A DNA stretch of 59,346 bases, filler included. It is 9 parts of 9 records of this genome, joined end to end, with 100 filler letters (N's around TTAATTAATTAA, not from the genome) between each part and the next. Parts side by side here need not be neighbours in the genome. Positions count along the whole stretch, not along the records: positions 53,047 to 59,346 come from SRR31147125_50285; 8 more parts are not named here. One strand, given 5' to 3'. This document shows, piece after piece, positions 1-59,346 of the stretch. A program made the translations under genes and the position numbers. The notes under the pieces are model-generated. The model was not told the DNA's origin, searched no databases, and was given only the letters and a program-made list of their open reading frames with translations. Positions within the stretch are counted from its first letter, which is position 1, and every line of letters begins with the position of its first letter.

Positions 1-185
1 CCTAAAAGTAAGTTCCCTGAAGACTCTAATGGTGCTGAAAGTCCAGATACATATCTCGTTTGGCGATAACTGCTTCTCAATACATCAACGACTAATAACT
101 TGGCCTCTACATCTTCTAAAGTCATGGCATGAGAGAACCCGGGAGTTGAGATAAGGGCCAAAAAAAGCAAGCCAATTAACCTCAT
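1..185 (-). CDS. LolA-like outer-membrane lipoprotein carrier protein (ApeL-like), 3' end outside window
   Basis: Manual translation MRLIGLLFLALISTPGFSHAMTLEDVEAKLLVVDVLRSSYRQTRYVSGLSAPLESSGNLLL: signal peptide plus Q-x-R...GL..PL.SSG motif. ATG overlaps the thioesterase stop. Usual position in ape clusters. Confidence 0.75.
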   Translation of the reverse strand, partial: MRLIGLLFLALISTPGFSHAMTLEDVEAKLLVVDVLRSSYRQTRYVSGLSAPLESSGNLLL

Positions 186-598
186 CCGGAAACACCTAAC
201 TTATCAAGGAAGACTTGAGGAGAAGCAAAACACATCTCGTTACTTCGCATGTCTACAGCGACCTGTTTCGTAGACCCCTTGGTCATTTTCTCCCCAGTCT
301 CTACATCAACAATCTCATACTCGATTTTGAGTTGACATTCGTACTCAACGAGCCTGGCTTTGACAATGACGGATTGCTGCAAACGTAAAGGCTTGATGTA
401 TTTCACCCGGGCACCAACCACCAGCCACGCATAGCCAGACTCTTTCATCTGGAAATAACCGTAGTCGATTTTATTCAGCAGTTCAGCACGGGCATCTTCA
501 AAGTACCGAAAGTAATTGCCATGCCAGACCATCCCCAACACATCAACATCCTGAAAAGGAACTTTGAGTTGGATCTCCGCAGTCAGTTCAATCACCAT
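182..598 (-). CDS. 4-hydroxybenzoyl-CoA-type acyl-CoA thioesterase (ApeK-like)
   Basis: Hot-dog fold motif FQDVDVLGMVWHGNYFRYFEDAR. Confidence 0.9.
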   Translation of the reverse strand: MVIELTAEIQLKVPFQDVDVLGMVWHGNYFRYFEDARAELLNKIDYGYFQMKESGYAWLVVGARVKYIKPLRLQQSVIVKARLVEYECQLKIEYEIVDVETGEKMTKGSTKQVAVDMRSNEMCFASPQVFLDKLGVSG

Positions 599-2139
599 AG
601 AGCTCCCATCGTTTTTGCTGAATCAAAGACAAAAAATGACGAAGATCAGACTCTAATGGACGATCTTCATCGAGAAAGGCAAATTTGTCCTGGCAATCTC
701 TCCACATCGTTTCAAGTTCTCTGGAAATATGTGTAGATGCTATTCCATCGTTACGCCATCGTAGCTCAAGAGCCTGACATGCAGCGAGCAAGCTAGCCGC
801 TGCGACCTGTTCTGTCAGCGTCATAATCCTCAAACAATCTCTGGCAGCAATGGTTCCCATACTCACTTTGTCCTGGTTATGACACTCAGTTGACCTTGAA
901 AATACACTCGCTGGCATTGTCAGCTTTAGAGCTTCAGCGGTCCATGCCGACACACCGATTTGAACAGCCTTGAAACCATGGTTAATCATCGATCGCTCAG
1001 GCCCTGATCCACTCAGATTTGCAGGAAGCCCACAGTTGAATTTCGGATCGACAAGTTGCGAGAGTTGTCTATCCAATAAATCGGCAATATTCGCTACAGC
1101 TATTTTCATGGAATCCATCACCATCGCAATGTGCCCGCCGTAGAAGTGGCCACCGTGCATAACTGTCTCATTTTCTCCATCTATGAGTGGGTTATCAGTC
1201 GCACTATTTAGTTCATTTTCGATCATTTGCCGCCACCAGGCCATGCTATCAGCCATCACGCCTATAACATGAGGCACATCTAAGGGAATATCGATCTTGG
1301 AGTCTATAACTGTTTCTAGGCAATTTTTCCTTACCAAGGTCCTCTCTTAACCAAGCGGCTATCTGTTGCTGACCAGGGTGCGGTTTGGCAGCAAATAATC
1401 CCTCATTGAAATGAAACGAGTTGCCCTTTATGGCAGCAACGACCATTGCTGTGATCCTTGTGGCAAGTCGCATCAGGTATTCAGCTCGATTGAAAGCCAG
1501 ACAAGCCAAGGCTGTCATCACGGCCGTCCCATTCATTAAAGCCAAGCCTTCTTTGGGGCTTAGTGCTATCGCATCTAAGCCAACCGCTTGATACACATCA
1601 GCAGTTTTTTTCAACTGCCCACTCCAAGACACGTCACGTTCTCCAATGATTACCGCGGCAATGTAAGAGAGTGGTGTCAAATCTCCACTCGCACCAACAG
1701 AACCCTCCTGAGGAATTCTTGGTGCGATATCCAAGTTGAGAAGAGAGACAAGTCTTTCCAGAATTATGGGTCTAACACCAGAGAGGCCATGAGACAAGAA
1801 TGACAAACTGGTTGCCATTATGGCGCGAGATTGGGCATGGTTAAAGTTATCACCCATGCCGCACTCATGAAAACGTATCAGGTGTATCGGAAGTTCAGGC
1901 ACAAGTTTCATCGGAATATCAACAGTACAAGAATCACCATAGCCAGTGGTTACTCCGTATATGACCCCATCTTCTTTTAATAGTGAATTCAGGAAATCGA
2001 CACTTTTCTGGAGTCTGTTTCGAAATTCTAGCGCGCCAGAAAGCTCAGCCTTTGCCCAACCATTTCCCAGTGCAACAATCTTTTCTATGGAGATATGGTC
2101 TTGGCCAAACACCACAGCTTCAGATATTGGTTGTTTCAT
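588..2139 (-). CDS. MIO-dependent aromatic amino-acid ammonia-lyase (HAL/PAL/TAL family), frameshift near 1275
   Basis: IYGVTTGYG, GSVGASGDL (ASG), KEGLALMNGT, QDRYSLRC|PHV, NSATDNPL, GGHFYG, TECHNQDKVSMG across ORFs 1249..2160 and 588..1337. Likely start ATG 2139. Confidence 0.9.
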
Positions 2140-3794
2140 CCTGTCCCTTCCAGAAATCAAAAAAATTAAACCATTCCAATGGTGCGTTCATGCAATGATC
2201 TTCTAAACGATTTGCGAAGTCTTGAACTATCCTTTTCATGGCCTGGTCTCTTTGCCCCCGTGGCAAATTAAATTGTTGCGAAAAAAACTCGAAATGGATC
2301 CTGAACCCATCCGCTTCATTCAGCCCAAACATCAGATAGACTGGACAGCGTAGTAACGATGCCAATACAAATGGGCCCTGAGGAAAAGGGGCTTTGTCAC
2401 CCAGGAAGTCAACCCACACTGTGCTTTTGCCATTTTTCAATGGTGTTCTGTCTGCGACAATAACGATCCATTCACCAGCGTCAATCTTTTGCTGAAGCAT
2501 GATCGCTGTATCTGGCCCGATATCAGAAACCTGGATAAGATTGATATTTGCACGTGGGTTGATTGACCTGAGTGTTTTGTTAAATCGTTCGGCATGCTTA
2601 GTGAAAACTATAGAGTTTATTTTCACTTCACTAGCCCCATCACCAAGCGCCCGGCATAATTCGAGATTCCCAAGATGAGAACCGATTACCAGCACGCCTT
2701 TTCCGGAAGCAACTACTTCCCGGTAAAGTTCCTCGGATGAAAAATCAACATCCTGAAATTTTATATCACCGCTCCATGCCGCAAATTTTTCCAGCATCGA
2801 ACGGCCAAAACTCAAAAAATGTTTAAAACTGTTCAGTCCCGAGGGTAGAGATCTTCCTGACGCTTTTGCATACACTTGAACGCGATTTAAATAATCTTGA
2901 GATGCTCGTCTGGCCCTCACACCAGTTAACCAGAAATATGCCATCACCGGGTAAAGCAGGATGTTGAAAACCCTGCGGCCAATTGCTCGATAAACCCACA
3001 ACATGAATTTTATTCCAAAAAAACTGCCCCGCTCCTGCTCCTTGGACCAGTGACGGTGATTACCAAACTTGCTTGCAAGTAAATTTGGCAAGCGCAACAA
3101 CATGCCGAAAAACAACCTGGTATGCGTCCATGAGATCAGGACATTATCTCGGAATACATCGAAATGGGACAAACCATCTTCAGGGTAAATCACACGCGTT
3201 TCAAAGGAATCAACCTGAACCCCTTCCCATAGGAGTCGGACCATGATCTCGACATCGAAGCTCATGCGCCGGCCAAGGCTTTCATGTTGAAACAATCTGG
3301 CACAGGCTTCCAACGGGTAGGCGCGAAATCCGCACATGCTGTCTTTGATCTGGAATGAAAGCGTTTCTATCCAGACCCATACATGAGTGACATATCGGCC
3401 ATAGAGCCGTGTTTTTGGAACGGAACTGTCAAAGACAGGTCGGCCGGAGATAAGAGCACCAGGAGCATTTTGGGATAATTTAAGCAGTACAGGAAGATCG
3501 TTCAAATCATGCTGACCATCAGCGTCAATTTGTATGGCATGAGTAAAGCCCTGCTGCCAAGCTTTCCTTATGCCAGTCGTCACAGCCCCCCTTCCCCAGG
3601 TTGTGATCGTGGCGTATTAGCTTCACCCAATCATATTTTGCCGCCAGACTATCAAGAACGTCTGCTGTGCTTTGTGAGCTTCCATCATCAATGACATAAC
3701 AATCATATCCATAATGACTCAATTCATTTACAACCACAGGCATGGTTTTGCCGTGGTTGTAACATGGAATTAAGAAGCAAGGCTTGTAATCCAT
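2120..3794 (-). CDS. GT2 glycosyltransferase fused to lipid A acyltransferase-like domain (ApeJ-like), frameshift in G-run near 3590
   Basis: LIPCYNHG, VIDDGS, NLGKGG|, QIDADGQH, DSMCGFR, then WSKEQERGS and GSHLGNLE. Joins ORFs 3525..3803 and 2120..3583. Confidence 0.9.
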
Positions 3795-4144
3795 CACCCC
3801 CACTTGACACGTCCACTGCTAACCACTTGCTCACCGAGAGAATATTTGAAACTCAAACGAGACTTTTCAGGAGACCACTCCAACAATATGCTTAAATCGT
3901 CGCCAGGGTTGGCCGGCATATGAAACTTTACTTGCTCCATCCCGGAAAATCCGCCTATTACACCAAGCAGCTCCTGTCCCCACAAAACCGCCCAATGAAT
4001 CTGGGCGACACCCGGCAAGACAGGCCTTTTAGGGAAATGTCCCTGAAAACAAAGCAGATCATCAGACAAACGAACAACAAATTCCGCCTTGTTCTCTGTA
4101 ATCTGCAGGCCTGAGACTTCAGGCATCTTTTTATAGTCCATCAT
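3794..4144 (-). CDS. FabZ-like 3-hydroxyacyl-ACP dehydratase (ApeI-like)
   Basis: FQGHFPKRPVLPGVAQIHW motif. Confidence 0.88.
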   Translation of the reverse strand: MMDYKKMPEVSGLQITENKAEFVVRLSDDLLCFQGHFPKRPVLPGVAQIHWAVLWGQELLGVIGGFSGMEQVKFHMPANPGDDLSILLEWSPEKSRLSFKYSLGEQVVSSGRVKWG

Positions 4145-5498
4145 ACAAAAAGCCCTTTTAGCGTGCCCACTTCATATTTACCTTGGCTGTTTACGGGTAT
4201 CTGATCAACAACCCTAAACCGTCTAGGCAGGCCAACAGGCTCGATATGATCATGTAATCTTTTCTTTATTGAGGACCAAAATGCGGAACGCCCCTTATGC
4301 AACAATTTGCCCGATCCTTCATCCGTCAGAACGATCACTGCACCAAGTTCTAAACGTCCACCATTTTCCAAGGAAATCACAACAGCTTCTTGTATCTCAG
4401 AGAAATTTTGAAGTCGCTGTTCAACTTCAACAAGAGAAATCCTCTTTTCTGAAACTTTAACAATGCGATCCGCACGACCAAGCAAGTGAAACCTTCCATC
4501 TGGAAGAAGAGACACTCGATCATTGGTCAAATACCAATGATCCTCCACGATGAAAGGAGATCGGATCTCTAAACGGTCTTGATCCGCACACCTGACGTCT
4601 ACAACAGGGAAAAGCCGCCAAGGTTCAGAGGCATTGGCCTGCTCTCGCCATCCAATACCTCCGGTTTCGCTACTTCCATAAACTTCAACAGGCAGACTGC
4701 CAAACAGGTCAAAACAGTGTTTTGCGGCCTCAAATGGTAATGGTCCGCCAGACGAGAAAACCTTTCGATAACCATCATCGACCTTTTCAACCGTCAATCT
4801 TTTTAAGAGTGCAGGGCTACTTACCAAGATGCGATCACTTGACGATTTTCTTGAGATTTGGTCAGGATATAAAAGCATCGTATTCGAAAATGGCACACCA
4901 AGAGACAGTGGCAAGAGTATGCGAAACAACAGTCCGTAGATATGCTGATGAGAAACACTTCCAAAAACTTCACAGCTCGAGAAATATACTCCGAAAAGAT
5001 TTCTCAAGACGTTTACTTCGTTATCTAACTGTTTAAATGTTTTTTGAATGGCCTCTGCTACACCTGTTGTACCTGAGGTGAAAAGTGTAATTTTGACATC
5101 ATCCAGAGATTGGTGCTGAATTCTTGGAGTGGATGTTTTTGGAGTGGATATTCTTGATTCGGGATTCCATGCTTCAGACTCAACGCAAAGATCCTGATCA
5201 CTGAGTATCCCATCAAAGTGCTGGCTGATTTCAGCGAGAGCTTTTTGCTGCGCGTGTTACTCGGCAACACAATGTCTTTGCCTGATATTGCAAGCGCAAA
5301 CAAAGACACGGTAAACCAGTAACTGTCTTCAAAACATAAGGCCCACCGGCCCAGATTGCTCTCTGAGAGAGGTAAACAAAGTGCATTAATATCACACTCC
5401 AACTTTTCCCATGGTATCAACTCACCAGCACTATCAATGGCCACTGGACGATTTTTCGGTACTTCGATCGAAAATAATGATGTAAATGCGCTTGCCAA
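4141..5498 (-). CDS. AMP-binding acyl/aryl-ACP synthetase (ApeH-like), frameshift near 5250
   Basis: FTSGTTG read manually upstream in frame with 4141..5007; SVSHQHIYGLLF, FSSGGPL, EVYGSSETGG, LLGRADRIVK. N-terminus is in ORF 5058..5498. Confidence 0.85.
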
Positions 5499-5500
5499 GG

Positions 5501-6066
5501 TTACATTCTCTTGCGGTAAAAATGACGGAATAGATACTCACTTACCATCAAAATTCCAATAATTAAATAACTTATAAATCCGTTATATAGAGCCCAAATC
5601 TTAAAGTCAGTCGCAACTGCCGTATATAGAGCTGCAAGACCATTCAACAAAAAAAACACACACCACATCTGTGTCACTATTTTAGTATATTTGACCCCAG
5701 ACTCAGGGAGGTCAGGCTCTCTAATACGTGCAAATCGTTCTATTATTGGCGGAGGATGAACAAGAGTAAAAAAAAGACGAAAAGGAAAATAATATTGACC
5801 GCTACAGGATAGTATTTGAACCACTGCGCGTCATGCATCAACCACGAAAGAACAGCCAGTAAAAAACCGACCACAGCCAACCAACGTATTGCTTTTGCGT
5901 ACCTCACCACACCGTTAAAGGCAGAAGGCATAATCAGTCTGAATAAGAAAAGGCAGGCGATCATTAAGGCCGCACTGCCGACATTCAAGTAACTAACCCC
6001 CCAATAAACAGCAAATGGATATGCGATAATCAAGGTTCCAACAAAAATAGAAGCGTATTTAGACAT
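5501..6066 (-). CDS. COG4648-type membrane protein (ApeG-like), frameshift in homopolymer run near 5775
   Basis: AYPFAVY, KYYPVAVN|, PPIIERFAR, YTKIVTQMW, WALYNGFISY across two ORFs. Confidence 0.82.
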
Positions 6067-6322
6067 TATCCCCTGAAATCAAATCATACACCGTTTTCAC
6101 AACATCCTCGACCGTACGCACTGCCTTGAATGCGTCAGGCTTGACTTTCATGCCGGTAACATTTTTAAGTCTGACAACCAGATCAACAGCATCAATGCTG
6201 TCAAGGTCAAGGTCTTGAAACAGTCGGGCCTCAGGTTTAACGGCATCTTTTTCGAGTTCAAAAAGTTCCACCATAGCTTCTCGAACTTTTTTGTAAATCT
6301 CTTCCTCAGTATAAATGGCCAT
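6059..6322 (-). CDS. Acyl carrier protein
   Basis: DLDLDSIDAVDL phosphopantetheine motif, 87 aa, acidic. Confidence 0.92.
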   Translation of the reverse strand: MAIYTEEEIYKKVREAMVELFELEKDAVKPEARLFQDLDLDSIDAVDLVVRLKNVTGMKVKPDAFKAVRTVEDVVKTVYDLISGDNV

Positions 6323-6325
6323 CAG

Positions 6326-6589
6326 CTATATATAATTCCTTTGTGATGCTATAAATTTTGCAAGACTTGCAACTGACTGAAAGCGGTTTCTGGTTTCCTC
6401 ATCATCCGAATTGATAGTGATGCCAAACTTCTTCCTTAAAGCAATTCCAAGCTCTAAAGCATCTATCGAATCCAGTCCCAGCCCATCACCGAAAAGAGGT
6501 GCTTCTGTTCCAATCTCTTCAGGTACGATGTCTTCAAGGTTTAGAGATTTAACAATCAACTTCTTAATCTCGATTTCCAGTTCTTCCAT
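6326..6589 (-). CDS. Acyl carrier protein
   Basis: LFGDGLGLDSIDALEL motif typical of ape ACPs. Confidence 0.92.
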   Translation of the reverse strand: MEELEIEIKKLIVKSLNLEDIVPEEIGTEAPLFGDGLGLDSIDALELGIALRKKFGITINSDDEETRNRFQSVASLAKFIASQRNYI

Positions 6590-6600
6590 ATCGCATCCTC

Positions 6601-7371
6601 TTAACCTGCTTCAGGTATAAGTCTTTTTGTTAGGTAAGCTGTCAGACGTCTGGCGGCTATAGCTTCTGAAGGACAATCCTCGATAAATTTTTTTATATTA
6701 ACTTTTTCCTTTACCTGAACCAAGAAAATTGGCTTTTCAGGCGGTATTTGATACCACTTTTCATGTTTTGTTAGGGTGGTCGGATTACATTGGATATGAA
6801 CAATCCGCAGGTCGCTGCGGGTACGCACTGCAATGTGAGCTGCTCCGCGTTTAAGAGTCATCGGCTGAGTTGGGACAGTCCTGGTCCCTTCAGGAAAGAT
6901 TAACAACACATTACCCGCTTTCAATGTGCTGTCACATTGCGACAACATTTCACTTGTATCAGTATTCGGTATGTAACCGGCTGCAGCAACCGCCCCCCGC
7001 GCAAACGGATTCGCCCACATGGCCTTTTTCACAATGCAATCACACTGCGGCAACAAAGAGGTGATCAAAACATAATCGATCAGTGAAGGGTGGTTTGCAA
7101 CAATGATACTCCCCTTTTCAGCCTGAAGAACCTTTTTATTCTCAATGTGAAAACTAAGAACACCAAGCCACTTCATCATACCGACAAACAGTCTGAATAT
7201 TTGCCTGATGGTCGTATGTGCGATTCTTTTCCTGTGGTCAGATTTTGTAACAATAAGATTGATCAGAGGGAACCAAAGAAATGTTAGGAAAAGTCCCCCA
7301 ACACCAAAAGCAAAAAAACTAATGGCTGTCCCACACAAGCGCCAAAGTCTATTTAACACTCGCACGTCCAC
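6601..7371 (-). CDS. PlsC-family acyltransferase (ApeD-like)
   Basis: ANHPSLID and IFPEGTRT motifs. Confidence 0.9.
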   Translation of the reverse strand: MDVRVLNRLWRLCGTAISFFAFGVGGLFLTFLWFPLINLIVTKSDHRKRIAHTTIRQIFRLFVGMMKWLGVLSFHIENKKVLQAEKGSIIVANHPSLIDYVLITSLLPQCDCIVKKAMWANPFARGAVAAAGYIPNTDTSEMLSQCDSTLKAGNVLLIFPEGTRTVPTQPMTLKRGAAHIAVRTRSDLRIVHIQCNPTTLTKHEKWYQIPPEKPIFLVQVKEKVNIKKFIEDCPSEAIAARRLTAYLTKRLIPEAG

Positions 7372-8075
7372 ACCCAGTTGTTGCGGGTCCCTTTGACCAT
7401 GAAGCTCGTTTGTCTCAAGGTATAGGCTCGCATGAATTGTAAAGCTTGAGGCAAAGAGAAATCTTCAGAGGAATTTTCTTTTTCAGACGCTTTGATTACC
7501 CAACCAGTCCCATTAGTGCCATTCTCCAGAACTAGCCCCAAAGCATAGCAGAAAGGAAGCTCATCGGCAAATGAGGCATAAACATCAGGGACTTGACCAT
7601 CAAAACAAACCAGCAGAACTTTTCCGTCAACGGCAGTCTTCATACGTGCCCACGCTTCGAAAACTCCTTGCTGGAAACTATCTTGACATGCGGCAAGGGA
7701 TGTTACCGGCATCGGTTTTTGATCCACAATGGTAAACAATCCAGAGGATGTATTGTGAACAGATTGAGAAAAAGCAATAGGAGATGCTTCCTCACCAGAT
7801 AATATTTCATTCAACAACTTGAAAGTCCGTTGCAATTCACCATGCCGGCTGACAAAAACTCCATATACAAAATCGTGCTTTGAAGACAAGGAAAGAGCTG
7901 TCTGCATAACCAGCTTACTAGGCAAACTCATGCGACGCTTCATATTGGCTGGGACAAGGTCGTAAGCGGGCTGAATTTCTTGATTCCGTTGACCATGTTC
8001 TGCCCATATCCACCAATCGGCTTCCGTGGCCAGGCCAGGAGCAAGCCCAAAACAGTCTGATATTTTGATTTTCAT
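7353..8075 (-). CDS. Beta-ketoacyl synthase chain-length-factor-like protein (ApeC-like)
   Basis: MKRRMS, SRHGE, SPIAFSQSVHN motifs; short KS N-terminal-like protein. Confidence 0.85.
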   Translation of the reverse strand: MKIKISDCFGLAPGLATEADWWIWAEHGQRNQEIQPAYDLVPANMKRRMSLPSKLVMQTALSLSSKHDFVYGVFVSRHGELQRTFKLLNEILSGEEASPIAFSQSVHNTSSGLFTIVDQKPMPVTSLAACQDSFQQGVFEAWARMKTAVDGKVLLVCFDGQVPDVYASFADELPFCYALGLVLENGTNGTGWVIKASEKENSSEDFSLPQALQFMRAYTLRQTSFMVKGTRNNWVWTCEC

Positions 8076-8193
8076 CTGTATTCGCGGTCAATTCTGATTT
8101 TGACAGACGTATATGATTGAGAGTATTCAACTCATATTGTAATATCAACAACCTTGCTTTTCATTTTCAATAAAATACCACAAGGAGGAAAAA

Positions 8194-8589
8194 ATGAAAA
8201 ACATCATCAGAGTTGTTATTCTCTTATTGGTTTTGACGATTTCTGTCGGCTGTGTCGGAAGGACAAAACCTGTCTATAATATTAAAAACCAAGAGATTAT
8301 CTTCGACTTGCCACTGAAAGACGTTGAAAGAGCTATCCTGAAAGCCGGTGTTGAAAAAGGTTGGAATATGGCTGTTCTGAAACCAGGACAAATTGATGCG
8401 AAGCTTATTGTCCGTACTCACAATGCCCATGTAAACATCGACTACAGTGAAAGAGCATATTCTATCACTTACCTCGACAGCAACAATCTTCTGTATAAGG
8501 ATGGTATGATACACAGGAATTATAACCGCTGGATAACCTACCTAGACCAAAGGATCCAGGTAAATCTCATTGATGCATCGGCTAAGTAA
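8194..8589 (+). CDS. Lipoprotein (ApeA-like)
   Basis: Lipobox SVGC; IHRNYNRW motif; AGGAGG RBS. Confidence 0.78.
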   Translation: MKNIIRVVILLLVLTISVGCVGRTKPVYNIKNQEIIFDLPLKDVERAILKAGVEKGWNMAVLKPGQIDAKLIVRTHNAHVNIDYSERAYSITYLDSNNLLYKDGMIHRNYNRWITYLDQRIQVNLIDASAK

Positions 8590-8616
8590 CAATCGATTGC
8601 AAAGGAATAGGCGATT

Positions 8617-9684
8617 GTGAATGACTTTTTCAGCAAGGACCAGCTAACGGCCCTTGAGGCAATTACCGAAGCGCAAAAAATTGCCTTTGCCCCTTTCGTT
8701 TTTCAGGCAACATGGGCTTTGCGGGAACTGGGCATATTGTCTGAACTTGACAAAGCTTCAGGAAATGGTCTTTCGGTGAAAGAGCTTTCTGACATTCTCG
8801 ATATCGAATGTTACGGCATCAGTGTATTACTCGACATGGCATTAAGTTCAAATCTCGTCAGGCAGGATGCAGAGAAATATTATCTTAGCAAGGTCGGCTA
8901 TTTTATTCTCAGTGACAGGATGACCCGTACCAATATGGATTTCACACAATATGTATGTTACCAGCCGATATCCCACCTAATCGAATCCATACGAAACGGA
9001 AAGCCGGAGGGACTCAAGGTGTTCGGTGACTGGGAGACAATTTACCCTAATTTGAGTTCACTACCTGAACCCGCTCGGAAATCCTGGTTTGAATTCGACC
9101 ATTTTTATTCTGACCAGGCGTTCAGCGAAGCCCTTCCGCATGTTTTCTTTAACTTCCCTACGGCACTGTTCGACATTGGAGGCAACACCGGGAAATGGGC
9201 CCTGCGCTGTATCGAGTATAATCCTGATGTCCATGTCAGCATTCTCGATCTTCCTGAACAGGTTGAACTGGCAAAGAATGTAATTAGTCTTAACAAGGCG
9301 GAAAACCGGATTTCTGCATTACCCGTCAATGTTTTAACGGTTGATGAGATGCCGTCTGGGGCAGATGCCTATTGGATGAGCCAGTTCCTCGATTGTTTCT
9401 CTGAACAGGAAATTGTTCGCATCCTAAAGTCTATCCGACAATCGATGAAATCTGACGCTCGCCTATTTATTATGGAACTGTTCTGGGACAGACAACGTTT
9501 TGAAGCTGCAGCCTTCAGCATGAATGCAATCTCACTTTACTTTACCTGCCTGGCAAATGGTAAAAGCCGTTTCTATCGCTCCACAGAAATGCTGCGTTGC
9601 ATCAAAAAAGCAGGGTTTCATGTTGAAAAAGACCTTGATGGACTTGGGTTCGGACACACTTTGCTTGAGTGCAGAGTCCTCTAA
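8617..9684 (+). CDS. SAM-dependent O-methyltransferase (ApeB-like)
   Basis: AQKIAFAPFVFQ, DIGGNTGKW, WMSQFLDCFS, YFTCLANG. Confidence 0.9.
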   Translation: MNDFFSKDQLTALEAITEAQKIAFAPFVFQATWALRELGILSELDKASGNGLSVKELSDILDIECYGISVLLDMALSSNLVRQDAEKYYLSKVGYFILSDRMTRTNMDFTQYVCYQPISHLIESIRNGKPEGLKVFGDWETIYPNLSSLPEPARKSWFEFDHFYSDQAFSEALPHVFFNFPTALFDIGGNTGKWALRCIEYNPDVHVSILDLPEQVELAKNVISLNKAENRISALPVNVLTVDEMPSGADAYWMSQFLDCFSEQEIVRILKSIRQSMKSDARLFIMELFWDRQRFEAAAFSMNAISLYFTCLANGKSRFYRSTEMLRCIKKAGFHVEKDLDGLGFGHTLLECRVL

Positions 9685-9871
9685 TATTAAAAAAAAGGTT
9701 AAATCGGGCGACTCATTAATTACCCTGATGATTTTTATAACGCTTGTGTGCTTTGGATGCAAGACCTTTGAAGGTTTTCAGTTTAGGCAAAGATGTTCAG
9801 GAAACTGGCTATTGGATCGAACAAACAGCTTAAAGGGCTGACCAGTAATTACTACAAAAGCTGAAGGTCTA

Positions 9872-10390
9872 ATGAAACCATTAATATTGATTGCTTCAAT
9901 ATGCATACTTGCAGCTTGTACTGCGACCTATCAACAGATTGATATCAGTGACAAGCCTACTCAAAAGATACCCATTGACTCCAAAGTTCTGATAACCACC
10001 CCTGCGGATGGCAAGTATGCTACTAGAAATTACGTGGGTTCTGGTGAAATGACTGCACGAGCTATTGACGCAGCATTTGGGAGATATTCAAACCATGTCC
10101 AGGTGACGAGCAACTGTTCGTCACTTGCTGAGTGCATGGGTGAAGCCCAACACACCGACTACAATTATTTAGTATTTTCAGAGATTTTACACTGGGAAGA
10201 CAGGGCAACCGAGTGGTCAGGCAAATCTGACCGTATAGAGGTGAAAATATCTCTGTATGAAGTAAGAAACGAAGTACTAATTCATTCCACGATCATAGCC
10301 GGGAAAAGCAAGGTGGCAACCCTGGGCGGTGACCACCCTCAAGACTTGCTTCCAGAACCAATAAAAATTTACGTATCCACTTTATTCTGA
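9872..10390 (+). CDS. DUF4823-like lipoprotein
   Basis: Lipobox LAAC; ILHWEDRATEWSGKSD and TLGGDHPQDLL motifs. Confidence 0.78.
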   Translation: MKPLILIASICILAACTATYQQIDISDKPTQKIPIDSKVLITTPADGKYATRNYVGSGEMTARAIDAAFGRYSNHVQVTSNCSSLAECMGEAQHTDYNYLVFSEILHWEDRATEWSGKSDRIEVKISLYEVRNEVLIHSTIIAGKSKVATLGGDHPQDLLPEPIKIYVSTLF

Positions 10391-10523
10391 TCTAAGCTAT
10401 TTAATTACAAGCTGAATTTTGTATTTTCCACCATGCAAGCCTACTAACACACACCAAAAGACCTAGGTAATATGTATATCAAAGATAGGCCAAGAGTTAT
10501 AGTCAAGTCTGGTGTTTGGAAAA

Positions 10524-10623
10524 NNNNNNNNNNNNNNNNNNNNNNNNNNNNNNNNNNNNNNNNNNNNTTAATTAATTAANNNNNNNNNNNNNNNNNNNNN
10601 NNNNNNNNNNNNNNNNNNNNNNN
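10524..10623. other. Artificial contig spacer; same spacer at 16603-16702, 22242-22341, 28425-28524, 35478-35577, 40734-40833, 45851-45950, 52947-53046
   Basis: 100-nt N-run with central TTAATTAATTAA (stops in all six frames); genes are truncated and composition shifts at these points. Confidence 0.98.
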
Positions 10624-10691
10624 TCAGAAGATGCACGCTTGACTTGACACTAGTTTTATTTTACACAGTTCACTACTAATAATATTTATTA

Positions 10692-13600
10692 ATGAAATCA
10701 ATATTTCTTCTCAGCATATTACTCCTTACCTCCTCACTAATCTCTTTTTCGCAAAGCGATGATATCAGGTTTAGACGAGTATCGCCTCCGGGTGGATATA
10801 GTTTCCAGGCTATTCATTCGTTTAATAAGGATAAATATGGTTATATATGGATGGGAGGCTTTGATGGCGTTTTTCGATACGACTCGAAAGAGATTGTACG
10901 TTTTACTTATAATCCGGAAGATGTAAATGGTTTGCCCAGCAATACCATAACTGCAATTGCTATTGATAAGGATAATAACATTTGGGTGAGTACAAACAAA
11001 GGCCTTTGCTTATTTAATCATAAAACCCAGGAATTTAACAGGATAAACTACAGCTACGAAAATGGTTCGCAAAGTAACAACAACCTGTTTTCAATTCAAT
11101 TTGACGGGCAAGGTAGATTATGGATTGCCGACGAATATTATTTCGGATATCTCGACCATGAGGAAAATAAACTTATACGAATTACCGATGGACTAAACAA
11201 TGCTCCGCGCCTTCTGTACAACGACGAAAACAATCGTTTATGGCTGGGAACGCTTAATGGTTCAATATTATGGTAAATCATGATGAAGAAAGGGTTGTAA
11301 AAAAAATAGAGGGCCCGGGTTCGTTAGCGCGAACAATTTGCACAAGTACAACAAATATTTGGGTGGGTTACTATAACACGGCGCACGGATGTACGATTTG
11401 AATGGGAATTTAAAAATTCATTATACAAGCTCCGAAAATCCGGAGTACAATATTAAATCGGCCAGTATCCGAAAAATATACAGAGATACACAAGGACAAA
11501 TCTGGATTGGCTCTTATTTTGGATTATTCAAGAGTATAGGAAATAATCTTACACATTTTAACCACGATGAATACGAAGGGCTGCCGCATAACTCAATATT
11601 CGACATTTTTGAAGATCACCAGGGAGGAATTTGGATAGGAACCTGGTCGGGCGGTGTGGCCTATTTGCACCATTCCGATAATAAATTTACAAACTACAAG
11701 CATTCGAAAGCACCGGGAGCAATTTCCGACAATATGATTAGTTCTTTTGCCCAAACACCCAACAAAGAGCTTTATGTGGGAACTGAACTTTTTGGTTTAA
11801 ATAAATTCAATCCTGTTACATCAACTTTTACTCCAATACAAGTTAGAAAAAACAAAGGTATACTAGATATTAAAGCACTTGAGGTTGACACGCAGGGAGG
11901 GCTTTGGATTGCATCGGCTTTTAACGGAGTGTATTATCGCCCAGAAAACAAACAGGCTTTTATACATTTTCCTGCCGGACGAGAAGATGGTAAACATGTT
12001 TCTTCGCGCGAAGCCTATTCTTTGTGTAAATGCGATTCGGGAATGTGGATTGGAACCAACCTTGGCGGACTAAATTTTTATAGCTTCAAAACGAAAAAAA
12101 TTACCTTTAAATCCAGCCAACCTCCATTTAATCAATTTCAAAATTTTAATATCAGAACCATATCGGTTGACTCTCACAAAAACTTATGGTTAGCAACACT
12201 ATCGGGAATCTATAAAATTCATTTACCAACGAACAGTACAACACTATTCAATATTACCTCAAAAAATAATCATAAAACCCAAAGCCAATCGTTCTATTTT
12301 GCCCGGCAATTATCTGATGGAAAAATTTGGATAGGTACCAGTGGCGATGGTGTATATATTTACGACATTGAAACCGATGTACTTAGTTTTTTCGATGCAA
12401 ATGGCCTACTTAAAAGGAAAGATGTTTATGGCATTATTGAAGGGGTTCACAATGATATTTGGATCACTTCCAGCGATGGTTTAATTCTTTATAATACGAA
12501 TGAAAAATCATCGAGAAGATTTGTGATTACTGATGGAATACAGGGCAACCTATTTAACCCTAATGCCATTTTTAAAGATAAAGATGGTAGCTTATATTTT
12601 GGAGGAACCAATGGTTTCAGCCGGCTTGAGCCCAAACCAATACAAACCAACAATAGACCTCCTCATATTCTTCTTAATAATATCGGGGTTAACAACAGAA
12701 AAATTATCCCCGTTCAGACCAGTGTTAGTGAGTATAAAAAAATAATACTAAAACCAAAGGAGACATCGTTTAATTTTCACTTTTCGGCCGATAACTATTT
12801 ATTGCCTGAAAAGAATGAATTCGCTTATCGCTTAAACAATTATGTTGACGAATGGGTACAAGGAGAAACCAATGGTTCGGCAAGCTATGTTAATGTACCT
12901 GCCGGTGAATATATTTTTGAAGTTAAAGCATGTAATAACGATGGAATATGGAACGAAGAGCCGGCAAGGATAAAGGTTGTCATTCAGCAGTTTTGGTACA
13001 AATCTACTGTGGCATTAATCCTTTATTCGCTCATTATTTTTATAATAATTATCGTGGTAATTCGGTTTTTCCGCGAACGTGTAAAATTAAAAAAGGCACT
13101 GTTAATCGAGAAAATGGAACACCAGCAAGAAGAACAGTTGCACGAGATGAAACTGAAATTCTTCACCAATATTTCGCACGAATTCAGAACACCTTTAACA
13201 CTTATTAATGGCCCGGTAAAGCAACTTTTAAACGCCGATAATTTAACCGACACCCAACACAATCAGTTAGACACTGTAAAACGAAACACCAATAGATTGC
13301 TTCAATTAATCAACCAAATTATGGATTTGCGAAAGGTTGAAAAAGGAATGGCCAAATTAAATATTACAAAGGTTGAACTGGTTGATTTTACAAACGAAAG
13401 AATGCTTTCGTTTGCAGAGGAAGCCCGTTCGAAAAACATAAAACTATCGTTTAATTACAACAAAAGTTCGTGCGTAATTGAAGCCGACGAAGAGCAACTC
13501 GATAAAATTATTTTCAACCTGTTATCGAATGCATTTAAATTTACCCCGGCAGACGGAGACATCTCAATAACGCTACATGGCAATAAAACAGAAAATGCCA

Positions 13601-14724
13601 ACTATTTTTCGAACCAATTAAGCTTCGGAAAACTCGACAATGAAGATTATATAGAAATTGCAGTGCTCGATAACGGGCATGGAATAGATAGCCAGGATTT
13701 ACCAAACGTATTCGACCGTTTTGAAAGAGGAAAAACAAAAAAAGCCAGAAACAGTACGGGAATTGGGCTAAACCTTTGTAAAGACTTTGTATTAATGCAT
13801 CGCGGAGTAATTATTGTACAAAGTACTCCGGGTAAAGGAACGCGCTTTTCGGTACAGTTGCCAACCAAACAAAAGGCGCAAAAAATAATGTACCAAAGCC
13901 ACGAGCAAGTAAAAAATATTGAATCGTGGGAAACTTCAGAAAATGTACGTCCACAGCCCCAGGGGCAAGACAAAGGCACTAAAATACTGGTTGTGGAAGA
14001 CAACAAAGATTTACGCGAGTACATTGTTAGTTTACTTCAAAATCATTACTCGGTTTTATTTGCCGAAAACGGTAAACGCGGACTCGACGTTCTGCAAAAC
14101 CAAAATGTTGAGTTGATAATTTCGGATGTAATGATGCCTGAAATGGATGGTTTTGAATTTTGCCAAACCATAAAATCGCAGATAGAAACCAGCCATATTC
14201 CGGTTATATTATTAACCGCTTTATCATCGACAGAAAATACAACAACGGGTTTAGACAAAGGTGCCGATGCTTATATTTCGAAACCTTTCGATGAAAAAGT
14301 TTTACTCTCGCGAATTAATAACCTGTTGACACAACGAAAAAGATTACAGGAAAGTTATGCGAAAAAATTCGTATCGAAACAACCCATAGATGTTGGTAAT
14401 CTCGATAATTATTTTCTGAATAAAATAAATAACGTTATTGAAGAAAACATTACCAACGAAAACTTTACTGTTGATTTGTTAGCGAGCGAAATGGGATTAA
14501 GCAGAAGCCAGCTTCACCGAAAGCTGAAACAAATTTCAGGTCGTTCATCATCGGAGTACATTACAATGGTAAAAATTAAAAAAGCTACCTCTCTGCTCGA
14601 ATCAAAAAATTATAATGTTGATGAAGTTGCCTTTAAAGTTGGATTTAACAGCCATTCGTATTTTAGTAAATGTTTCAAAAAAATACATGGACAAACGCCT
14701 AAAGAATATTTGAAGAGTTTGTAA
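10692..14724 (+). CDS. Hybrid two-component sensor/regulator (beta-propeller, Y_Y_Y, HisKA, HATPase, REC, AraC), frameshift(s) near 11270-11380
   Basis: Reg_prop repeats (DKYGYIWMG, GLPHNSI), FFTNISHEFRTPL, NLLSNAFKF, STGIGL, SDVMMPEMDG, C-terminal AraC HTH (VGFNSHSYFSKCFKK). Confidence 0.93.
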
Positions 14725-14779
14725 ATCATTTTAACACCTAGTCCTGACAAATCAGCATAGATTTTGTTTGCTTAAGTTC

Positions 14780-14810
14780 GGAAGTTGGCCGACAGCTAGC
14801 TCCCTTTTTT
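14780..14810 (+). terminator. Probable intrinsic terminator after the hybrid sensor
   Basis: Imperfect stem GGAAGTTGGC/GCTAGCTCC followed by a T-run. Confidence 0.5.
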
Positions 14811-14862
14811 ATTGCTTACTGTTCTGTAATCCTGTTTAAATTCGAAACACTAATTCCCCAAT

Positions 14863-14912
14863 TCATTTCGCGCAAGGCTTTTATCATTTCGCCGATAAAA
14901 TATCTCATTTCG
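14863..14912 (+). promoter_or_regulatory. Three LytTR-type direct-repeat boxes
   Basis: TCATTTCG at 14863, 14884 and 14905, exactly 21 bp apart; -7-like TTACTTTG at 14947-14954; LytTR gene adjacent. Confidence 0.75.
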
Positions 14913-14957
14913 TCGATTCTTTTCTGCCCGGTATTTCAATTATCGCTTACTTTGAAA

Positions 14958-15068
14958 TGAAAACAAAAAAACAACAGAAAACAGAAACAGATTTTTTCAT
15001 AGGTTTATAGGTTTAGTTTGGTTAGTTAAACAATTCAGAAAACAGGGAGGCAGAGGTCTCCCTTTTTT
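14958..15068 (+). ncRNA. Candidate LytTR-controlled small RNA
   Basis: Lies between a promoter-like site and an intrinsic terminator; no convincing ORF; contains TTTTTTCATAGGTTTATAGGTTTAGTTTGGTTAGTT. Confidence 0.5.
15044..15068. terminator. Bidirectional intrinsic terminator
   Basis: AGGGAGGC-AGAG-GTCTCCCT hairpin with T-run on + and A-rich flank on the left; immediately past the LytTR gene stop. Confidence 0.75.
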
Positions 15069-15074
15069 ATGTAA

Positions 15075-15788
15075 TTACCCTTCCATTTTTTTCAAAACAC
15101 CCTCTTTATAACTTCGGCTTATGGGAATTTGTTTTTTACCAATTTCAATCAGCTCATTGGTAAACGATTCAATGGCATCAATTGCAATAATAAATGAACG
15201 ATGCACGCGTAAAAAATCATCCTGAGGAAGTTTGGCCTCAATGCTGGAAATGGTTTCGCGCGTAACAACAGTTTTGTCTTTTAAATGAATTTTTATGTAA
15301 TCTGCCAGGCTTTCAATAAAAAGAATATCCGGGAAATTTATTTTAATCATTTTTCGCTCCGAACGTACAAAAAACGACTCGCTTTTTTCTTGTTGAATTT
15401 CTTTGCTCTCAAATGCGGGCACTTGCTGTTTTTCGTTGAGGTATTTGTTTATTCCCTGCAACAAACGCTCGAACGAGATGGGTTTTAGCAAATAATCAAC
15501 AGCCTGCAAGTCGAAGCCATCAACAGCATATTCGCGATAGGCAGTGGTAAAAATTATTTTAATGTTTTTGTTGATGGATTTGGCAAACGAAAGCCCTGAA
15601 ATTTCGGGCATATTAATATCAAGAAAAATCAGCTCTATATTTTCGGTGCTAATAATATTAAAAGCTTCGATGGCACTTTTGCATTGTGCAACAACCTCAA
15701 TTGTTTCAATTTTAGACAGGTGAGTTTCTAAAATTTCGCGGGCCATTGGCTCATCGTCAACAATTATGCAAGGTATTTTAGTTGTCAT
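15075..15788 (-). CDS. LytTR-family response regulator
   Basis: IVDDEPMA, FLDINMP, FTTAY, DYLLKP, FLRVHRSFI, IPISRSYK. Confidence 0.95.
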   Translation of the reverse strand: MTTKIPCIIVDDEPMAREILETHLSKIETIEVVAQCKSAIEAFNIISTENIELIFLDINMPEISGLSFAKSINKNIKIIFTTAYREYAVDGFDLQAVDYLLKPISFERLLQGINKYLNEKQQVPAFESKEIQQEKSESFFVRSERKMIKINFPDILFIESLADYIKIHLKDKTVVTRETISSIEAKLPQDDFLRVHRSFIIAIDAIESFTNELIEIGKKQIPISRSYKEGVLKKMEG

Positions 15789-16602
15789 TTATTACCGCTT
15801 TTAAGTCCTGAATAATTAGTTCTGCAAAATACCAATTATCTTCCTTTTTATTAAACAAGTTATAATTGTTTTGATAATTCAAATCCAGTCGTTTTCTAAT
15901 ATTTTGCAATCCAATACCACCATTTTGTCCGTTTCCATTTTGTTCTATAAAAGTGTTGGCTATAGCGAATTCCAGCTTGTTTCCAACTACTTTTACTTCA
16001 ATTTTAATTCGGAGAAAACCTTCAACCAAACTACCGTGTTTAAAGGCATTTTCAACAAAAGGAATAAGCAACATTGGCGCTATCTGAATTTCCTCATCAA
16101 TTTCTGATGCATCAAATTCAACTCTCAGCGTATCTTGAAATCGTATTTTTTCCAACTCTATATATTCCTGAATATGCAGAACCTCTTCCTTTAAACTCAC
16201 CATTGGTTTATTCACCTGGTACAAAATATAATCGAGCAAATTCGAAAGTTTCAAAATAATATCGGGTGTTTGCTGCGATTGTTTCAGTGCAAAACCATAA
16301 ATGGTATTTAGCGTGTTAAATAAAAAATGTGGATGAATCTGGCGTTTTAAATAATGCAGTTATGGTCTTTAAGTTGAAGTTGAGTTTCCAATATTTTATT
16401 TTGAAGTTCTTTATTGGCCGTTGCTGTTTTAAAGCTCTGGTTTAAAATACTCACAAAACTAATTACTCCAACTACAATAAATACAAGCAATAAAATAAAA
16501 AAGAAATTCTTGCCCATTGGAGGCATCAGCCTTACATCAAAATTCAGGATAAAAATCAGGCAAGTATAAATCAACAGGGCAATTATGTAAGATGAAAATA
16601 CG
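15778..16602 (-). CDS. LytS/YehU-type histidine kinase, 5'-truncated, frameshift near 16350
   Basis: Manual reading gives YLKRQIHPHFLFNTLN; also ELEKIRF, PFVENAFKHG, GGIGLQNIRKRL. Confidence 0.9.
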
Positions 16603-16793
16603 NNNNNNNNNNNNNNNNNNNNNNNNNNNNNNNNNNNNNNNNNNNNTTAATTAATTAANNNNNNNNNNNNNNNNNNNNNNNNNNNNNNNNNNNNNNNNNN
16701 NNAGCTACCTGCATTAATTACTAAAATATTCACTTCAACTATATTTAAGATTTATAATCTAACCCGGTATTTCCCGGATTGGTAACAGCAAAA

Positions 16794-18908
16794 TTAAGAC
16801 TTACTGTTTGCGTCTTCATCCTGTGCTTGTATGGCTGTAATTACAACGGTATTAAAAATGTCGTCGATAGTACAACCGCGGCTCAGGTCGTTAACCGGTT
16901 TGTTTAAGCCCTGCAACATTGGGCCAATAGCCAGTGCGCCGGTTTCGCGCTGTACTGCTTTGTAGGTGTTGTTCCCGGTATTCAAATCGGGGAACACCAA
17001 AACGGTTGCCTGTCCTGCCACTTCAGAGTCGGGCATTTTGCTTTTTCCAACATTTGGATCGACTGCTGCATCGTACTGAATAGGTCCTTCAATTTTCAGG
17101 TCAGGACGCATGCTGGTCGCTTTTTCGGTTGCTTCGCGCACTTTGTCTACTTCAACACCGCTACCCGAGGTTCCCGATGAGTATGACAATAAGGCAACTT
17201 TAGGTTCTATACCAAAAGCTTTTGCCGAATCAGCCGAAGAAACTGCAATTTCTGCCAATTGGTCGGCATTTGGACTAACATTAACTGCACAGTCGCCAAA
17301 TACCGAAACATGGTCGTCGAGACACATAAAGAAACACGATGAAACGGTTGATACTCCCGGACGGGTTTTAACAAACTGCAGTGCCGGAATAATGGTATGT
17401 GCTGTTGTATGCGCAGCACCCGAAACCATTCCGTCGGCGTGACCTTTGTAAACCATCATGGTACCGTAATACGAAACATCGAGCAAGGCATCTTGTGCCA
17501 TTTCTTCCGGAATGTTTTTATGCTTACGCAGTTCGTGGTAAGTTTTCCAGTAATCTTCGTAATGTTCCGATTCGGCAGGATTAATAATGTTAATTTCTTT
17601 TTCGTTAATGGTAAGGCCAATGTGGTCGGCTTTAGCTAATATATCTTCGCGTACGCCAAGTAGTGTAATATCCACTACATTTTGCTCAACAAGGTGAATG
17701 GCTGCTGTAAGTACCCTTTCGTCGGTTCCTTCCGGTAAAACAATATGTTTTCGCATCGATTTTGCTTTCGATACCAGGTCGTACTGGAACATGCGAGGTG
17801 TTAGCACGCTGGTGTGGAAGTGTCTGAATTTATCGAGTAAAAATTCGGTATCTACATTATCTTCGAAAGTGGCAATACTAAGTTCAATTTTACGAGTGTC
17901 GCAGGCCCTGATTTTTGGTTTTACATTACCTATTTTATAAGCCGCAACAAAAGTTACATCTTCAACCAAAATAATAGGAACAGGATTAGGTAAGCCTTCA
18001 ACCAGTTTTAAAATTGGTTTTTCAGGACGAATACCACCTGTTAAAACAATACCTGCAATGGTTGGGTAGTTTGCCGAAGCATTGGCCTGGAAAGCACCCA
18101 TTAAAATATCGGCACGGTCGCCAGGAGTTATAATCAGGCTGTTTTCTTCAACACGTTCAAGGTAGTTACGCAATTGCATGGCACCCACATCAAATCGTTC
18201 GGCGTATTTAGTCATCAGGTTGTCTCCCAAAAGAATTTCGCCGCCAATTTCGTCGTAAATTTCCTGGATAGTAGGGCTGCCCAGTTTTAATTCTTCAGGA
18301 ATAATACCGATTGCCGTTTCTGCAGGAATAACCTGTTGAAGTTCTGCTTTAACTTCATCGTAGTTCTCTTCAAGCACTCTGTTCATAAAAACAGCTTGTA
18401 CCTGAACGTCTTTTTCAGCAAAAGTTTTTACGGCCAAATCGAGATTAGACACAGCATCTTTAACTTCTTTGCCTTGTGCCGAACTTACTACAATAGTTGG
18501 GATTGAAAGGTTTCTTGCAATTTCAACGTTTAAATCGAATTCAAAAGCAATACCTTTCCCCGAAAAATCGGAGCCTTCAACAAGTACAACATCGTACTTA
18601 TTTTCAATGGCTTTGTATTTTTCAATGATTTTATCGATGAGGCGCGTCTCTTGCCCCAGATTTTTATATTTTACTACCTGCGACATGGTAAAGCCGTAGG
18701 CTTCTTTGTACTCCATATCCAGGTTTAAATGAGAAAGCATTGTCTCAATGTGATTATCTTTTTTCCCTTTGGGATAATCGCTGATAATTGGTCGGAAATA
18801 CCCCACACTGCTTGCTCTCGACAGTAACAGGTTTAATACACCTAATGACACTACCGACCTTCCTGAACGTCTTTCGGTGTTCGTAACGTAAATACCTTTT
18901 TTAATCAT
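16794..18908 (-). CDS. pta: Phosphate acetyltransferase, long form (AAA_26 + DRTGG + PTA)
   Basis: ITPGDRAD, IVLPEG, GAAHTT, EGPIQYDAA, FPDLNTGNNTYKAVQR, VNDLSRG. Likely start ATG 18908; TATTTTTG -7 box at 19003-19010 on minus. Confidence 0.95.
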   Translation of the reverse strand: MIKKGIYVTNTERRSGRSVVSLGVLNLLLSRASSVGYFRPIISDYPKGKKDNHIETMLSHLNLDMEYKEAYGFTMSQVVKYKNLGQETRLIDKIIEKYKAIENKYDVVLVEGSDFSGKGIAFEFDLNVEIARNLSIPTIVVSSAQGKEVKDAVSNLDLAVKTFAEKDVQVQAVFMNRVLEENYDEVKAELQQVIPAETAIGIIPEELKLGSPTIQEIYDEIGGEILLGDNLMTKYAERFDVGAMQLRNYLERVEENSLIITPGDRADILMGAFQANASANYPTIAGIVLTGGIRPEKPILKLVEGLPNPVPIILVEDVTFVAAYKIGNVKPKIRACDTRKIELSIATFEDNVDTEFLLDKFRHFHTSVLTPRMFQYDLVSKAKSMRKHIVLPEGTDERVLTAAIHLVEQNVVDITLLGVREDILAKADHIGLTINEKEINIINPAESEHYEDYWKTYHELRKHKNIPEEMAQDALLDVSYYGTMMVYKGHADGMVSGAAHTTAHTIIPALQFVKTRPGVSTVSSCFFMCLDDHVSVFGDCAVNVSPNADQLAEIAVSSADSAKAFGIEPKVALLSYSSGTSGSGVEVDKVREATEKATSMRPDLKIEGPIQYDAAVDPNVGKSKMPDSEVAGQATVLVFPDLNTGNNTYKAVQRETGALAIGPMLQGLNKPVNDLSRGCTIDDIFNTVVITAIQAQDEDANSKS

Positions 18909-19100
18909 CTGAAAATATTTTTTTAAGGAAGTGCAACTTTGAACCGTGTGCGTTAACACCGGCGAGGGCAATTCCTTCTTAACTCGAAACAAATTCTGTT
19001 GTCAAAAATACAGCTATTTCACGAATAATTGACTTTTAGAAATGTTGTGCAAAAATACAAAAGTTATTTAGTTGAGGCTCAGCTGTATTTTAAATAACTG

Positions 19101-20765
19101 TTAATACGCAAAACTACTGCCTCCTAAAAATTCACGAAGCAACGAGGTTGGCGGTATTTCATTATCATTAATTGGCTTAAAAAAAGACAGAAAATCAAGT
19201 AATCGTGTCGATTCAATGTATTCAGGCTGATTTTCGAGTACAGTTTTTAAGATTGGATCGGCATATTTTTTTAAAACGGCCAGTTCGTAAATAGTGGCCG
19301 AGTTAAACATTACATCGGCATTCTCCTGAAAAGGGAAAATATTTCGTTCTTCTCCTTTTCGTACCGAAGGCCAGCGTTTAATGGTTTCGGCAGCCTTATA
19401 ACCGCGATATTTCGAGTCTCTAATCATTCGGCGCAACAAGCGGTTGTCGGCTGTTGAAATGTGTGTATGCTCATCAACCGAAATTTGTGTTAATGCCGAA
19501 ATGAATATTTTGAATGTGTTTTCCTCTTGTATTTCGGTCAATAATCCCGGGTTCATTCCGTGTATTCCTTCTACAATTAATACATCGCCTTCGTCAAGTT
19601 TTAAGGTGTGTCCGTTTTGCGTGCGTTTCCCCAATTGAAAATTGAATTTTGGCAAGCGAATTTCATTTCCTTTAAATAGCTCAATCAACTGTTGATTAAA
19701 ATATTCAATGTCGATAGCTTCGAGTGCTTCAAAATCGTATTCGCCATGTTCGTCTTTTGGAGTGTGTTCGCGGTCGACAAAATAATCGTCGAGCGAAATT
19801 TGGAAAGGTCGCAATCCGTTAACCGCCAGTTGCACGCCCAATCGTTTACTAAAGGTTGTTTTTCCCGATGCCGAGGGGCCGGCAACCAGCACAACTTTTA
19901 CATTACCGTTTTTAGACGAAATCATATTGGCAATTTCGGCAATCTTCTTTTCGTGCAGGGCTTCCGAAATTTTTATGATATCGCCACTTTTTCCTTGCAG
20001 TGCGAAATTATTGAGGCTGCCAATGGTGGAAACATTCATAATCTCGGCCCAGTCTTTCTGCTCCTGAAAAATATCGAACAGCTTTTCGTGGTAAACAACT
20101 TTACGCAGTTTCTCGAAGTGTTTCCTGCGGGGAACTTGTAATAATATTCCGTCGAAATAAGGGAGTAAACCAAAATTGGAAATGTAACCCGTTGAAGGCA
20201 GGAGGTTACCATAAAAGAAATCGCCCAGCTCTTTCAGGAAATACAGGCTCGAATACAAATGTCCCTGTTGCTCGAAAAGTTGTGCCTTTTCTTCCAAACC
20301 CTGTTTCATTAATAAATCGACAACGGCGGTGGTTATTATTCCTTTTCTGATAAACGGAATATCATCGTTAATAAGTGCCTGCATTTTTTGTTCTATGGCT
20401 GCAATATCCTTTTCCGTAATTTCTCTTCCCAGTCCGGTAAGCTCGCAATAGTATCCATTCGAAATCCCATTCTGAACACGAAAAGTAACATGCGGGAAAA
20501 CGTCTTTAACCGCGGCATACATTACAAAAATAAGGCTGCGGATGTAAATGCGGATTCCGTCGGGGTGCGAAACATCTATAAATTCGATGTGTTTAGGTTT
20601 TACCACCAAAAACGAAAGCTCTTTTATTTGATGGTTTACAATGGCCCCGCAAACTTTGTTGCCCAGCTGAATATTTAAATCGATGCTAATATCGAGCAAC
20701 GAAGTGCCCATGGGGTATTTATGTGTCGAATTGGTGTTTTTGCAAAATATTTCTACTTCTTTCAT
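19101..20765 (-). CDS. Uridine-kinase-like P-loop protein with N-terminal TGS/ThrRS-like domain
   Basis: AGPSASGKTT, ISLDDYF, VEGIHG, DNRLLRRMIRD, WPSVRKGE, SLLREFLGGS. Likely start ATG 20765. Confidence 0.88.
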   Translation of the reverse strand: MKEVEIFCKNTNSTHKYPMGTSLLDISIDLNIQLGNKVCGAIVNHQIKELSFLVVKPKHIEFIDVSHPDGIRIYIRSLIFVMYAAVKDVFPHVTFRVQNGISNGYYCELTGLGREITEKDIAAIEQKMQALINDDIPFIRKGIITTAVVDLLMKQGLEEKAQLFEQQGHLYSSLYFLKELGDFFYGNLLPSTGYISNFGLLPYFDGILLQVPRRKHFEKLRKVVYHEKLFDIFQEQKDWAEIMNVSTIGSLNNFALQGKSGDIIKISEALHEKKIAEIANMISSKNGNVKVVLVAGPSASGKTTFSKRLGVQLAVNGLRPFQISLDDYFVDREHTPKDEHGEYDFEALEAIDIEYFNQQLIELFKGNEIRLPKFNFQLGKRTQNGHTLKLDEGDVLIVEGIHGMNPGLLTEIQEENTFKIFISALTQISVDEHTHISTADNRLLRRMIRDSKYRGYKAAETIKRWPSVRKGEERNIFPFQENADVMFNSATIYELAVLKKYADPILKTVLENQPEYIESTRLLDFLSFFKPINDNEIPPTSLLREFLGGSSFAY

Positions 20766-21010
20766 AACTTTAAAATAGTCGGAAGACCTCCCGATTCGAC
20801 AAAGCTCATCGGGATGCATCGGTGGCGTTCGCCAACCTGGCAGGAGTCCGAAGTCTGAAGAGCCGGCTCTTTAAGTCTTACTGTTTGTTTTGTAAATGTA
20901 GAAAAACACCTTGAAAAGAATACCGGTTTAACGGTTTGTTTAAGATTTATTAGGAAAAGAATTTGTCTGTATACCGGGTGCGACGGATTCCTATCCGCTG
21001 TTTTTTTAAT

Positions 21011-21060
21011 AAAGAGCCGGGGGCTGTATCCACACATTATTATACAGCCCCGGGCTTTTT
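21011..21060. terminator. Strong hairpin, bidirectional terminator-like
   Basis: AAAGAGCCGGGGGCTGTAT / ATACAGCCCCGGGCTTTTT inverted repeat. Confidence 0.55.
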
Positions 21061-21173
21061 CTCCTTGATTTGGAGAAGATGTTTGTTGCTTGCTCCTAAA
21101 TGCCTGGCACAGCGGATTCAGAACTGCCGTTTAAAAGAATAGTGTCGATTTTCATTATTTGGCAGCCCGTTAC

Positions 21174-21202
21174 GCGCTAAGCGGTTTTGAACCGCTTAGC
21201 GC
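21174..21202. repeat. Perfect 13-bp REP-like palindrome
   Basis: GCGCTAAGCGGTT-TTG-AACCGCTTAGCGC. Confidence 0.6.
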
Positions 21203-21592
21203 ATTATAACTGAAGTTTTTGTAGCTTTAAAACACGAGCCTGGTTTTAATTCAAAACAAGGGAATAACAAAACAGCTTCGCTTTTCGTGAGATTATATTT
21301 ACTTCTGATACACTAAATTCTAACTATTGGTTGAAATATAAGCCCGCAAATAAAAATATAGAATACATGGAAGGATACAATATTTCCACTGAGAGGAAGT
21401 ATAACATTCGAAATGACAAATTTGCTTTAGGACTTCGACTTTTCAAAGTCGAAAAAATTATATCGGATTTAGAAAAATCCAACTCCCGGAACGTATCGCC
21501 GTGTTAAGTTCGATGAAAAATCAGTAGACGCTGGAAATGAAAGGGTGTCCCAATTTTTCCCACCTCATTCCCTTTTTTCCTCATTCACTGAT

Positions 21593-22241
21593 TCACCCGT
21601 TCAGCTCTTCTTTTAAAAACTTAGCGGTAAACGATTTTTTATTTTTGGCAACTTCTTCGGGAGTGCCGGTACAGAGCACTTTCCCGCCATGTTTCCCGCC
21701 TTCGGGGCCAATGTCGATAATGTGGTCGGCCACTTTAATAACATCCAGATTGTGTTCGATTACAATTACCGTATTTCCTTTTTCAACCAACTTGTTTAAT
21801 ACCTCAAGCAGTACGCGAATATCTTCGAAATGTAAGCCGGTAGTGGGCTCGTCGAGAATATAGACTGTTTTTCCGGTGTCGCGTTTTGCCAGTTCCGAAG
21901 CCAGTTTTACACGCTGCGATTCTCCACCCGAAAGTGTGGTCGACGATTGGCCGAGTGTAATGTAACCCAAACCAACATCTTGAAGTGTTTGCAGTTTTTT
22001 TGCAATCGATGGAATATGCTCAAAGAACTCAACACCCATATTTATGGTCATGTCGAGTACGTCGCTGATTGATTTTCCTTTGTAGCGCACTTCCAGCGTT
22101 TCGCGGTTGTAGCGTTTGCCGTTACATTTGTCGCAGGGAACATACACATCGGGCAAGAAGTTCATTTCAATTAATTTCAAACCTCCACCCTGGCATTCCT
22201 CGCAGCGGCCACCTTTTACGTTAAACGAAAAACGCCCCGGT
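21593..22241 (-). CDS. uvrA: Excinuclease ABC subunit A, C-terminal fragment
   Basis: [67 protein letters not shown]. Confidence 0.96.
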
Positions 22242-22344
22242 NNNNNNNNNNNNNNNNNNNNNNNNNNNNNNNNNNNNNNNNNNNNTTAATTAATTAANNN
22301 NNNNNNNNNNNNNNNNNNNNNNNNNNNNNNNNNNNNNNNNNAAA

Positions 22345-22369
22345 GCCGCAGAATCAAGGATTCTGCGGC
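22345..22369 (-). terminator. Intrinsic terminator
   Basis: GCCGCAGAATC-AAG-GATTCTGCGGC just past the stop at 22376. Confidence 0.75.
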
Positions 22370-22375
22370 CAGCCT

Positions 22376-23181
22376 TTAAAATTGATCTACATCGTCGAAA
22401 TATGTTTGGTCATCCCACGATGGTGTTTGATAATCTCTCAACCCTAAATAAATGTAAATGAGAGCGATACCGTAATAAAGTACAAAGAAATATGGCATGG
22501 TAAAACCAATCATAAAAAATACAAACTTTATAAGTGTCGGTCCAGTCAAGGCGTAAATCGATAACTTGTACCGATCTCCAAATGGGATACTCACCTTTAT
22601 AATAGCCAGTAATACCGATACGAAGATTGCCAAAATCAGTGCACTGAACATCTTGCCTAAAAATCCAAATACCGCATATACAACGAGTATCATAATGAAC
22701 ATGTTCTCAAAGATTCCTTTTAAAAACATCACGTCATTCTTTGTAACCGTCTCAGGGAAATCACTGTAATCAACTGTTTGAATTTGACCAGGTTGCTTGA
22801 CATACAAATTGTTTTTACCGGCATACATGACAGATTCATAGGCTTCTTCGAGCTCGTAAAAGTCATATTCACCCTCGGGATCCACAACGATAAAGGTCAT
22901 CTCATCCTGATAAAACACATCTGGCGTCTCCCCATCATATATCAGTTCTCCCGCTTTGATCTTAAAGTATGGGAGTTCCTCATCTAGATAAGTAAAGGCT
23001 ATTTCAACCCCTCTGAAAATCTCATATAGGTCACTCCCGCTTGAAGCGATAGTATGATGAGAGAAAATATAAATATATAAAGGATTGCTGAAGATGTTTT
23101 GCTGCCAACCATGCGCTTATAAAATTGAAAATCTGAAACCGCACGGATCATTTTTGTAAATAAATTATCTCTGTTTTCCAT
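22376..23181 (-). CDS. DUF1189-family membrane protein, frameshift near 23005
   Basis: AILYIFIFSL, LPYFKIKAGEL (manual reading), YKLSIYALTGP; AGGAGG RBS. Confidence 0.75.
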
Positions 23182-23232
23182 TAAAATTCTCCTCCTAGCA
23201 CATTATTATACACCATTTTTCTTAAGAAAAGA

Positions 23233-24417
23233 TTAAGTCTTCAAAATTTCTTTTTTCTGTGTTTTACCATAGTAGTAGATGGCTAGACCATTTGTCAGTG
23301 CCATGGCAAAGAACAGGACATAATTGGCTACAAAAGGAGTTGTAACATCCACAAGCTTACCGAACAGTGGATAAAAGACAGCCGCCACTAGGGAAACAAT
23401 CAAACTGTAAAAAGAAAGAATCGTAGCCCGCTTCTCCGATGAAATATATTTGTTCATATACTTGGTCACAACCGGTCTATAGAGGCCCCGAGCCATTTGT
23501 TGTAAGAATATGAAACACGCCCCAATCCAGACTGTCGTCATTCCCATGAGTAGGAAGGACAAAAGCAAAAGACCTGATAAAAACATCAATGTTCTCCCCT
23601 TGGTCAATCGGATAACAGTTTGAACTCTGTTTGCAGTAAAGCCTGCAACCATATTAAAAAGGGCAAAGAAGATACCAATGGTCTGAACATTTAAACCTAT
23701 GGCATTCATATAAGGTTGGTAGAGAAAGAATCCCAACCTGAAAAATGTATAAAAAGTCATGCCAAAAAAGATGATTGCTCTTATTCTTGGATGTGTTAAA
23801 GCATACTTGCCACTTTCATAAACATGTTTGAAATAGGAGTCCTTTTCATCACTTTCTTTGTGATAAGCTGGTTCGTCAAATGAAAGGGCAATAAAAACAG
23901 CTATAGTTGATGCTATTACAGATATAACCATAGGAAGATGTATATTCCAAGCGTAAACAAAACCAGAAATCACAGAACCTACAGCTTGTCCATAATACAT
24001 ATAGGCATTAGAGGCCCCCGTTACTTCACTGTACTTGTCCTCTTCACCATGGTCTTTTAGCAAATCAAAGAGATAGGCATTATTAGATCCTGATTTAAAG
24101 GTTAAGCCCAGTGCAAATAAGACTTCTGCAATGGCACATATATAAAAATTGGGTGCAAAGATATAAAGGGTCAAGGACAGACTCCAAAAGGCTGATCCTA
24201 TTGCCAAACTGGCTTTTCTACTGAGACGGTCTGCCAAGGCCCCTGTCGGCACTTCAAAGAGAAAGACACAAAAGGCGGATATGGAGTTGAGCATCATAAT
24301 TTGTGTGAAGCTCAAGCCCTTAGAATATAAATAAAACATAATGATTGGGCCAATGATTATGAATTGTGAAAACAACATATAGAGTTTGTAAGCTTTGATA
24401 TTTTTTGATAAGTTCAT
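23233..24417 (-). CDS. MFS transporter
   Basis: FEVPTGALADRLSRK motif A, KSGSNNAYLFD, RATILS; many TM segments. Start ATG 24417 after GGGGG RBS. Confidence 0.9.
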   Translation of the reverse strand: MNLSKNIKAYKLYMLFSQFIIIGPIIMFYLYSKGLSFTQIMMLNSISAFCVFLFEVPTGALADRLSRKASLAIGSAFWSLSLTLYIFAPNFYICAIAEVLFALGLTFKSGSNNAYLFDLLKDHGEEDKYSEVTGASNAYMYYGQAVGSVISGFVYAWNIHLPMVISVIASTIAVFIALSFDEPAYHKESDEKDSYFKHVYESGKYALTHPRIRAIIFFGMTFYTFFRLGFFLYQPYMNAIGLNVQTIGIFFALFNMVAGFTANRVQTVIRLTKGRTLMFLSGLLLLSFLLMGMTTVWIGACFIFLQQMARGLYRPVVTKYMNKYISSEKRATILSFYSLIVSLVAAVFYPLFGKLVDVTTPFVANYVLFFAMALTNGLAIYYYGKTQKKEILKT

Positions 24418-24448
24418 AAAATCGTCCCCCTTTTTAGGTATTTCAACT

Positions 24449-24477
24449 AGTGTACGCCACTGGTGGACAATTGTCAA
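24449..24477 (-). promoter_or_regulatory. SigA-type promoter with overlapping palindromic operator
   Basis: TTGACA-17 nt-TACACT on minus; imperfect palindrome TGTACGCCACTGGTGGACA at 24451-24469. Confidence 0.7.
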
Positions 24478-24505
24478 CATAATTCATGTCCTTACTCAAA
24501 CAAAA

Positions 24506-24527
24506 CAGATGCACTTGAGTGCATCTG
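24506..24527 (-). terminator. Intrinsic terminator
   Basis: CAGATGCAC-TTGA-GTGCATCTG followed by TTTTGTTTG on minus. Confidence 0.75.
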
Positions 24528-24540
24528 CCTAAATTAAGTC

Positions 24541-25117
24541 TTAATATACATCATGAAGCAAATCGTAATAGCTTTCGTCAATTTCTAAATGCGTCTCAAG
24601 CAAAGTCACAACATCCTCTAATAACTGAGCAACATATGTTTCGTCAATTGACTCTTCACTCAAAGCCTCCCTAAGCGCTGTTCTAACAGTTTTCATATCA
24701 GACCTATTTGAGTCAACCTCAACTTTTTTTAAGTCTAAAATTGCCTTAAGTTCTTCTCGTGTTTCTTTTACATTGGCATCTCCAATCATTGCTTTAACGT
24801 CTTCTTTTGTCAACTCACCACTCATAACTTGAGATCTAATGGACTCACGATTAAGTTTTTCTTTCCTCTTTTAATAGTTCTCTCTCCGCCTTAGCAGCTT
24901 CATGGAATGACTGATGTGCTTCATTGACAGTATTAAAGGCTACAAGGGCATCTGGGTTATAACTTTCAAATGTCTCCACAAGTTTCTGTCTCAATACCTC
25001 TTTGTCAACGTTCCTTTGTCTCTCATGATTTACAACTTCCGTCTCATCTGCGAACACCACTGCTGAACTTGCAAAAGCCATTAAAGCTACCATCATAATT
25101 ACCATTATTTTTTTCAT
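24541..25117 (-). CDS. Secreted alpha-helical hypothetical protein, frameshift near 24855
   Basis: Signal peptide MKKIMVIMMVALMAFASSAVVFA; charged helical sequence; AGGAGG RBS; two ORFs join at a homopolymer. Confidence 0.7.
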
Positions 25118-25218
25118 ATTTTTTCTCCTCCTTGGTTTATATCTCTATAATAGGTGTTAAATGTGAGAAAAGTGTGTGAAAAAAATATGATTTGTGTGAA
25201 AGAATTAAAATCCTACTT

Positions 25219-27320
25219 CTATTTTCCCTTCGAAGACTCTTTATCTTCATACATTCTTTTATCAGCAGTATGGAACAAATCATCTACCGTTGTTCCAAGA
25301 TCATACCTTAATGCGTAGCCAACAGACGTATAAATCCCCTGCATAAGCGTGTCATCCTCTAAGGTGTACTCAATATAGGGACATTCTTTTTTTACCTTTT
25401 GAACTAAAGCTTCTATTTCATCAAGGGTCACATTAGGCAGACAGATTAAAAATTCATCGCCACCCATCCGCATGATTTGGTCTGAGTCTATCAGGGTTAA
25501 TAAATATTTAGAAAAAGCTTTGATATAAGCATCTCCAGCCTGGTGACCAAAGGTATCATTTGTCTTTTTTAAATCGTTTAAATCCATAACAACCATACCT
25601 TGAGGCAATAACATGTCATCCATTCTTTCAGTATACTCGTTAAAATATAACCTGTTGTTTAGACCTGTTAAAATATCAGTGTACATGAGTTGTTCCCGTT
25701 CTTTCATGACAGCAAGATCTGCCCTCTGAATGATTGTTGACCGTACCATTCTAAAAGTAAAAATATTACAAGCAGTAAGACCACACCCATAACTACTAAG
25801 ATCTTTCTTAAGCGTGTGTTAAAAACATTGTCTAGCCTTGGCGACTTTTGTATGCCCTCGTACTTGGCTTTGTCATAATCCATTAAAAGCATACTTTTAT
25901 TAAAGGATGTCACAAAGTCACTATTCTCTTTATGAGTACCAAAATAAAGGTATGAATCTGCTGATGTCTCCCCTCTTACGGCTATATTGTTGTAGCCCAA
26001 TTGGTCGATGTAATAATCGGACACTGTAGGATTTTCTATAAAATAATCCACTTCTTTTTTATTGATTAAATCCAGTGTTTCAGATATATCCTTTGTGGTG
26101 ACAATGGTTACATTTTGAAGGTTCTTTTTCAGGTGTTCTTCATGCCAAAATCCTTCTATAACTGCGACTCTATACCCCTCAAGCCCATATATGTCATGGA
26201 CGTAGTCAGAGCTTCTTAAACCATAGATATTGTCTCTTTCATTTGAAAAAGGGTGGGTAAACATATATACTTTTGCACGGTCATCTGTTTTAGCCATATT
26301 TAAAAGATCTATCTGTCCTTTTTCTAAGGCCTCATACATTTCATCGAAGCTGCCTGATACTGCAACAATATGAACCCCTAAAAGATCTGAATACTGGTTT
26401 AAATACTCTCCTGCAACACCTGTATATTGGCCATTTTCATAATGATCAATTGGTAAATAGTCGTTTGGAACCCCAATAACGATTGAAGGATCCGCAGACA
26501 ACCATTCTTGTTCTGAAGGTGTCAATCTCAAGATTTTTCTCACGTAAACATGCCTAGCACTGACAACCTTTTTTTCAAAGGCTCCCTTTCTATCCTCAAT
26601 AATCTTATCTAAAATGGAAATGAGTATATCATTCTCTTTTAAAGTTGAAAAAGTCATCTCCGACTGTATAGAAGAAAGTTCCACCACTTCATGGATGTCT
26701 GGATACTGATAAAGATAGTCCCATACAACCTCTCCGCCCGATGTCACAAATGCATCGATTTCATTCAAGGACAAGGCTTCCATGCCACTGTGTTGGTCAT
26801 CATACAATCGACTGATCACATGGATGTTATCATACATGTTTATCAATTCTTCTTTGACAATATCCCCTTCTATAAAACCTACCACCTTACCATCTATATC
26901 ACCAAGCGTCGTTATGGGGCTTTTTTTATTGGTTAGAATTGTATAAGGATATGCGTGAATGGAATCTGTAAAGACCATGGTTTTCAATCTTTCTTCCGTG
27001 GCATTTGCTCCAAATAGAATATCAATATCACGGTCAAATAGACCACTATAGGCCTTGCCCCAAGTCAAGGAATCATCGATTACTATATTCAAACCTGTTT
27101 CAGCATTGAATATTTCAACAGCATCGATTAAAAAGCCATAGGTCGAACCTCTGAACTCAAAATAATCCATGCCTGAAAAAGGATCGAATCCAAGAACAAA
27201 TGTCTGCCCTACATTTTCATCTAACCAAGTTTCTTCTTCAATTGTAAATGGTGTTTCGGCAAATGATACCGACATCAACATCATAAATAATAAAGTAAAA
27301 ATTAAAACGAGCTTTTTCAC
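25219..27320 (-). CDS. Diguanylate cyclase with two family-3 solute-binding domains, frameshift near 25750
   Basis: Two SBP_bac_3-like repeats, TM helix, TDILTGLNNR, DLNDLKKTNDTFGHQAGD, RMGGDEF. Confidence 0.88.
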
Positions 27321-27331
27321 GTTGTCCCTTT

Positions 27332-28231
27332 CTATCCCTTAGTCCTATTGAACTGAATCACTGCAACTATAATTATTGCCCCACTGATTAAATTGAGTGG
27401 GTTAAATACTTCTTTTAAAAACACACTGGCCATGATAACTGAAAATATTGGTACTAAATTAATAAACAAGGCCATCACAGCAGGTCCTAATGCTTTTATA
27501 ACCATTTGTTGTATGGTGTAACCAATTACTGTCGGAAATATAGCCATATATAAAACTGCAATAAATGGCATCCAACCAATTTGTGCAAAATCCGTTGTCA
27601 GTATTTCTGGCACGGCAAAGGGCGTCAAGATTACAACAGCACCAAGAAAAGTATAAGCCGTCAGCTTAAGTGGTGTGAAGTGAACGATAACACGTTTTAC
27701 AATAATACTGTATGCAGCCCAACAAATGGTTCCCATGAACATGATTAAATCCCCTTTGTTCACAGTCATGGTCCTAAGCATTTCCATATTCCAATCAGCT
27801 ATTGTTAAGGTAACACCAATAAAAGCCATAAAGATATATACCATTTGTCTTTTAGATATTTTATCTTTTAAGAATATATAGGCAAAAATTGCCGTCAATA
27901 TGGGATTGGTCGCATTGATAATTGAAGCCTTCGATGCCGTCGTAAATCTCAAGGCATTGAAGAAAAAGATGTGGTAACCTATCATACCTACTAGACCCGT
28001 CAAAAGGACATACTTAATATGGTCACGTTCAATGACCCAATCAGGCTCTCTTTTTATCAAGATTGGAAAAATGATTATACAGGCAAACAACATCCTAAAA
28101 TAAGTCAACAAGAGTGGCGACAGTTTCCCAACACCAAGTTTCCCCGCAATGAATGCCCCTGCCCACAGCACCGTTCCAAACACCATTAAGCCATAATATT
28201 TTCTCTTATCTATTGTATCTACACTCATCAT
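27332..28231 (-). CDS. DMT/EamA family transporter
   Basis: LWAGAFIAGK, ALRFTTASKASII, FINLVPIFS; two EamA repeats. Confidence 0.92.
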   Translation of the reverse strand: MMSVDTIDKRKYYGLMVFGTVLWAGAFIAGKLGVGKLSPLLLTYFRMLFACIIIFPILIKREPDWVIERDHIKYVLLTGLVGMIGYHIFFFNALRFTTASKASIINATNPILTAIFAYIFLKDKISKRQMVYIFMAFIGVTLTIADWNMEMLRTMTVNKGDLIMFMGTICWAAYSIIVKRVIVHFTPLKLTAYTFLGAVVILTPFAVPEILTTDFAQIGWMPFIAVLYMAIFPTVIGYTIQQMVIKALGPAVMALFINLVPIFSVIMASVFLKEVFNPLNLISGAIIIVAVIQFNRTKG

Positions 28232-28331
28232 AATACCCCCCGTCTTATTATTATACTAAAAAAAATAAGATATCCAAAACATATCCCTCACAAGCTTTAA
28301 GCAATGCTATAATAGACTTGGAGGTACAATT

Positions 28332-28424
28332 ATGACACTTGAACAATTAGAAGAACTCCTCGTCAAAGCCATTGATGAAACGGCTTCAGATTTACATTTG
28401 ACAGTTGGTATGCCGCCGGCATTT
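28332..28424 (+). CDS. pilT: PilT-family retraction ATPase, N-terminal fragment
   Basis: MTLEQLEELLVKAIDETASDLHLTVGMPPAF (ASDLHL-x-VG-x-PP); GGAGG RBS; cut by spacer. Confidence 0.75.
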
Positions 28425-28524
28425 NNNNNNNNNNNNNNNNNNNNNNNNNNNNNNNNNNNNNNNNNNNNTTAATTAATTAANNNNNNNNNNNNNNNNNNNN
28501 NNNNNNNNNNNNNNNNNNNNNNNN

Positions 28525-29159
28525 CCATAAGGGGCAAGCCCCATCAGCTTGTATTCACCGCTGTTGACCTTGAACCCGCAATAATAGGTAAACGCTGAAT
28601 AAAGCAACCCTAAAGAATGGGGAAAATCAAGCTCCTGAAGCATTGTAATCTGATTGCCCTGAGCATGTCCGATCGTTGTTGTCGCCCATTCTCCGACACC
28701 ATCCAAGGTAAGAATTGCCGCTTCTGAAAAGGGTGATGGATAAAACGCGCTGGCCGCATGTGAAAGATGGTGTTCCGGGAAAATGAGTTTAGGACTGGCG
28801 CACCCGAGTTTCTCAAACTCTTTTTTCAGCATCTGGCGCATCATAAGTTTTTCTTTGACCCAGACAGGAATTGCCGCAAGAAAGCTTTCGAGCCCCTTAG
28901 GCGCAAAACCATGATACGTCTCCAGAAGTCGCTCAAATTTGACATAGGGTTTGTCATAAAATGCAACGGCCTTGACGTCTTTCAGCTCGACTCCACCCTC
29001 CTCCAGGACATAGGAGACAGCATTCACGGGAAAACCGGAGTCATGCTTCTTGCGTGAAAACCTCTCCTCATGAGCGGCCGCCACTATTTCTCCATCGATA
29101 ATAAGCGCTGCTGCACTATCATGATAGAAAGCGGAAATTCCTAGAATATTTTCGGTCAT
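28525..29159 (-). CDS. NodU/CmcH-family carbamoyltransferase (SxtI-like), 3'-truncated
   Basis: ILGISAFYHDSAAAL, EERFSRKKHD, EHHLSHAASAFY, DGVGEW, SGEYKLMGLAPY. Confidence 0.93.
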
Positions 29160-29172
29160 GACTTTTTTCTCA

Positions 29173-29321
29173 CTAGAAAATCGTGTATATGAATGGTGCA
29201 ATTGCAGTCCCGCCGGTAAGTACAATCAACATCCCGAACGAAAGAAGAGTCAAAAGAATCGGCAGCAGCCAGAATTTTTTCTGACCTTCAGAAATCCCCA
29301 TAAATCGTTTAAAGTTTCCAT
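29173..29321 (-). CDS. DUF5989/SxtK-like small membrane protein, 1-nt deletion in homopolymer at about 29275
   Basis: Manual reading METLNDLWGFLKVRK|KFWLLPILLTLLSFGMLIVLTGGTAIAPFIYTIF; absent from the ORF track. Confidence 0.85.
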
Positions 29322-29336
29322 CTCTAACCCTCCCCC

Positions 29337-29726
29337 TTAATAAGGGTGATCCAGGTCGTTTTCAGTAAAAACGTGCTCCCTGACCCGAAAAACAGAATGG
29401 CTTCCCTGCTTCCAGGCTTTCAGCTTCATGGCGTCCTTACCCATAGCCCTTCGCACCAGACTGACGGGAAAAACAACCAGAAAAAAGATAATTGTCAGCA
29501 CCACTTTAGATACAACTGCCCCCAGTGCCTGTGAAAATCCAAACCATACCTTCGCAAAAGGCTGGAATAAAACGGGGACTGACATCGCTATCACCAAGAG
29601 CACAATGCTGGTGATAATGAAAAAATGTGAAGCGAAAAACTGCGAAAGGATTAAACAGATGAGGACAAGAGCTAATCCGGAATCCTTACTTTGTTGCGAT
29701 GTTACATCTTTGGCTAAAAGAGACAT
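29337..29726 (-). CDS. SxtJ-family membrane protein
   Basis: KDSGLA, W.GFS..LG.V.SKVVL, RRAMGKD, DLDHPY. Confidence 0.85.
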   Translation of the reverse strand: MSLLAKDVTSQQSKDSGLALVLICLILSQFFASHFFIITSIVLLVIAMSVPVLFQPFAKVWFGFSQALGAVVSKVVLTIIFFLVVFPVSLVRRAMGKDAMKLKAWKQGSHSVFRVREHVFTENDLDHPY

Positions 29727-29967
29727 CACCCCTCCGAAAAAATGTGTTTTCTATGAAAACGGGCCATTTCCAAATTTTTTCAGTAAGTCTCAATGAATAT
29801 TGCGCCATTTCAAAGTATGCCCCATTTATGGCCTTTTGCGCTGAGAACCAGCAGACGAAAGGACCTGTCTTTTCTGAAATATTACCAATTCGGTCATAGT
29901 TGTCAAGTATATCAAATGTCCTCGAATTCCGGATTTCCTGATACGGATTGTGCCGTCGAGAATGGAA

Positions 29968-30698
29968 TTATGATTCTGCTTTATCGTCTTCCAAAATGCG
30001 CAGGAATTCGGGGGGAGTGGCTGATTCAAACCGTCTGGTTTGATGTGTATCGGGAAGTTCCAGCTCCAGGAAAAGGGAATGAAGAGCCAGGCGGGAAAAG
30101 GAATGACGGGTGTTGATAAACTCCACAGCTCGTTTTGAGCCATACCTGCGATCCCCGAGAACGGGATGGCCTGCAAGCTTGGCGTGACGTCTGATCTGAT
30201 GTTTGCGCCCTGTCATGGGGGAGCAGGCGATCAGGGCGTAATGAGGGCTCTGGTCGAGCATCTGAACGCGGGTGGTGCAGGGGACTTTCTTCCCCTTGCC
30301 TGCAGGGTTTTCCCTTCCCCCGGCTTCGGGGAAAGGGGGCGGTCCCAAACCTGTTCCGACCCGTCAGTTTCCTTGAAGCAACCGTGCACCACTGCCATAT
30401 ATTTTTTGCTGATTCGGCGTTCTTCAAACTGGAGAGAAAACCAACGCACAGCTTCAGGGTTAACTCCCAGAAGCATGACTCCGCTGGTTTCGCGATCAAG
30501 GCGGTGAACAGGGCTGATGGTGCCGCCCTTTTCGTAAGCCAGACGTTGCGCCAGTTCCGGGTCCCGCTCGATCCTTTTCCGCACCAGGGAAACCAGATCC
30601 CTGCACGGTTCGTTGTGAACGCTCATGTCACAGGCTTTGTCCACCACAAGCCAGCCCGGTCCCGAATCGATGATATTTATCAGCTTTGCCTCATCCAT
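29968..30698 (-). CDS. RluA-family RNA pseudouridine synthase, frameshift near 30335
   Basis: WLVVDKA, VHRLDRETSG, TGRKHQIRRH, GHPVLGDRRYG, RLALHS across ORFs 30231..30698 and 29968..30348. Confidence 0.9.
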
Positions 30699-30969
30699 TT
30701 TTTTCGAGCCCTGGATTTCTTTCTGTTTCAGGCACTTTAGGTCAGCCTTTATCAGATGTTTTTCATTTCCAAAATCAATTCTGTCCCCAACTTGTTAAAA
30801 ATACAAGAATCAATTTTTACTGAAAATATGGCAAATGATTTTGTCCCCTCATTGCCTCAACTGAATGTACTGCAAGTACGCCTGCAGCGCACATCGCTGT
30901 GCTTGCCAATATCTGACGTGCACTTGTCGGTTTGGCGCCAACTCTCATAAACAAACCGGGTCAAACAAT

Positions 30970-31002
30970 GGCTTGAGACGGCCCGTAAGGTCGTCTCAAG
31001 CC
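30970..31002 (-). terminator. Terminator-like hairpin after arylsulfotransferase
   Basis: GGCTTGAGACG / CGTCTCAAGCC 11-bp perfect stem. Confidence 0.65.
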
Positions 31003-31017
31003 TTACAAGTCAGAATT

Positions 31018-32778
31018 CTACTCACAAACATCATATGTACCATTACCATCTTTATCCTTTAACGCCTTTCTTGGAACCCACCAGTAAGGCACGCGATAAG
31101 CACGGTAAATGGATCCGAAGAAACCGCCACCTTCAATCCAATCAGGAGCGTATTCCCAGACAACCTCCTTTTTCCTGGTGACCTCGAAGACCCGTCCAGT
31201 GTCCGCCTCGGTGATAAGCGTATTGCCGTTGCGCAGACGTTGGGCGCCGGACATGATATTGCTATAGAATAAATGGTTGTTGCCGAGGGCATCACCAGAG
31301 GTGGATTTCGCCTGAACGTATTGCCAGACGATCTGTTTCGTTCTGGGGTTGATTTCGAGGACCCGGGAGAAATTCCTGTACTTATTAGGCCAGAAGCCCA
31401 GTTTCCCGTAGTACTTATCCGGATTATCCAGCTCATCCGGATCGGTCAATCCTTCGATAAGTGCCCCATAACCGGCGCCGCCCCCATTGTCGAAAATCAG
31501 GATGTTACCGCCGCCGGGAAGTGTGTGTGGAATCATGTAGGCCATGTGCTGACCGATGATCTGTCCGACTTGGCCATCCTCACCGTCCGTTCCGTAGTTA
31601 GGGCCAAGTCTCCAGACGATATCCCCCGCATTCCAATCGCCGTCCGGATGGTCATGCCTGGCGATAATAATCGTTACGTTCAGCGAGCGGAAATCGGCGA
31701 TGATATTATCCGGATGGAAGCGTTGATCCTTATATTTGCTGTACCACTTGTTTTTACCGAGCCAGGCAACAGAGTTGCCGTGGGACCAGTCTTCCCTGCT
31801 TCCGAAACCCACATTTGACCAACTGTTGCCGGCCCCTCCGCTGTTAAGCCCCAGATCCAGGGCATACCGGGCAGCATCATCCTCAGCCAGCCCAAAACCG
31901 AGATCACCTGGACCGGCGGGCAGGAAATGATCCCGGGCGTTCCATTCGAACAGGGCGTTAGTGCCGTCCCAGTCCCAGGGAATCTCTCGAATCACGTCAT
32001 CCGTTATTGGCCTGTGAGGCCGTGCTGGATCATGTCTTTTAACGTCAACAATGTACGTCGTGTCTTCTACCAAATCAACCCCGGCCTCTTCGTCCGGACC
32101 GACGTCGACAGCGCCCAGCGAAAGACTCTTTCCATGATTGGTAAGGGCGCCCTTTCCGGGGTAGTAATAGCCGGTAGTGCTCCCTTCCCTCTGGTGATCG
32201 TGATGATTATTCAAACCCTCAAACACTTTAACCATATTCCCGCACCAGTCTCGCTGGACAAGATCACCGCCACCAAAAAATCCACCCTCTCCACTGACGA
32301 TGTCACCCCCCTTGAGCATTTTTGCCGCGCCGCCAAACCCCCCGGCGGCACCGGACCATTGGTGGACGACATTACCGTACATGTCGATCAAGGTAACAGC
32401 AGGACTGCCAAAACCACCAGGCCCAACAAAGGCATTGAGGACAGTATAGCCCTTCCAGCTTTTACCAGGCTTGTGGATTCTCAACCCGCGCTCTCCCGCG
32501 AGTTCAGCAAGAGGCATTCGAGTCAGCCCATTATCACCCATCCCACTATCGGCATTGGGCAAATTATCGGGGTTTAGCACTACCGGCATGGCTTTCAGAA
32601 GAGCATCATGGATTTCCTTCTGCTTAGTATAGTCAATAAGCCCAATTGGCCCCGAATCTGAGACATCGGTCCCCTGCCAGAAGAAACTGTTCGCCTGAAG
32701 TGCTGGAGTCCACACAAAAAAGGCTGCTGTTGTTAGCAGAAATAACATGGTTAGAATCATTGATACATTTCTTTTCAT
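31018..32778 (-). CDS. Secreted aryl-sulfate sulfotransferase (ASST-family beta-propeller)
   Basis: Signal peptide; LIDMYGNVVHQW, HHDHQREG, DWSHGNS, GQH, ILIFDNG, SGAQRLRNGNTLITE. GGAGG RBS before ATG 32778. Confidence 0.85.
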   Translation of the reverse strand: MKRNVSMILTMLFLLTTAAFFVWTPALQANSFFWQGTDVSDSGPIGLIDYTKQKEIHDALLKAMPVVLNPDNLPNADSGMGDNGLTRMPLAELAGERGLRIHKPGKSWKGYTVLNAFVGPGGFGSPAVTLIDMYGNVVHQWSGAAGGFGGAAKMLKGGDIVSGEGGFFGGGDLVQRDWCGNMVKVFEGLNNHHDHQREGSTTGYYYPGKGALTNHGKSLSLGAVDVGPDEEAGVDLVEDTTYIVDVKRHDPARPHRPITDDVIREIPWDWDGTNALFEWNARDHFLPAGPGDLGFGLAEDDAARYALDLGLNSGGAGNSWSNVGFGSREDWSHGNSVAWLGKNKWYSKYKDQRFHPDNIIADFRSLNVTIIIARHDHPDGDWNAGDIVWRLGPNYGTDGEDGQVGQIIGQHMAYMIPHTLPGGGNILIFDNGGGAGYGALIEGLTDPDELDNPDKYYGKLGFWPNKYRNFSRVLEINPRTKQIVWQYVQAKSTSGDALGNNHLFYSNIMSGAQRLRNGNTLITEADTGRVFEVTRKKEVVWEYAPDWIEGGGFFGSIYRAYRVPYWWVPRKALKDKDGNGTYDVCE

Positions 32779-33367
32779 GTTCCCTCCTTTCCACTGCAAT
32801 CCGATTAATAGTTATATAAATTCAACTGGTTATCACTTGGAAGTTCTGCTTCTGAGTGAGAGCCTCAGAAACCCATGCTGAAATGGGCTCTCTCCCAAGC
32901 AATTTGATCCCCAGGATTTGTAGAAAAATGTAGAGCAAGCACAAAATATTGAGCTTCCTCTTAGAAGATAGATGTACAGGGCCACCCATATCTGGATCTC
33001 ATTACGGCATGGACTTGATATCCCGTAATGAGATCCGGATCGGCCTGACGGTTATCCTGCGGGTAGGCAATTGAATTTTTTCAGTAAATGTTGGGATACT
33101 TCGGCTGGACAGCAGTGGAATAAAGTATGTTTTAATAATAGAACGCAAAGATTGTGATTCAAGCCTCGCAATGGTTGTGTTTTTCAAATCAGACTTAAGT
33201 TCAAAAAACAAGAGAACCTTAGTTCAAACCTGAATCAGAGAGATGCCTCGAAGATAGGGGACTTGCGGTTGACCTGATAATATTTTGGATTGTCGAGTAT
33301 ATTGGCGTGCAAGAGGCGACAGATGACAGGTTGTCCAACTCACGGGAAGTTGGCTAACCCGTTATAT

Positions 33368-33430
33368 TCAGGAGGCTTTGTCCACCACCAGCCAGCCCGG
33401 TCCCAAAGCGATGATTTTCAATTCAGACAT
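33368..33430 (-). pseudogene. Truncated 5' remnant of the rluA-family gene
   Basis: MSELKIIALGPGWLVVDKAS-stop; 33373-33415 matches 30632-30674 at 40 of 43 nt. Confidence 0.75.
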
Positions 33431-33436
33431 TCTATT

Positions 33437-34887
33437 TTATTCACAGATGGGACAGGATCGATCGTGATCGGGAGGGAGTTGCGGAGGCCGACTCGGGAAG
33501 ACTATCCGAAAACAGGTCCCCTTGCCAACCTCGCTTTCGACCTGAATCTTGAGGCCATGGGTTTCGGCAACCTTCTGGACAATGGCGAGGCCGATCCCCG
33601 TCGAGGTACTGTTGTGCTTGAAAGCCTCCTCGGTGTGGTAGTACTCCTCGAAGATCTTCGGGAGTTTTTCGGTCGGGATGCCTATACCCTGGTCACGCAC
33701 CTCGAAGAAAACTTTGCCGGTCTCTTCGTCCCGGCCCCCGAGCACGCGTACCTCGCCTTCTTCGAATGAGTAAGTAATGGCATTGGAAAGCAGGTTGTGA
33801 ATCAGGAGGTCGATCTGCAACGGGACGCCCTGGATGTGCAGTTCAGCGACATCCAATTCGACGCGCACGCGCCGTTTATCGGCCATCTGCTGCAAATCGA
33901 CCGCAGCGGCCCGGATCCGCGCACCGAGATCCACATCCACCGGTTCGAGAGGACCCCGGCCGCCTTTTGCAGGTTGTAAAGCCGAAGCACATCCAGAATC
34001 AGCTCACCTAAACCGTCCGCCTGTTTATCGACTTCCAGCAACCGTTTGCGGATATCATCCGATACCGGTTCGACATAACCCTCGGTAATCAACATCATGA
34101 TGCTGCGCATGGCATCCAACGGCGCCTTGAGCTGGTGGGTCATCTGTACGGCGTACTTGTCCCGGTCTTCCTGAAGGCGAAGAACCTTTTTCGCGGTCTG
34201 CACAACGCTACGTTCGTGCTCCCTCAGCCGAACCGACATGCGGGAGACGATGTACCACAGCGCCAGCATCATCAAGGCATATCCCGCACTCTTGGTAACA
34301 ATCGACCAACCTGACATCTCCAGACGAGCTTCCATCTGCCAGGACAGCATCAGAGCCGCGGGCTCCACCCAACCGGCAAGTTGGGCATAGATGCATAGGA
34401 AATAGGAGACCAGAGCCACAAGCAGGACGACAAAACTCGCCCACAGATCGAAAAAGATGCACGCCAGGGCGATGTGCAGAAAGTAAAGCGAGGGAGCGAA
34501 ACTGAACACACCCAGAAAATGGATCACGACGCCGAGACAGGCCATGTCCAGGATGATCTGCACCCAGAGGTTTGCCTCCAGGCTCAGCGAACGCTCGGGC
34601 CGCCGCACGGCGAGGGCAACAAAAGCGTTGCCCAGCACCAGCACCGCGGTGATGGCGATCGGCCAGATTTTTCCGGGAACGACCCCGAGCGCCTGCAGTT
34701 GACTTTCGGCCAGGTGGGAAAGAAGGCCGAAGCTTAGAAGTGAGAAAACAACCAGCCAGCGCATGCGGATGAACCAGCTGGCTTTCTCACGCAGCACGCC
34801 GAGGGGAAAGGTCCGCCGGGCTCCTGTTTCGTGGCCCGATGGGAGGTGCCCCTCCAGCTCATCGGGTTCAAGAGTATACGAATTCAT
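33437..34887 (-). CDS. Membrane sensor histidine kinase, frameshift near 33945
   Basis: Multiple TM helices, THQLKAPL H-box, NLLSNAITYS, DQGIGIP, TGIGLAIV, GKGTCF. Confidence 0.88.
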
Positions 34888-34980
34888 ATGGGATCGTTAC
34901 CGGAACCGGGATCGCCCAGGATTTTCATCATCGAAATATTGTGTCATTTTCTATTGCGATACCGATTCTGACGGGAACGC

Positions 34981-35340
34981 CTACCCCAACATCTTGTTGA
35001 CGAGGGGCAGCAGGGTTTCCGGTTTCACAGGTTTTTGCAGAATCTGCCCGGATTGCAGACGACCAGCAAAGATCTGCTGCACTTCTTCCCCAAGAGAGGT
35101 CAAAAAGATACAGGGCAGACCGGGGTGGACATTCTGAATCTTTTCATTGACCTCCAGGCCGGAATCCATGCTCTCCATCATGATATCCAGGATGGCCAGG
35201 TCAGGCTTCACCTCGGCCAGGGCGTCGATTGCCGCGGCGGCCGTTTCGTAACTGACAACCTCGTGTCCTTCTTTTTCCAGAACCAGTTTCACGGATTCCC
35301 GAATAGCAGCATTGTCTTCAACGTGCATAATTTTGGACAT
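34981..35340 (-). CDS. Single-domain response regulator receiver
   Basis: VEDN, DLAILDIMM, FLTS, QKP; GGAGG RBS before ATG 35340. Confidence 0.9.
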   Translation of the reverse strand: MSKIMHVEDNAAIRESVKLVLEKEGHEVVSYETAAAAIDALAEVKPDLAILDIMMESMDSGLEVNEKIQNVHPGLPCIFLTSLGEEVQQIFAGRLQSGQILQKPVKPETLLPLVNKMLG

Positions 35341-35577
35341 CGTACCCTCCTTTTTAAAATGGTGTTCTACTGAATCAAACAGCCCTTTTTTATAAGTTAT
35401 CCTAAAAAAACACGATGTCAAAAAAAACCCGATATTTTTTATAAGGTTTCTCAGGGCACACCAGAAAAATTTCCGGGNNNNNNNNNNNNNNNNNNNNNNN
35501 NNNNNNNNNNNNNNNNNNNNNTTAATTAATTAANNNNNNNNNNNNNNNNNNNNNNNNNNNNNNNNNNNNNNNNNNNN

Positions 35578-35629
35578 GGAAAATCATCAGAGTTCTTAAA
35601 TGGTCGAGAAAATAAATTCGTGTTTTCAT
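35578..35629 (-). CDS. Acyltransferase-3 family protein, N-terminal fragment
   Basis: MKTRIYFLDHLRTLMIF (R-x-x-x-LD-x-LR motif); cut by spacer. Confidence 0.6.
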
Positions 35630-35750
35630 TTTAGTTAATTTATTGTTGGAAGACCGAAAAACGGTAGCCAAATTTTGTTGATGTAAAGGTCGGACGAACG
35701 ATGATGCAGGTACAATAAGCAATGCAGCGATGTATGTAAAGTTTGCTTTG

Positions 35751-35790
35751 GGCATATAAAATATGACGCAGGCATATAAATTATGATGCA
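35751..35790. promoter_or_regulatory. 20-bp tandem direct repeat, probable AraC-type operator
   Basis: GGCATATAAAATATGACGCA / GGCATATAAATTATGATGCA (18/20); related ATGATGCAGG at 35701; TATTTTTG -7 box at 35832-35839. Confidence 0.65.
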
Positions 35791-35861
35791 ATCCACATAT
35801 TTTCTTTAATTTTTCAATGAAAAAATTATCGTATTTTTGGGTTTATAAACAGAAATAAATC

Positions 35862-37912
35862 ATGCCTGATTCAGGAGCGGCCGGAAGCGAATTTATCCAA
35901 CAAGTAACCCAGATTATTGAAGACAATCTTTCGAGCGAACAGTTTGGAGTATCGGAATTGGCAGATACAATTGGGATGAGTCGTTCGAACCTGCTTCGAA
36001 AAATAAAAAAGGAAACCGACCTCTCAGCCAGCCAGTTTATTCGCGAAATTCGCTTAAAGCACGCTGTAGAATATTTACAGGATGGTTCGTACTCCGTTTC
36101 GGAGATTGCCTACAAAGTTGGTTTTGGCAGCCCCTCCTACTTTATTAAATGCTTTCGCGAATTGTATGGATATTCTCCGGGAGAAATGGAAAATCAGATT
36201 AAAACCAAAACATCAACATCTTCTAAAACTCCCAAAAGAAAATTCCTGTTGTACTCGTTTCAATCCTGATAACTGCAATTATTGCAAGTATTCTTTTCAT
36301 AAAATTCAGACCGCAAATATCGCAACCGGATAAAACAAAATCAATTGCTGTTTTGCCTTTTATAAACGACAGTAACGATTCTACCAATCTGTACATTATA
36401 AACGGATTAATGGAGGCCACGCTAAATAACCTTCAGCAAATAAACGACCTGCGTGTTATTAGCCGAACGTCTGTAGAGCAATACAGAAATAATCCAAAAT
36501 CGAGTACAGAAATTGCCGGCGAATTAAATGCAACATACATAGTAGAAGGCAGCGGGCAAAAAATTGAAGATCAGATTTTGCTAAATATACAGTTAATTGA
36601 AGCGGAAAGCGATAAACATTTATGGAGCCAGCAATACAGGCGCGAAACCAAAGACATTTTCGAATTGCAGGCAGAAATTGCCAAAAGCATTGCCGAACAA
36701 ATAAAAGCCATTGTTACGCCCGAAGAAACGGAACGCATTGAAAAAGCTCCAACCAACAACCTTATTGCTTACGATTTATTTTTGAAAGGATTAAACCTGC
36801 TTAATAATCCAGAACAGAAAAACCTGGAAAAGACAGTGCCAATTTTAAAAGAAGCCATTAAGCACGATAATAAATTTGCCCGGGCATACGCAGGAATTGC
36901 CATTTCGTATTATTTGCAAGACGAGATAAAAACAAACAAACAGTACTCCGATTCAATAAATTATTATGCCGACCAGGCTATGTTTTACGACTCGCAGTTG
37001 CCGCAAAGTTTAATTGCAAAGGCACTTTTTTACATGGCGCACCACGAGTACGAACTTGCCATTCCGTATTTCGAAAAAGCGCTTGAGCTAAATCCGAATT
37101 CTGAAGTGGCACTCATTTTTCTTGTTGATTTATATGTTAATCACCTCCCAAATACAGAGAAGTACCTCGAATATGCTTTAAAGGGAATAAGAATAGATTT
37201 AGTTGCTGCCTACGATTCGGCAACAGCCAGTTACAGCTACCTGCATATGAGCAATGCCTTTATACAATCGGGTTTTATAGATGAAGCCGAAGAATACGTA
37301 AATAAATCGCTCGATTATTTACCCGAAAATCTTTATTCTCAGTATGTAAAGGCCTATATTCTTTTCGCCAGAAATAGTGACCTGGAACAATTAAAAGAAT
37401 CGTTACTGGCTACTTTAAAAAAAGATACAACCCGTTTAGATGTCCTTCAGGAAGTTGGGAAAGTGTACTATTTCCTTGGCAATTATAAAACATCTGCTGA
37501 ATATTATAAGAAGTTTACTGAAATAAAAGACATGTATAACCTGGATATTTACAATGCTGAAAACAGTAAAATTGGTGTTGTTTTCGACAAGGTTGGTGAA
37601 AAAACACTGGCAGACAGGTATCTTAACGAATTCAGGCAATATGCACACGAAGATATTTCCATTTATAAAAACTTAAACCTGGCACTCTACAATTCGTACA
37701 TTGGCAAAACGGAAAAAGCAATTGAATATTTACGATTGTTTTCAGAAGAAAAAAACTTCCATTATTGGACACTGCTTCTTTCTTTAGATCCTTTAGCCGA
37801 TAACATGAAAAAGCATCCTGATTTTGATAAAATCTATAAAGACATTGAAGATAACTTCGAAAAGTACCACAAGAGAGTGAAACGGGGGTTAATAGAAAAA
37901 GGACTGATTTAG
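35862..37912 (+). CDS. Membrane-anchored AraC regulator with TolB-like and TPR domains, frameshift near 36260
   Basis: N-terminal AraC HTH (VGFGSPSYFIKCF), TM segment, SIAVLPF, LRVISRTS, HLWSQQY, TPR repeats. Confidence 0.85.
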
Positions 37913-37915
37913 AGC

Positions 37916-40378
37916 CTAAAAACTCATCTCAGCTCTGAAACGAATTCCGCTGTTATCGGTAAAACTGCGGTTCATATATTCGCTACCCAATTGGTGAACA
38001 TATTCAACCCGTAACACTTTAAAAATGTTTGTTATTCCCACACCAATCTCGGCATACGGGCTTGTTAAATCTTGCGAAAATGCATCGGGCAAATCAAAAA
38101 TTGGTTTATACGAATCGGTTCTGTCGCCGTAATGACCTTTTAACGAAACCATTTCGCGAAGTTTCAAACGCTTAACTAACGGCAGGCGATTAAGAATAAT
38201 TCCGCCCCCTACCCAATCGAGATGAACGTTTGTATAAACATTGTGTGCAAAAGCAGCTTGATGTAAAAGATTAAAACGATACTTGGCAAATCCGAGCGAC
38301 ATTGAACCAACAGGCATATCGAGCAAATCGTAAGGCGCATCGCCAAATAAATAGCCACCGTTTACCATGTAACGCATAAAAGTTTGACCAATGTTTATCT
38401 TACCCACAATTGAACCATGCAAATGCGAGTACATTCCAAAATCGGGCGCTGCACTATTCGATAAATAAGTACGTCCGATATCCCAACTTAGATTAATTAC
38501 AGGTATTTGGTCGATATAATACACACGCGAGAAATAGTATTTGTCGTAGTATTGCCCAAATGCCAATCGCACATTAAACTGCATCCCGTAATTTGAATAA
38601 TGAGGATAATCAATACCGTTATTAACAAACTTAATATCGGGCGTACTTTTTATTGAATTAAAATATCCGCCTGCTTCAAAACACACATTTTCATCGGCAT
38701 TGTATTCCAGCCTCAAATCAAATTTTTTCTCTTGTTTTAAATACGGATTTTCTTCGCGCGAAGTAAGAGCCGCAATAAAGTTTCCGTTACCTCGGGTGTT
38801 CGGATTCTTTTTAATATAGCGCAGATATTTATCTTGCGAAATCAGGTTGTAGTCGTCGGAATAATCGGCTCGCAAAATAAACTTATCGTCATCGCGAAGT
38901 TGCCAGCCGGCATTCATTCCGTATTTTATTTCCTTATTTCGTGTTCCGAAACCAAGAAATCCACCAACGGTAAAACGCTCCCACATTTTTTCACCGGTTC
39001 GCAAAGGAATGGTAAAACGCTGCCCTTCAATGGAGTTTGTACTGTAAATATCGAACACCGGTCCCACTTCAATTTTCCCCAAATCGACGTAACTGGTAAG
39101 CACCATTCCTCCAATGGCATCAATACCTTTAACAACGCTATTATCCTTTAACTTATCAACACGTTCGTAAGTTCCATCAGACATTAACGAAGTGGCAAAC
39201 TCGGGCTGCGTTTTCCAATTGCGCCCTTTTACTTCATTTAAACGCGATGATGTTGAATATTGGGTTGTTTTATTGACCATCCAGTTTCCGCTTGCAACCT
39301 GGTCAATTCTCTGCGAGTCGTATTTCGAAACGGTATCTTTATTTAACACCAGCGCCAGGTTCAGGCTAATTTCCTGCTCGTCGTAAAACCAGCTGTCATC
39401 TTGCGTTTTTCGGTAGGTTACATTCGATTTGTAACCATTTACAAAATTAATGTTGGCTTCTTCCTGCACATAAGCATAAATACTTGTAAGCGCAAAATTA
39501 TCGCCTTCAACCGTAAAACGCCCGGTAAATAAGGCATTGTATTTATTTTTAGGAGTAAAAGAAAAACTGTAATGCCATGTGCTGTCAACTTTCGTACTGT
39601 CATTCAAATAAAAATCGTAATTCATACGCGCCGAGTTGCTTAAAGGCGAAGTAATACCCCGCCCCAGAATATTTATTTGATCTTTATAAAAATCGAGATC
39701 GATAACCACATTCAGTAAAATAAGACTTTCAATGGTCTGGTTTAACTTCGGAAAAATTCCATCTTTTTTATTGTAAACAACACTGTCTTTTCGGTCTTCG
39801 GTTAAAGTTCCCAACTCTGCCAGGTAGATTGGAGAAAAACGCATATCCTGTCCATCTTTTTTCATGGTAACCTCGTTCAGGTTCGGGATAATACGATTTA
39901 CACGCGAAGTAGAATCTAAAGCAACATAAACCGATGTACGTGCAAAAGTTTTATAATCGGCGTAGTCAAGAATTTTTTCACGATTTTCTTTTTTGTGCTT
40001 CATTATTTCGCGAAACAAAACTTTGGCCCGCGATTCTTCCGGTTTTACAGTTACTTCGGCAATTTTAAGCACCTCGGGTTTCAGCTTAATTTCCAGCGGA
40101 TTTTTAATCCCTTTTGTAACAACAAGCTGTTGTTTATTATATCCCACTGCTGAAAAGCTAATGGTATCGCCCAATACAGCCGACAGAATAAAATGGCCGT
40201 CAATACCGGTCATTGTTCCTCGTGTTGTACCTTTAATCCAAACATTTACAAAAGGAATGGCATCTTGCGAATCTTTATCGCGCACAAAACCTGTAACCTC
40301 CGAAGTTTTATCATCGTCGGCAAAAACAGGTTCGGCAAACGCCAATATCAGAATTATTAATAGAAATCTAGTTTTCAT
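37916..40378 (-). CDS. CarboxypepD_reg-like + DUF5686 outer-membrane protein
   Basis: Signal peptide, VTGFVRD...IPFVNV...GTMT...FSAVGY, NSIEGQR, PYAEIGVGITNIFKVLRVE, C-terminal Phe. Confidence 0.85.
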   Translation of the reverse strand: MKTRFLLIILILAFAEPVFADDDKTSEVTGFVRDKDSQDAIPFVNVWIKGTTRGTMTGIDGHFILSAVLGDTISFSAVGYNKQQLVVTKGIKNPLEIKLKPEVLKIAEVTVKPEESRAKVLFREIMKHKKENREKILDYADYKTFARTSVYVALDSTSRVNRIIPNLNEVTMKKDGQDMRFSPIYLAELGTLTEDRKDSVVYNKKDGIFPKLNQTIESLILLNVVIDLDFYKDQINILGRGITSPLSNSARMNYDFYLNDSTKVDSTWHYSFSFTPKNKYNALFTGRFTVEGDNFALTSIYAYVQEEANINFVNGYKSNVTYRKTQDDSWFYDEQEISLNLALVLNKDTVSKYDSQRIDQVASGNWMVNKTTQYSTSSRLNEVKGRNWKTQPEFATSLMSDGTYERVDKLKDNSVVKGIDAIGGMVLTSYVDLGKIEVGPVFDIYSTNSIEGQRFTIPLRTGEKMWERFTVGGFLGFGTRNKEIKYGMNAGWQLRDDDKFILRADYSDDYNLISQDKYLRYIKKNPNTRGNGNFIAALTSREENPYLKQEKKFDLRLEYNADENVCFEAGGYFNSIKSTPDIKFVNNGIDYPHYSNYGMQFNVRLAFGQYYDKYYFSRVYYIDQIPVINLSWDIGRTYLSNSAAPDFGMYSHLHGSIVGKINIGQTFMRYMVNGGYLFGDAPYDLLDMPVGSMSLGFAKYRFNLLHQAAFAHNVYTNVHLDWVGGGIILNRLPLVKRLKLREMVSLKGHYGDRTDSYKPIFDLPDAFSQDLTSPYAEIGVGITNIFKVLRVEYVHQLGSEYMNRSFTDNSGIRFRAEMSF

Positions 40379-40708
40379 AAATAAGTGTTCTGCTACACTC
40401 TAAATCATAGCAGGAATTAAAAACTTCCTCTAAGATAAAGAGTAAACATCATATAATTTTCGTTTTCAATACTATATGTTGTTTATCTGTTGCAGATAAT
40501 TGTTTTCATGGCAAGAATACATATAATATTATTCTGCAAAAGTAACGCGCATCACACTATAGATGGTGGAAAAGCTTAGAATTACAAAATATTTTTAACA
40601 ATATTTAAGAAATGGATACTTGATGCTGGATACTTGACTCGTGGTTCGCAGCTAATATTGTGATTCGTTGTTTGAGATTTGCATGTCCGTTATTGGTTAT
40701 ATGGGAGC

Positions 40709-40733
40709 GTCACCCTGAATTTATTTCAGGGTC
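40709..40733. repeat. REP-like palindrome at contig end
   Basis: GTC-ACCCTGAA-TTTAT-TTCAGGGT-C; the assembly breaks here, as expected for a multicopy element. Confidence 0.55.
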
Positions 40734-40833
40734 NNNNNNNNNNNNNNNNNNNNNNNNNNNNNNNNNNNNNNNNNNNNTTAATTAATTAANNNNNNNNNNN
40801 NNNNNNNNNNNNNNNNNNNNNNNNNNNNNNNNN

Positions 40834-43800
40834 AAAAATCTGAACCTGTGAACGGAAAACCTCTTTATTTATATGCAGGTAAAATTTATCCAATTTATAT
40901 TGAGTTCTTTGAAAACAAGTTGGATGATGCTTCATTTGTTTTAACCATGGATTTTGAGTCGGGTGATCCTATAAATGATCAACCGGGTTTAGACTTTGAA
41001 AATAGAGTGGTTCCAGCAAGTTATCTTTATCCTTATGCAGTGGGTAGTGAGCCTGAACCTGAATTATTTAGAGATCCTGTGGTAATTGAGACAGCTACAT
41101 TCGCTGGATTTGATGTTACAGCAACAGGAACAGGACCAGCAGATGAAGATATCCTAGTTTCTCTCGATGGAGATTCTGCTACAATTACGGTTGCAAGTGA
41201 TGGTACATGGACACATGTATTTGAAAATGTTGAACCAACTGTAGGCGTTTTAGATAACTCCACTGAACCTGTGGAAACAAGAACTGAAAAAGTAAGAGCA
41301 GTAGATACAAAAGATCCTTTAAACAAGGATAAGATGGATGTTGAAATACCTGAAAAATGGTTAGAGATATCAAGTCCTAATGCAGACTTCTACATTGGTG
41401 GCTTTACAGTAACCATTATTGGTCATTTTATCGAGATGGTAGATATTGAAGTCGATAACGCATCACATTCAGACGATGTGGATATGACCAGTGGTGAGAC
41501 TACTATAGACTTAAATGTAGATGACCCTGTAGGCGATAGAGATGTCGATGTATTAGAAGATGGCCTTGGCAGTTTTGGTGCCAGTAAAACATTCTATAGA
41601 CGTGATGATGTGAAGATTAAAAATAATGATAATTATCCTGAAGAAACAGATAGAGATGATTTTTCATTTAAAGTTTTAGCACATTCTGAAGCGACTTTAG
41701 ATATTACAGGTAGTGATTTCACTGTTGACACGACACCTTTCGATGTCGGTGTAAATGGCAAAGGCTATTTTGATATTGATGTAACAAAAATGGCAGACGG
41801 TATGATTACAGTGACTGCTACAGATCAGTATGAATACAACGGCTTACAAAGAAGTGATTCATTAACATTTGCCTTTGATTATATTATTCCAATTATAATC
41901 ACAGATCCAATCAATTACTTGATTCAAGGTGAGACTTATGCCCTTGAAGGTGACGGTGAAAGTGGTGGAGAAGTAGATGTTACAAGCAATGGATTATTGG
42001 CCTATTCTGAACTAGAACTAGCTGTGGCGGGTGGTACTTGGATGACGTCACCTATAAATGCAGCTGACGTTGAAACTATAACTTTCACAGCAGTTCAAAA
42101 GGTTACAAGAGATCCATTTGGGCCTCAAACGGATGTGACGTATGAAGATACAGATACACACGATGTTGAAATAAGGGCTCAAGTTGAGATTACAACACCT
42201 TTAGATGGTGCCTATATTGTAGACCCTTTCTTTGATATTGAAGGAGAAGGCACAGCAAACAGTAAAGTAAAAGTATTCGTATTCAATGGTGATGACAGAA
42301 CTTCTGGATTGAGAAGAGTTTTGGATACGGATGATGATGGCGATTGGATTTTAGAAGATGTTGATGTGAGTCAATTCTCTGATCCAAATATTAATATTTT
42401 AGTGATTGATAAGCCAGATGGCTTGTTTGAAAGAAACAGAGACCAAATAGAAGTAGAATTACCATCCTTGACACTTGAAAATCCAATGGATGGCGATACT
42501 GTTATAGATGGAACTGTGACAGTTGACGGTACAGTAACGGGTAATGGAACTGTTGTCGTGACAGTTGAAGCCTTAGACTATGATGTATTTGATCCATATT
42601 ATGCATCATATGAGCACCACAAAGTAGAATTAACTGTTGGTGACGGTATTGATGATACACTTGATAAATGGTCTTTAGATGTAGATTTTAGCCTATTAAA
42701 AGGCAATGACTTTAAAATTCATGTGGACAATGGCTTAACTGGTACAAATCCACTGTATCAAGAAGATGAAGCAACGGTTAAAAGACAATGGAAACCAATT
42801 GTTATAGAAGCCATTGATGATTTCTCTTACGGTGTAGATGGCGCGGTTACCATTAGTGGTACAGGTGAAAGATCTGAAAATATGATTCTTAGATTCACGG
42901 GTATTTCAGATTCAGATACATTGCTTGTTCCTGTAGACAATGGTACTTTAAATGAAGGCGATTGGTCATATGAAATGAGCTATTTTGCTCCTACTGACTA
43001 TGATGTAGAAGTAACGGCTGAATATGAAGAAGAGCCAAAACAACTTGAATCAGAAGAATTTATTATGAACTATGTGGATCCAATTGAAGCAACTGCAGGA
43101 TCAAGAGTTGAAGCAGCACCATCGCTTTATGAAAAATTCTTAGACATTAATGGTAGTGCTGAAGATGGATTTACAGTTGAGGCACTTCAAGTCTTCCCAA
43201 CGGGAGAAACAAGTCCTAAGATGACTTTAAGTGGTGATACAGAAGGTTTTGCAGACCCAAGTTTTGATATCAATGATTTAGATATCTCTAAATTACCATC
43301 GGGCTTATATGAAGTTTCCCTTGATTACGTCGACTATGATCCAGCGGCAGTTGAGCCAATGGACAGATTGACAAAAGCAGAATTCTTTGTAGGTAGATAC
43401 CCAGTAATGGTTAAAAATGCATCCTATGATACTGAAGAAGGGGCATTTAAGTTTAGAGTTAAAGGCGATCCTGAAGCAGAGATGAACATTGAAATATTCT
43501 TCACAGCACCTGGTGGTTCTGAAGAAAAAGTTTATCCAGAGTCTGGCAGTCACCAACAAGTGATGGACCAGAGCGCTAAAAAGAATAAACATGATTTTAC
43601 AATCCCATTTGTTCCGTGGCTTGTAGGAGATTACAGAATAGTAGCAACAGATCTTGGAACACCAAATGACAATGATTCTGAACTCTATTGGGATGATATT
43701 GTTGTCACTAAAGAAGTTAAAGATCCTGTTGTAATCGAAAATCCTGTTAACCTACAGAGAGTAGGAGATACAGAAATGGTTAGCGGTACATCAGAACCGT

Positions 43801-45635
43801 TGAGACCTGTTAAATTGTATTATAAAACTGAACAAGAACTAGTATCGGGTGAAGAAATGGCTGAAACTGTAGCTTCTACAGTTGTATGGTTACCTTTATT
43901 TACAGAAAGCCAACCAGCAGTTCAAGCCGAAGCCTTAGCAAATGATTATGGTCAATGGTCCGTTTCAGATGTGACCTTACCACTAAATCCATTTAATAAT
44001 GGAGATGAAATCATCATAAGAGCAGTTGATGATGAGGGTGATGTGGATGTATTAGATGAAGATAGTGATTTAGGCGTCGATGAAGTAGGCGTTTATAAGT
44101 CGGTATTGTTTATCACATCGCCAGATAATGGTACGATTGTTGACTACAGTGTTGTCGTAACGGGTGAAATGGAGCCTGGCAGTAACGTTCAATTATCAGT
44201 TGAAGGCGGTCCAGCATTTACCGTTAATGCAGGTGGACTCCTTGCTGATTCTATGGAACCAAATGACACATGGAGTTTTGACTTCCCACTTGAATCACTT
44301 GATGATGGCGAAATTCAAATTAAAGCTCAAGATTTAAATAACCCAATGCAGCAAGACTGGGTTACAGTTAACAAGTATACAGATGTAACGGTTACATCAC
44401 CAGTGGATCAAAGTGTTGTTACTAGATCATTTACTTTGACGGGAACATCAAGAGCGATCCCAAGTGGTGAAGATGAGTTGACATTTATGATTGATGGCGT
44501 TTCATATCCTAATGCAGGCCTAATCAGAACTGATGGGGTCAATTGGGAACTTGAAGTATATTATGATGGTTTAGTTAATGGACCAATCCAAGTAGTCGTA
44601 ACTGATCCTATGTATCCTGAAAAGTCAGATAGCAAAGAATATCACTTTATCGGTTATGTAGACATCCAGATTCCAGTTGATGGGTCAACAGTATCCTCTA
44701 ACTCTATGTTAGTAAGTGGTATTGCTGTACCAAATCATTTCTTAACTGTAACTGTTGAGGGCACTGGCACAACATTGACATATGATTCTGTTGTGGTATC
44801 TGAGTCCGGACAATGGAGCCTTGGAACAATCAGTATCAGTGGCTTTAGTAATGGTGGTCTTGTGATCACAGCGACAGATGATGAAATGTACTATCCAAGT
44901 GAAGAGACTCAGGATATGAGTTACTATTCTCAAGATGTTCATAACGTTACAAAGTCTGTGACAACAACAACGACAACTACAAGTCGTCGAACAACAACTA
45001 CAACTACAACTGAAGAAACTGTATTGATTGAAGACGATGTAACACCTTTAGGAGCAGTTGAATTCCTAGAGCCTTACATCAAAGGTTTTCCAGATGGAAT
45101 GTTTAAAGCAACAAATGGCTTAACAAGAGCACAAACAGCAGCAATCTTTGCAAGAATTCTCGACTTGAATTTGGAAACACCAAGATTTAATGGTTATTCA
45201 GATTTAATGACAACTGAATGGTCTTACGATTATGTATTATCAGCAACAGATGCAGGTTTATTCTCTGGCTATGATGATGGTACATTTAGAGGCAATGAAT
45301 TTGTAACGCGTGGAGAACTTGCTGACATTATTACAAACTACTGGGCTTACTTGGGCACAGAAGTTGATACAGCAGATGCTGGCCTTACTGATATAGCAAG
45401 TCACTGGGCTAAAGATAGTATCAACCAACTCTTCAATGCAGGCGTCATCAATTCATTTGATGGAACAACTTACAGTCCTGATGAAGATACAAGTAGAGAA
45501 GATGCGGTTGTTATGATCAATCGTCTCATCGCTAGACCAGGGTATGATGCTGAAGACTCAACCTTCCCAGACATTACAAAACACAGAAAAACATTTGGGG
45601 ATATTGAAGCAGCTTCAAGATACTATCAAAAGTAA
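40834..45635 (+). CDS. Large SLH-anchored surface protein with PA14-like segment and Ig-like repeats, 5'-truncated
   Basis: N-terminal YPIYIEFFE...VVPASYLY; repeated I.I..P..G......G..(E)P units; Thr-rich linker; three SLH-like motifs (IKGFPDGMF..LTRAQ, GYDDGTF..VTRGE, TSRED). Confidence 0.85.
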
Positions 45636-45649
45636 GATGATTTAGTATT

Positions 45650-45682
45650 GAAACCTCCAATTTATTTTGGGGGTTTCTTTTT
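45650..45682 (+). terminator. Intrinsic terminator
   Basis: GAAACCTCCAA / TTGGGGGTTTC followed by TTTTT. Confidence 0.8.
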
Positions 45683-45950
45683 ATAGGCTTTTAGTCCTGA
45701 AAAAATAATTTATATAGGACTTTAGGTTTACAAAGGACTTGTAGCTGGGTATAATTGTATTAAGAAGTTGTGGTGTTTGAGCAACTAATGATGATTCTTT
45801 AGCGAGGTATCTTTTTATCATTGGTGCAATATAGAGAGACGTGCGGAAACNNNNNNNNNNNNNNNNNNNNNNNNNNNNNNNNNNNNNNNNNNNNTTAATT
45901 AATTAANNNNNNNNNNNNNNNNNNNNNNNNNNNNNNNNNNNNNNNNNNNN

Positions 45951-45980
45951 TTTGTTAGGGATTTGTTAGGGATTTGTTAG
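45951..45980. repeat. 11-bp tandem repeat (TTTGTTAGGGA), about 2.7 copies, at contig start
   Basis: TTTGTTAGGGA TTTGTTAGGGA TTTGTTAG. Confidence 0.7.
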
Positions 45981-46147
45981 AAATTTTTGAGAGATGTTAA
46001 TGGTGAAGTATGTGGTGTGATATTTGCTTTATATGAAGATTTTGTTTGTACGGAATTTGTACAGTATAATTTTTGATGTGATTTCAAAGCTCACAAATGG
46101 TAATTTTTTAATACCCGATTCCTGATCAGTAAAAACGGCGGTTAGGT

Positions 46148-49137
46148 TTATGAGAATGATGGGATGAAGAGAGTCACTTTGTTTCGACCTGTCTTTTTGG
46201 ATCGGTAGAGGGCTTCATCCGCTCGCGATACAATGGACTCGATGGAATCATTTTTGGAATATGCGGCTGCGCCGAAGCTGGCCGTTTGATATCCGGCATC
46301 TGAGAAGTTGAATTGTTCGATGGTCACCCTGATATTTTCTGCGGCATCGACAATGCCCACCTCATCCGTATGGGGGCAAACCACAAGAAATTCCTCACCG
46401 CCCCACCGTCCTGCCGTGTCCACTTTTCTGGTGTAATCACTGAGTATTTTGGAAAGTTCGATCAAGAGTTTGTCTCCCACCGGATGTCCGTAGGTATCGT
46501 TGACCCGTTTGAAGTGGTCGATATCCATCATGATCACCCCAAAACAGCTCCCATACCGCTCCGCCCGATCCAGTTCATATTTCATGACGGATTCAAGCTT
46601 GACCCGGTTGTAAAGCCCGGTCAACCGATCCGTAATGGAGAGTCGCTTCAGCTCTCTGTTTTTCTCTTCCAAGGCCAGTTGAGCCTGTTCGAGTTGATGA
46701 AGGGCAACCTCGGTTTTCTTTTTGGTTTGTTGTAATTTTCGGTTCCACCATAAAATCCAACAAATGATAAAACCGGCGGCAATCACCGTTTTCCATATCG
46801 GGCCGTAATCCGTCTTTTCAATGGTTTGCACGGAAAACCACCTTTGCTGAATCTCTGCGTGTTCCTTTGGTGGGATCATGCGGTATCCTTTACTCAGAAT
46901 GGATGGAAGCGGGTTTAGTCGGTTGGGGGCAATAAAACGATAGTCTAAATTTCCATATTTTGTTGGAGCGGAAACTTTGAGGTTATCCATGAAACCGAAT
47001 TCCATCATGTAGTTGGCAATGGCCAGGTTTCCAACATACGCATCTGCTTTTTCTTCGTTCACCAGACGCAGTGCCTCTTTTGAGTTGGCGGCATTGACAA
47101 TGTCGATGTCAGGATAGTCCTGCGCCAACCATTTGGTGATTAGACATCCTTTTTCCATGGCGACTTTTTTTCCTTCCAAATCCTCCAACTTCCCAAAGAA
47201 GATGTTGTTTTTGTTTGTAATGATCATCAGAGGATATGACAGATAGGTGTCCCCAAAGGTAAGATACTGCTCCCTTTCGGGGCTTTTGATCAAATAGAGA
47301 AGTGTATCAAATAGAGCGGACGCGCCTTCATCTTCAAGGATGTTTAACTCTTCGGTCAACGTTGCGTCGAAGGAGACAAACTCTGCAGTAAACCCAATTT
47401 TTTTTGCAATTGATTTGATGTATTCAACAGCGATACCTTCCGGAGCATCTTTTTTTAAAAATTCAAATGGAGGACGATCAGGTCTCACCCTGAATCGAAT
47501 GGTGGGGTGGGAATCTAAAAATGCTTTTTCCTCTAGGGTCAAGTGATTGGGATCGTCATGGCGAACGGATACACTAATCCATTTATTGAGGATTTGTTGA
47601 TGGTCTTCGGGAGAGATGGATTGAGTCGCCTTTTCAAATATCGATTTCAGTAATGGCTCGTCGTTTCGCGTGCCAATGCCGAGCTCCCAGCTCTCATTGA
47701 ACTTTCCACTGATTTTCAACTGCCCGATATACTCCTGCTGAATGTGATATCCAACAGTGGCCAATGTACCGATAAATCCGTACAGCTCTCCTTTCCATAC
47801 CTGGTTCAGCCCTTCATTGATATTGTCTACATCGATCAGATTTATATTCGGGTATCTGTTTCTAAGAATATGAGCATAGGAATAATTTTTTACGATTCCA
47901 ATACGTTTTTGGGTGACGGCGCTGATATTGGGTATCCAATCCCGATGAATCTCCGTGGCAATGACAAGGGGGGTCTTGACATAGGGTGTCGTGAAGTCAA
48001 GATACGCGCATCTTTCGGGGGTGGGCATGACCAAAGAAAAAATGTCGCACTTTCGTTGTTTTCCCAATTCAAGGGATTCTGTCCAGGTTTTTGTGGGAAC
48101 CATTTGAATGGGGATACCGATGGCGGTTTCAAAAAGCTTGAAGTAATCTGCCGTCATACCGATGTGTTGCCCATTGTCATTTTTTTCAAAAGGCATCCAG
48201 ATCGGGTCGATGCACATTTTAATGACCCCTTTGTTTTTCAGATAGGCGCTTTCCTGAGGGGTTGGATCGATGGAGAGTTGACGGGTATGGGCGTTATTGA
48301 TATCGAACATCCATTTTTGTTTGAGTCGGGATCTCTCCTCGGAAGAAATGGCCATGTTCGCTTTTTCCAGGATGGATTTTAAAACGAAATTTCCCTTGGC
48401 AACTCCCATGGGGAGTTCTGTTTTTTTCGGGAGCCCTAAATCATTGACATCAATGATTTTAAGATTGCTTCGCCAGTCGTTTCGGATGTGGTAATTGAGG
48501 GTGGGTAAGCTACCAATGACGCCAAAGGCTTTTTCTTGTGAAATGGCATCGATGGCCTGGCTGGTGCTTTGAGTCAATAAAAGGTCGATCTCCGGAAAGT
48601 TGTTTTTGAGATAGTTGTGGAGGAAGGTTTTTTGGGTGACTGCGATTGTTTTTCCCCTCAACCCTTTCATCGAGGTGATGGACGCGGTCTGCCGAATGGC
48701 AAATCCCGTTAAATAGGTGATGTGGTTGAAGTTGGTAAAATCGATATAAGACGTTCTTTCATTGTTGACGGCGATGTGGGGAATAAGGTCCAGTTGTCCG
48801 TTTTTCAGTAACTCCAGGTAGCGGGGCCATGGCTTTCCACCGATGAATTTGATTGTCACGCCGAGAACGGTACCCATCAGTTGCATATATTCTACGGTGT
48901 ATCCTGCGGGGTTACCATTATCAATAAAATTAAAGGGGGAAAACCGTCCAGATTGGCCACGGTCAATGTTGGATGGTGGTTTAAATAATATCTTTCGGTT
49001 GGGGTCAGATCCAGCTCCACTGCAGGGGCGGCAGAAGTAGGAAAAAATGAGGGAAAAACTGTGAGGAAGAAAATGAGAAGGGATAATTTATAAATATATT
49101 TCAACGCAATATCCGTTTTACTGTTGATACGTCCCAT
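46148..49137 (-). CDS. Diguanylate cyclase with three family-3 solute-binding domains, frameshift near 48935
   Basis: Signal region in ORF 48892..49137 joins 46148..48886; three L(T)..E..(Y/F)L..H-type SBP repeats; TM; TDRLTGLYNR, DIDHFKRVND, RWGGEEF. Confidence 0.88.
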
Positions 49138-49371
49138 GTTGTCTAACTGTGTTGTCTACTGTCTAACCGGCTGATTTCAAGTATCAAGTAAGTTCCCGGT
49201 ATCGAATTTCGTTTATTATCACAAAATCTAATGTTTGTGACTAAATTTTTTACACCTTTTGAACATGGGCAGCATCGACGGATGTCACGGATAGCAACTA
49301 TTATCAGGTTAAATTGGTTGACGGGTGGCGTTGGGTTTTCTTTTTCAATTTGTCCATAAATTTGAAAATCG

Positions 49372-50306
49372 TCAATTGTTTTTGGTCTTGGCTGCGATAA
49401 TGTCGTGGATGGGTCGATAATTTTCATCGGTCACTTCCACAAAATTCACCATTCCCATATTGTTGAGCATTTGCATCACCTGTGGGGCGGATGAGAACAT
49501 CACGCGTTTGATTTTCGCTTTTACGGCGTCATCGACACCGGCACTGAAGACAAAGGGGTCATAGTGAATGGGGTGGGATTGCCAAAGAACTTTTACCTGT
49601 TCCGCAGAGAGATCCCCTTGAATATCGCTTCATCGATCCGGGCGGAGGAAACAAATGCTCCATCTACCCGATTGCGAACAACGGCTTGGATGGAGCGATC
49701 ATGGGAGCCGGTATAGATCAATGTGCGGAAAAATTCATTCAGCGGTTTTCCAATCCGTTTGGAGAAGGCCATTTGGGGAATCACCGAGCCGGATGTGCTG
49801 GATGGATCGGTAAAGGCGATTTTTTTTCCTTTTAAGCTTTCAATGGAGTTGAATTCCAAATTCTTGAGTGTAAAGAGAACGGAATGGTAGTAGCTGCCCC
49901 GGGGGGTGAGAAATCCTTTTTTCCGGGCAAGGGATGCAAAGGCCTCTATTTCGTTATCTCTTGCCTTTGCTTTGGCATAGGCAGCCGGGCCTAAGATGGC
50001 AAAATCGATTTCCCTGGAGAGGATGCCTTCAATGACGGCATGGTACGATTTGGGGCGAATGATATGAATCGGTCGATTCAGCGTCTCTTCCAGAAGATCA
50101 AATAGGGGGATCATTTCTTTAAACTGTTGATCCACATTTTTCGTGGGAACAAGGGAAAAGTTAAGCGGGGACTTTGGGGATTGTTCCGTGTCTGTTTCAG
50201 TTGCCAAAGCAGGCGCTGCAGACTTGAAAAAGATGGTCATGGATAGATACGAAAACAGTAGAAATGGAACAAACAGGGGAATACGGTGTTTGAATCGGGG
50301 TGTCAT
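49372..50306 (-). CDS. PhnD/PtxB-like phosphate/phosphite/phosphonate-binding protein, frameshift near 49610
   Basis: SYHAVIEG, AFTDPSSTSG, GSHDRSI; C-terminus read manually (VLWQSHPIHYDPF...ENYRPIHDII) to stop at 49372. Confidence 0.82.
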
Positions 50307-52590
50307 GCGGCAAGACTCCTGACTGGGCTGATAATGAATTCACGAATATTTTTTTCCGGTACCGGTCTGCTGAAGAAATATCCCTGCACCTGATCACATC
50401 CGGCCACTTTGAGATTGATCAGCTGCTCATGGGTCTCCACCCCTTCGGCAACAACGGTTAAATTCAGTTTTTTCGCAAGCATGATGGTAGAGGATACAAT
50501 GGGATTATCCAATCGCGCATTTCGAATATCCTGGACAAAGCTGCGGTCTATCTTGAGGGTATTGATGGGCAGGGATCGGATGTGATCGAGGCTTGAGAAG
50601 CCTTTACCGAAGTCGTCTAAAGCAATTTTGACACCGCCGGAGAAGAGGGCGTTCAAGTTGCTGATGACGATGTCCGGCTTTTCAATAAATGCATTTTCCG
50701 TGATTTCAATTTCAATGGCATCCGGTTTTAATTGAAACCGGGAAAGGGTTTGAAAAAAACGGGCGGCATATGTGGGATCTTTCAATTCCCGGGGGAGACG
50801 TTCACGGCAACGGGGACGATTTCAATCCCCCGGCGTTGCCATTGACGCTGCTGGCGGCAGGCGCTGTTCAGCACCCATAGATCCAGATCGACAATCAGGC
50901 CGGTCTCTTCCGCAATCTCGATAAAGTCCGATGGGAAGATCAGCTGACCGTTCGGATGTTCCCATCGAATCAGGCTCTCCAACCCGATCACCCGATAGTC
51001 ATCCAATCGTACCTTGGGTTGATAGTGGAGGACAAACTCATCATTTGCAATGGCTGCAGGCATCCGCTGCTCCAACTCGAATTTTTGGATGGAGACGGTG
51101 TTGAGGCTGGCATCGAAGAAGCTGTAACGCCCCCTGCCGGATTGTTTGGATTGATACATGGCCGCATCGGCATGAAGGAGCAGGGTGTCGATATCGGCTC
51201 CGTCTCTGGGGTAGACGGCAATCCCGATGCTTGGACTGGTGTTGATCCGATGACCGTCCAGGTTTTCGCACGGCTTGGATATTTCGGATATGATCTTTCC
51301 CGCAATGGGGGAGATGTTCTGCTCGTTGGGCATGTCCGTCAGCATGATGACAAATTCATCTCCGCCGAATCTGGCGACTATGTCGGACTCCCGGGTGCAG
51401 GCCTTGAGTCGATCGGCCACGGTTTTGAGAAGAAGATCGCCCACTCGGTGCCCCAGAGTGTCGTTTATTTTTTTGAATCGATCCAGATCGATGAACATCA
51501 CCGCATAGCTGAGCCGGTTTCGTTTGGCAAGAAGAAGGGTCTGCTCCGCCATGGTGACAAACAGGCGACGGTTGTAGAGCTCCGTCAGTGCATCCATGGA
51601 TGCGGCTTTGGTTGTCGCCTTATGTTCCAGCGCCAGCTTTTGAATCAGGGCTCTTTTTTCTCGGTTGGATGCTGAGAGGGCATGTACGTATTCATTGATC
51701 CGGTCCACCAGTTTCAGCATCAGAAACACCGCCAGCAGGCAACAGGCACTGAGAATGGTCAAGGTCCAGATCAGCTTTTGCTTATGCAGATTGAATTCCG
51801 AGAAAAATTCATTCAGCTCCTGACTGACGGATACGATGAAAGGAAACTCCCGAACCGCAAGATAAGTCAGGTGATACTTTCCCGCCCCCGATCCGGAAAA
51901 AGAGTAAATTCCTGATCCGGAGCGGTTTCGAACGGTTTCCGTCAAGGCTTGCCTGGGCAGATCGATTCCGAGGATGAGACCGCCGCTTTCAAAACATGCC
52001 AGGGAGTCCCCCGCATGGGTGTGGATCATGATTCTACCGGTTTTTCCCAGATCGATGCTTTGAAACAGGTTCAAAAGATATCCCATATCCAGTTCCAGCA
52101 GCATGGCGCCTTTTGTTCGTTCCCTTTCCATCAACGGGGCCAGAAAATGGATTTGAAAGAGGCTTTCGGCAACGTCATTGTCGGAAAAGACGAATTGTGG
52201 GATGCCGCTGTCAATGACGTGATGGATGTGTTCTTTAAATTCTCTTTTTTGTTTTGTGCTTTTGAAAAGGGGGGAGGATTGATAAAAGCGCTCGCCGTTC
52301 TTCTGGTACAGGACCACCCGCGTAAAGGTTCTTTCGCCATAAAGAAATGCCGTGATGTCATCCAGGCTCTTTTGCTGAAAATCAGTGAGCCATCGCAGGG
52401 CGAACAACTCGAGGATCTGTTTTTGACTGACGATCTGATACAGATTTTCAGCCAGTACACCGGTCAAATTGTTCTGCTGACGCTTTAACTCATCCAAAAG
52501 GGTAGTTTTGTTCCGTTGCAGCTGTTGGTACATCACTCCCCAGGATATTATAATTGTTACGGTTCCGAAAAGGATCAGCCCGATTTTCAA
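50303..52590 (-). CDS. Membrane Cache-like GGDEF-EAL protein, frameshift near 50790; true start possibly ATG 52703 with another frameshift
   Basis: Two TM helices flanking a periplasmic domain, ARFGGDEF, YQPK, ESLIRW, VNVS|, EITE, DDFGKGFSS, KIDRSF, AEGVE, QGY. Confidence 0.87.
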
Positions 52591-53051
52591 AATAGTATGG
52601 TTGGCGGACCTTTTCTTTTTTTACGGCCCGAGTAAAGTGTCGTGACTGCTTTTGAACTCCGGCGGATATGATTTAAGTGTTCCCCGATTGTGTCAAATTG
52701 CATTGTTTCAGTGTATTGCATCTCTATGTTTATCAATATTGCATAATATTTGTTGCATGCCATCCGTCAGGATCAGAATGAAAAAAAGGTTATAAAAAAA
52801 ATGACCTGAAATAACAATAGATGGGTGGAGAAAACGCCTGAATTCGTGTGATTTTAATGCAATCCTAACAAATTGAATGGGAGTGAAGATAAAAAAATAA
52901 AAATTGGGCAAAATGTTGCTTAGGAACCGGTCTTAAATAACTTGCCNNNNNNNNNNNNNNNNNNNNNNNNNNNNNNNNNNNNNNNNNNNNTTAATTAATT
53001 AANNNNNNNNNNNNNNNNNNNNNNNNNNNNNNNNNNNNNNNNNNNNTTTTT

Positions 53052-54782
53052 TTATTTAACTACAATGCTAACCCTCATATTAGAGTCAATATCATCTAAT
53101 GTAAAGCTTCCATTTCCATCAACACTTCCAACGTGATATAGTAAATTAGATGTGTTTGATAGAGTTGCCTCCAAATCACCACTATAAATTTTTGGCCCCG
53201 CTAAATCTTCATATGTATAGTTATTCAAATCGATTGACCCAAGTTTATAAACCTCCCCGTTTTCTTCTGAGGTAAACCACGTATCGTTACTTAGTTTCAT
53301 TCCTTCCGGTGCTTTAGTAAATTCAGATAATAAGTTTGATACTGCAAATTTATGAAAAACATCCTCAAAATCATATTGCGAATAACCAAGTTCAGCCAAG
53401 GCATTTGTAACAGCCTCTGTATCAGTTTCACTATTTTGAACCACTGCCTTTATAAAATCAGCACCACCAAAATTTCTAATCAAGTAGGCTCCAAATGCAT
53501 AATTTATAGAATAATCTCCTAGTGTCCCTGACCACTCTGTTAATGTATTCGTATTTAAAAAATTATAGTATGGAAGCCTTCCATTTCCATTATTTTTTGA
53601 TCCACTTGTTTTATCATCGCCATTTATTCCTCTTGGACCTAAATTATTTGACTTTGACGACACTAGATCTTGTATTGCCATTGAGCACAATTCATTCAAC
53701 CAAGTTTTTGATGACGAACCATTCAATGCATATTTCTGATAAAAATTAATCAAATGTTGAAACTCATGTGCAACTGTTGAAATCATCACTTGCTGGTATT
53801 TTCCTTCTATACTCCAACTACTATCTTCTGTTTTAACAAATAATGGTGCGTCAATATTGAGCATAACCCTTTCATTTGAAGTACTATAAAAATACTGCAA
53901 AAAATTATCTCTTCCATAAAAATAACCATAGGTTTTCGCTCCACTTTCTAAACCGTCATTATCAATATCGAACAACAAAATATCTATCTCATCTGTTTCA
54001 TCCATTAAAAATAAGTTGCTGTGACTTCCCCAATGAGAACCGCATATATTTGTTACCCATTCAAATATATCATTATTATCACCTGGTTTTAAAAATTTAT
54101 ATGCCAATTCACTAACCATGGTTTGTGTCACAGGATATTCGCTATGATTCCAAAAGTCGTCTGCTACCCAAACATTTAAGCTTACACCATTTGCTGTCAC
54201 TACTTTCCTATTAGTTGCAGAAACAACGTTGTTATCTGAATCATAAAAATCTTTTGTCTCACCAAGAAATGAAGAACTACTTCTCGATATAGAACTTTGC
54301 ATTATACTCTTTGAAATTTTTGAAGTTACTCCCTCTATAACTGGATTCTCATTAAATTTATTTACTTTTTCATTCTCTTTCTTCTCATAAACCTCATCTT
54401 CTTCACTACTAATCACATTTTTAGACACGTTTAATATACTGTCTGGCTGTATAACCTTGCTCGAACTCATGCTAGTTGAAATGCTTGGAGATACTAAAGT
54501 AGAATCATCATTTGGATTTGTTAACACAACATAGACATCTCTTTCATCCTCTGTTGAGACTGTAAAATCTAAGTTTCCATTATGACTTGTTACCTCAATA
54601 ACTTCCGCACCGGTATTTTTGTTGATACTTACATTAATTAATTCATCACTTGTTTCTTCACATACAACATCCCCATTTAGGCTAAAATTAATAAAGCCAA
54701 CTGATGGCTTGTCACTTCCAACATCATCACACCCAGTTAATAGCAAACAAAATAATATCCCTAGTATTTTTTTGACTGTCAT
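53052..54782 (-). CDS. M30 (hyicolysin-like) zinc metallopeptidase lipoprotein, paralog 1
   Basis: Lipobox LTGC; GYFYGRDNF, STVAHEFQHLINF, WLNELCS, YAFGAYLIRNFGG. Confidence 0.85.
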   Translation of the reverse strand: MTVKKILGILFCLLLTGCDDVGSDKPSVGFINFSLNGDVVCEETSDELINVSINKNTGAEVIEVTSHNGNLDFTVSTEDERDVYVVLTNPNDDSTLVSPSISTSMSSSKVIQPDSILNVSKNVISSEEDEVYEKKENEKVNKFNENPVIEGVTSKISKSIMQSSISRSSSSFLGETKDFYDSDNNVVSATNRKVVTANGVSLNVWVADDFWNHSEYPVTQTMVSELAYKFLKPGDNNDIFEWVTNICGSHWGSHSNLFLMDETDEIDILLFDIDNDGLESGAKTYGYFYGRDNFLQYFYSTSNERVMLNIDAPLFVKTEDSSWSIEGKYQQVMISTVAHEFQHLINFYQKYALNGSSSKTWLNELCSMAIQDLVSSKSNNLGPRGINGDDKTSGSKNNGNGRLPYYNFLNTNTLTEWSGTLGDYSINYAFGAYLIRNFGGADFIKAVVQNSETDTEAVTNALAELGYSQYDFEDVFHKFAVSNLLSEFTKAPEGMKLSNDTWFTSEENGEVYKLGSIDLNNYTYEDLAGPKIYSGDLEATLSNTSNLLYHVGSVDGNGSFTLDDIDSNMRVSIVVK

Positions 54783-54950
54783 ATCCCTTCCCTTTCGTAT
54801 AATTTATTCAAAACCCTAGTTTTAATTATAACACATTTTTAATTGCTTTTGTAATTAAAATAAGTGGTCAATTTCCGAATCAGCCACCAGTTTTCAGACG
54901 TGTGATCTGCTTTTACTTAATAGATTCATTATAAGAAATTTCAAAAAAAT

Positions 54951-54999
54951 AGCGGGTGACCAACAAGTTAATTTTTAACTAACTTATTGGTCACCTGCT
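54951..54999 (-). terminator. Long-stem intrinsic terminator
   Basis: AGCGGGTGACCAACAAGTTA / TAACTTATTGGTCACCTGCT with U-tract on minus. Confidence 0.75.
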
Positions 55000-55010
55000 C
55001 TAATATATAG

Positions 55011-55487
55011 TTACTTTTTTAAAAATTTTAATGGATTTTCATTAAACTCTTGAACTTTAATGTTATCTTTTTTTCTATAGTATATATTCTCTTCTGTATT
55101 TACTTTTTCTATTTTTACATATGCGTTCCCAGTCTCCGATTCATCTAATATCATTATCTGAATATTATATTTATTCACCTTTTCAAATAGCTCTAATAGG
55201 ATTGGTTTTTCATTTAGAGATTTTTCTACAACTCTGTCCATAGTTTCATTATAAACTAATATAACCGGGGAGACTGTTGGCTGTCCGTATATTTTTGATT
55301 TAACACCAGATACTGACACGGTATACAGAGCATTCTCTCCCTCAATTTCATACCAATACACATTTTTTTTATTATTAAACTCCAATTCTTCCCACTGTTT
55401 TTCTCCAACAAAGCTAACTCTCTTGATGGAATCAGCAAAAGAAGATATAGAAAATATAATTAGTAGTAGCAAAACAAGTTTTTTCAT
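55011..55487 (-). CDS. Secreted protein with predicted beta-rich domain and C-terminal M30-propeptide-like motif
   Basis: Signal peptide MKKLVLLLLIIFSISSFA; GAGGGGG RBS 12 nt after upstream stop; ends KKDNIKVQEFNENPLKFLKK. Confidence 0.8.
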   Translation of the reverse strand: MKKLVLLLLIIFSISSFADSIKRVSFVGEKQWEELEFNNKKNVYWYEIEGENALYTVSVSGVKSKIYGQPTVSPVILVYNETMDRVVEKSLNEKPILLELFEKVNKYNIQIMILDESETGNAYVKIEKVNTEENIYYRKKDNIKVQEFNENPLKFLKK

Positions 55488-55499
55488 TTTTGTCCCCCT

Positions 55500-57269
55500 C
55501 TATTTAATAACTATCGATACTTTAATATCATCATCAATGTTATCAATTACGTACCTTTCCGACCCAGATATATCATTTCCAGCCTTATAGTAGGTATTAG
55601 ACGTTGCATAAAATCGGCTTGGAAGACTAGAGTATACGTACGGTCCTTGTGAAGAATTATAAGTGTAGTTATACAGATTAATAGAGCCAAGACTGTACTC
55701 TTCACCATTTAAAGTAGAGCTAAACCATGTTCCACTATTAAGCTCCATATTAGTCGGTGCATCTGTAAAGTTGGACAGTAGATTCGCAGTTCCAAATTTA
55801 TTTAACACAGTATCAAAGTCATAGGAAGAATAACCCGTTTCGGCCAATGCATCTGTTACAGCCTGGTAGTTGATTTCATCATTTTGAACTAACGTCTTAA
55901 GAAAATCAGCTCCACCAAAATTTCTAGTTAAATATGCACCAAAAGCATAATTAATTGCATAACTTTTTAACACATCACTACCTGATCCCCAGGAAGTCAA
56001 AGGTATTTCATTATAATAATTATATAGCGGTAGTCTTCCCAATGTATTGCTAGAACTTCCTGCTGTTGCATCGTCATATGTAACTCCTCTAGGCCCATCA
56101 GCTAGAATTTTCGAAGCAACTAAATCCTCTACAGCCATTGAAGCCAATTCATTTAACCAAGTTTCCGAACCATCAACATTTCCATTTTTTACGTTTTTTT
56201 GATAGAAATTAATCATATGTTGAAATTCATGTGCCAGAGTTGAAACTATCTCCTTCGGTGAGGTGTCAGTAATCTCCCATGAATCTCCCTCTTTATCTGA
56301 TAATAAAGGAGCATCTATATAGAACATAATTTTTTCATTTGTATATTCTAACTGCCAATATTCAGAGCTTGTATCTTTAACATAGTTATCTAAAGCATAG
56401 TAATAACCATAAACTCTACTCTCTCCACTTGTAGGAACTCCGTCTCCATCTAAATCAGCAAGCAATATATGAATATCTGATGTAGGATCAATTAGGTATG
56501 ATAACTGCGATGTATCATAACTTCCCCACGGCAAACCTACTATATTCGTAACCCAATCATATATATCGTTATCATCGCCACTGATCAAAAATTTATCAGC
56601 CATTGCTTCTATCATACTACTATTAACCTTACCAGTTCCACTACCATATGAGGAATCTTCCACCCATACATAAAGGTTAACGTCTCCAACTGTCACTTTT
56701 TTTCTAAGTGTAGCATCCACTTCATCTGTTCCGTTATCATTCGTTGAGCTAGTGTCAGCATAAAAAGTTAGACTGTCATTAACTGAATACGATTCCGTTC
56801 TCTCTGGTATTGATATACTCTTACTAGAGCTAAGTTTTGGACTTCCAATAAACGGATTTTCCCTAAATTCTTTTGCGGTAGGATTGTCTATTCTAGTAAC
56901 TCCGCTTATCTCAACCTCTTCTTTTCCAACTGTCTCTCCTCCACCCATTGTAGCAACTGATTTTGCATTTTTTGTAATGTTTGGAGAACTAACAGAACTT
57001 AATTTGTTTGTATTTGTAAACACAAAATATACATCTCGCGCGCTATCCGTTGAAACTGTTAAATCTATAGCCCCACTATGTTCACTTATCTCTATTATTT
57101 TATAATCTAAGGATGACGAAACACTTTCGACAATGGGATCATCTGCAGATACAGTACTTTGCTGAGTTTGTCCAGTTGAATCTGTTGTTGTTGTTCCGCT
57201 TTCCTCATTATCTCTACATGAGATAATGATTAAGCATAATAGCATCATTAATATTTGTTTTATTTTCAA
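55500..57269 (-). CDS. M30 (hyicolysin-like) zinc metallopeptidase lipoprotein, paralog 2
   Basis: TTG start after GGGGG RBS; lipobox IISC; STLAHEFQHMINF, WLNELAS, YAFGAYLTRNFGG; similar to paralog 1 along its length. Confidence 0.85.
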   Translation of the reverse strand: MKIKQILMMLLCLIIISCRDNEESGTTTTDSTGQTQQSTVSADDPIVESVSSSLDYKIIEISEHSGAIDLTVSTDSARDVYFVFTNTNKLSSVSSPNITKNAKSVATMGGGETVGKEEVEISGVTRIDNPTAKEFRENPFIGSPKLSSSKSISIPERTESYSVNDSLTFYADTSSTNDNGTDEVDATLRKKVTVGDVNLYVWVEDSSYGSGTGKVNSSMIEAMADKFLISGDDNDIYDWVTNIVGLPWGSYDTSQLSYLIDPTSDIHILLADLDGDGVPTSGESRVYGYYYALDNYVKDTSSEYWQLEYTNEKIMFYIDAPLLSDKEGDSWEITDTSPKEIVSTLAHEFQHMINFYQKNVKNGNVDGSETWLNELASMAVEDLVASKILADGPRGVTYDDATAGSSSNTLGRLPLYNYYNEIPLTSWGSGSDVLKSYAINYAFGAYLTRNFGGADFLKTLVQNDEINYQAVTDALAETGYSSYDFDTVLNKFGTANLLSNFTDAPTNMELNSGTWFSSTLNGEEYSLGSINLYNYTYNSSQGPYVYSSLPSRFYATSNTYYKAGNDISGSERYVIDNIDDDIKVSIVIK

Positions 57270-57376
57270 TGTTTTCCCCCTAATGTTTATATAATAAATC
57301 TTATTATATTCTTCCCCATATAGACATTATAAAGGATTTCTCTTAAAAAGGGAATAATTTTAGCAAAAAATACAAA

Positions 57377-57395
57377 AGCGAGGAATAAACCTCGC
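57377..57395 (-). terminator. Intrinsic terminator
   Basis: GCGAGG...CCTCGC stem with A-run on the left (U-tract on minus). Confidence 0.6.
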
Positions 57396-57400
57396 CTAAT

Positions 57401-57481
57401 CTAAAAGGATTCTAATATTTCAACTACATCCTTTAATTCTTTTTGTTTCTCTATTGGAAGAAAATCAATTGATGTTTTCAT
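57401..57481 (-). pseudogene. N-terminal remnant resembling MNT-HEPN fusion proteins
   Basis: MKTSIDFLPIEKQKELKDVVEILESF-stop, resembling the MKTSxDxLPxxKQxELxxxVEI start of nucleotidyltransferase-HEPN fusions (from memory, not searched). Confidence 0.55.
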
Positions 57482-57510
57482 AAATGTGATCCCCGATGAT
57501 GTTTTTAAGT
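57476..57510. repeat. 35-bp direct repeat, copy 1
   Basis: TTTCATAAATGTGATCCCCGATGATGTTTTTAAGT; 33/35 identical to 58534-58568. Confidence 0.9.
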
Positions 57511-58539
57511 GATATTTTTCAATTCCTTTTCTATATCTTCAATTGCAGGTAAGGTTGATTTTAAGTTATCAGGTAATGCTCTTGTTAATTCATATTCTGA
57601 TATTCCTATTGGCTTATTCATATCTTTTAACGCATATTCCGCGAAAACTTTATTTTTTTCCTCACACAATATTAATCCGATTGTAGGATTATCATTTTCA
57701 TTTTTTAATATATCGTCCACCGCAGAACAATAAAAATTCATTTTACCTGCATATTCTGGCTTAAACGAACCTTTCTTTAGCTCAATAACTACAAAACATC
57801 TTAATTGAATATTATAAAATAAAAGATCTAAATAGAAATCTTGGTTAGTAATTGTTAACTTATATTGTCTTCCAAGAAAAGCAAACCCCTTCCCTAATTC
57901 TAACAGAAATTTTTCCAAATACTTGATTAATTCTGTTTCAAGCTCTCTTTCTTGAAATGGTTCTGTAAGTGTTAAAAAATCAAATACATAGGGATCTTTT
58001 AAACTTTCTCTCACCAAATCAGATTGTGGATTAGGTAGAGTCATATCAAAATTATGTGTTATCTTTCCCTGCCTCCTGTGAAGTTCATTTTTTATCATTG
58101 TATTTAACGTATTCCTACTCCAACCATTATTATTTATTTGTTCGATGTACCAAAGCCGTATTGAAACGTTCTTAATTTTTTGCATTAAAAGTACATTATG
58201 CCCCCATGGAATACTTGAAATTGCTTCTTTATATTTTTCTAATTGGGAAACAGCTTGTTTCCCAATTGAATATTCTTTATACAATTGAACCATAAATTTA
58301 ATGTTTCTTTCAGAAAAACCTTTAATTTCAGGTAATTCATTTTTTATATCTCTAGATAACCTTGGGATAACTCCTTTTCCCCAACCTTCCTCTAGCTGTT
58401 TCATATATATCATTTCACCAATATCCCAGTACATAAGAATCATTTCTGAGTTTACTGATAAAATTGCTTTAGTTTGAGCAGCTCTAATTCTATTTCTTAT
58501 ATTATCAAAAATTGTGGCATATAATTTAATATCTTTCAT
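57505..58539 (-). CDS. yhcG: YhcG/DUF1016 PD-(D/E)XK nuclease-fold protein
   Basis: VNSEMILMYWDIG, KGFSERN, IPWGHN, WSRNTL, KDPYVFDFL, FLLELGKGFAFLGRQ, VVIELK, GKMNFY. Start ATG 58539 after RBS. Confidence 0.92.
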   Translation of the reverse strand: MKDIKLYATIFDNIRNRIRAAQTKAILSVNSEMILMYWDIGEMIYMKQLEEGWGKGVIPRLSRDIKNELPEIKGFSERNIKFMVQLYKEYSIGKQAVSQLEKYKEAISSIPWGHNVLLMQKIKNVSIRLWYIEQINNNGWSRNTLNTMIKNELHRRQGKITHNFDMTLPNPQSDLVRESLKDPYVFDFLTLTEPFQERELETELIKYLEKFLLELGKGFAFLGRQYKLTITNQDFYLDLLFYNIQLRCFVVIELKKGSFKPEYAGKMNFYCSAVDDILKNENDNPTIGLILCEEKNKVFAEYALKDMNKPIGISEYELTRALPDNLKSTLPAIEDIEKELKNIT

Positions 58540-58568
58540 AAATGTGACCCCCGATAATGTTTTTAAGT
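58534..58568. repeat. 35-bp direct repeat, copy 2
   Basis: TTTCATAAATGTGACCCCCGATAATGTTTTTAAGT; contains the RBS and ATG of yhcG. Confidence 0.9.
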
Positions 58569-58626
58569 TTAAAAAATAACGGCGCTTTTCATAATTAATT
58601 ATAGCTTTTATGGGTGGGATGTGCAA

Positions 58627-58735
58627 GAAAAAAGAGCACGCGAAGGTGCTCTTTAGAAATTCCCAATTAAATTTCTACCATAGTTATTGTTAAGAATAAA
58701 AAATATGAAAAGGCGAGAACGTGTCTCGCCTTTAA
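58627..58735 (-). terminator. Two tandem intrinsic terminators
   Basis: AAAGAGCAC...GTGCTCTTT and AAAGGCGAGA...TCTCGCCTTT hairpins with A-runs on the left. Confidence 0.65.
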
Positions 58736-58753
58736 TGATATTAGTTAATCTAC

Positions 58754-59341
58754 TTAATATTGTCTTCCTAAATTAAATCCAACACTTAGGGTAATTCTAG
58801 AATATGTCGGATTCATTTTTATTGTTTCTCCAAATAATTCCTCAGTATCTAATTCAAAAACTGTATTTACTTCCTCGTATAAAATTTCAATTATATAATT
58901 ATTATATTCCACTCCGATTCCATAAGCGATAAACTTATCCGCACCAAGGTCATAATTGGATTCAGAATAACCTTCAGCTAAATCACCTTCATTTATTAAT
59001 GCTACTCCATACTTAGAGATAATATATGGATTTATTTGCTGGCCTCCTGCAAAGTTATATTTCCCTTGCAAGTATAACGGAAGAAAATCAAACTCCTTTA
59101 CCCCTTCATATACCTTATCTTTTGCATCTAGCTCAGAATACCGTGTAAAACCAGCTCCTAATTCAAATTGTTTCATAAGCATAAGTTCAACCGATACATC
59201 TATACTAGTATTTGAATTAATGTCTATCTTGCCATCTGCATCAGTTTCTAACACACCATCAAAGTCAAGTCCAGCTTTAATGTTTAGACCTTGTGCAAAA
59301 CATCCCAGTGATAGGGTGATAAATAAAATAACTTTTAGCAT
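58754..59341 (-). CDS. Small outer-membrane beta-barrel protein (OmpA/porin-like)
   Basis: Signal peptide; alternating beta-strands (LPLYLQGKYNF, INPYI, YGIGVEYNNYIIEILY); aromatic C-terminus. Confidence 0.78.
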   Translation of the reverse strand: MLKVILFITLSLGCFAQGLNIKAGLDFDGVLETDADGKIDINSNTSIDVSVELMLMKQFELGAGFTRYSELDAKDKVYEGVKEFDFLPLYLQGKYNFAGGQQINPYIISKYGVALINEGDLAEGYSESNYDLGADKFIAYGIGVEYNNYIIEILYEEVNTVFELDTEELFGETIKMNPTYSRITLSVGFNLGRQY

Positions 59342-59346
59342 TTTTT

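Follow-up and report, generated by a model that had tools for sequence, protein, structure and literature searches.

A small exported protein encoded between two M30 metallopeptidase genes carries in its C-terminal tail a stretch that sequence comparison identifies as a copy of the conserved pre-catalytic segment of M30 enzymes, and the likeness goes beyond chance at the level of the small-protein family as well. The comparisons suggest that the small protein may be a dedicated partner of the neighbouring peptidases, possibly an inhibitor. The genes lie in a stretch of DNA of 59,346 nucleotides, the whole of which is called the window here and to which all positions refer (Table 1).

The two M30 peptidases and the gene pair

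The proteins encoded on either side of the small gene are paralogous M30 lipoprotein peptidases that are 43% identical to each other. Both match Pfam PF10460 (Peptidase_M30), which has a gathering cut-off of 25.8 bits: peptidase 1 scores 91.5 bits (E 5.3e-26) and peptidase 2 scores 100.4 bits (E 1e-28). The first-pass annotation, which described a 158-residue secreted protein between two M30 peptidases, is upheld, and the ORFs are as it gave them. Residues H339, E340, H343 and E364 (peptidase 1 numbering) are invariant across alignments of 25 and 45 sequences. HExxH with a downstream Glu as zinc ligands is the gluzincin pattern, a ligand assignment which we take to hold for M30. Across 25 aligned homologs there is no variation at the Cys that corresponds to C18 of peptidase 1. 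AF2 modelled peptidase 1 with a mean pLDDT of 86.3, and Foldseek matches this model to lugdulysin (7bb8_A; E 2.2e-14, TM 0.72 by target), which places it in the solved M30 fold.

According to the ORF reading, the peptidase 2 gene and the small-protein gene form a two-gene unit on the minus strand, and peptidase 1 is encoded separately. The stop codon of the first gene of the unit and the ATG of the second, on the same strand, are 12 nt apart, and the only terminator of the pair stands after the small gene. Both the gap and a strong terminator had been noted before, and the latter corresponds to a terminator-like hairpin of 19 pairs with a T run. Export signals can be read in the sequences of all three window proteins. 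A search of sequencing runs listed no RNA run containing the queried sequence, and the only run with the whole of it may be the source sample.

Table 1 Features of the two-peptidase locus, with positions along the window
Feature	Position	Strand	Description and basis
Peptidase 2	55500..57269	minus	Zinc metallopeptidase of family M30 (589 aa) with IIISC at a lipoprotein-type N-terminus; its gene leads the two-gene unit
HEFQH zinc-binding motif, peptidase 2 residues 347-351	56217..56231	minus	H, E, H invariant in alignments
Peptidase 2 pre-catalytic segment RIDNPTAKEFRENP, residues 126-139	56853..56894	minus	212 residues upstream of HExxH
GAGGGGG, ribosome-binding-like	55494..55500	minus	In the 12-nt gap ahead of the small gene; direct reading
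Small exported protein, 158 aa	55011..55487	minus	ORF and family searches
Signal peptide, about residues 1-19, ...SSFA/D	55431..55487	minus	Sequence reading; putative cleavage site
Beta-sandwich core, residues 23-128, PPC / collagen-binding-domain-like	55104..55421	minus	AF2, Foldseek and phmmer
Small-protein tail segment TEENIYYRKKDNIKVQEFNENP, residues 131-152, copy of the peptidase segment	55032..55097	minus	Alignments, profile and AF2
Intrinsic-terminator-like hairpin, 19 pairs, then T run	54955..54995	minus	Closes the unit of peptidase 2 and the small gene
Peptidase 1	53052..54782	minus	Zinc metallopeptidase of family M30 (576 aa) with LLTGC at a lipoprotein-type N-terminus; encoded separately, beyond a 228-nt spacer
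Peptidase 1 pre-catalytic segment SEEDEVYEKKENEKVNKFNENP, residues 126-147	54342..54407	minus	196 residues upstream of HExxH
HEFQH zinc-binding motif, peptidase 1 residues 339-343	53754..53768	minus	H339, E340, H343 invariant

The pre-catalytic segment and its copy in the small-protein tail

In the lipoprotein peptidases of this M30 clade, the linker that joins the N-terminal beta domain to the catalytic domain contains a segment with the approximate consensus KD-x-P-x-[IV]-x-x-F-N-x-N-P. Of the 77 M30 ORFs, 20 have F[NR]xxP at a distance of 176-220 residues ahead of HExxH, and 25 aligned sequences show conservation of at least 90% at N144 of peptidase 1. Judged by these alignments, the segment is a conserved and positionally fixed element of this clade. 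AF2 predicts it to be an ordered island in peptidase 1, the block 141-150 having a pLDDT of 82 and the flanking linker blocks 43-65, and it forms two short helices (138-145 and 147-151) with no extended strand. Among the motif-bearing M30 ORFs in the genome loci (n = 18), eight are in loci of an unrelated partner family described below and ten are in loci with neither partner; because all of these sit without any mimic, the segment has a role of its own in the enzyme. The pre-catalytic region of hyicolysin, a staphylococcal M30 enzyme, is a removed pro-peptide.

BLASTP aligns residues 129-153 of the small protein with residues 124-148 of peptidase 1 without gaps at 13 of 25 identities, with an E value of 5e-5 for a single pairwise, composition-adjusted comparison. 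The first-pass count of 13 identities over 22 ungapped positions is correct by direct reading, and its coordinates for the related segment of peptidase 2 were right. The peptidase 1 segment, which it placed at about 54343-54408, is present but one base away, at 54342-54407, and the small protein does not end at FNENP, since six further residues, LKFLKK, follow. Peptidase 2, the co-transcribed enzyme, has a weaker match to the tail than peptidase 1 has (7/13, E 0.055 by BLASTP), and this match is weak on its own. When the profile of the small family is compared with that of the M30 family by hhalign, only the tail is aligned with the segment (E 0.0025, at a probability of only 12%), and no similarity is detected between the beta domain of the small protein and the N-terminal beta domain of the peptidase.

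A segment profile of 20 columns, built from 23 M30 enzymes with the two window peptidases left out, ranks the five motif-bearing small proteins 1-5 of 3,034 sequences. Each match falls within the tail, with E values of 6.6e-5, 1e-4, 1.1e-3, 0.14 and 0.46, and the next, unrelated match has an E value of 2. There is also concordance within loci: E follows F[NR] in all three window copies (FNE, FNE and FRE), and the small protein P0065 and the M30 protein P0003 have SV.EFNA in common. That the tail and peptidase 1 had lately undergone gene conversion was considered and rejected, as their DNA is only about two thirds identical.

The small-protein family and its linkage to M30 genes

The small-protein family is rare and comprises seven distinct sequences, all metagenomic, which are only 30-36% identical overall and have intact ORFs with signal peptides throughout. 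A word-based search with the small protein found only a 99% identical copy, and exhaustive and profile searches were needed to recover the family. The small protein has no match above the cut-off in Pfam or NCBIfam and, as pointed out earlier, no HExxH. It is not a lipoprotein because it has no Cys, and AF2 gives a helix at residues 4-12 followed by low pLDDT, at the signal-peptide region. The beta-rich carrier proposed in the first-pass annotation is seen in the AF2 model, which has nine strands at a moderate overall pLDDT of 69 (core blocks mostly 82-88, one 66). The best Foldseek matches of the core are PPC-like, namely 5sv5 (collagenase PPC domain; E 2.1e-5, TM 0.67 by target) and the ColG CBD 1nqj. 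At the sequence level, phmmer matches the small protein to P0067 (E 1.3e-6), which consists of four PF04151 PPC domains; PF04151 itself is matched at E <= 0.1 by neither the small protein nor five relatives.

The tail is modelled as disordered when the small protein is alone (pLDDT 43-51). Set against the ordered segment of peptidase 1, this would fit ordering by packing on the enzyme, in a comparison of models whose alignment depths differ (45 for peptidase 1, 7 for the small protein). The tail motif is kept in five of the seven family members and is degenerate in L001 (TNNYDKEL) and in P0068 (TNDFGKEL), which stands for a cluster with 6 members. A frameshift was rejected as the cause of motif loss in L001: both alternative frames are riddled with stops, and the motif is not restored.

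In the metagenome locus L001, the small ORF read from a GTG at 515 begins 3 nt past the M30 stop, with the family-aligned ATG at 521. Because L001 is without the motif yet stands directly behind an M30 gene, the motif is not indispensable for pairing. P0065 and P0003, each a singleton, are encoded together on a 15,908-bp Logan contig and are probably a third case of a small gene linked to an M30 gene. Linkage to M30 genes, which the first-pass annotation proposed to test after a motif search, is found for the small gene in the window, in L001 and probably in P0065/P0003.

A metagenome scan returned one locus, and none of the 241 pattern matches from a genome-contig scan with the small-family alignment was confirmed. 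No family member appeared when 80 M30 genome loci were scanned by HMM and regex, nor in searches of 802 sampled genomes (401 + 401) and 5 others, which gave weak partial matches only (best E 3.3e-5 per genome). None of these partial matches spans the tail, and none of the 10 loci inspected among 16 from the sampled-genome searches is beside an M30 gene.

Directly downstream of the M30 gene in 29 of 66 genome loci (those with at least 300 nt downstream) there is an unrelated small exported protein, with gaps mostly of -4 to +12 nt. Homology between this common downstream family and the window small protein was rejected, as hhalign aligns only their signal peptides. With such a protein in 29 of the 66 loci, a small partner is a frequent companion of M30 genes. 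This second, far commoner family suggests that pairing may be a general rule, which is open to immediate testing.

Possible roles of the small protein and comparison with known systems

We tentatively favour a role of the small protein as a trans-acting pro-segment mimic that keeps the peptidases inactive, a reading that we hold to be somewhat short of probable. Its sequence mimicry, conservation, gene linkage and core fold are directly supported. What we infer is that it binds, where it docks and that it inhibits. The small protein, which is exported in soluble form and joins a PPC-like beta-sandwich to a flexible tail at its C-terminus, would dock through the tail on the catalytic domain at the place where the segment of the enzyme itself docks. 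The docked tail would then hold the peptidase inactive and so act in trans as a pro-segment, within the compartment that receives both exported proteins. The propeptide mimicry put forward in the first-pass annotation stands in so far as the tail copies a conserved, fixed segment and the copy is kept in five of the seven members. It is weakened by the loss of the motif in the P0068/L001 sublineage and by the helical form of the peptidase 1 segment in the AF2 model, which speaks against filling of the cleft. A complex prediction for residues 160-576 of peptidase 1 and 20-158 of the small protein scored 0.00 in two ESMFold2 runs with alignments unused, and counts neither way.

It is rather unlikely that the tail instead makes the small protein a docking adaptor, tethering the PPC / collagen-binding-like sandwich at the peptidase exosite where the segment of the enzyme packs, with substrate or surface bound in trans and catalysis unblocked. 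The resemblance of the core to PPC domains and to the collagen-binding domains of collagenases would suit an adaptor, together with the sequence link to P0067. The same is true of the extra C-terminal binding-type domains present in cis in several M30 homologs (PF13287, PF13290, PF00041 and PF01833) and of the modelled helices, which are unlike a substrate-like strand. However, the peptidases are lipid-anchored and the small protein is soluble, so that a gain in targeting is not obvious, and P0068 and L001 do without the motif.

The segment could also be an element read by a third party, or an (auto)processing site, with the small protein as a co-processed substrate or decoy. Such a role appears improbable: the segment does lie in exposed, poorly ordered linkers of both protein types, and its place in the small protein is so close to the C-terminus that clipping would free a short peptide, but the ordered island in the peptidase 1 model argues for packing rather than a free loop. 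Furthermore, the loci revealed no linked candidate for such a third party, and the conserved stretch spans about 15-20 residues, more than cleavage sites typically do.

The mimicry and linkage that bear on inhibition are identical to those for a trans-acting folding or export helper, in which the small protein would provide a pro-segment function for peptidase folding or maturation in a foldase-like manner and then be released or degraded. Pro-segments of several peptidase families are intramolecular chaperones, and PPC domains have been described as pre-peptidase domains removed after secretion, both in favour of a helper. Because both peptidases retain the segment in cis, however, it is not obvious why folding should call for another copy in trans, and we regard a helper as quite improbable. 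A tail with no function, being a remnant of partial peptidase-gene duplication or a chance match, would agree with the low-GC, K/E/N-rich sequence and with a tiny family in which two members are without the motif, but is very hard to credit given the composition-adjusted BLASTP E value, the top ranks of the family tails with an independent profile, the seven intact ORFs with signal peptides at such low identity, and the divergence between tail and segment DNA, which speaks against recent copying.

If the tail docks where the segment of the enzyme docks, as the pro-segment mimic would, the element that confers latency on this M30 clade, or serves as its latch, would be identified, a ready peptide lead for specific M30 inhibitors would be at hand, and a modular 'short-motif mimicry' would join the means by which bacteria keep exported proteases of their own in check. 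The M30 peptidases have received little study. Narrow literature searches of incomplete coverage found no M30 inhibitor or partner, and we know of no description of short-motif pro-segment mimicry on a separate carrier for metallopeptidases. A review suggests that staphylococcal M30 enzymes could be implicated in osteoarticular infection (PMC6429511). More broadly, M30 peptidases of environmental diderms may be under the control of small partners, exported and co-transcribed with them, from no fewer than two unrelated families, with the window family re-imposing latency in trans through a short linear copy of the latch segment on a PPC-like carrier; this is possible but on the doubtful side.

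Lugdulysin and hyicolysin (PDB 7bb8 and 7bb9) have their family and fold in common with the flanking enzymes, at 17-19% identity in structural alignment. Unlike the window peptidases they are not lipoproteins, and the only stretch in which staphylococcal M30 sequence aligns with the FRENP segment scores 2.1 bits and is not significant. Staphylococcal M30 enzymes are made with an N-terminal pro-region, and we know of no partner gene for lugdulysin or hyicolysin. Pfam includes an Inh/AprI-type family model, and the small protein has no match to this serralysin inhibitor family in Pfam or NCBIfam at E <= 0.1. The small protein resembles PPC (PF04151) in its core fold and in the sequence link to a PPC-repeat protein, and PPC is associated with secreted peptidases. 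However, PPC normally stands in cis at the peptidase C-terminus, whereas the window domain stands alone, has an extra tail and does not match PF04151.

Emfourin (M4in) is an inhibitor encoded in the protealysin operon that forms a 1:1 complex at the active-site region (PMC9505478). Metallopeptidase and protein-inhibitor genes in one operon are thus a likeness to the window pair, but the enzyme belongs to family M4, the pair is described as intracellular, and pro-segment mimicry by emfourin is unreported in the available text of the paper (PMC9505478). The potempins of the KLIKK-peptidase/potempin system of Tannerella forsythia are exported proteins of 98-132 aa co-transcribed with the adjacent target peptidase gene; they form stable complexes with the peptidases and protect the envelope of the producer (PMC9890683). 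They are outer-membrane lipoproteins encoded upstream, with OB-folds or eight-stranded up-and-down beta-barrels whose loops are wedged into the cleft (PMC9890683). On that description, the two-gene logic is like that of the window and closer still to that of the unrelated small lipoprotein family behind 29 of 66 M30 genes. The window protein differs in having 158 aa, no Cys or lipobox, a downstream gene and a PPC-like sandwich; its candidate contact is a disordered tail copying an enzyme segment, and potempin targets, as described there, are not M30 enzymes. Free-standing propeptide-like inhibitors are grouped in MEROPS I9 (subtilases) and I29 (cathepsin-L-like enzymes) as stand-alone relatives of the target pro-region. 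These inhibitors are homologous to the whole pro-domain and their targets are serine or cysteine peptidases, whereas in the window protein only a segment of about 20-25 residues is aligned, borne by an unrelated domain, and the enzymes concerned belong to metallopeptidase family M30.

Organization of the peptidase module

Both peptidase 1 and peptidase 2 match Pfam PF10460 Peptidase_M30 far over the cut-off, and they share 43% identity with each other. Their N-termini carry lipoprotein-type signals (LLTGC in peptidase 1 and IIISC in peptidase 2), the Cys of which is invariant across 25 aligned homologs. The signal peptide of the small protein encoded between them contains no Cys. The protein lacks HExxH, as the first-pass annotation had stated, and Pfam and NCBIfam searches with it gave nothing over the cut-off. 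The gene order proposed in that annotation also holds: the small-protein ATG, preceded by GAGGGGG, lies 12 nt behind the peptidase 2 stop, and the small-gene stop is followed by a terminator-like hairpin of 19 pairs and a T run. Peptidase 1 starts 228 nt further along, beyond the small gene. These gaps and the position of the hairpin suggest that the small gene is transcribed together with peptidase 2, and peptidase 1 separately.

Features of the module, of the peptidase 1 model and of the common downstream family
Feature	Position	Strand	Description
Peptidase 2	55500-57269	minus	ORF, 589 aa
Small protein	55011-55487	minus	ORF, 158 aa
Peptidase 1	53052-54782	minus	ORF, 576 aa
Peptidase 1, N-terminal beta domain	strands 32-103		AF2 model
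Peptidase 1, linker	residues 109-131		pLDDT <50 (AF2 model)
Peptidase 1, segment	138-145 and 147-151		two short helices; block 141-150 pLDDT 82 (AF2)
Peptidase 1, second weak stretch	between segment and catalytic domain		pLDDT 57-61 (AF2 model)
Peptidase 1, catalytic domain	from about residue 176		AF2 model
Common downstream family, examples (alignment A6)	L014:6656-6934; L053:5734-6033; L024:6667-6951		and 26 further loci

Tandem M30 gene pairs are also present in three genome loci (L064:4461-8096, L065:547-4852 and L070:4446-7956), and therefore the two-peptidase arrangement is not unique to the window. Immediately upstream of peptidase 2, a protein with DUF1016_N and a YhcG PDDEXK nuclease domain is encoded at 57505-58626 on the minus strand, and a terminator-like hairpin (57397-57376) separates the two genes. 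The G+C content falls across the module from 0.44-0.50 (46001-52000) to 0.32-0.36 (52001-58000). Since G+C varies in a mosaic over the whole window (0.34-0.53), the fall at the module alone is no proof of an island. Elsewhere on the plus strand of the window are a protein of 1,595 aa with an SLH domain (40848-45635) and a hybrid two-component regulator with Reg_prop, Y_Y_Y, HisKA, HATPase_c, Response_reg and AraC HTH domains (11389-14724).

The small-protein family and its likeness to the M30 segment

A word-based homolog search with the small protein found only a 99% copy. An exhaustive search retrieved the homologs P0065, P0066 and P0068 together with P0067, a PPC-repeat protein (PF04151, E 1.9e-33); P0069 and P0070 came from a profile search. 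With a member in the metagenome locus L001, the family comprises seven distinct sequences, which are 30-36% identical to the window protein. Five of the seven end in [VI]-Q-[EKD]-F-N-x-[ND]-P and a few further residues, and a common K-D-x-P / E-N-I-Y stretch precedes this motif. The tail is degenerate in P0068 and in the L001 protein (L001:515-970), where FNxNP has given way to TNDFGKEL and TNNYDKEL, respectively, and no frameshift explains the loss. P0069, the closest relative of this motif-less sublineage, retains the motif.

The AF2 model of the small protein (7-sequence alignment, pLDDT 69) shows a nine-strand beta-sandwich at residues 23-128, with pLDDT blocks mostly of 82-88 and one of 66, and a disordered tail in which pLDDT is below 50 at residues 132-149. 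The beta-rich carrier suggested from the sequence is thus borne out by the model. The structures nearest to the core are a collagenase PPC domain and the ColG collagen-binding domains, and a protein-atlas search also points to PPC as a weak lead.

The segment is a conserved pre-catalytic stretch of the M30 enzymes. In an alignment of both window enzymes with 23 of 63 homologs, hand-picked for similar length, conservation of the FNENP Asn reaches at least 90%, within the consensus I-x-x-F-N-x-x-P. F[NR]xxP is placed 176-220 residues upstream of HExxH in 20 of 77 M30 ORFs (75 from genome loci and 2 from the window), against a chance expectation of about 2 by the author's rough estimate rather than a tool's computation; in one of the 20, the regex matches again at a greater distance, 268 residues upstream. 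The N-terminal pro-region of staphylococcal M30 enzymes is removed. For a staphylococcal M30 sequence, the only alignment that reached the FRENP segment was not significant. Peptidase 1, modelled with AF2 from an alignment of 45 sequences (mean pLDDT 86.3), matches lugdulysin, a solved M30 enzyme (7bb8_A, E 2.2e-14). The structure of an inactive lugdulysin mutant (PDB 7bb9) includes 399 modelled residues, with additional ones at the N-terminus, whereas wild-type 7bb8 includes 360.

Residues 129-153 of the small protein align without gaps to residues 124-148 of peptidase 1 with 13 identities (BLASTP, E 5e-5 in a single, composition-adjusted comparison), and the match to peptidase 2 covers 7/13 (E 0.055). 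When the small-protein family is compared with M30 profile to profile, only the tail-segment stretch aligns (E 0.0025, probability 12%). A profile of 20 alignment columns around the segment, made from 23 M30 enzymes with the two of the window left out, was run against 3,034 targets, which comprised every ORF of up to 260 aa in the loci and the window, together with five small-family members. Ranks 1-5 were taken by P0066, P0069, P0070, P0065 and the window small protein (E 6.6e-5, 1e-4, 1.1e-3, 0.14 and 0.46), and the next match is unrelated (E 2). All five matches lie in the C-terminal tail, and the window protein has an extra short match at residues 36-40. The score is significant for the small family but not for the window protein alone. 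The likeness noticed in the first-pass annotation is therefore real and above chance. The tail and the peptidase 1 segment are only about two thirds identical in DNA, which rules out recent copying of one into the other.

Partner genes behind M30 genes

The expectation that homologs of the small protein would be linked to M30 genes stands in part. In L001, the small ORF is called from a GTG at 515, 3 nt past the stop of an M30 C-terminus, with the family-aligned ATG at 521; this motif-less gene is still directly behind an M30 gene. A single Logan contig almost certainly carries both P0065 and the M30 protein P0003, each being a singleton on one of 15,908 bp. Their segments agree closely as SVQEFNA and SVREFNA, and the three window copies agree as FNE, FNE and FRE. 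The remaining members are on contigs of 735-4,282 bp. No family member was found in 80 M30 genome loci, 5 handle genomes or 802 sampled genomes, the searches of which gave 16 loci, 10 of them inspected.

Another family, unrelated to the window protein by comparison, also consists of small exported proteins or lipoproteins; it has 36 ORFs, spread over 35 of the 80 M30 genome loci. Its members are mostly about 90-130 aa long (full range 89-196) and carry G-N-E-P-[HF]-T and often G-P-G-F-P. Among the 66 loci with >=300 nt of downstream sequence, a member immediately follows the M30 gene in 29, most gaps being -4 to +12 nt. M30 genes are thus often followed by the gene of a small exported partner, and the window's family occupies the same slot. 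Pfam, NCBIfam and PDB sequence searches gave no significant match for the common family; its atlas leads are to OB-like or DUF5818-like folds. These proteins are candidate cognate partners of M30 peptidases, possibly potempin-like. Of the 18 segment-bearing M30 ORFs in genome loci, 8 share their locus with a member of this family and the other 10 lack one. The segment is hence found with either small partner or with none, which argues that its role would be intramolecular first.

Possible role of the small protein and comparison with known systems

In the best reading, the small protein would bind the neighbouring M30 enzymes via its tail. The tail may occupy the site at which the intrinsic segment of the enzymes docks, and the bound enzymes would be held inactive in the export compartment. 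Such a partner is a plausible and testable interpretation. Two observations speak against a simple cleft-plug picture: P0068 and L001 have lost the motif, and the segment is modelled as helical, not extended. A rival reading is a non-inhibitory adaptor that lends its PPC-like binding domain to the peptidases. The longer homologs P0004, P0006, P0007, P0009 and P0011 (761-939 aa) carry PF13287, PF13290 and PF00041 as extra domains in cis, which is relevant to the idea that M30 enzymes may acquire binding domains by different routes. The small protein may otherwise act as a folding helper for the peptidases, or the motif may be a shared processing or recognition element. A functionless remnant is the least likely.

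For a tail-docking partner that imposes inactivity, the MEROPS I9 and I29 inhibitors, which are free-standing relatives of pro-regions, offer a likeness in the idea of such a relative. The peptidase-partner arrangement of the window also resembles the gene logic of the potempins, the peptidase-partner proteins of Tannerella forsythia (PMC9890683), and that of emfourin, the inhibitor of the protealysin operon (PMC9505478). However, the enzyme family and the fold differ from those of all these systems, and the common part in the window is just a short linear segment on an unrelated carrier.
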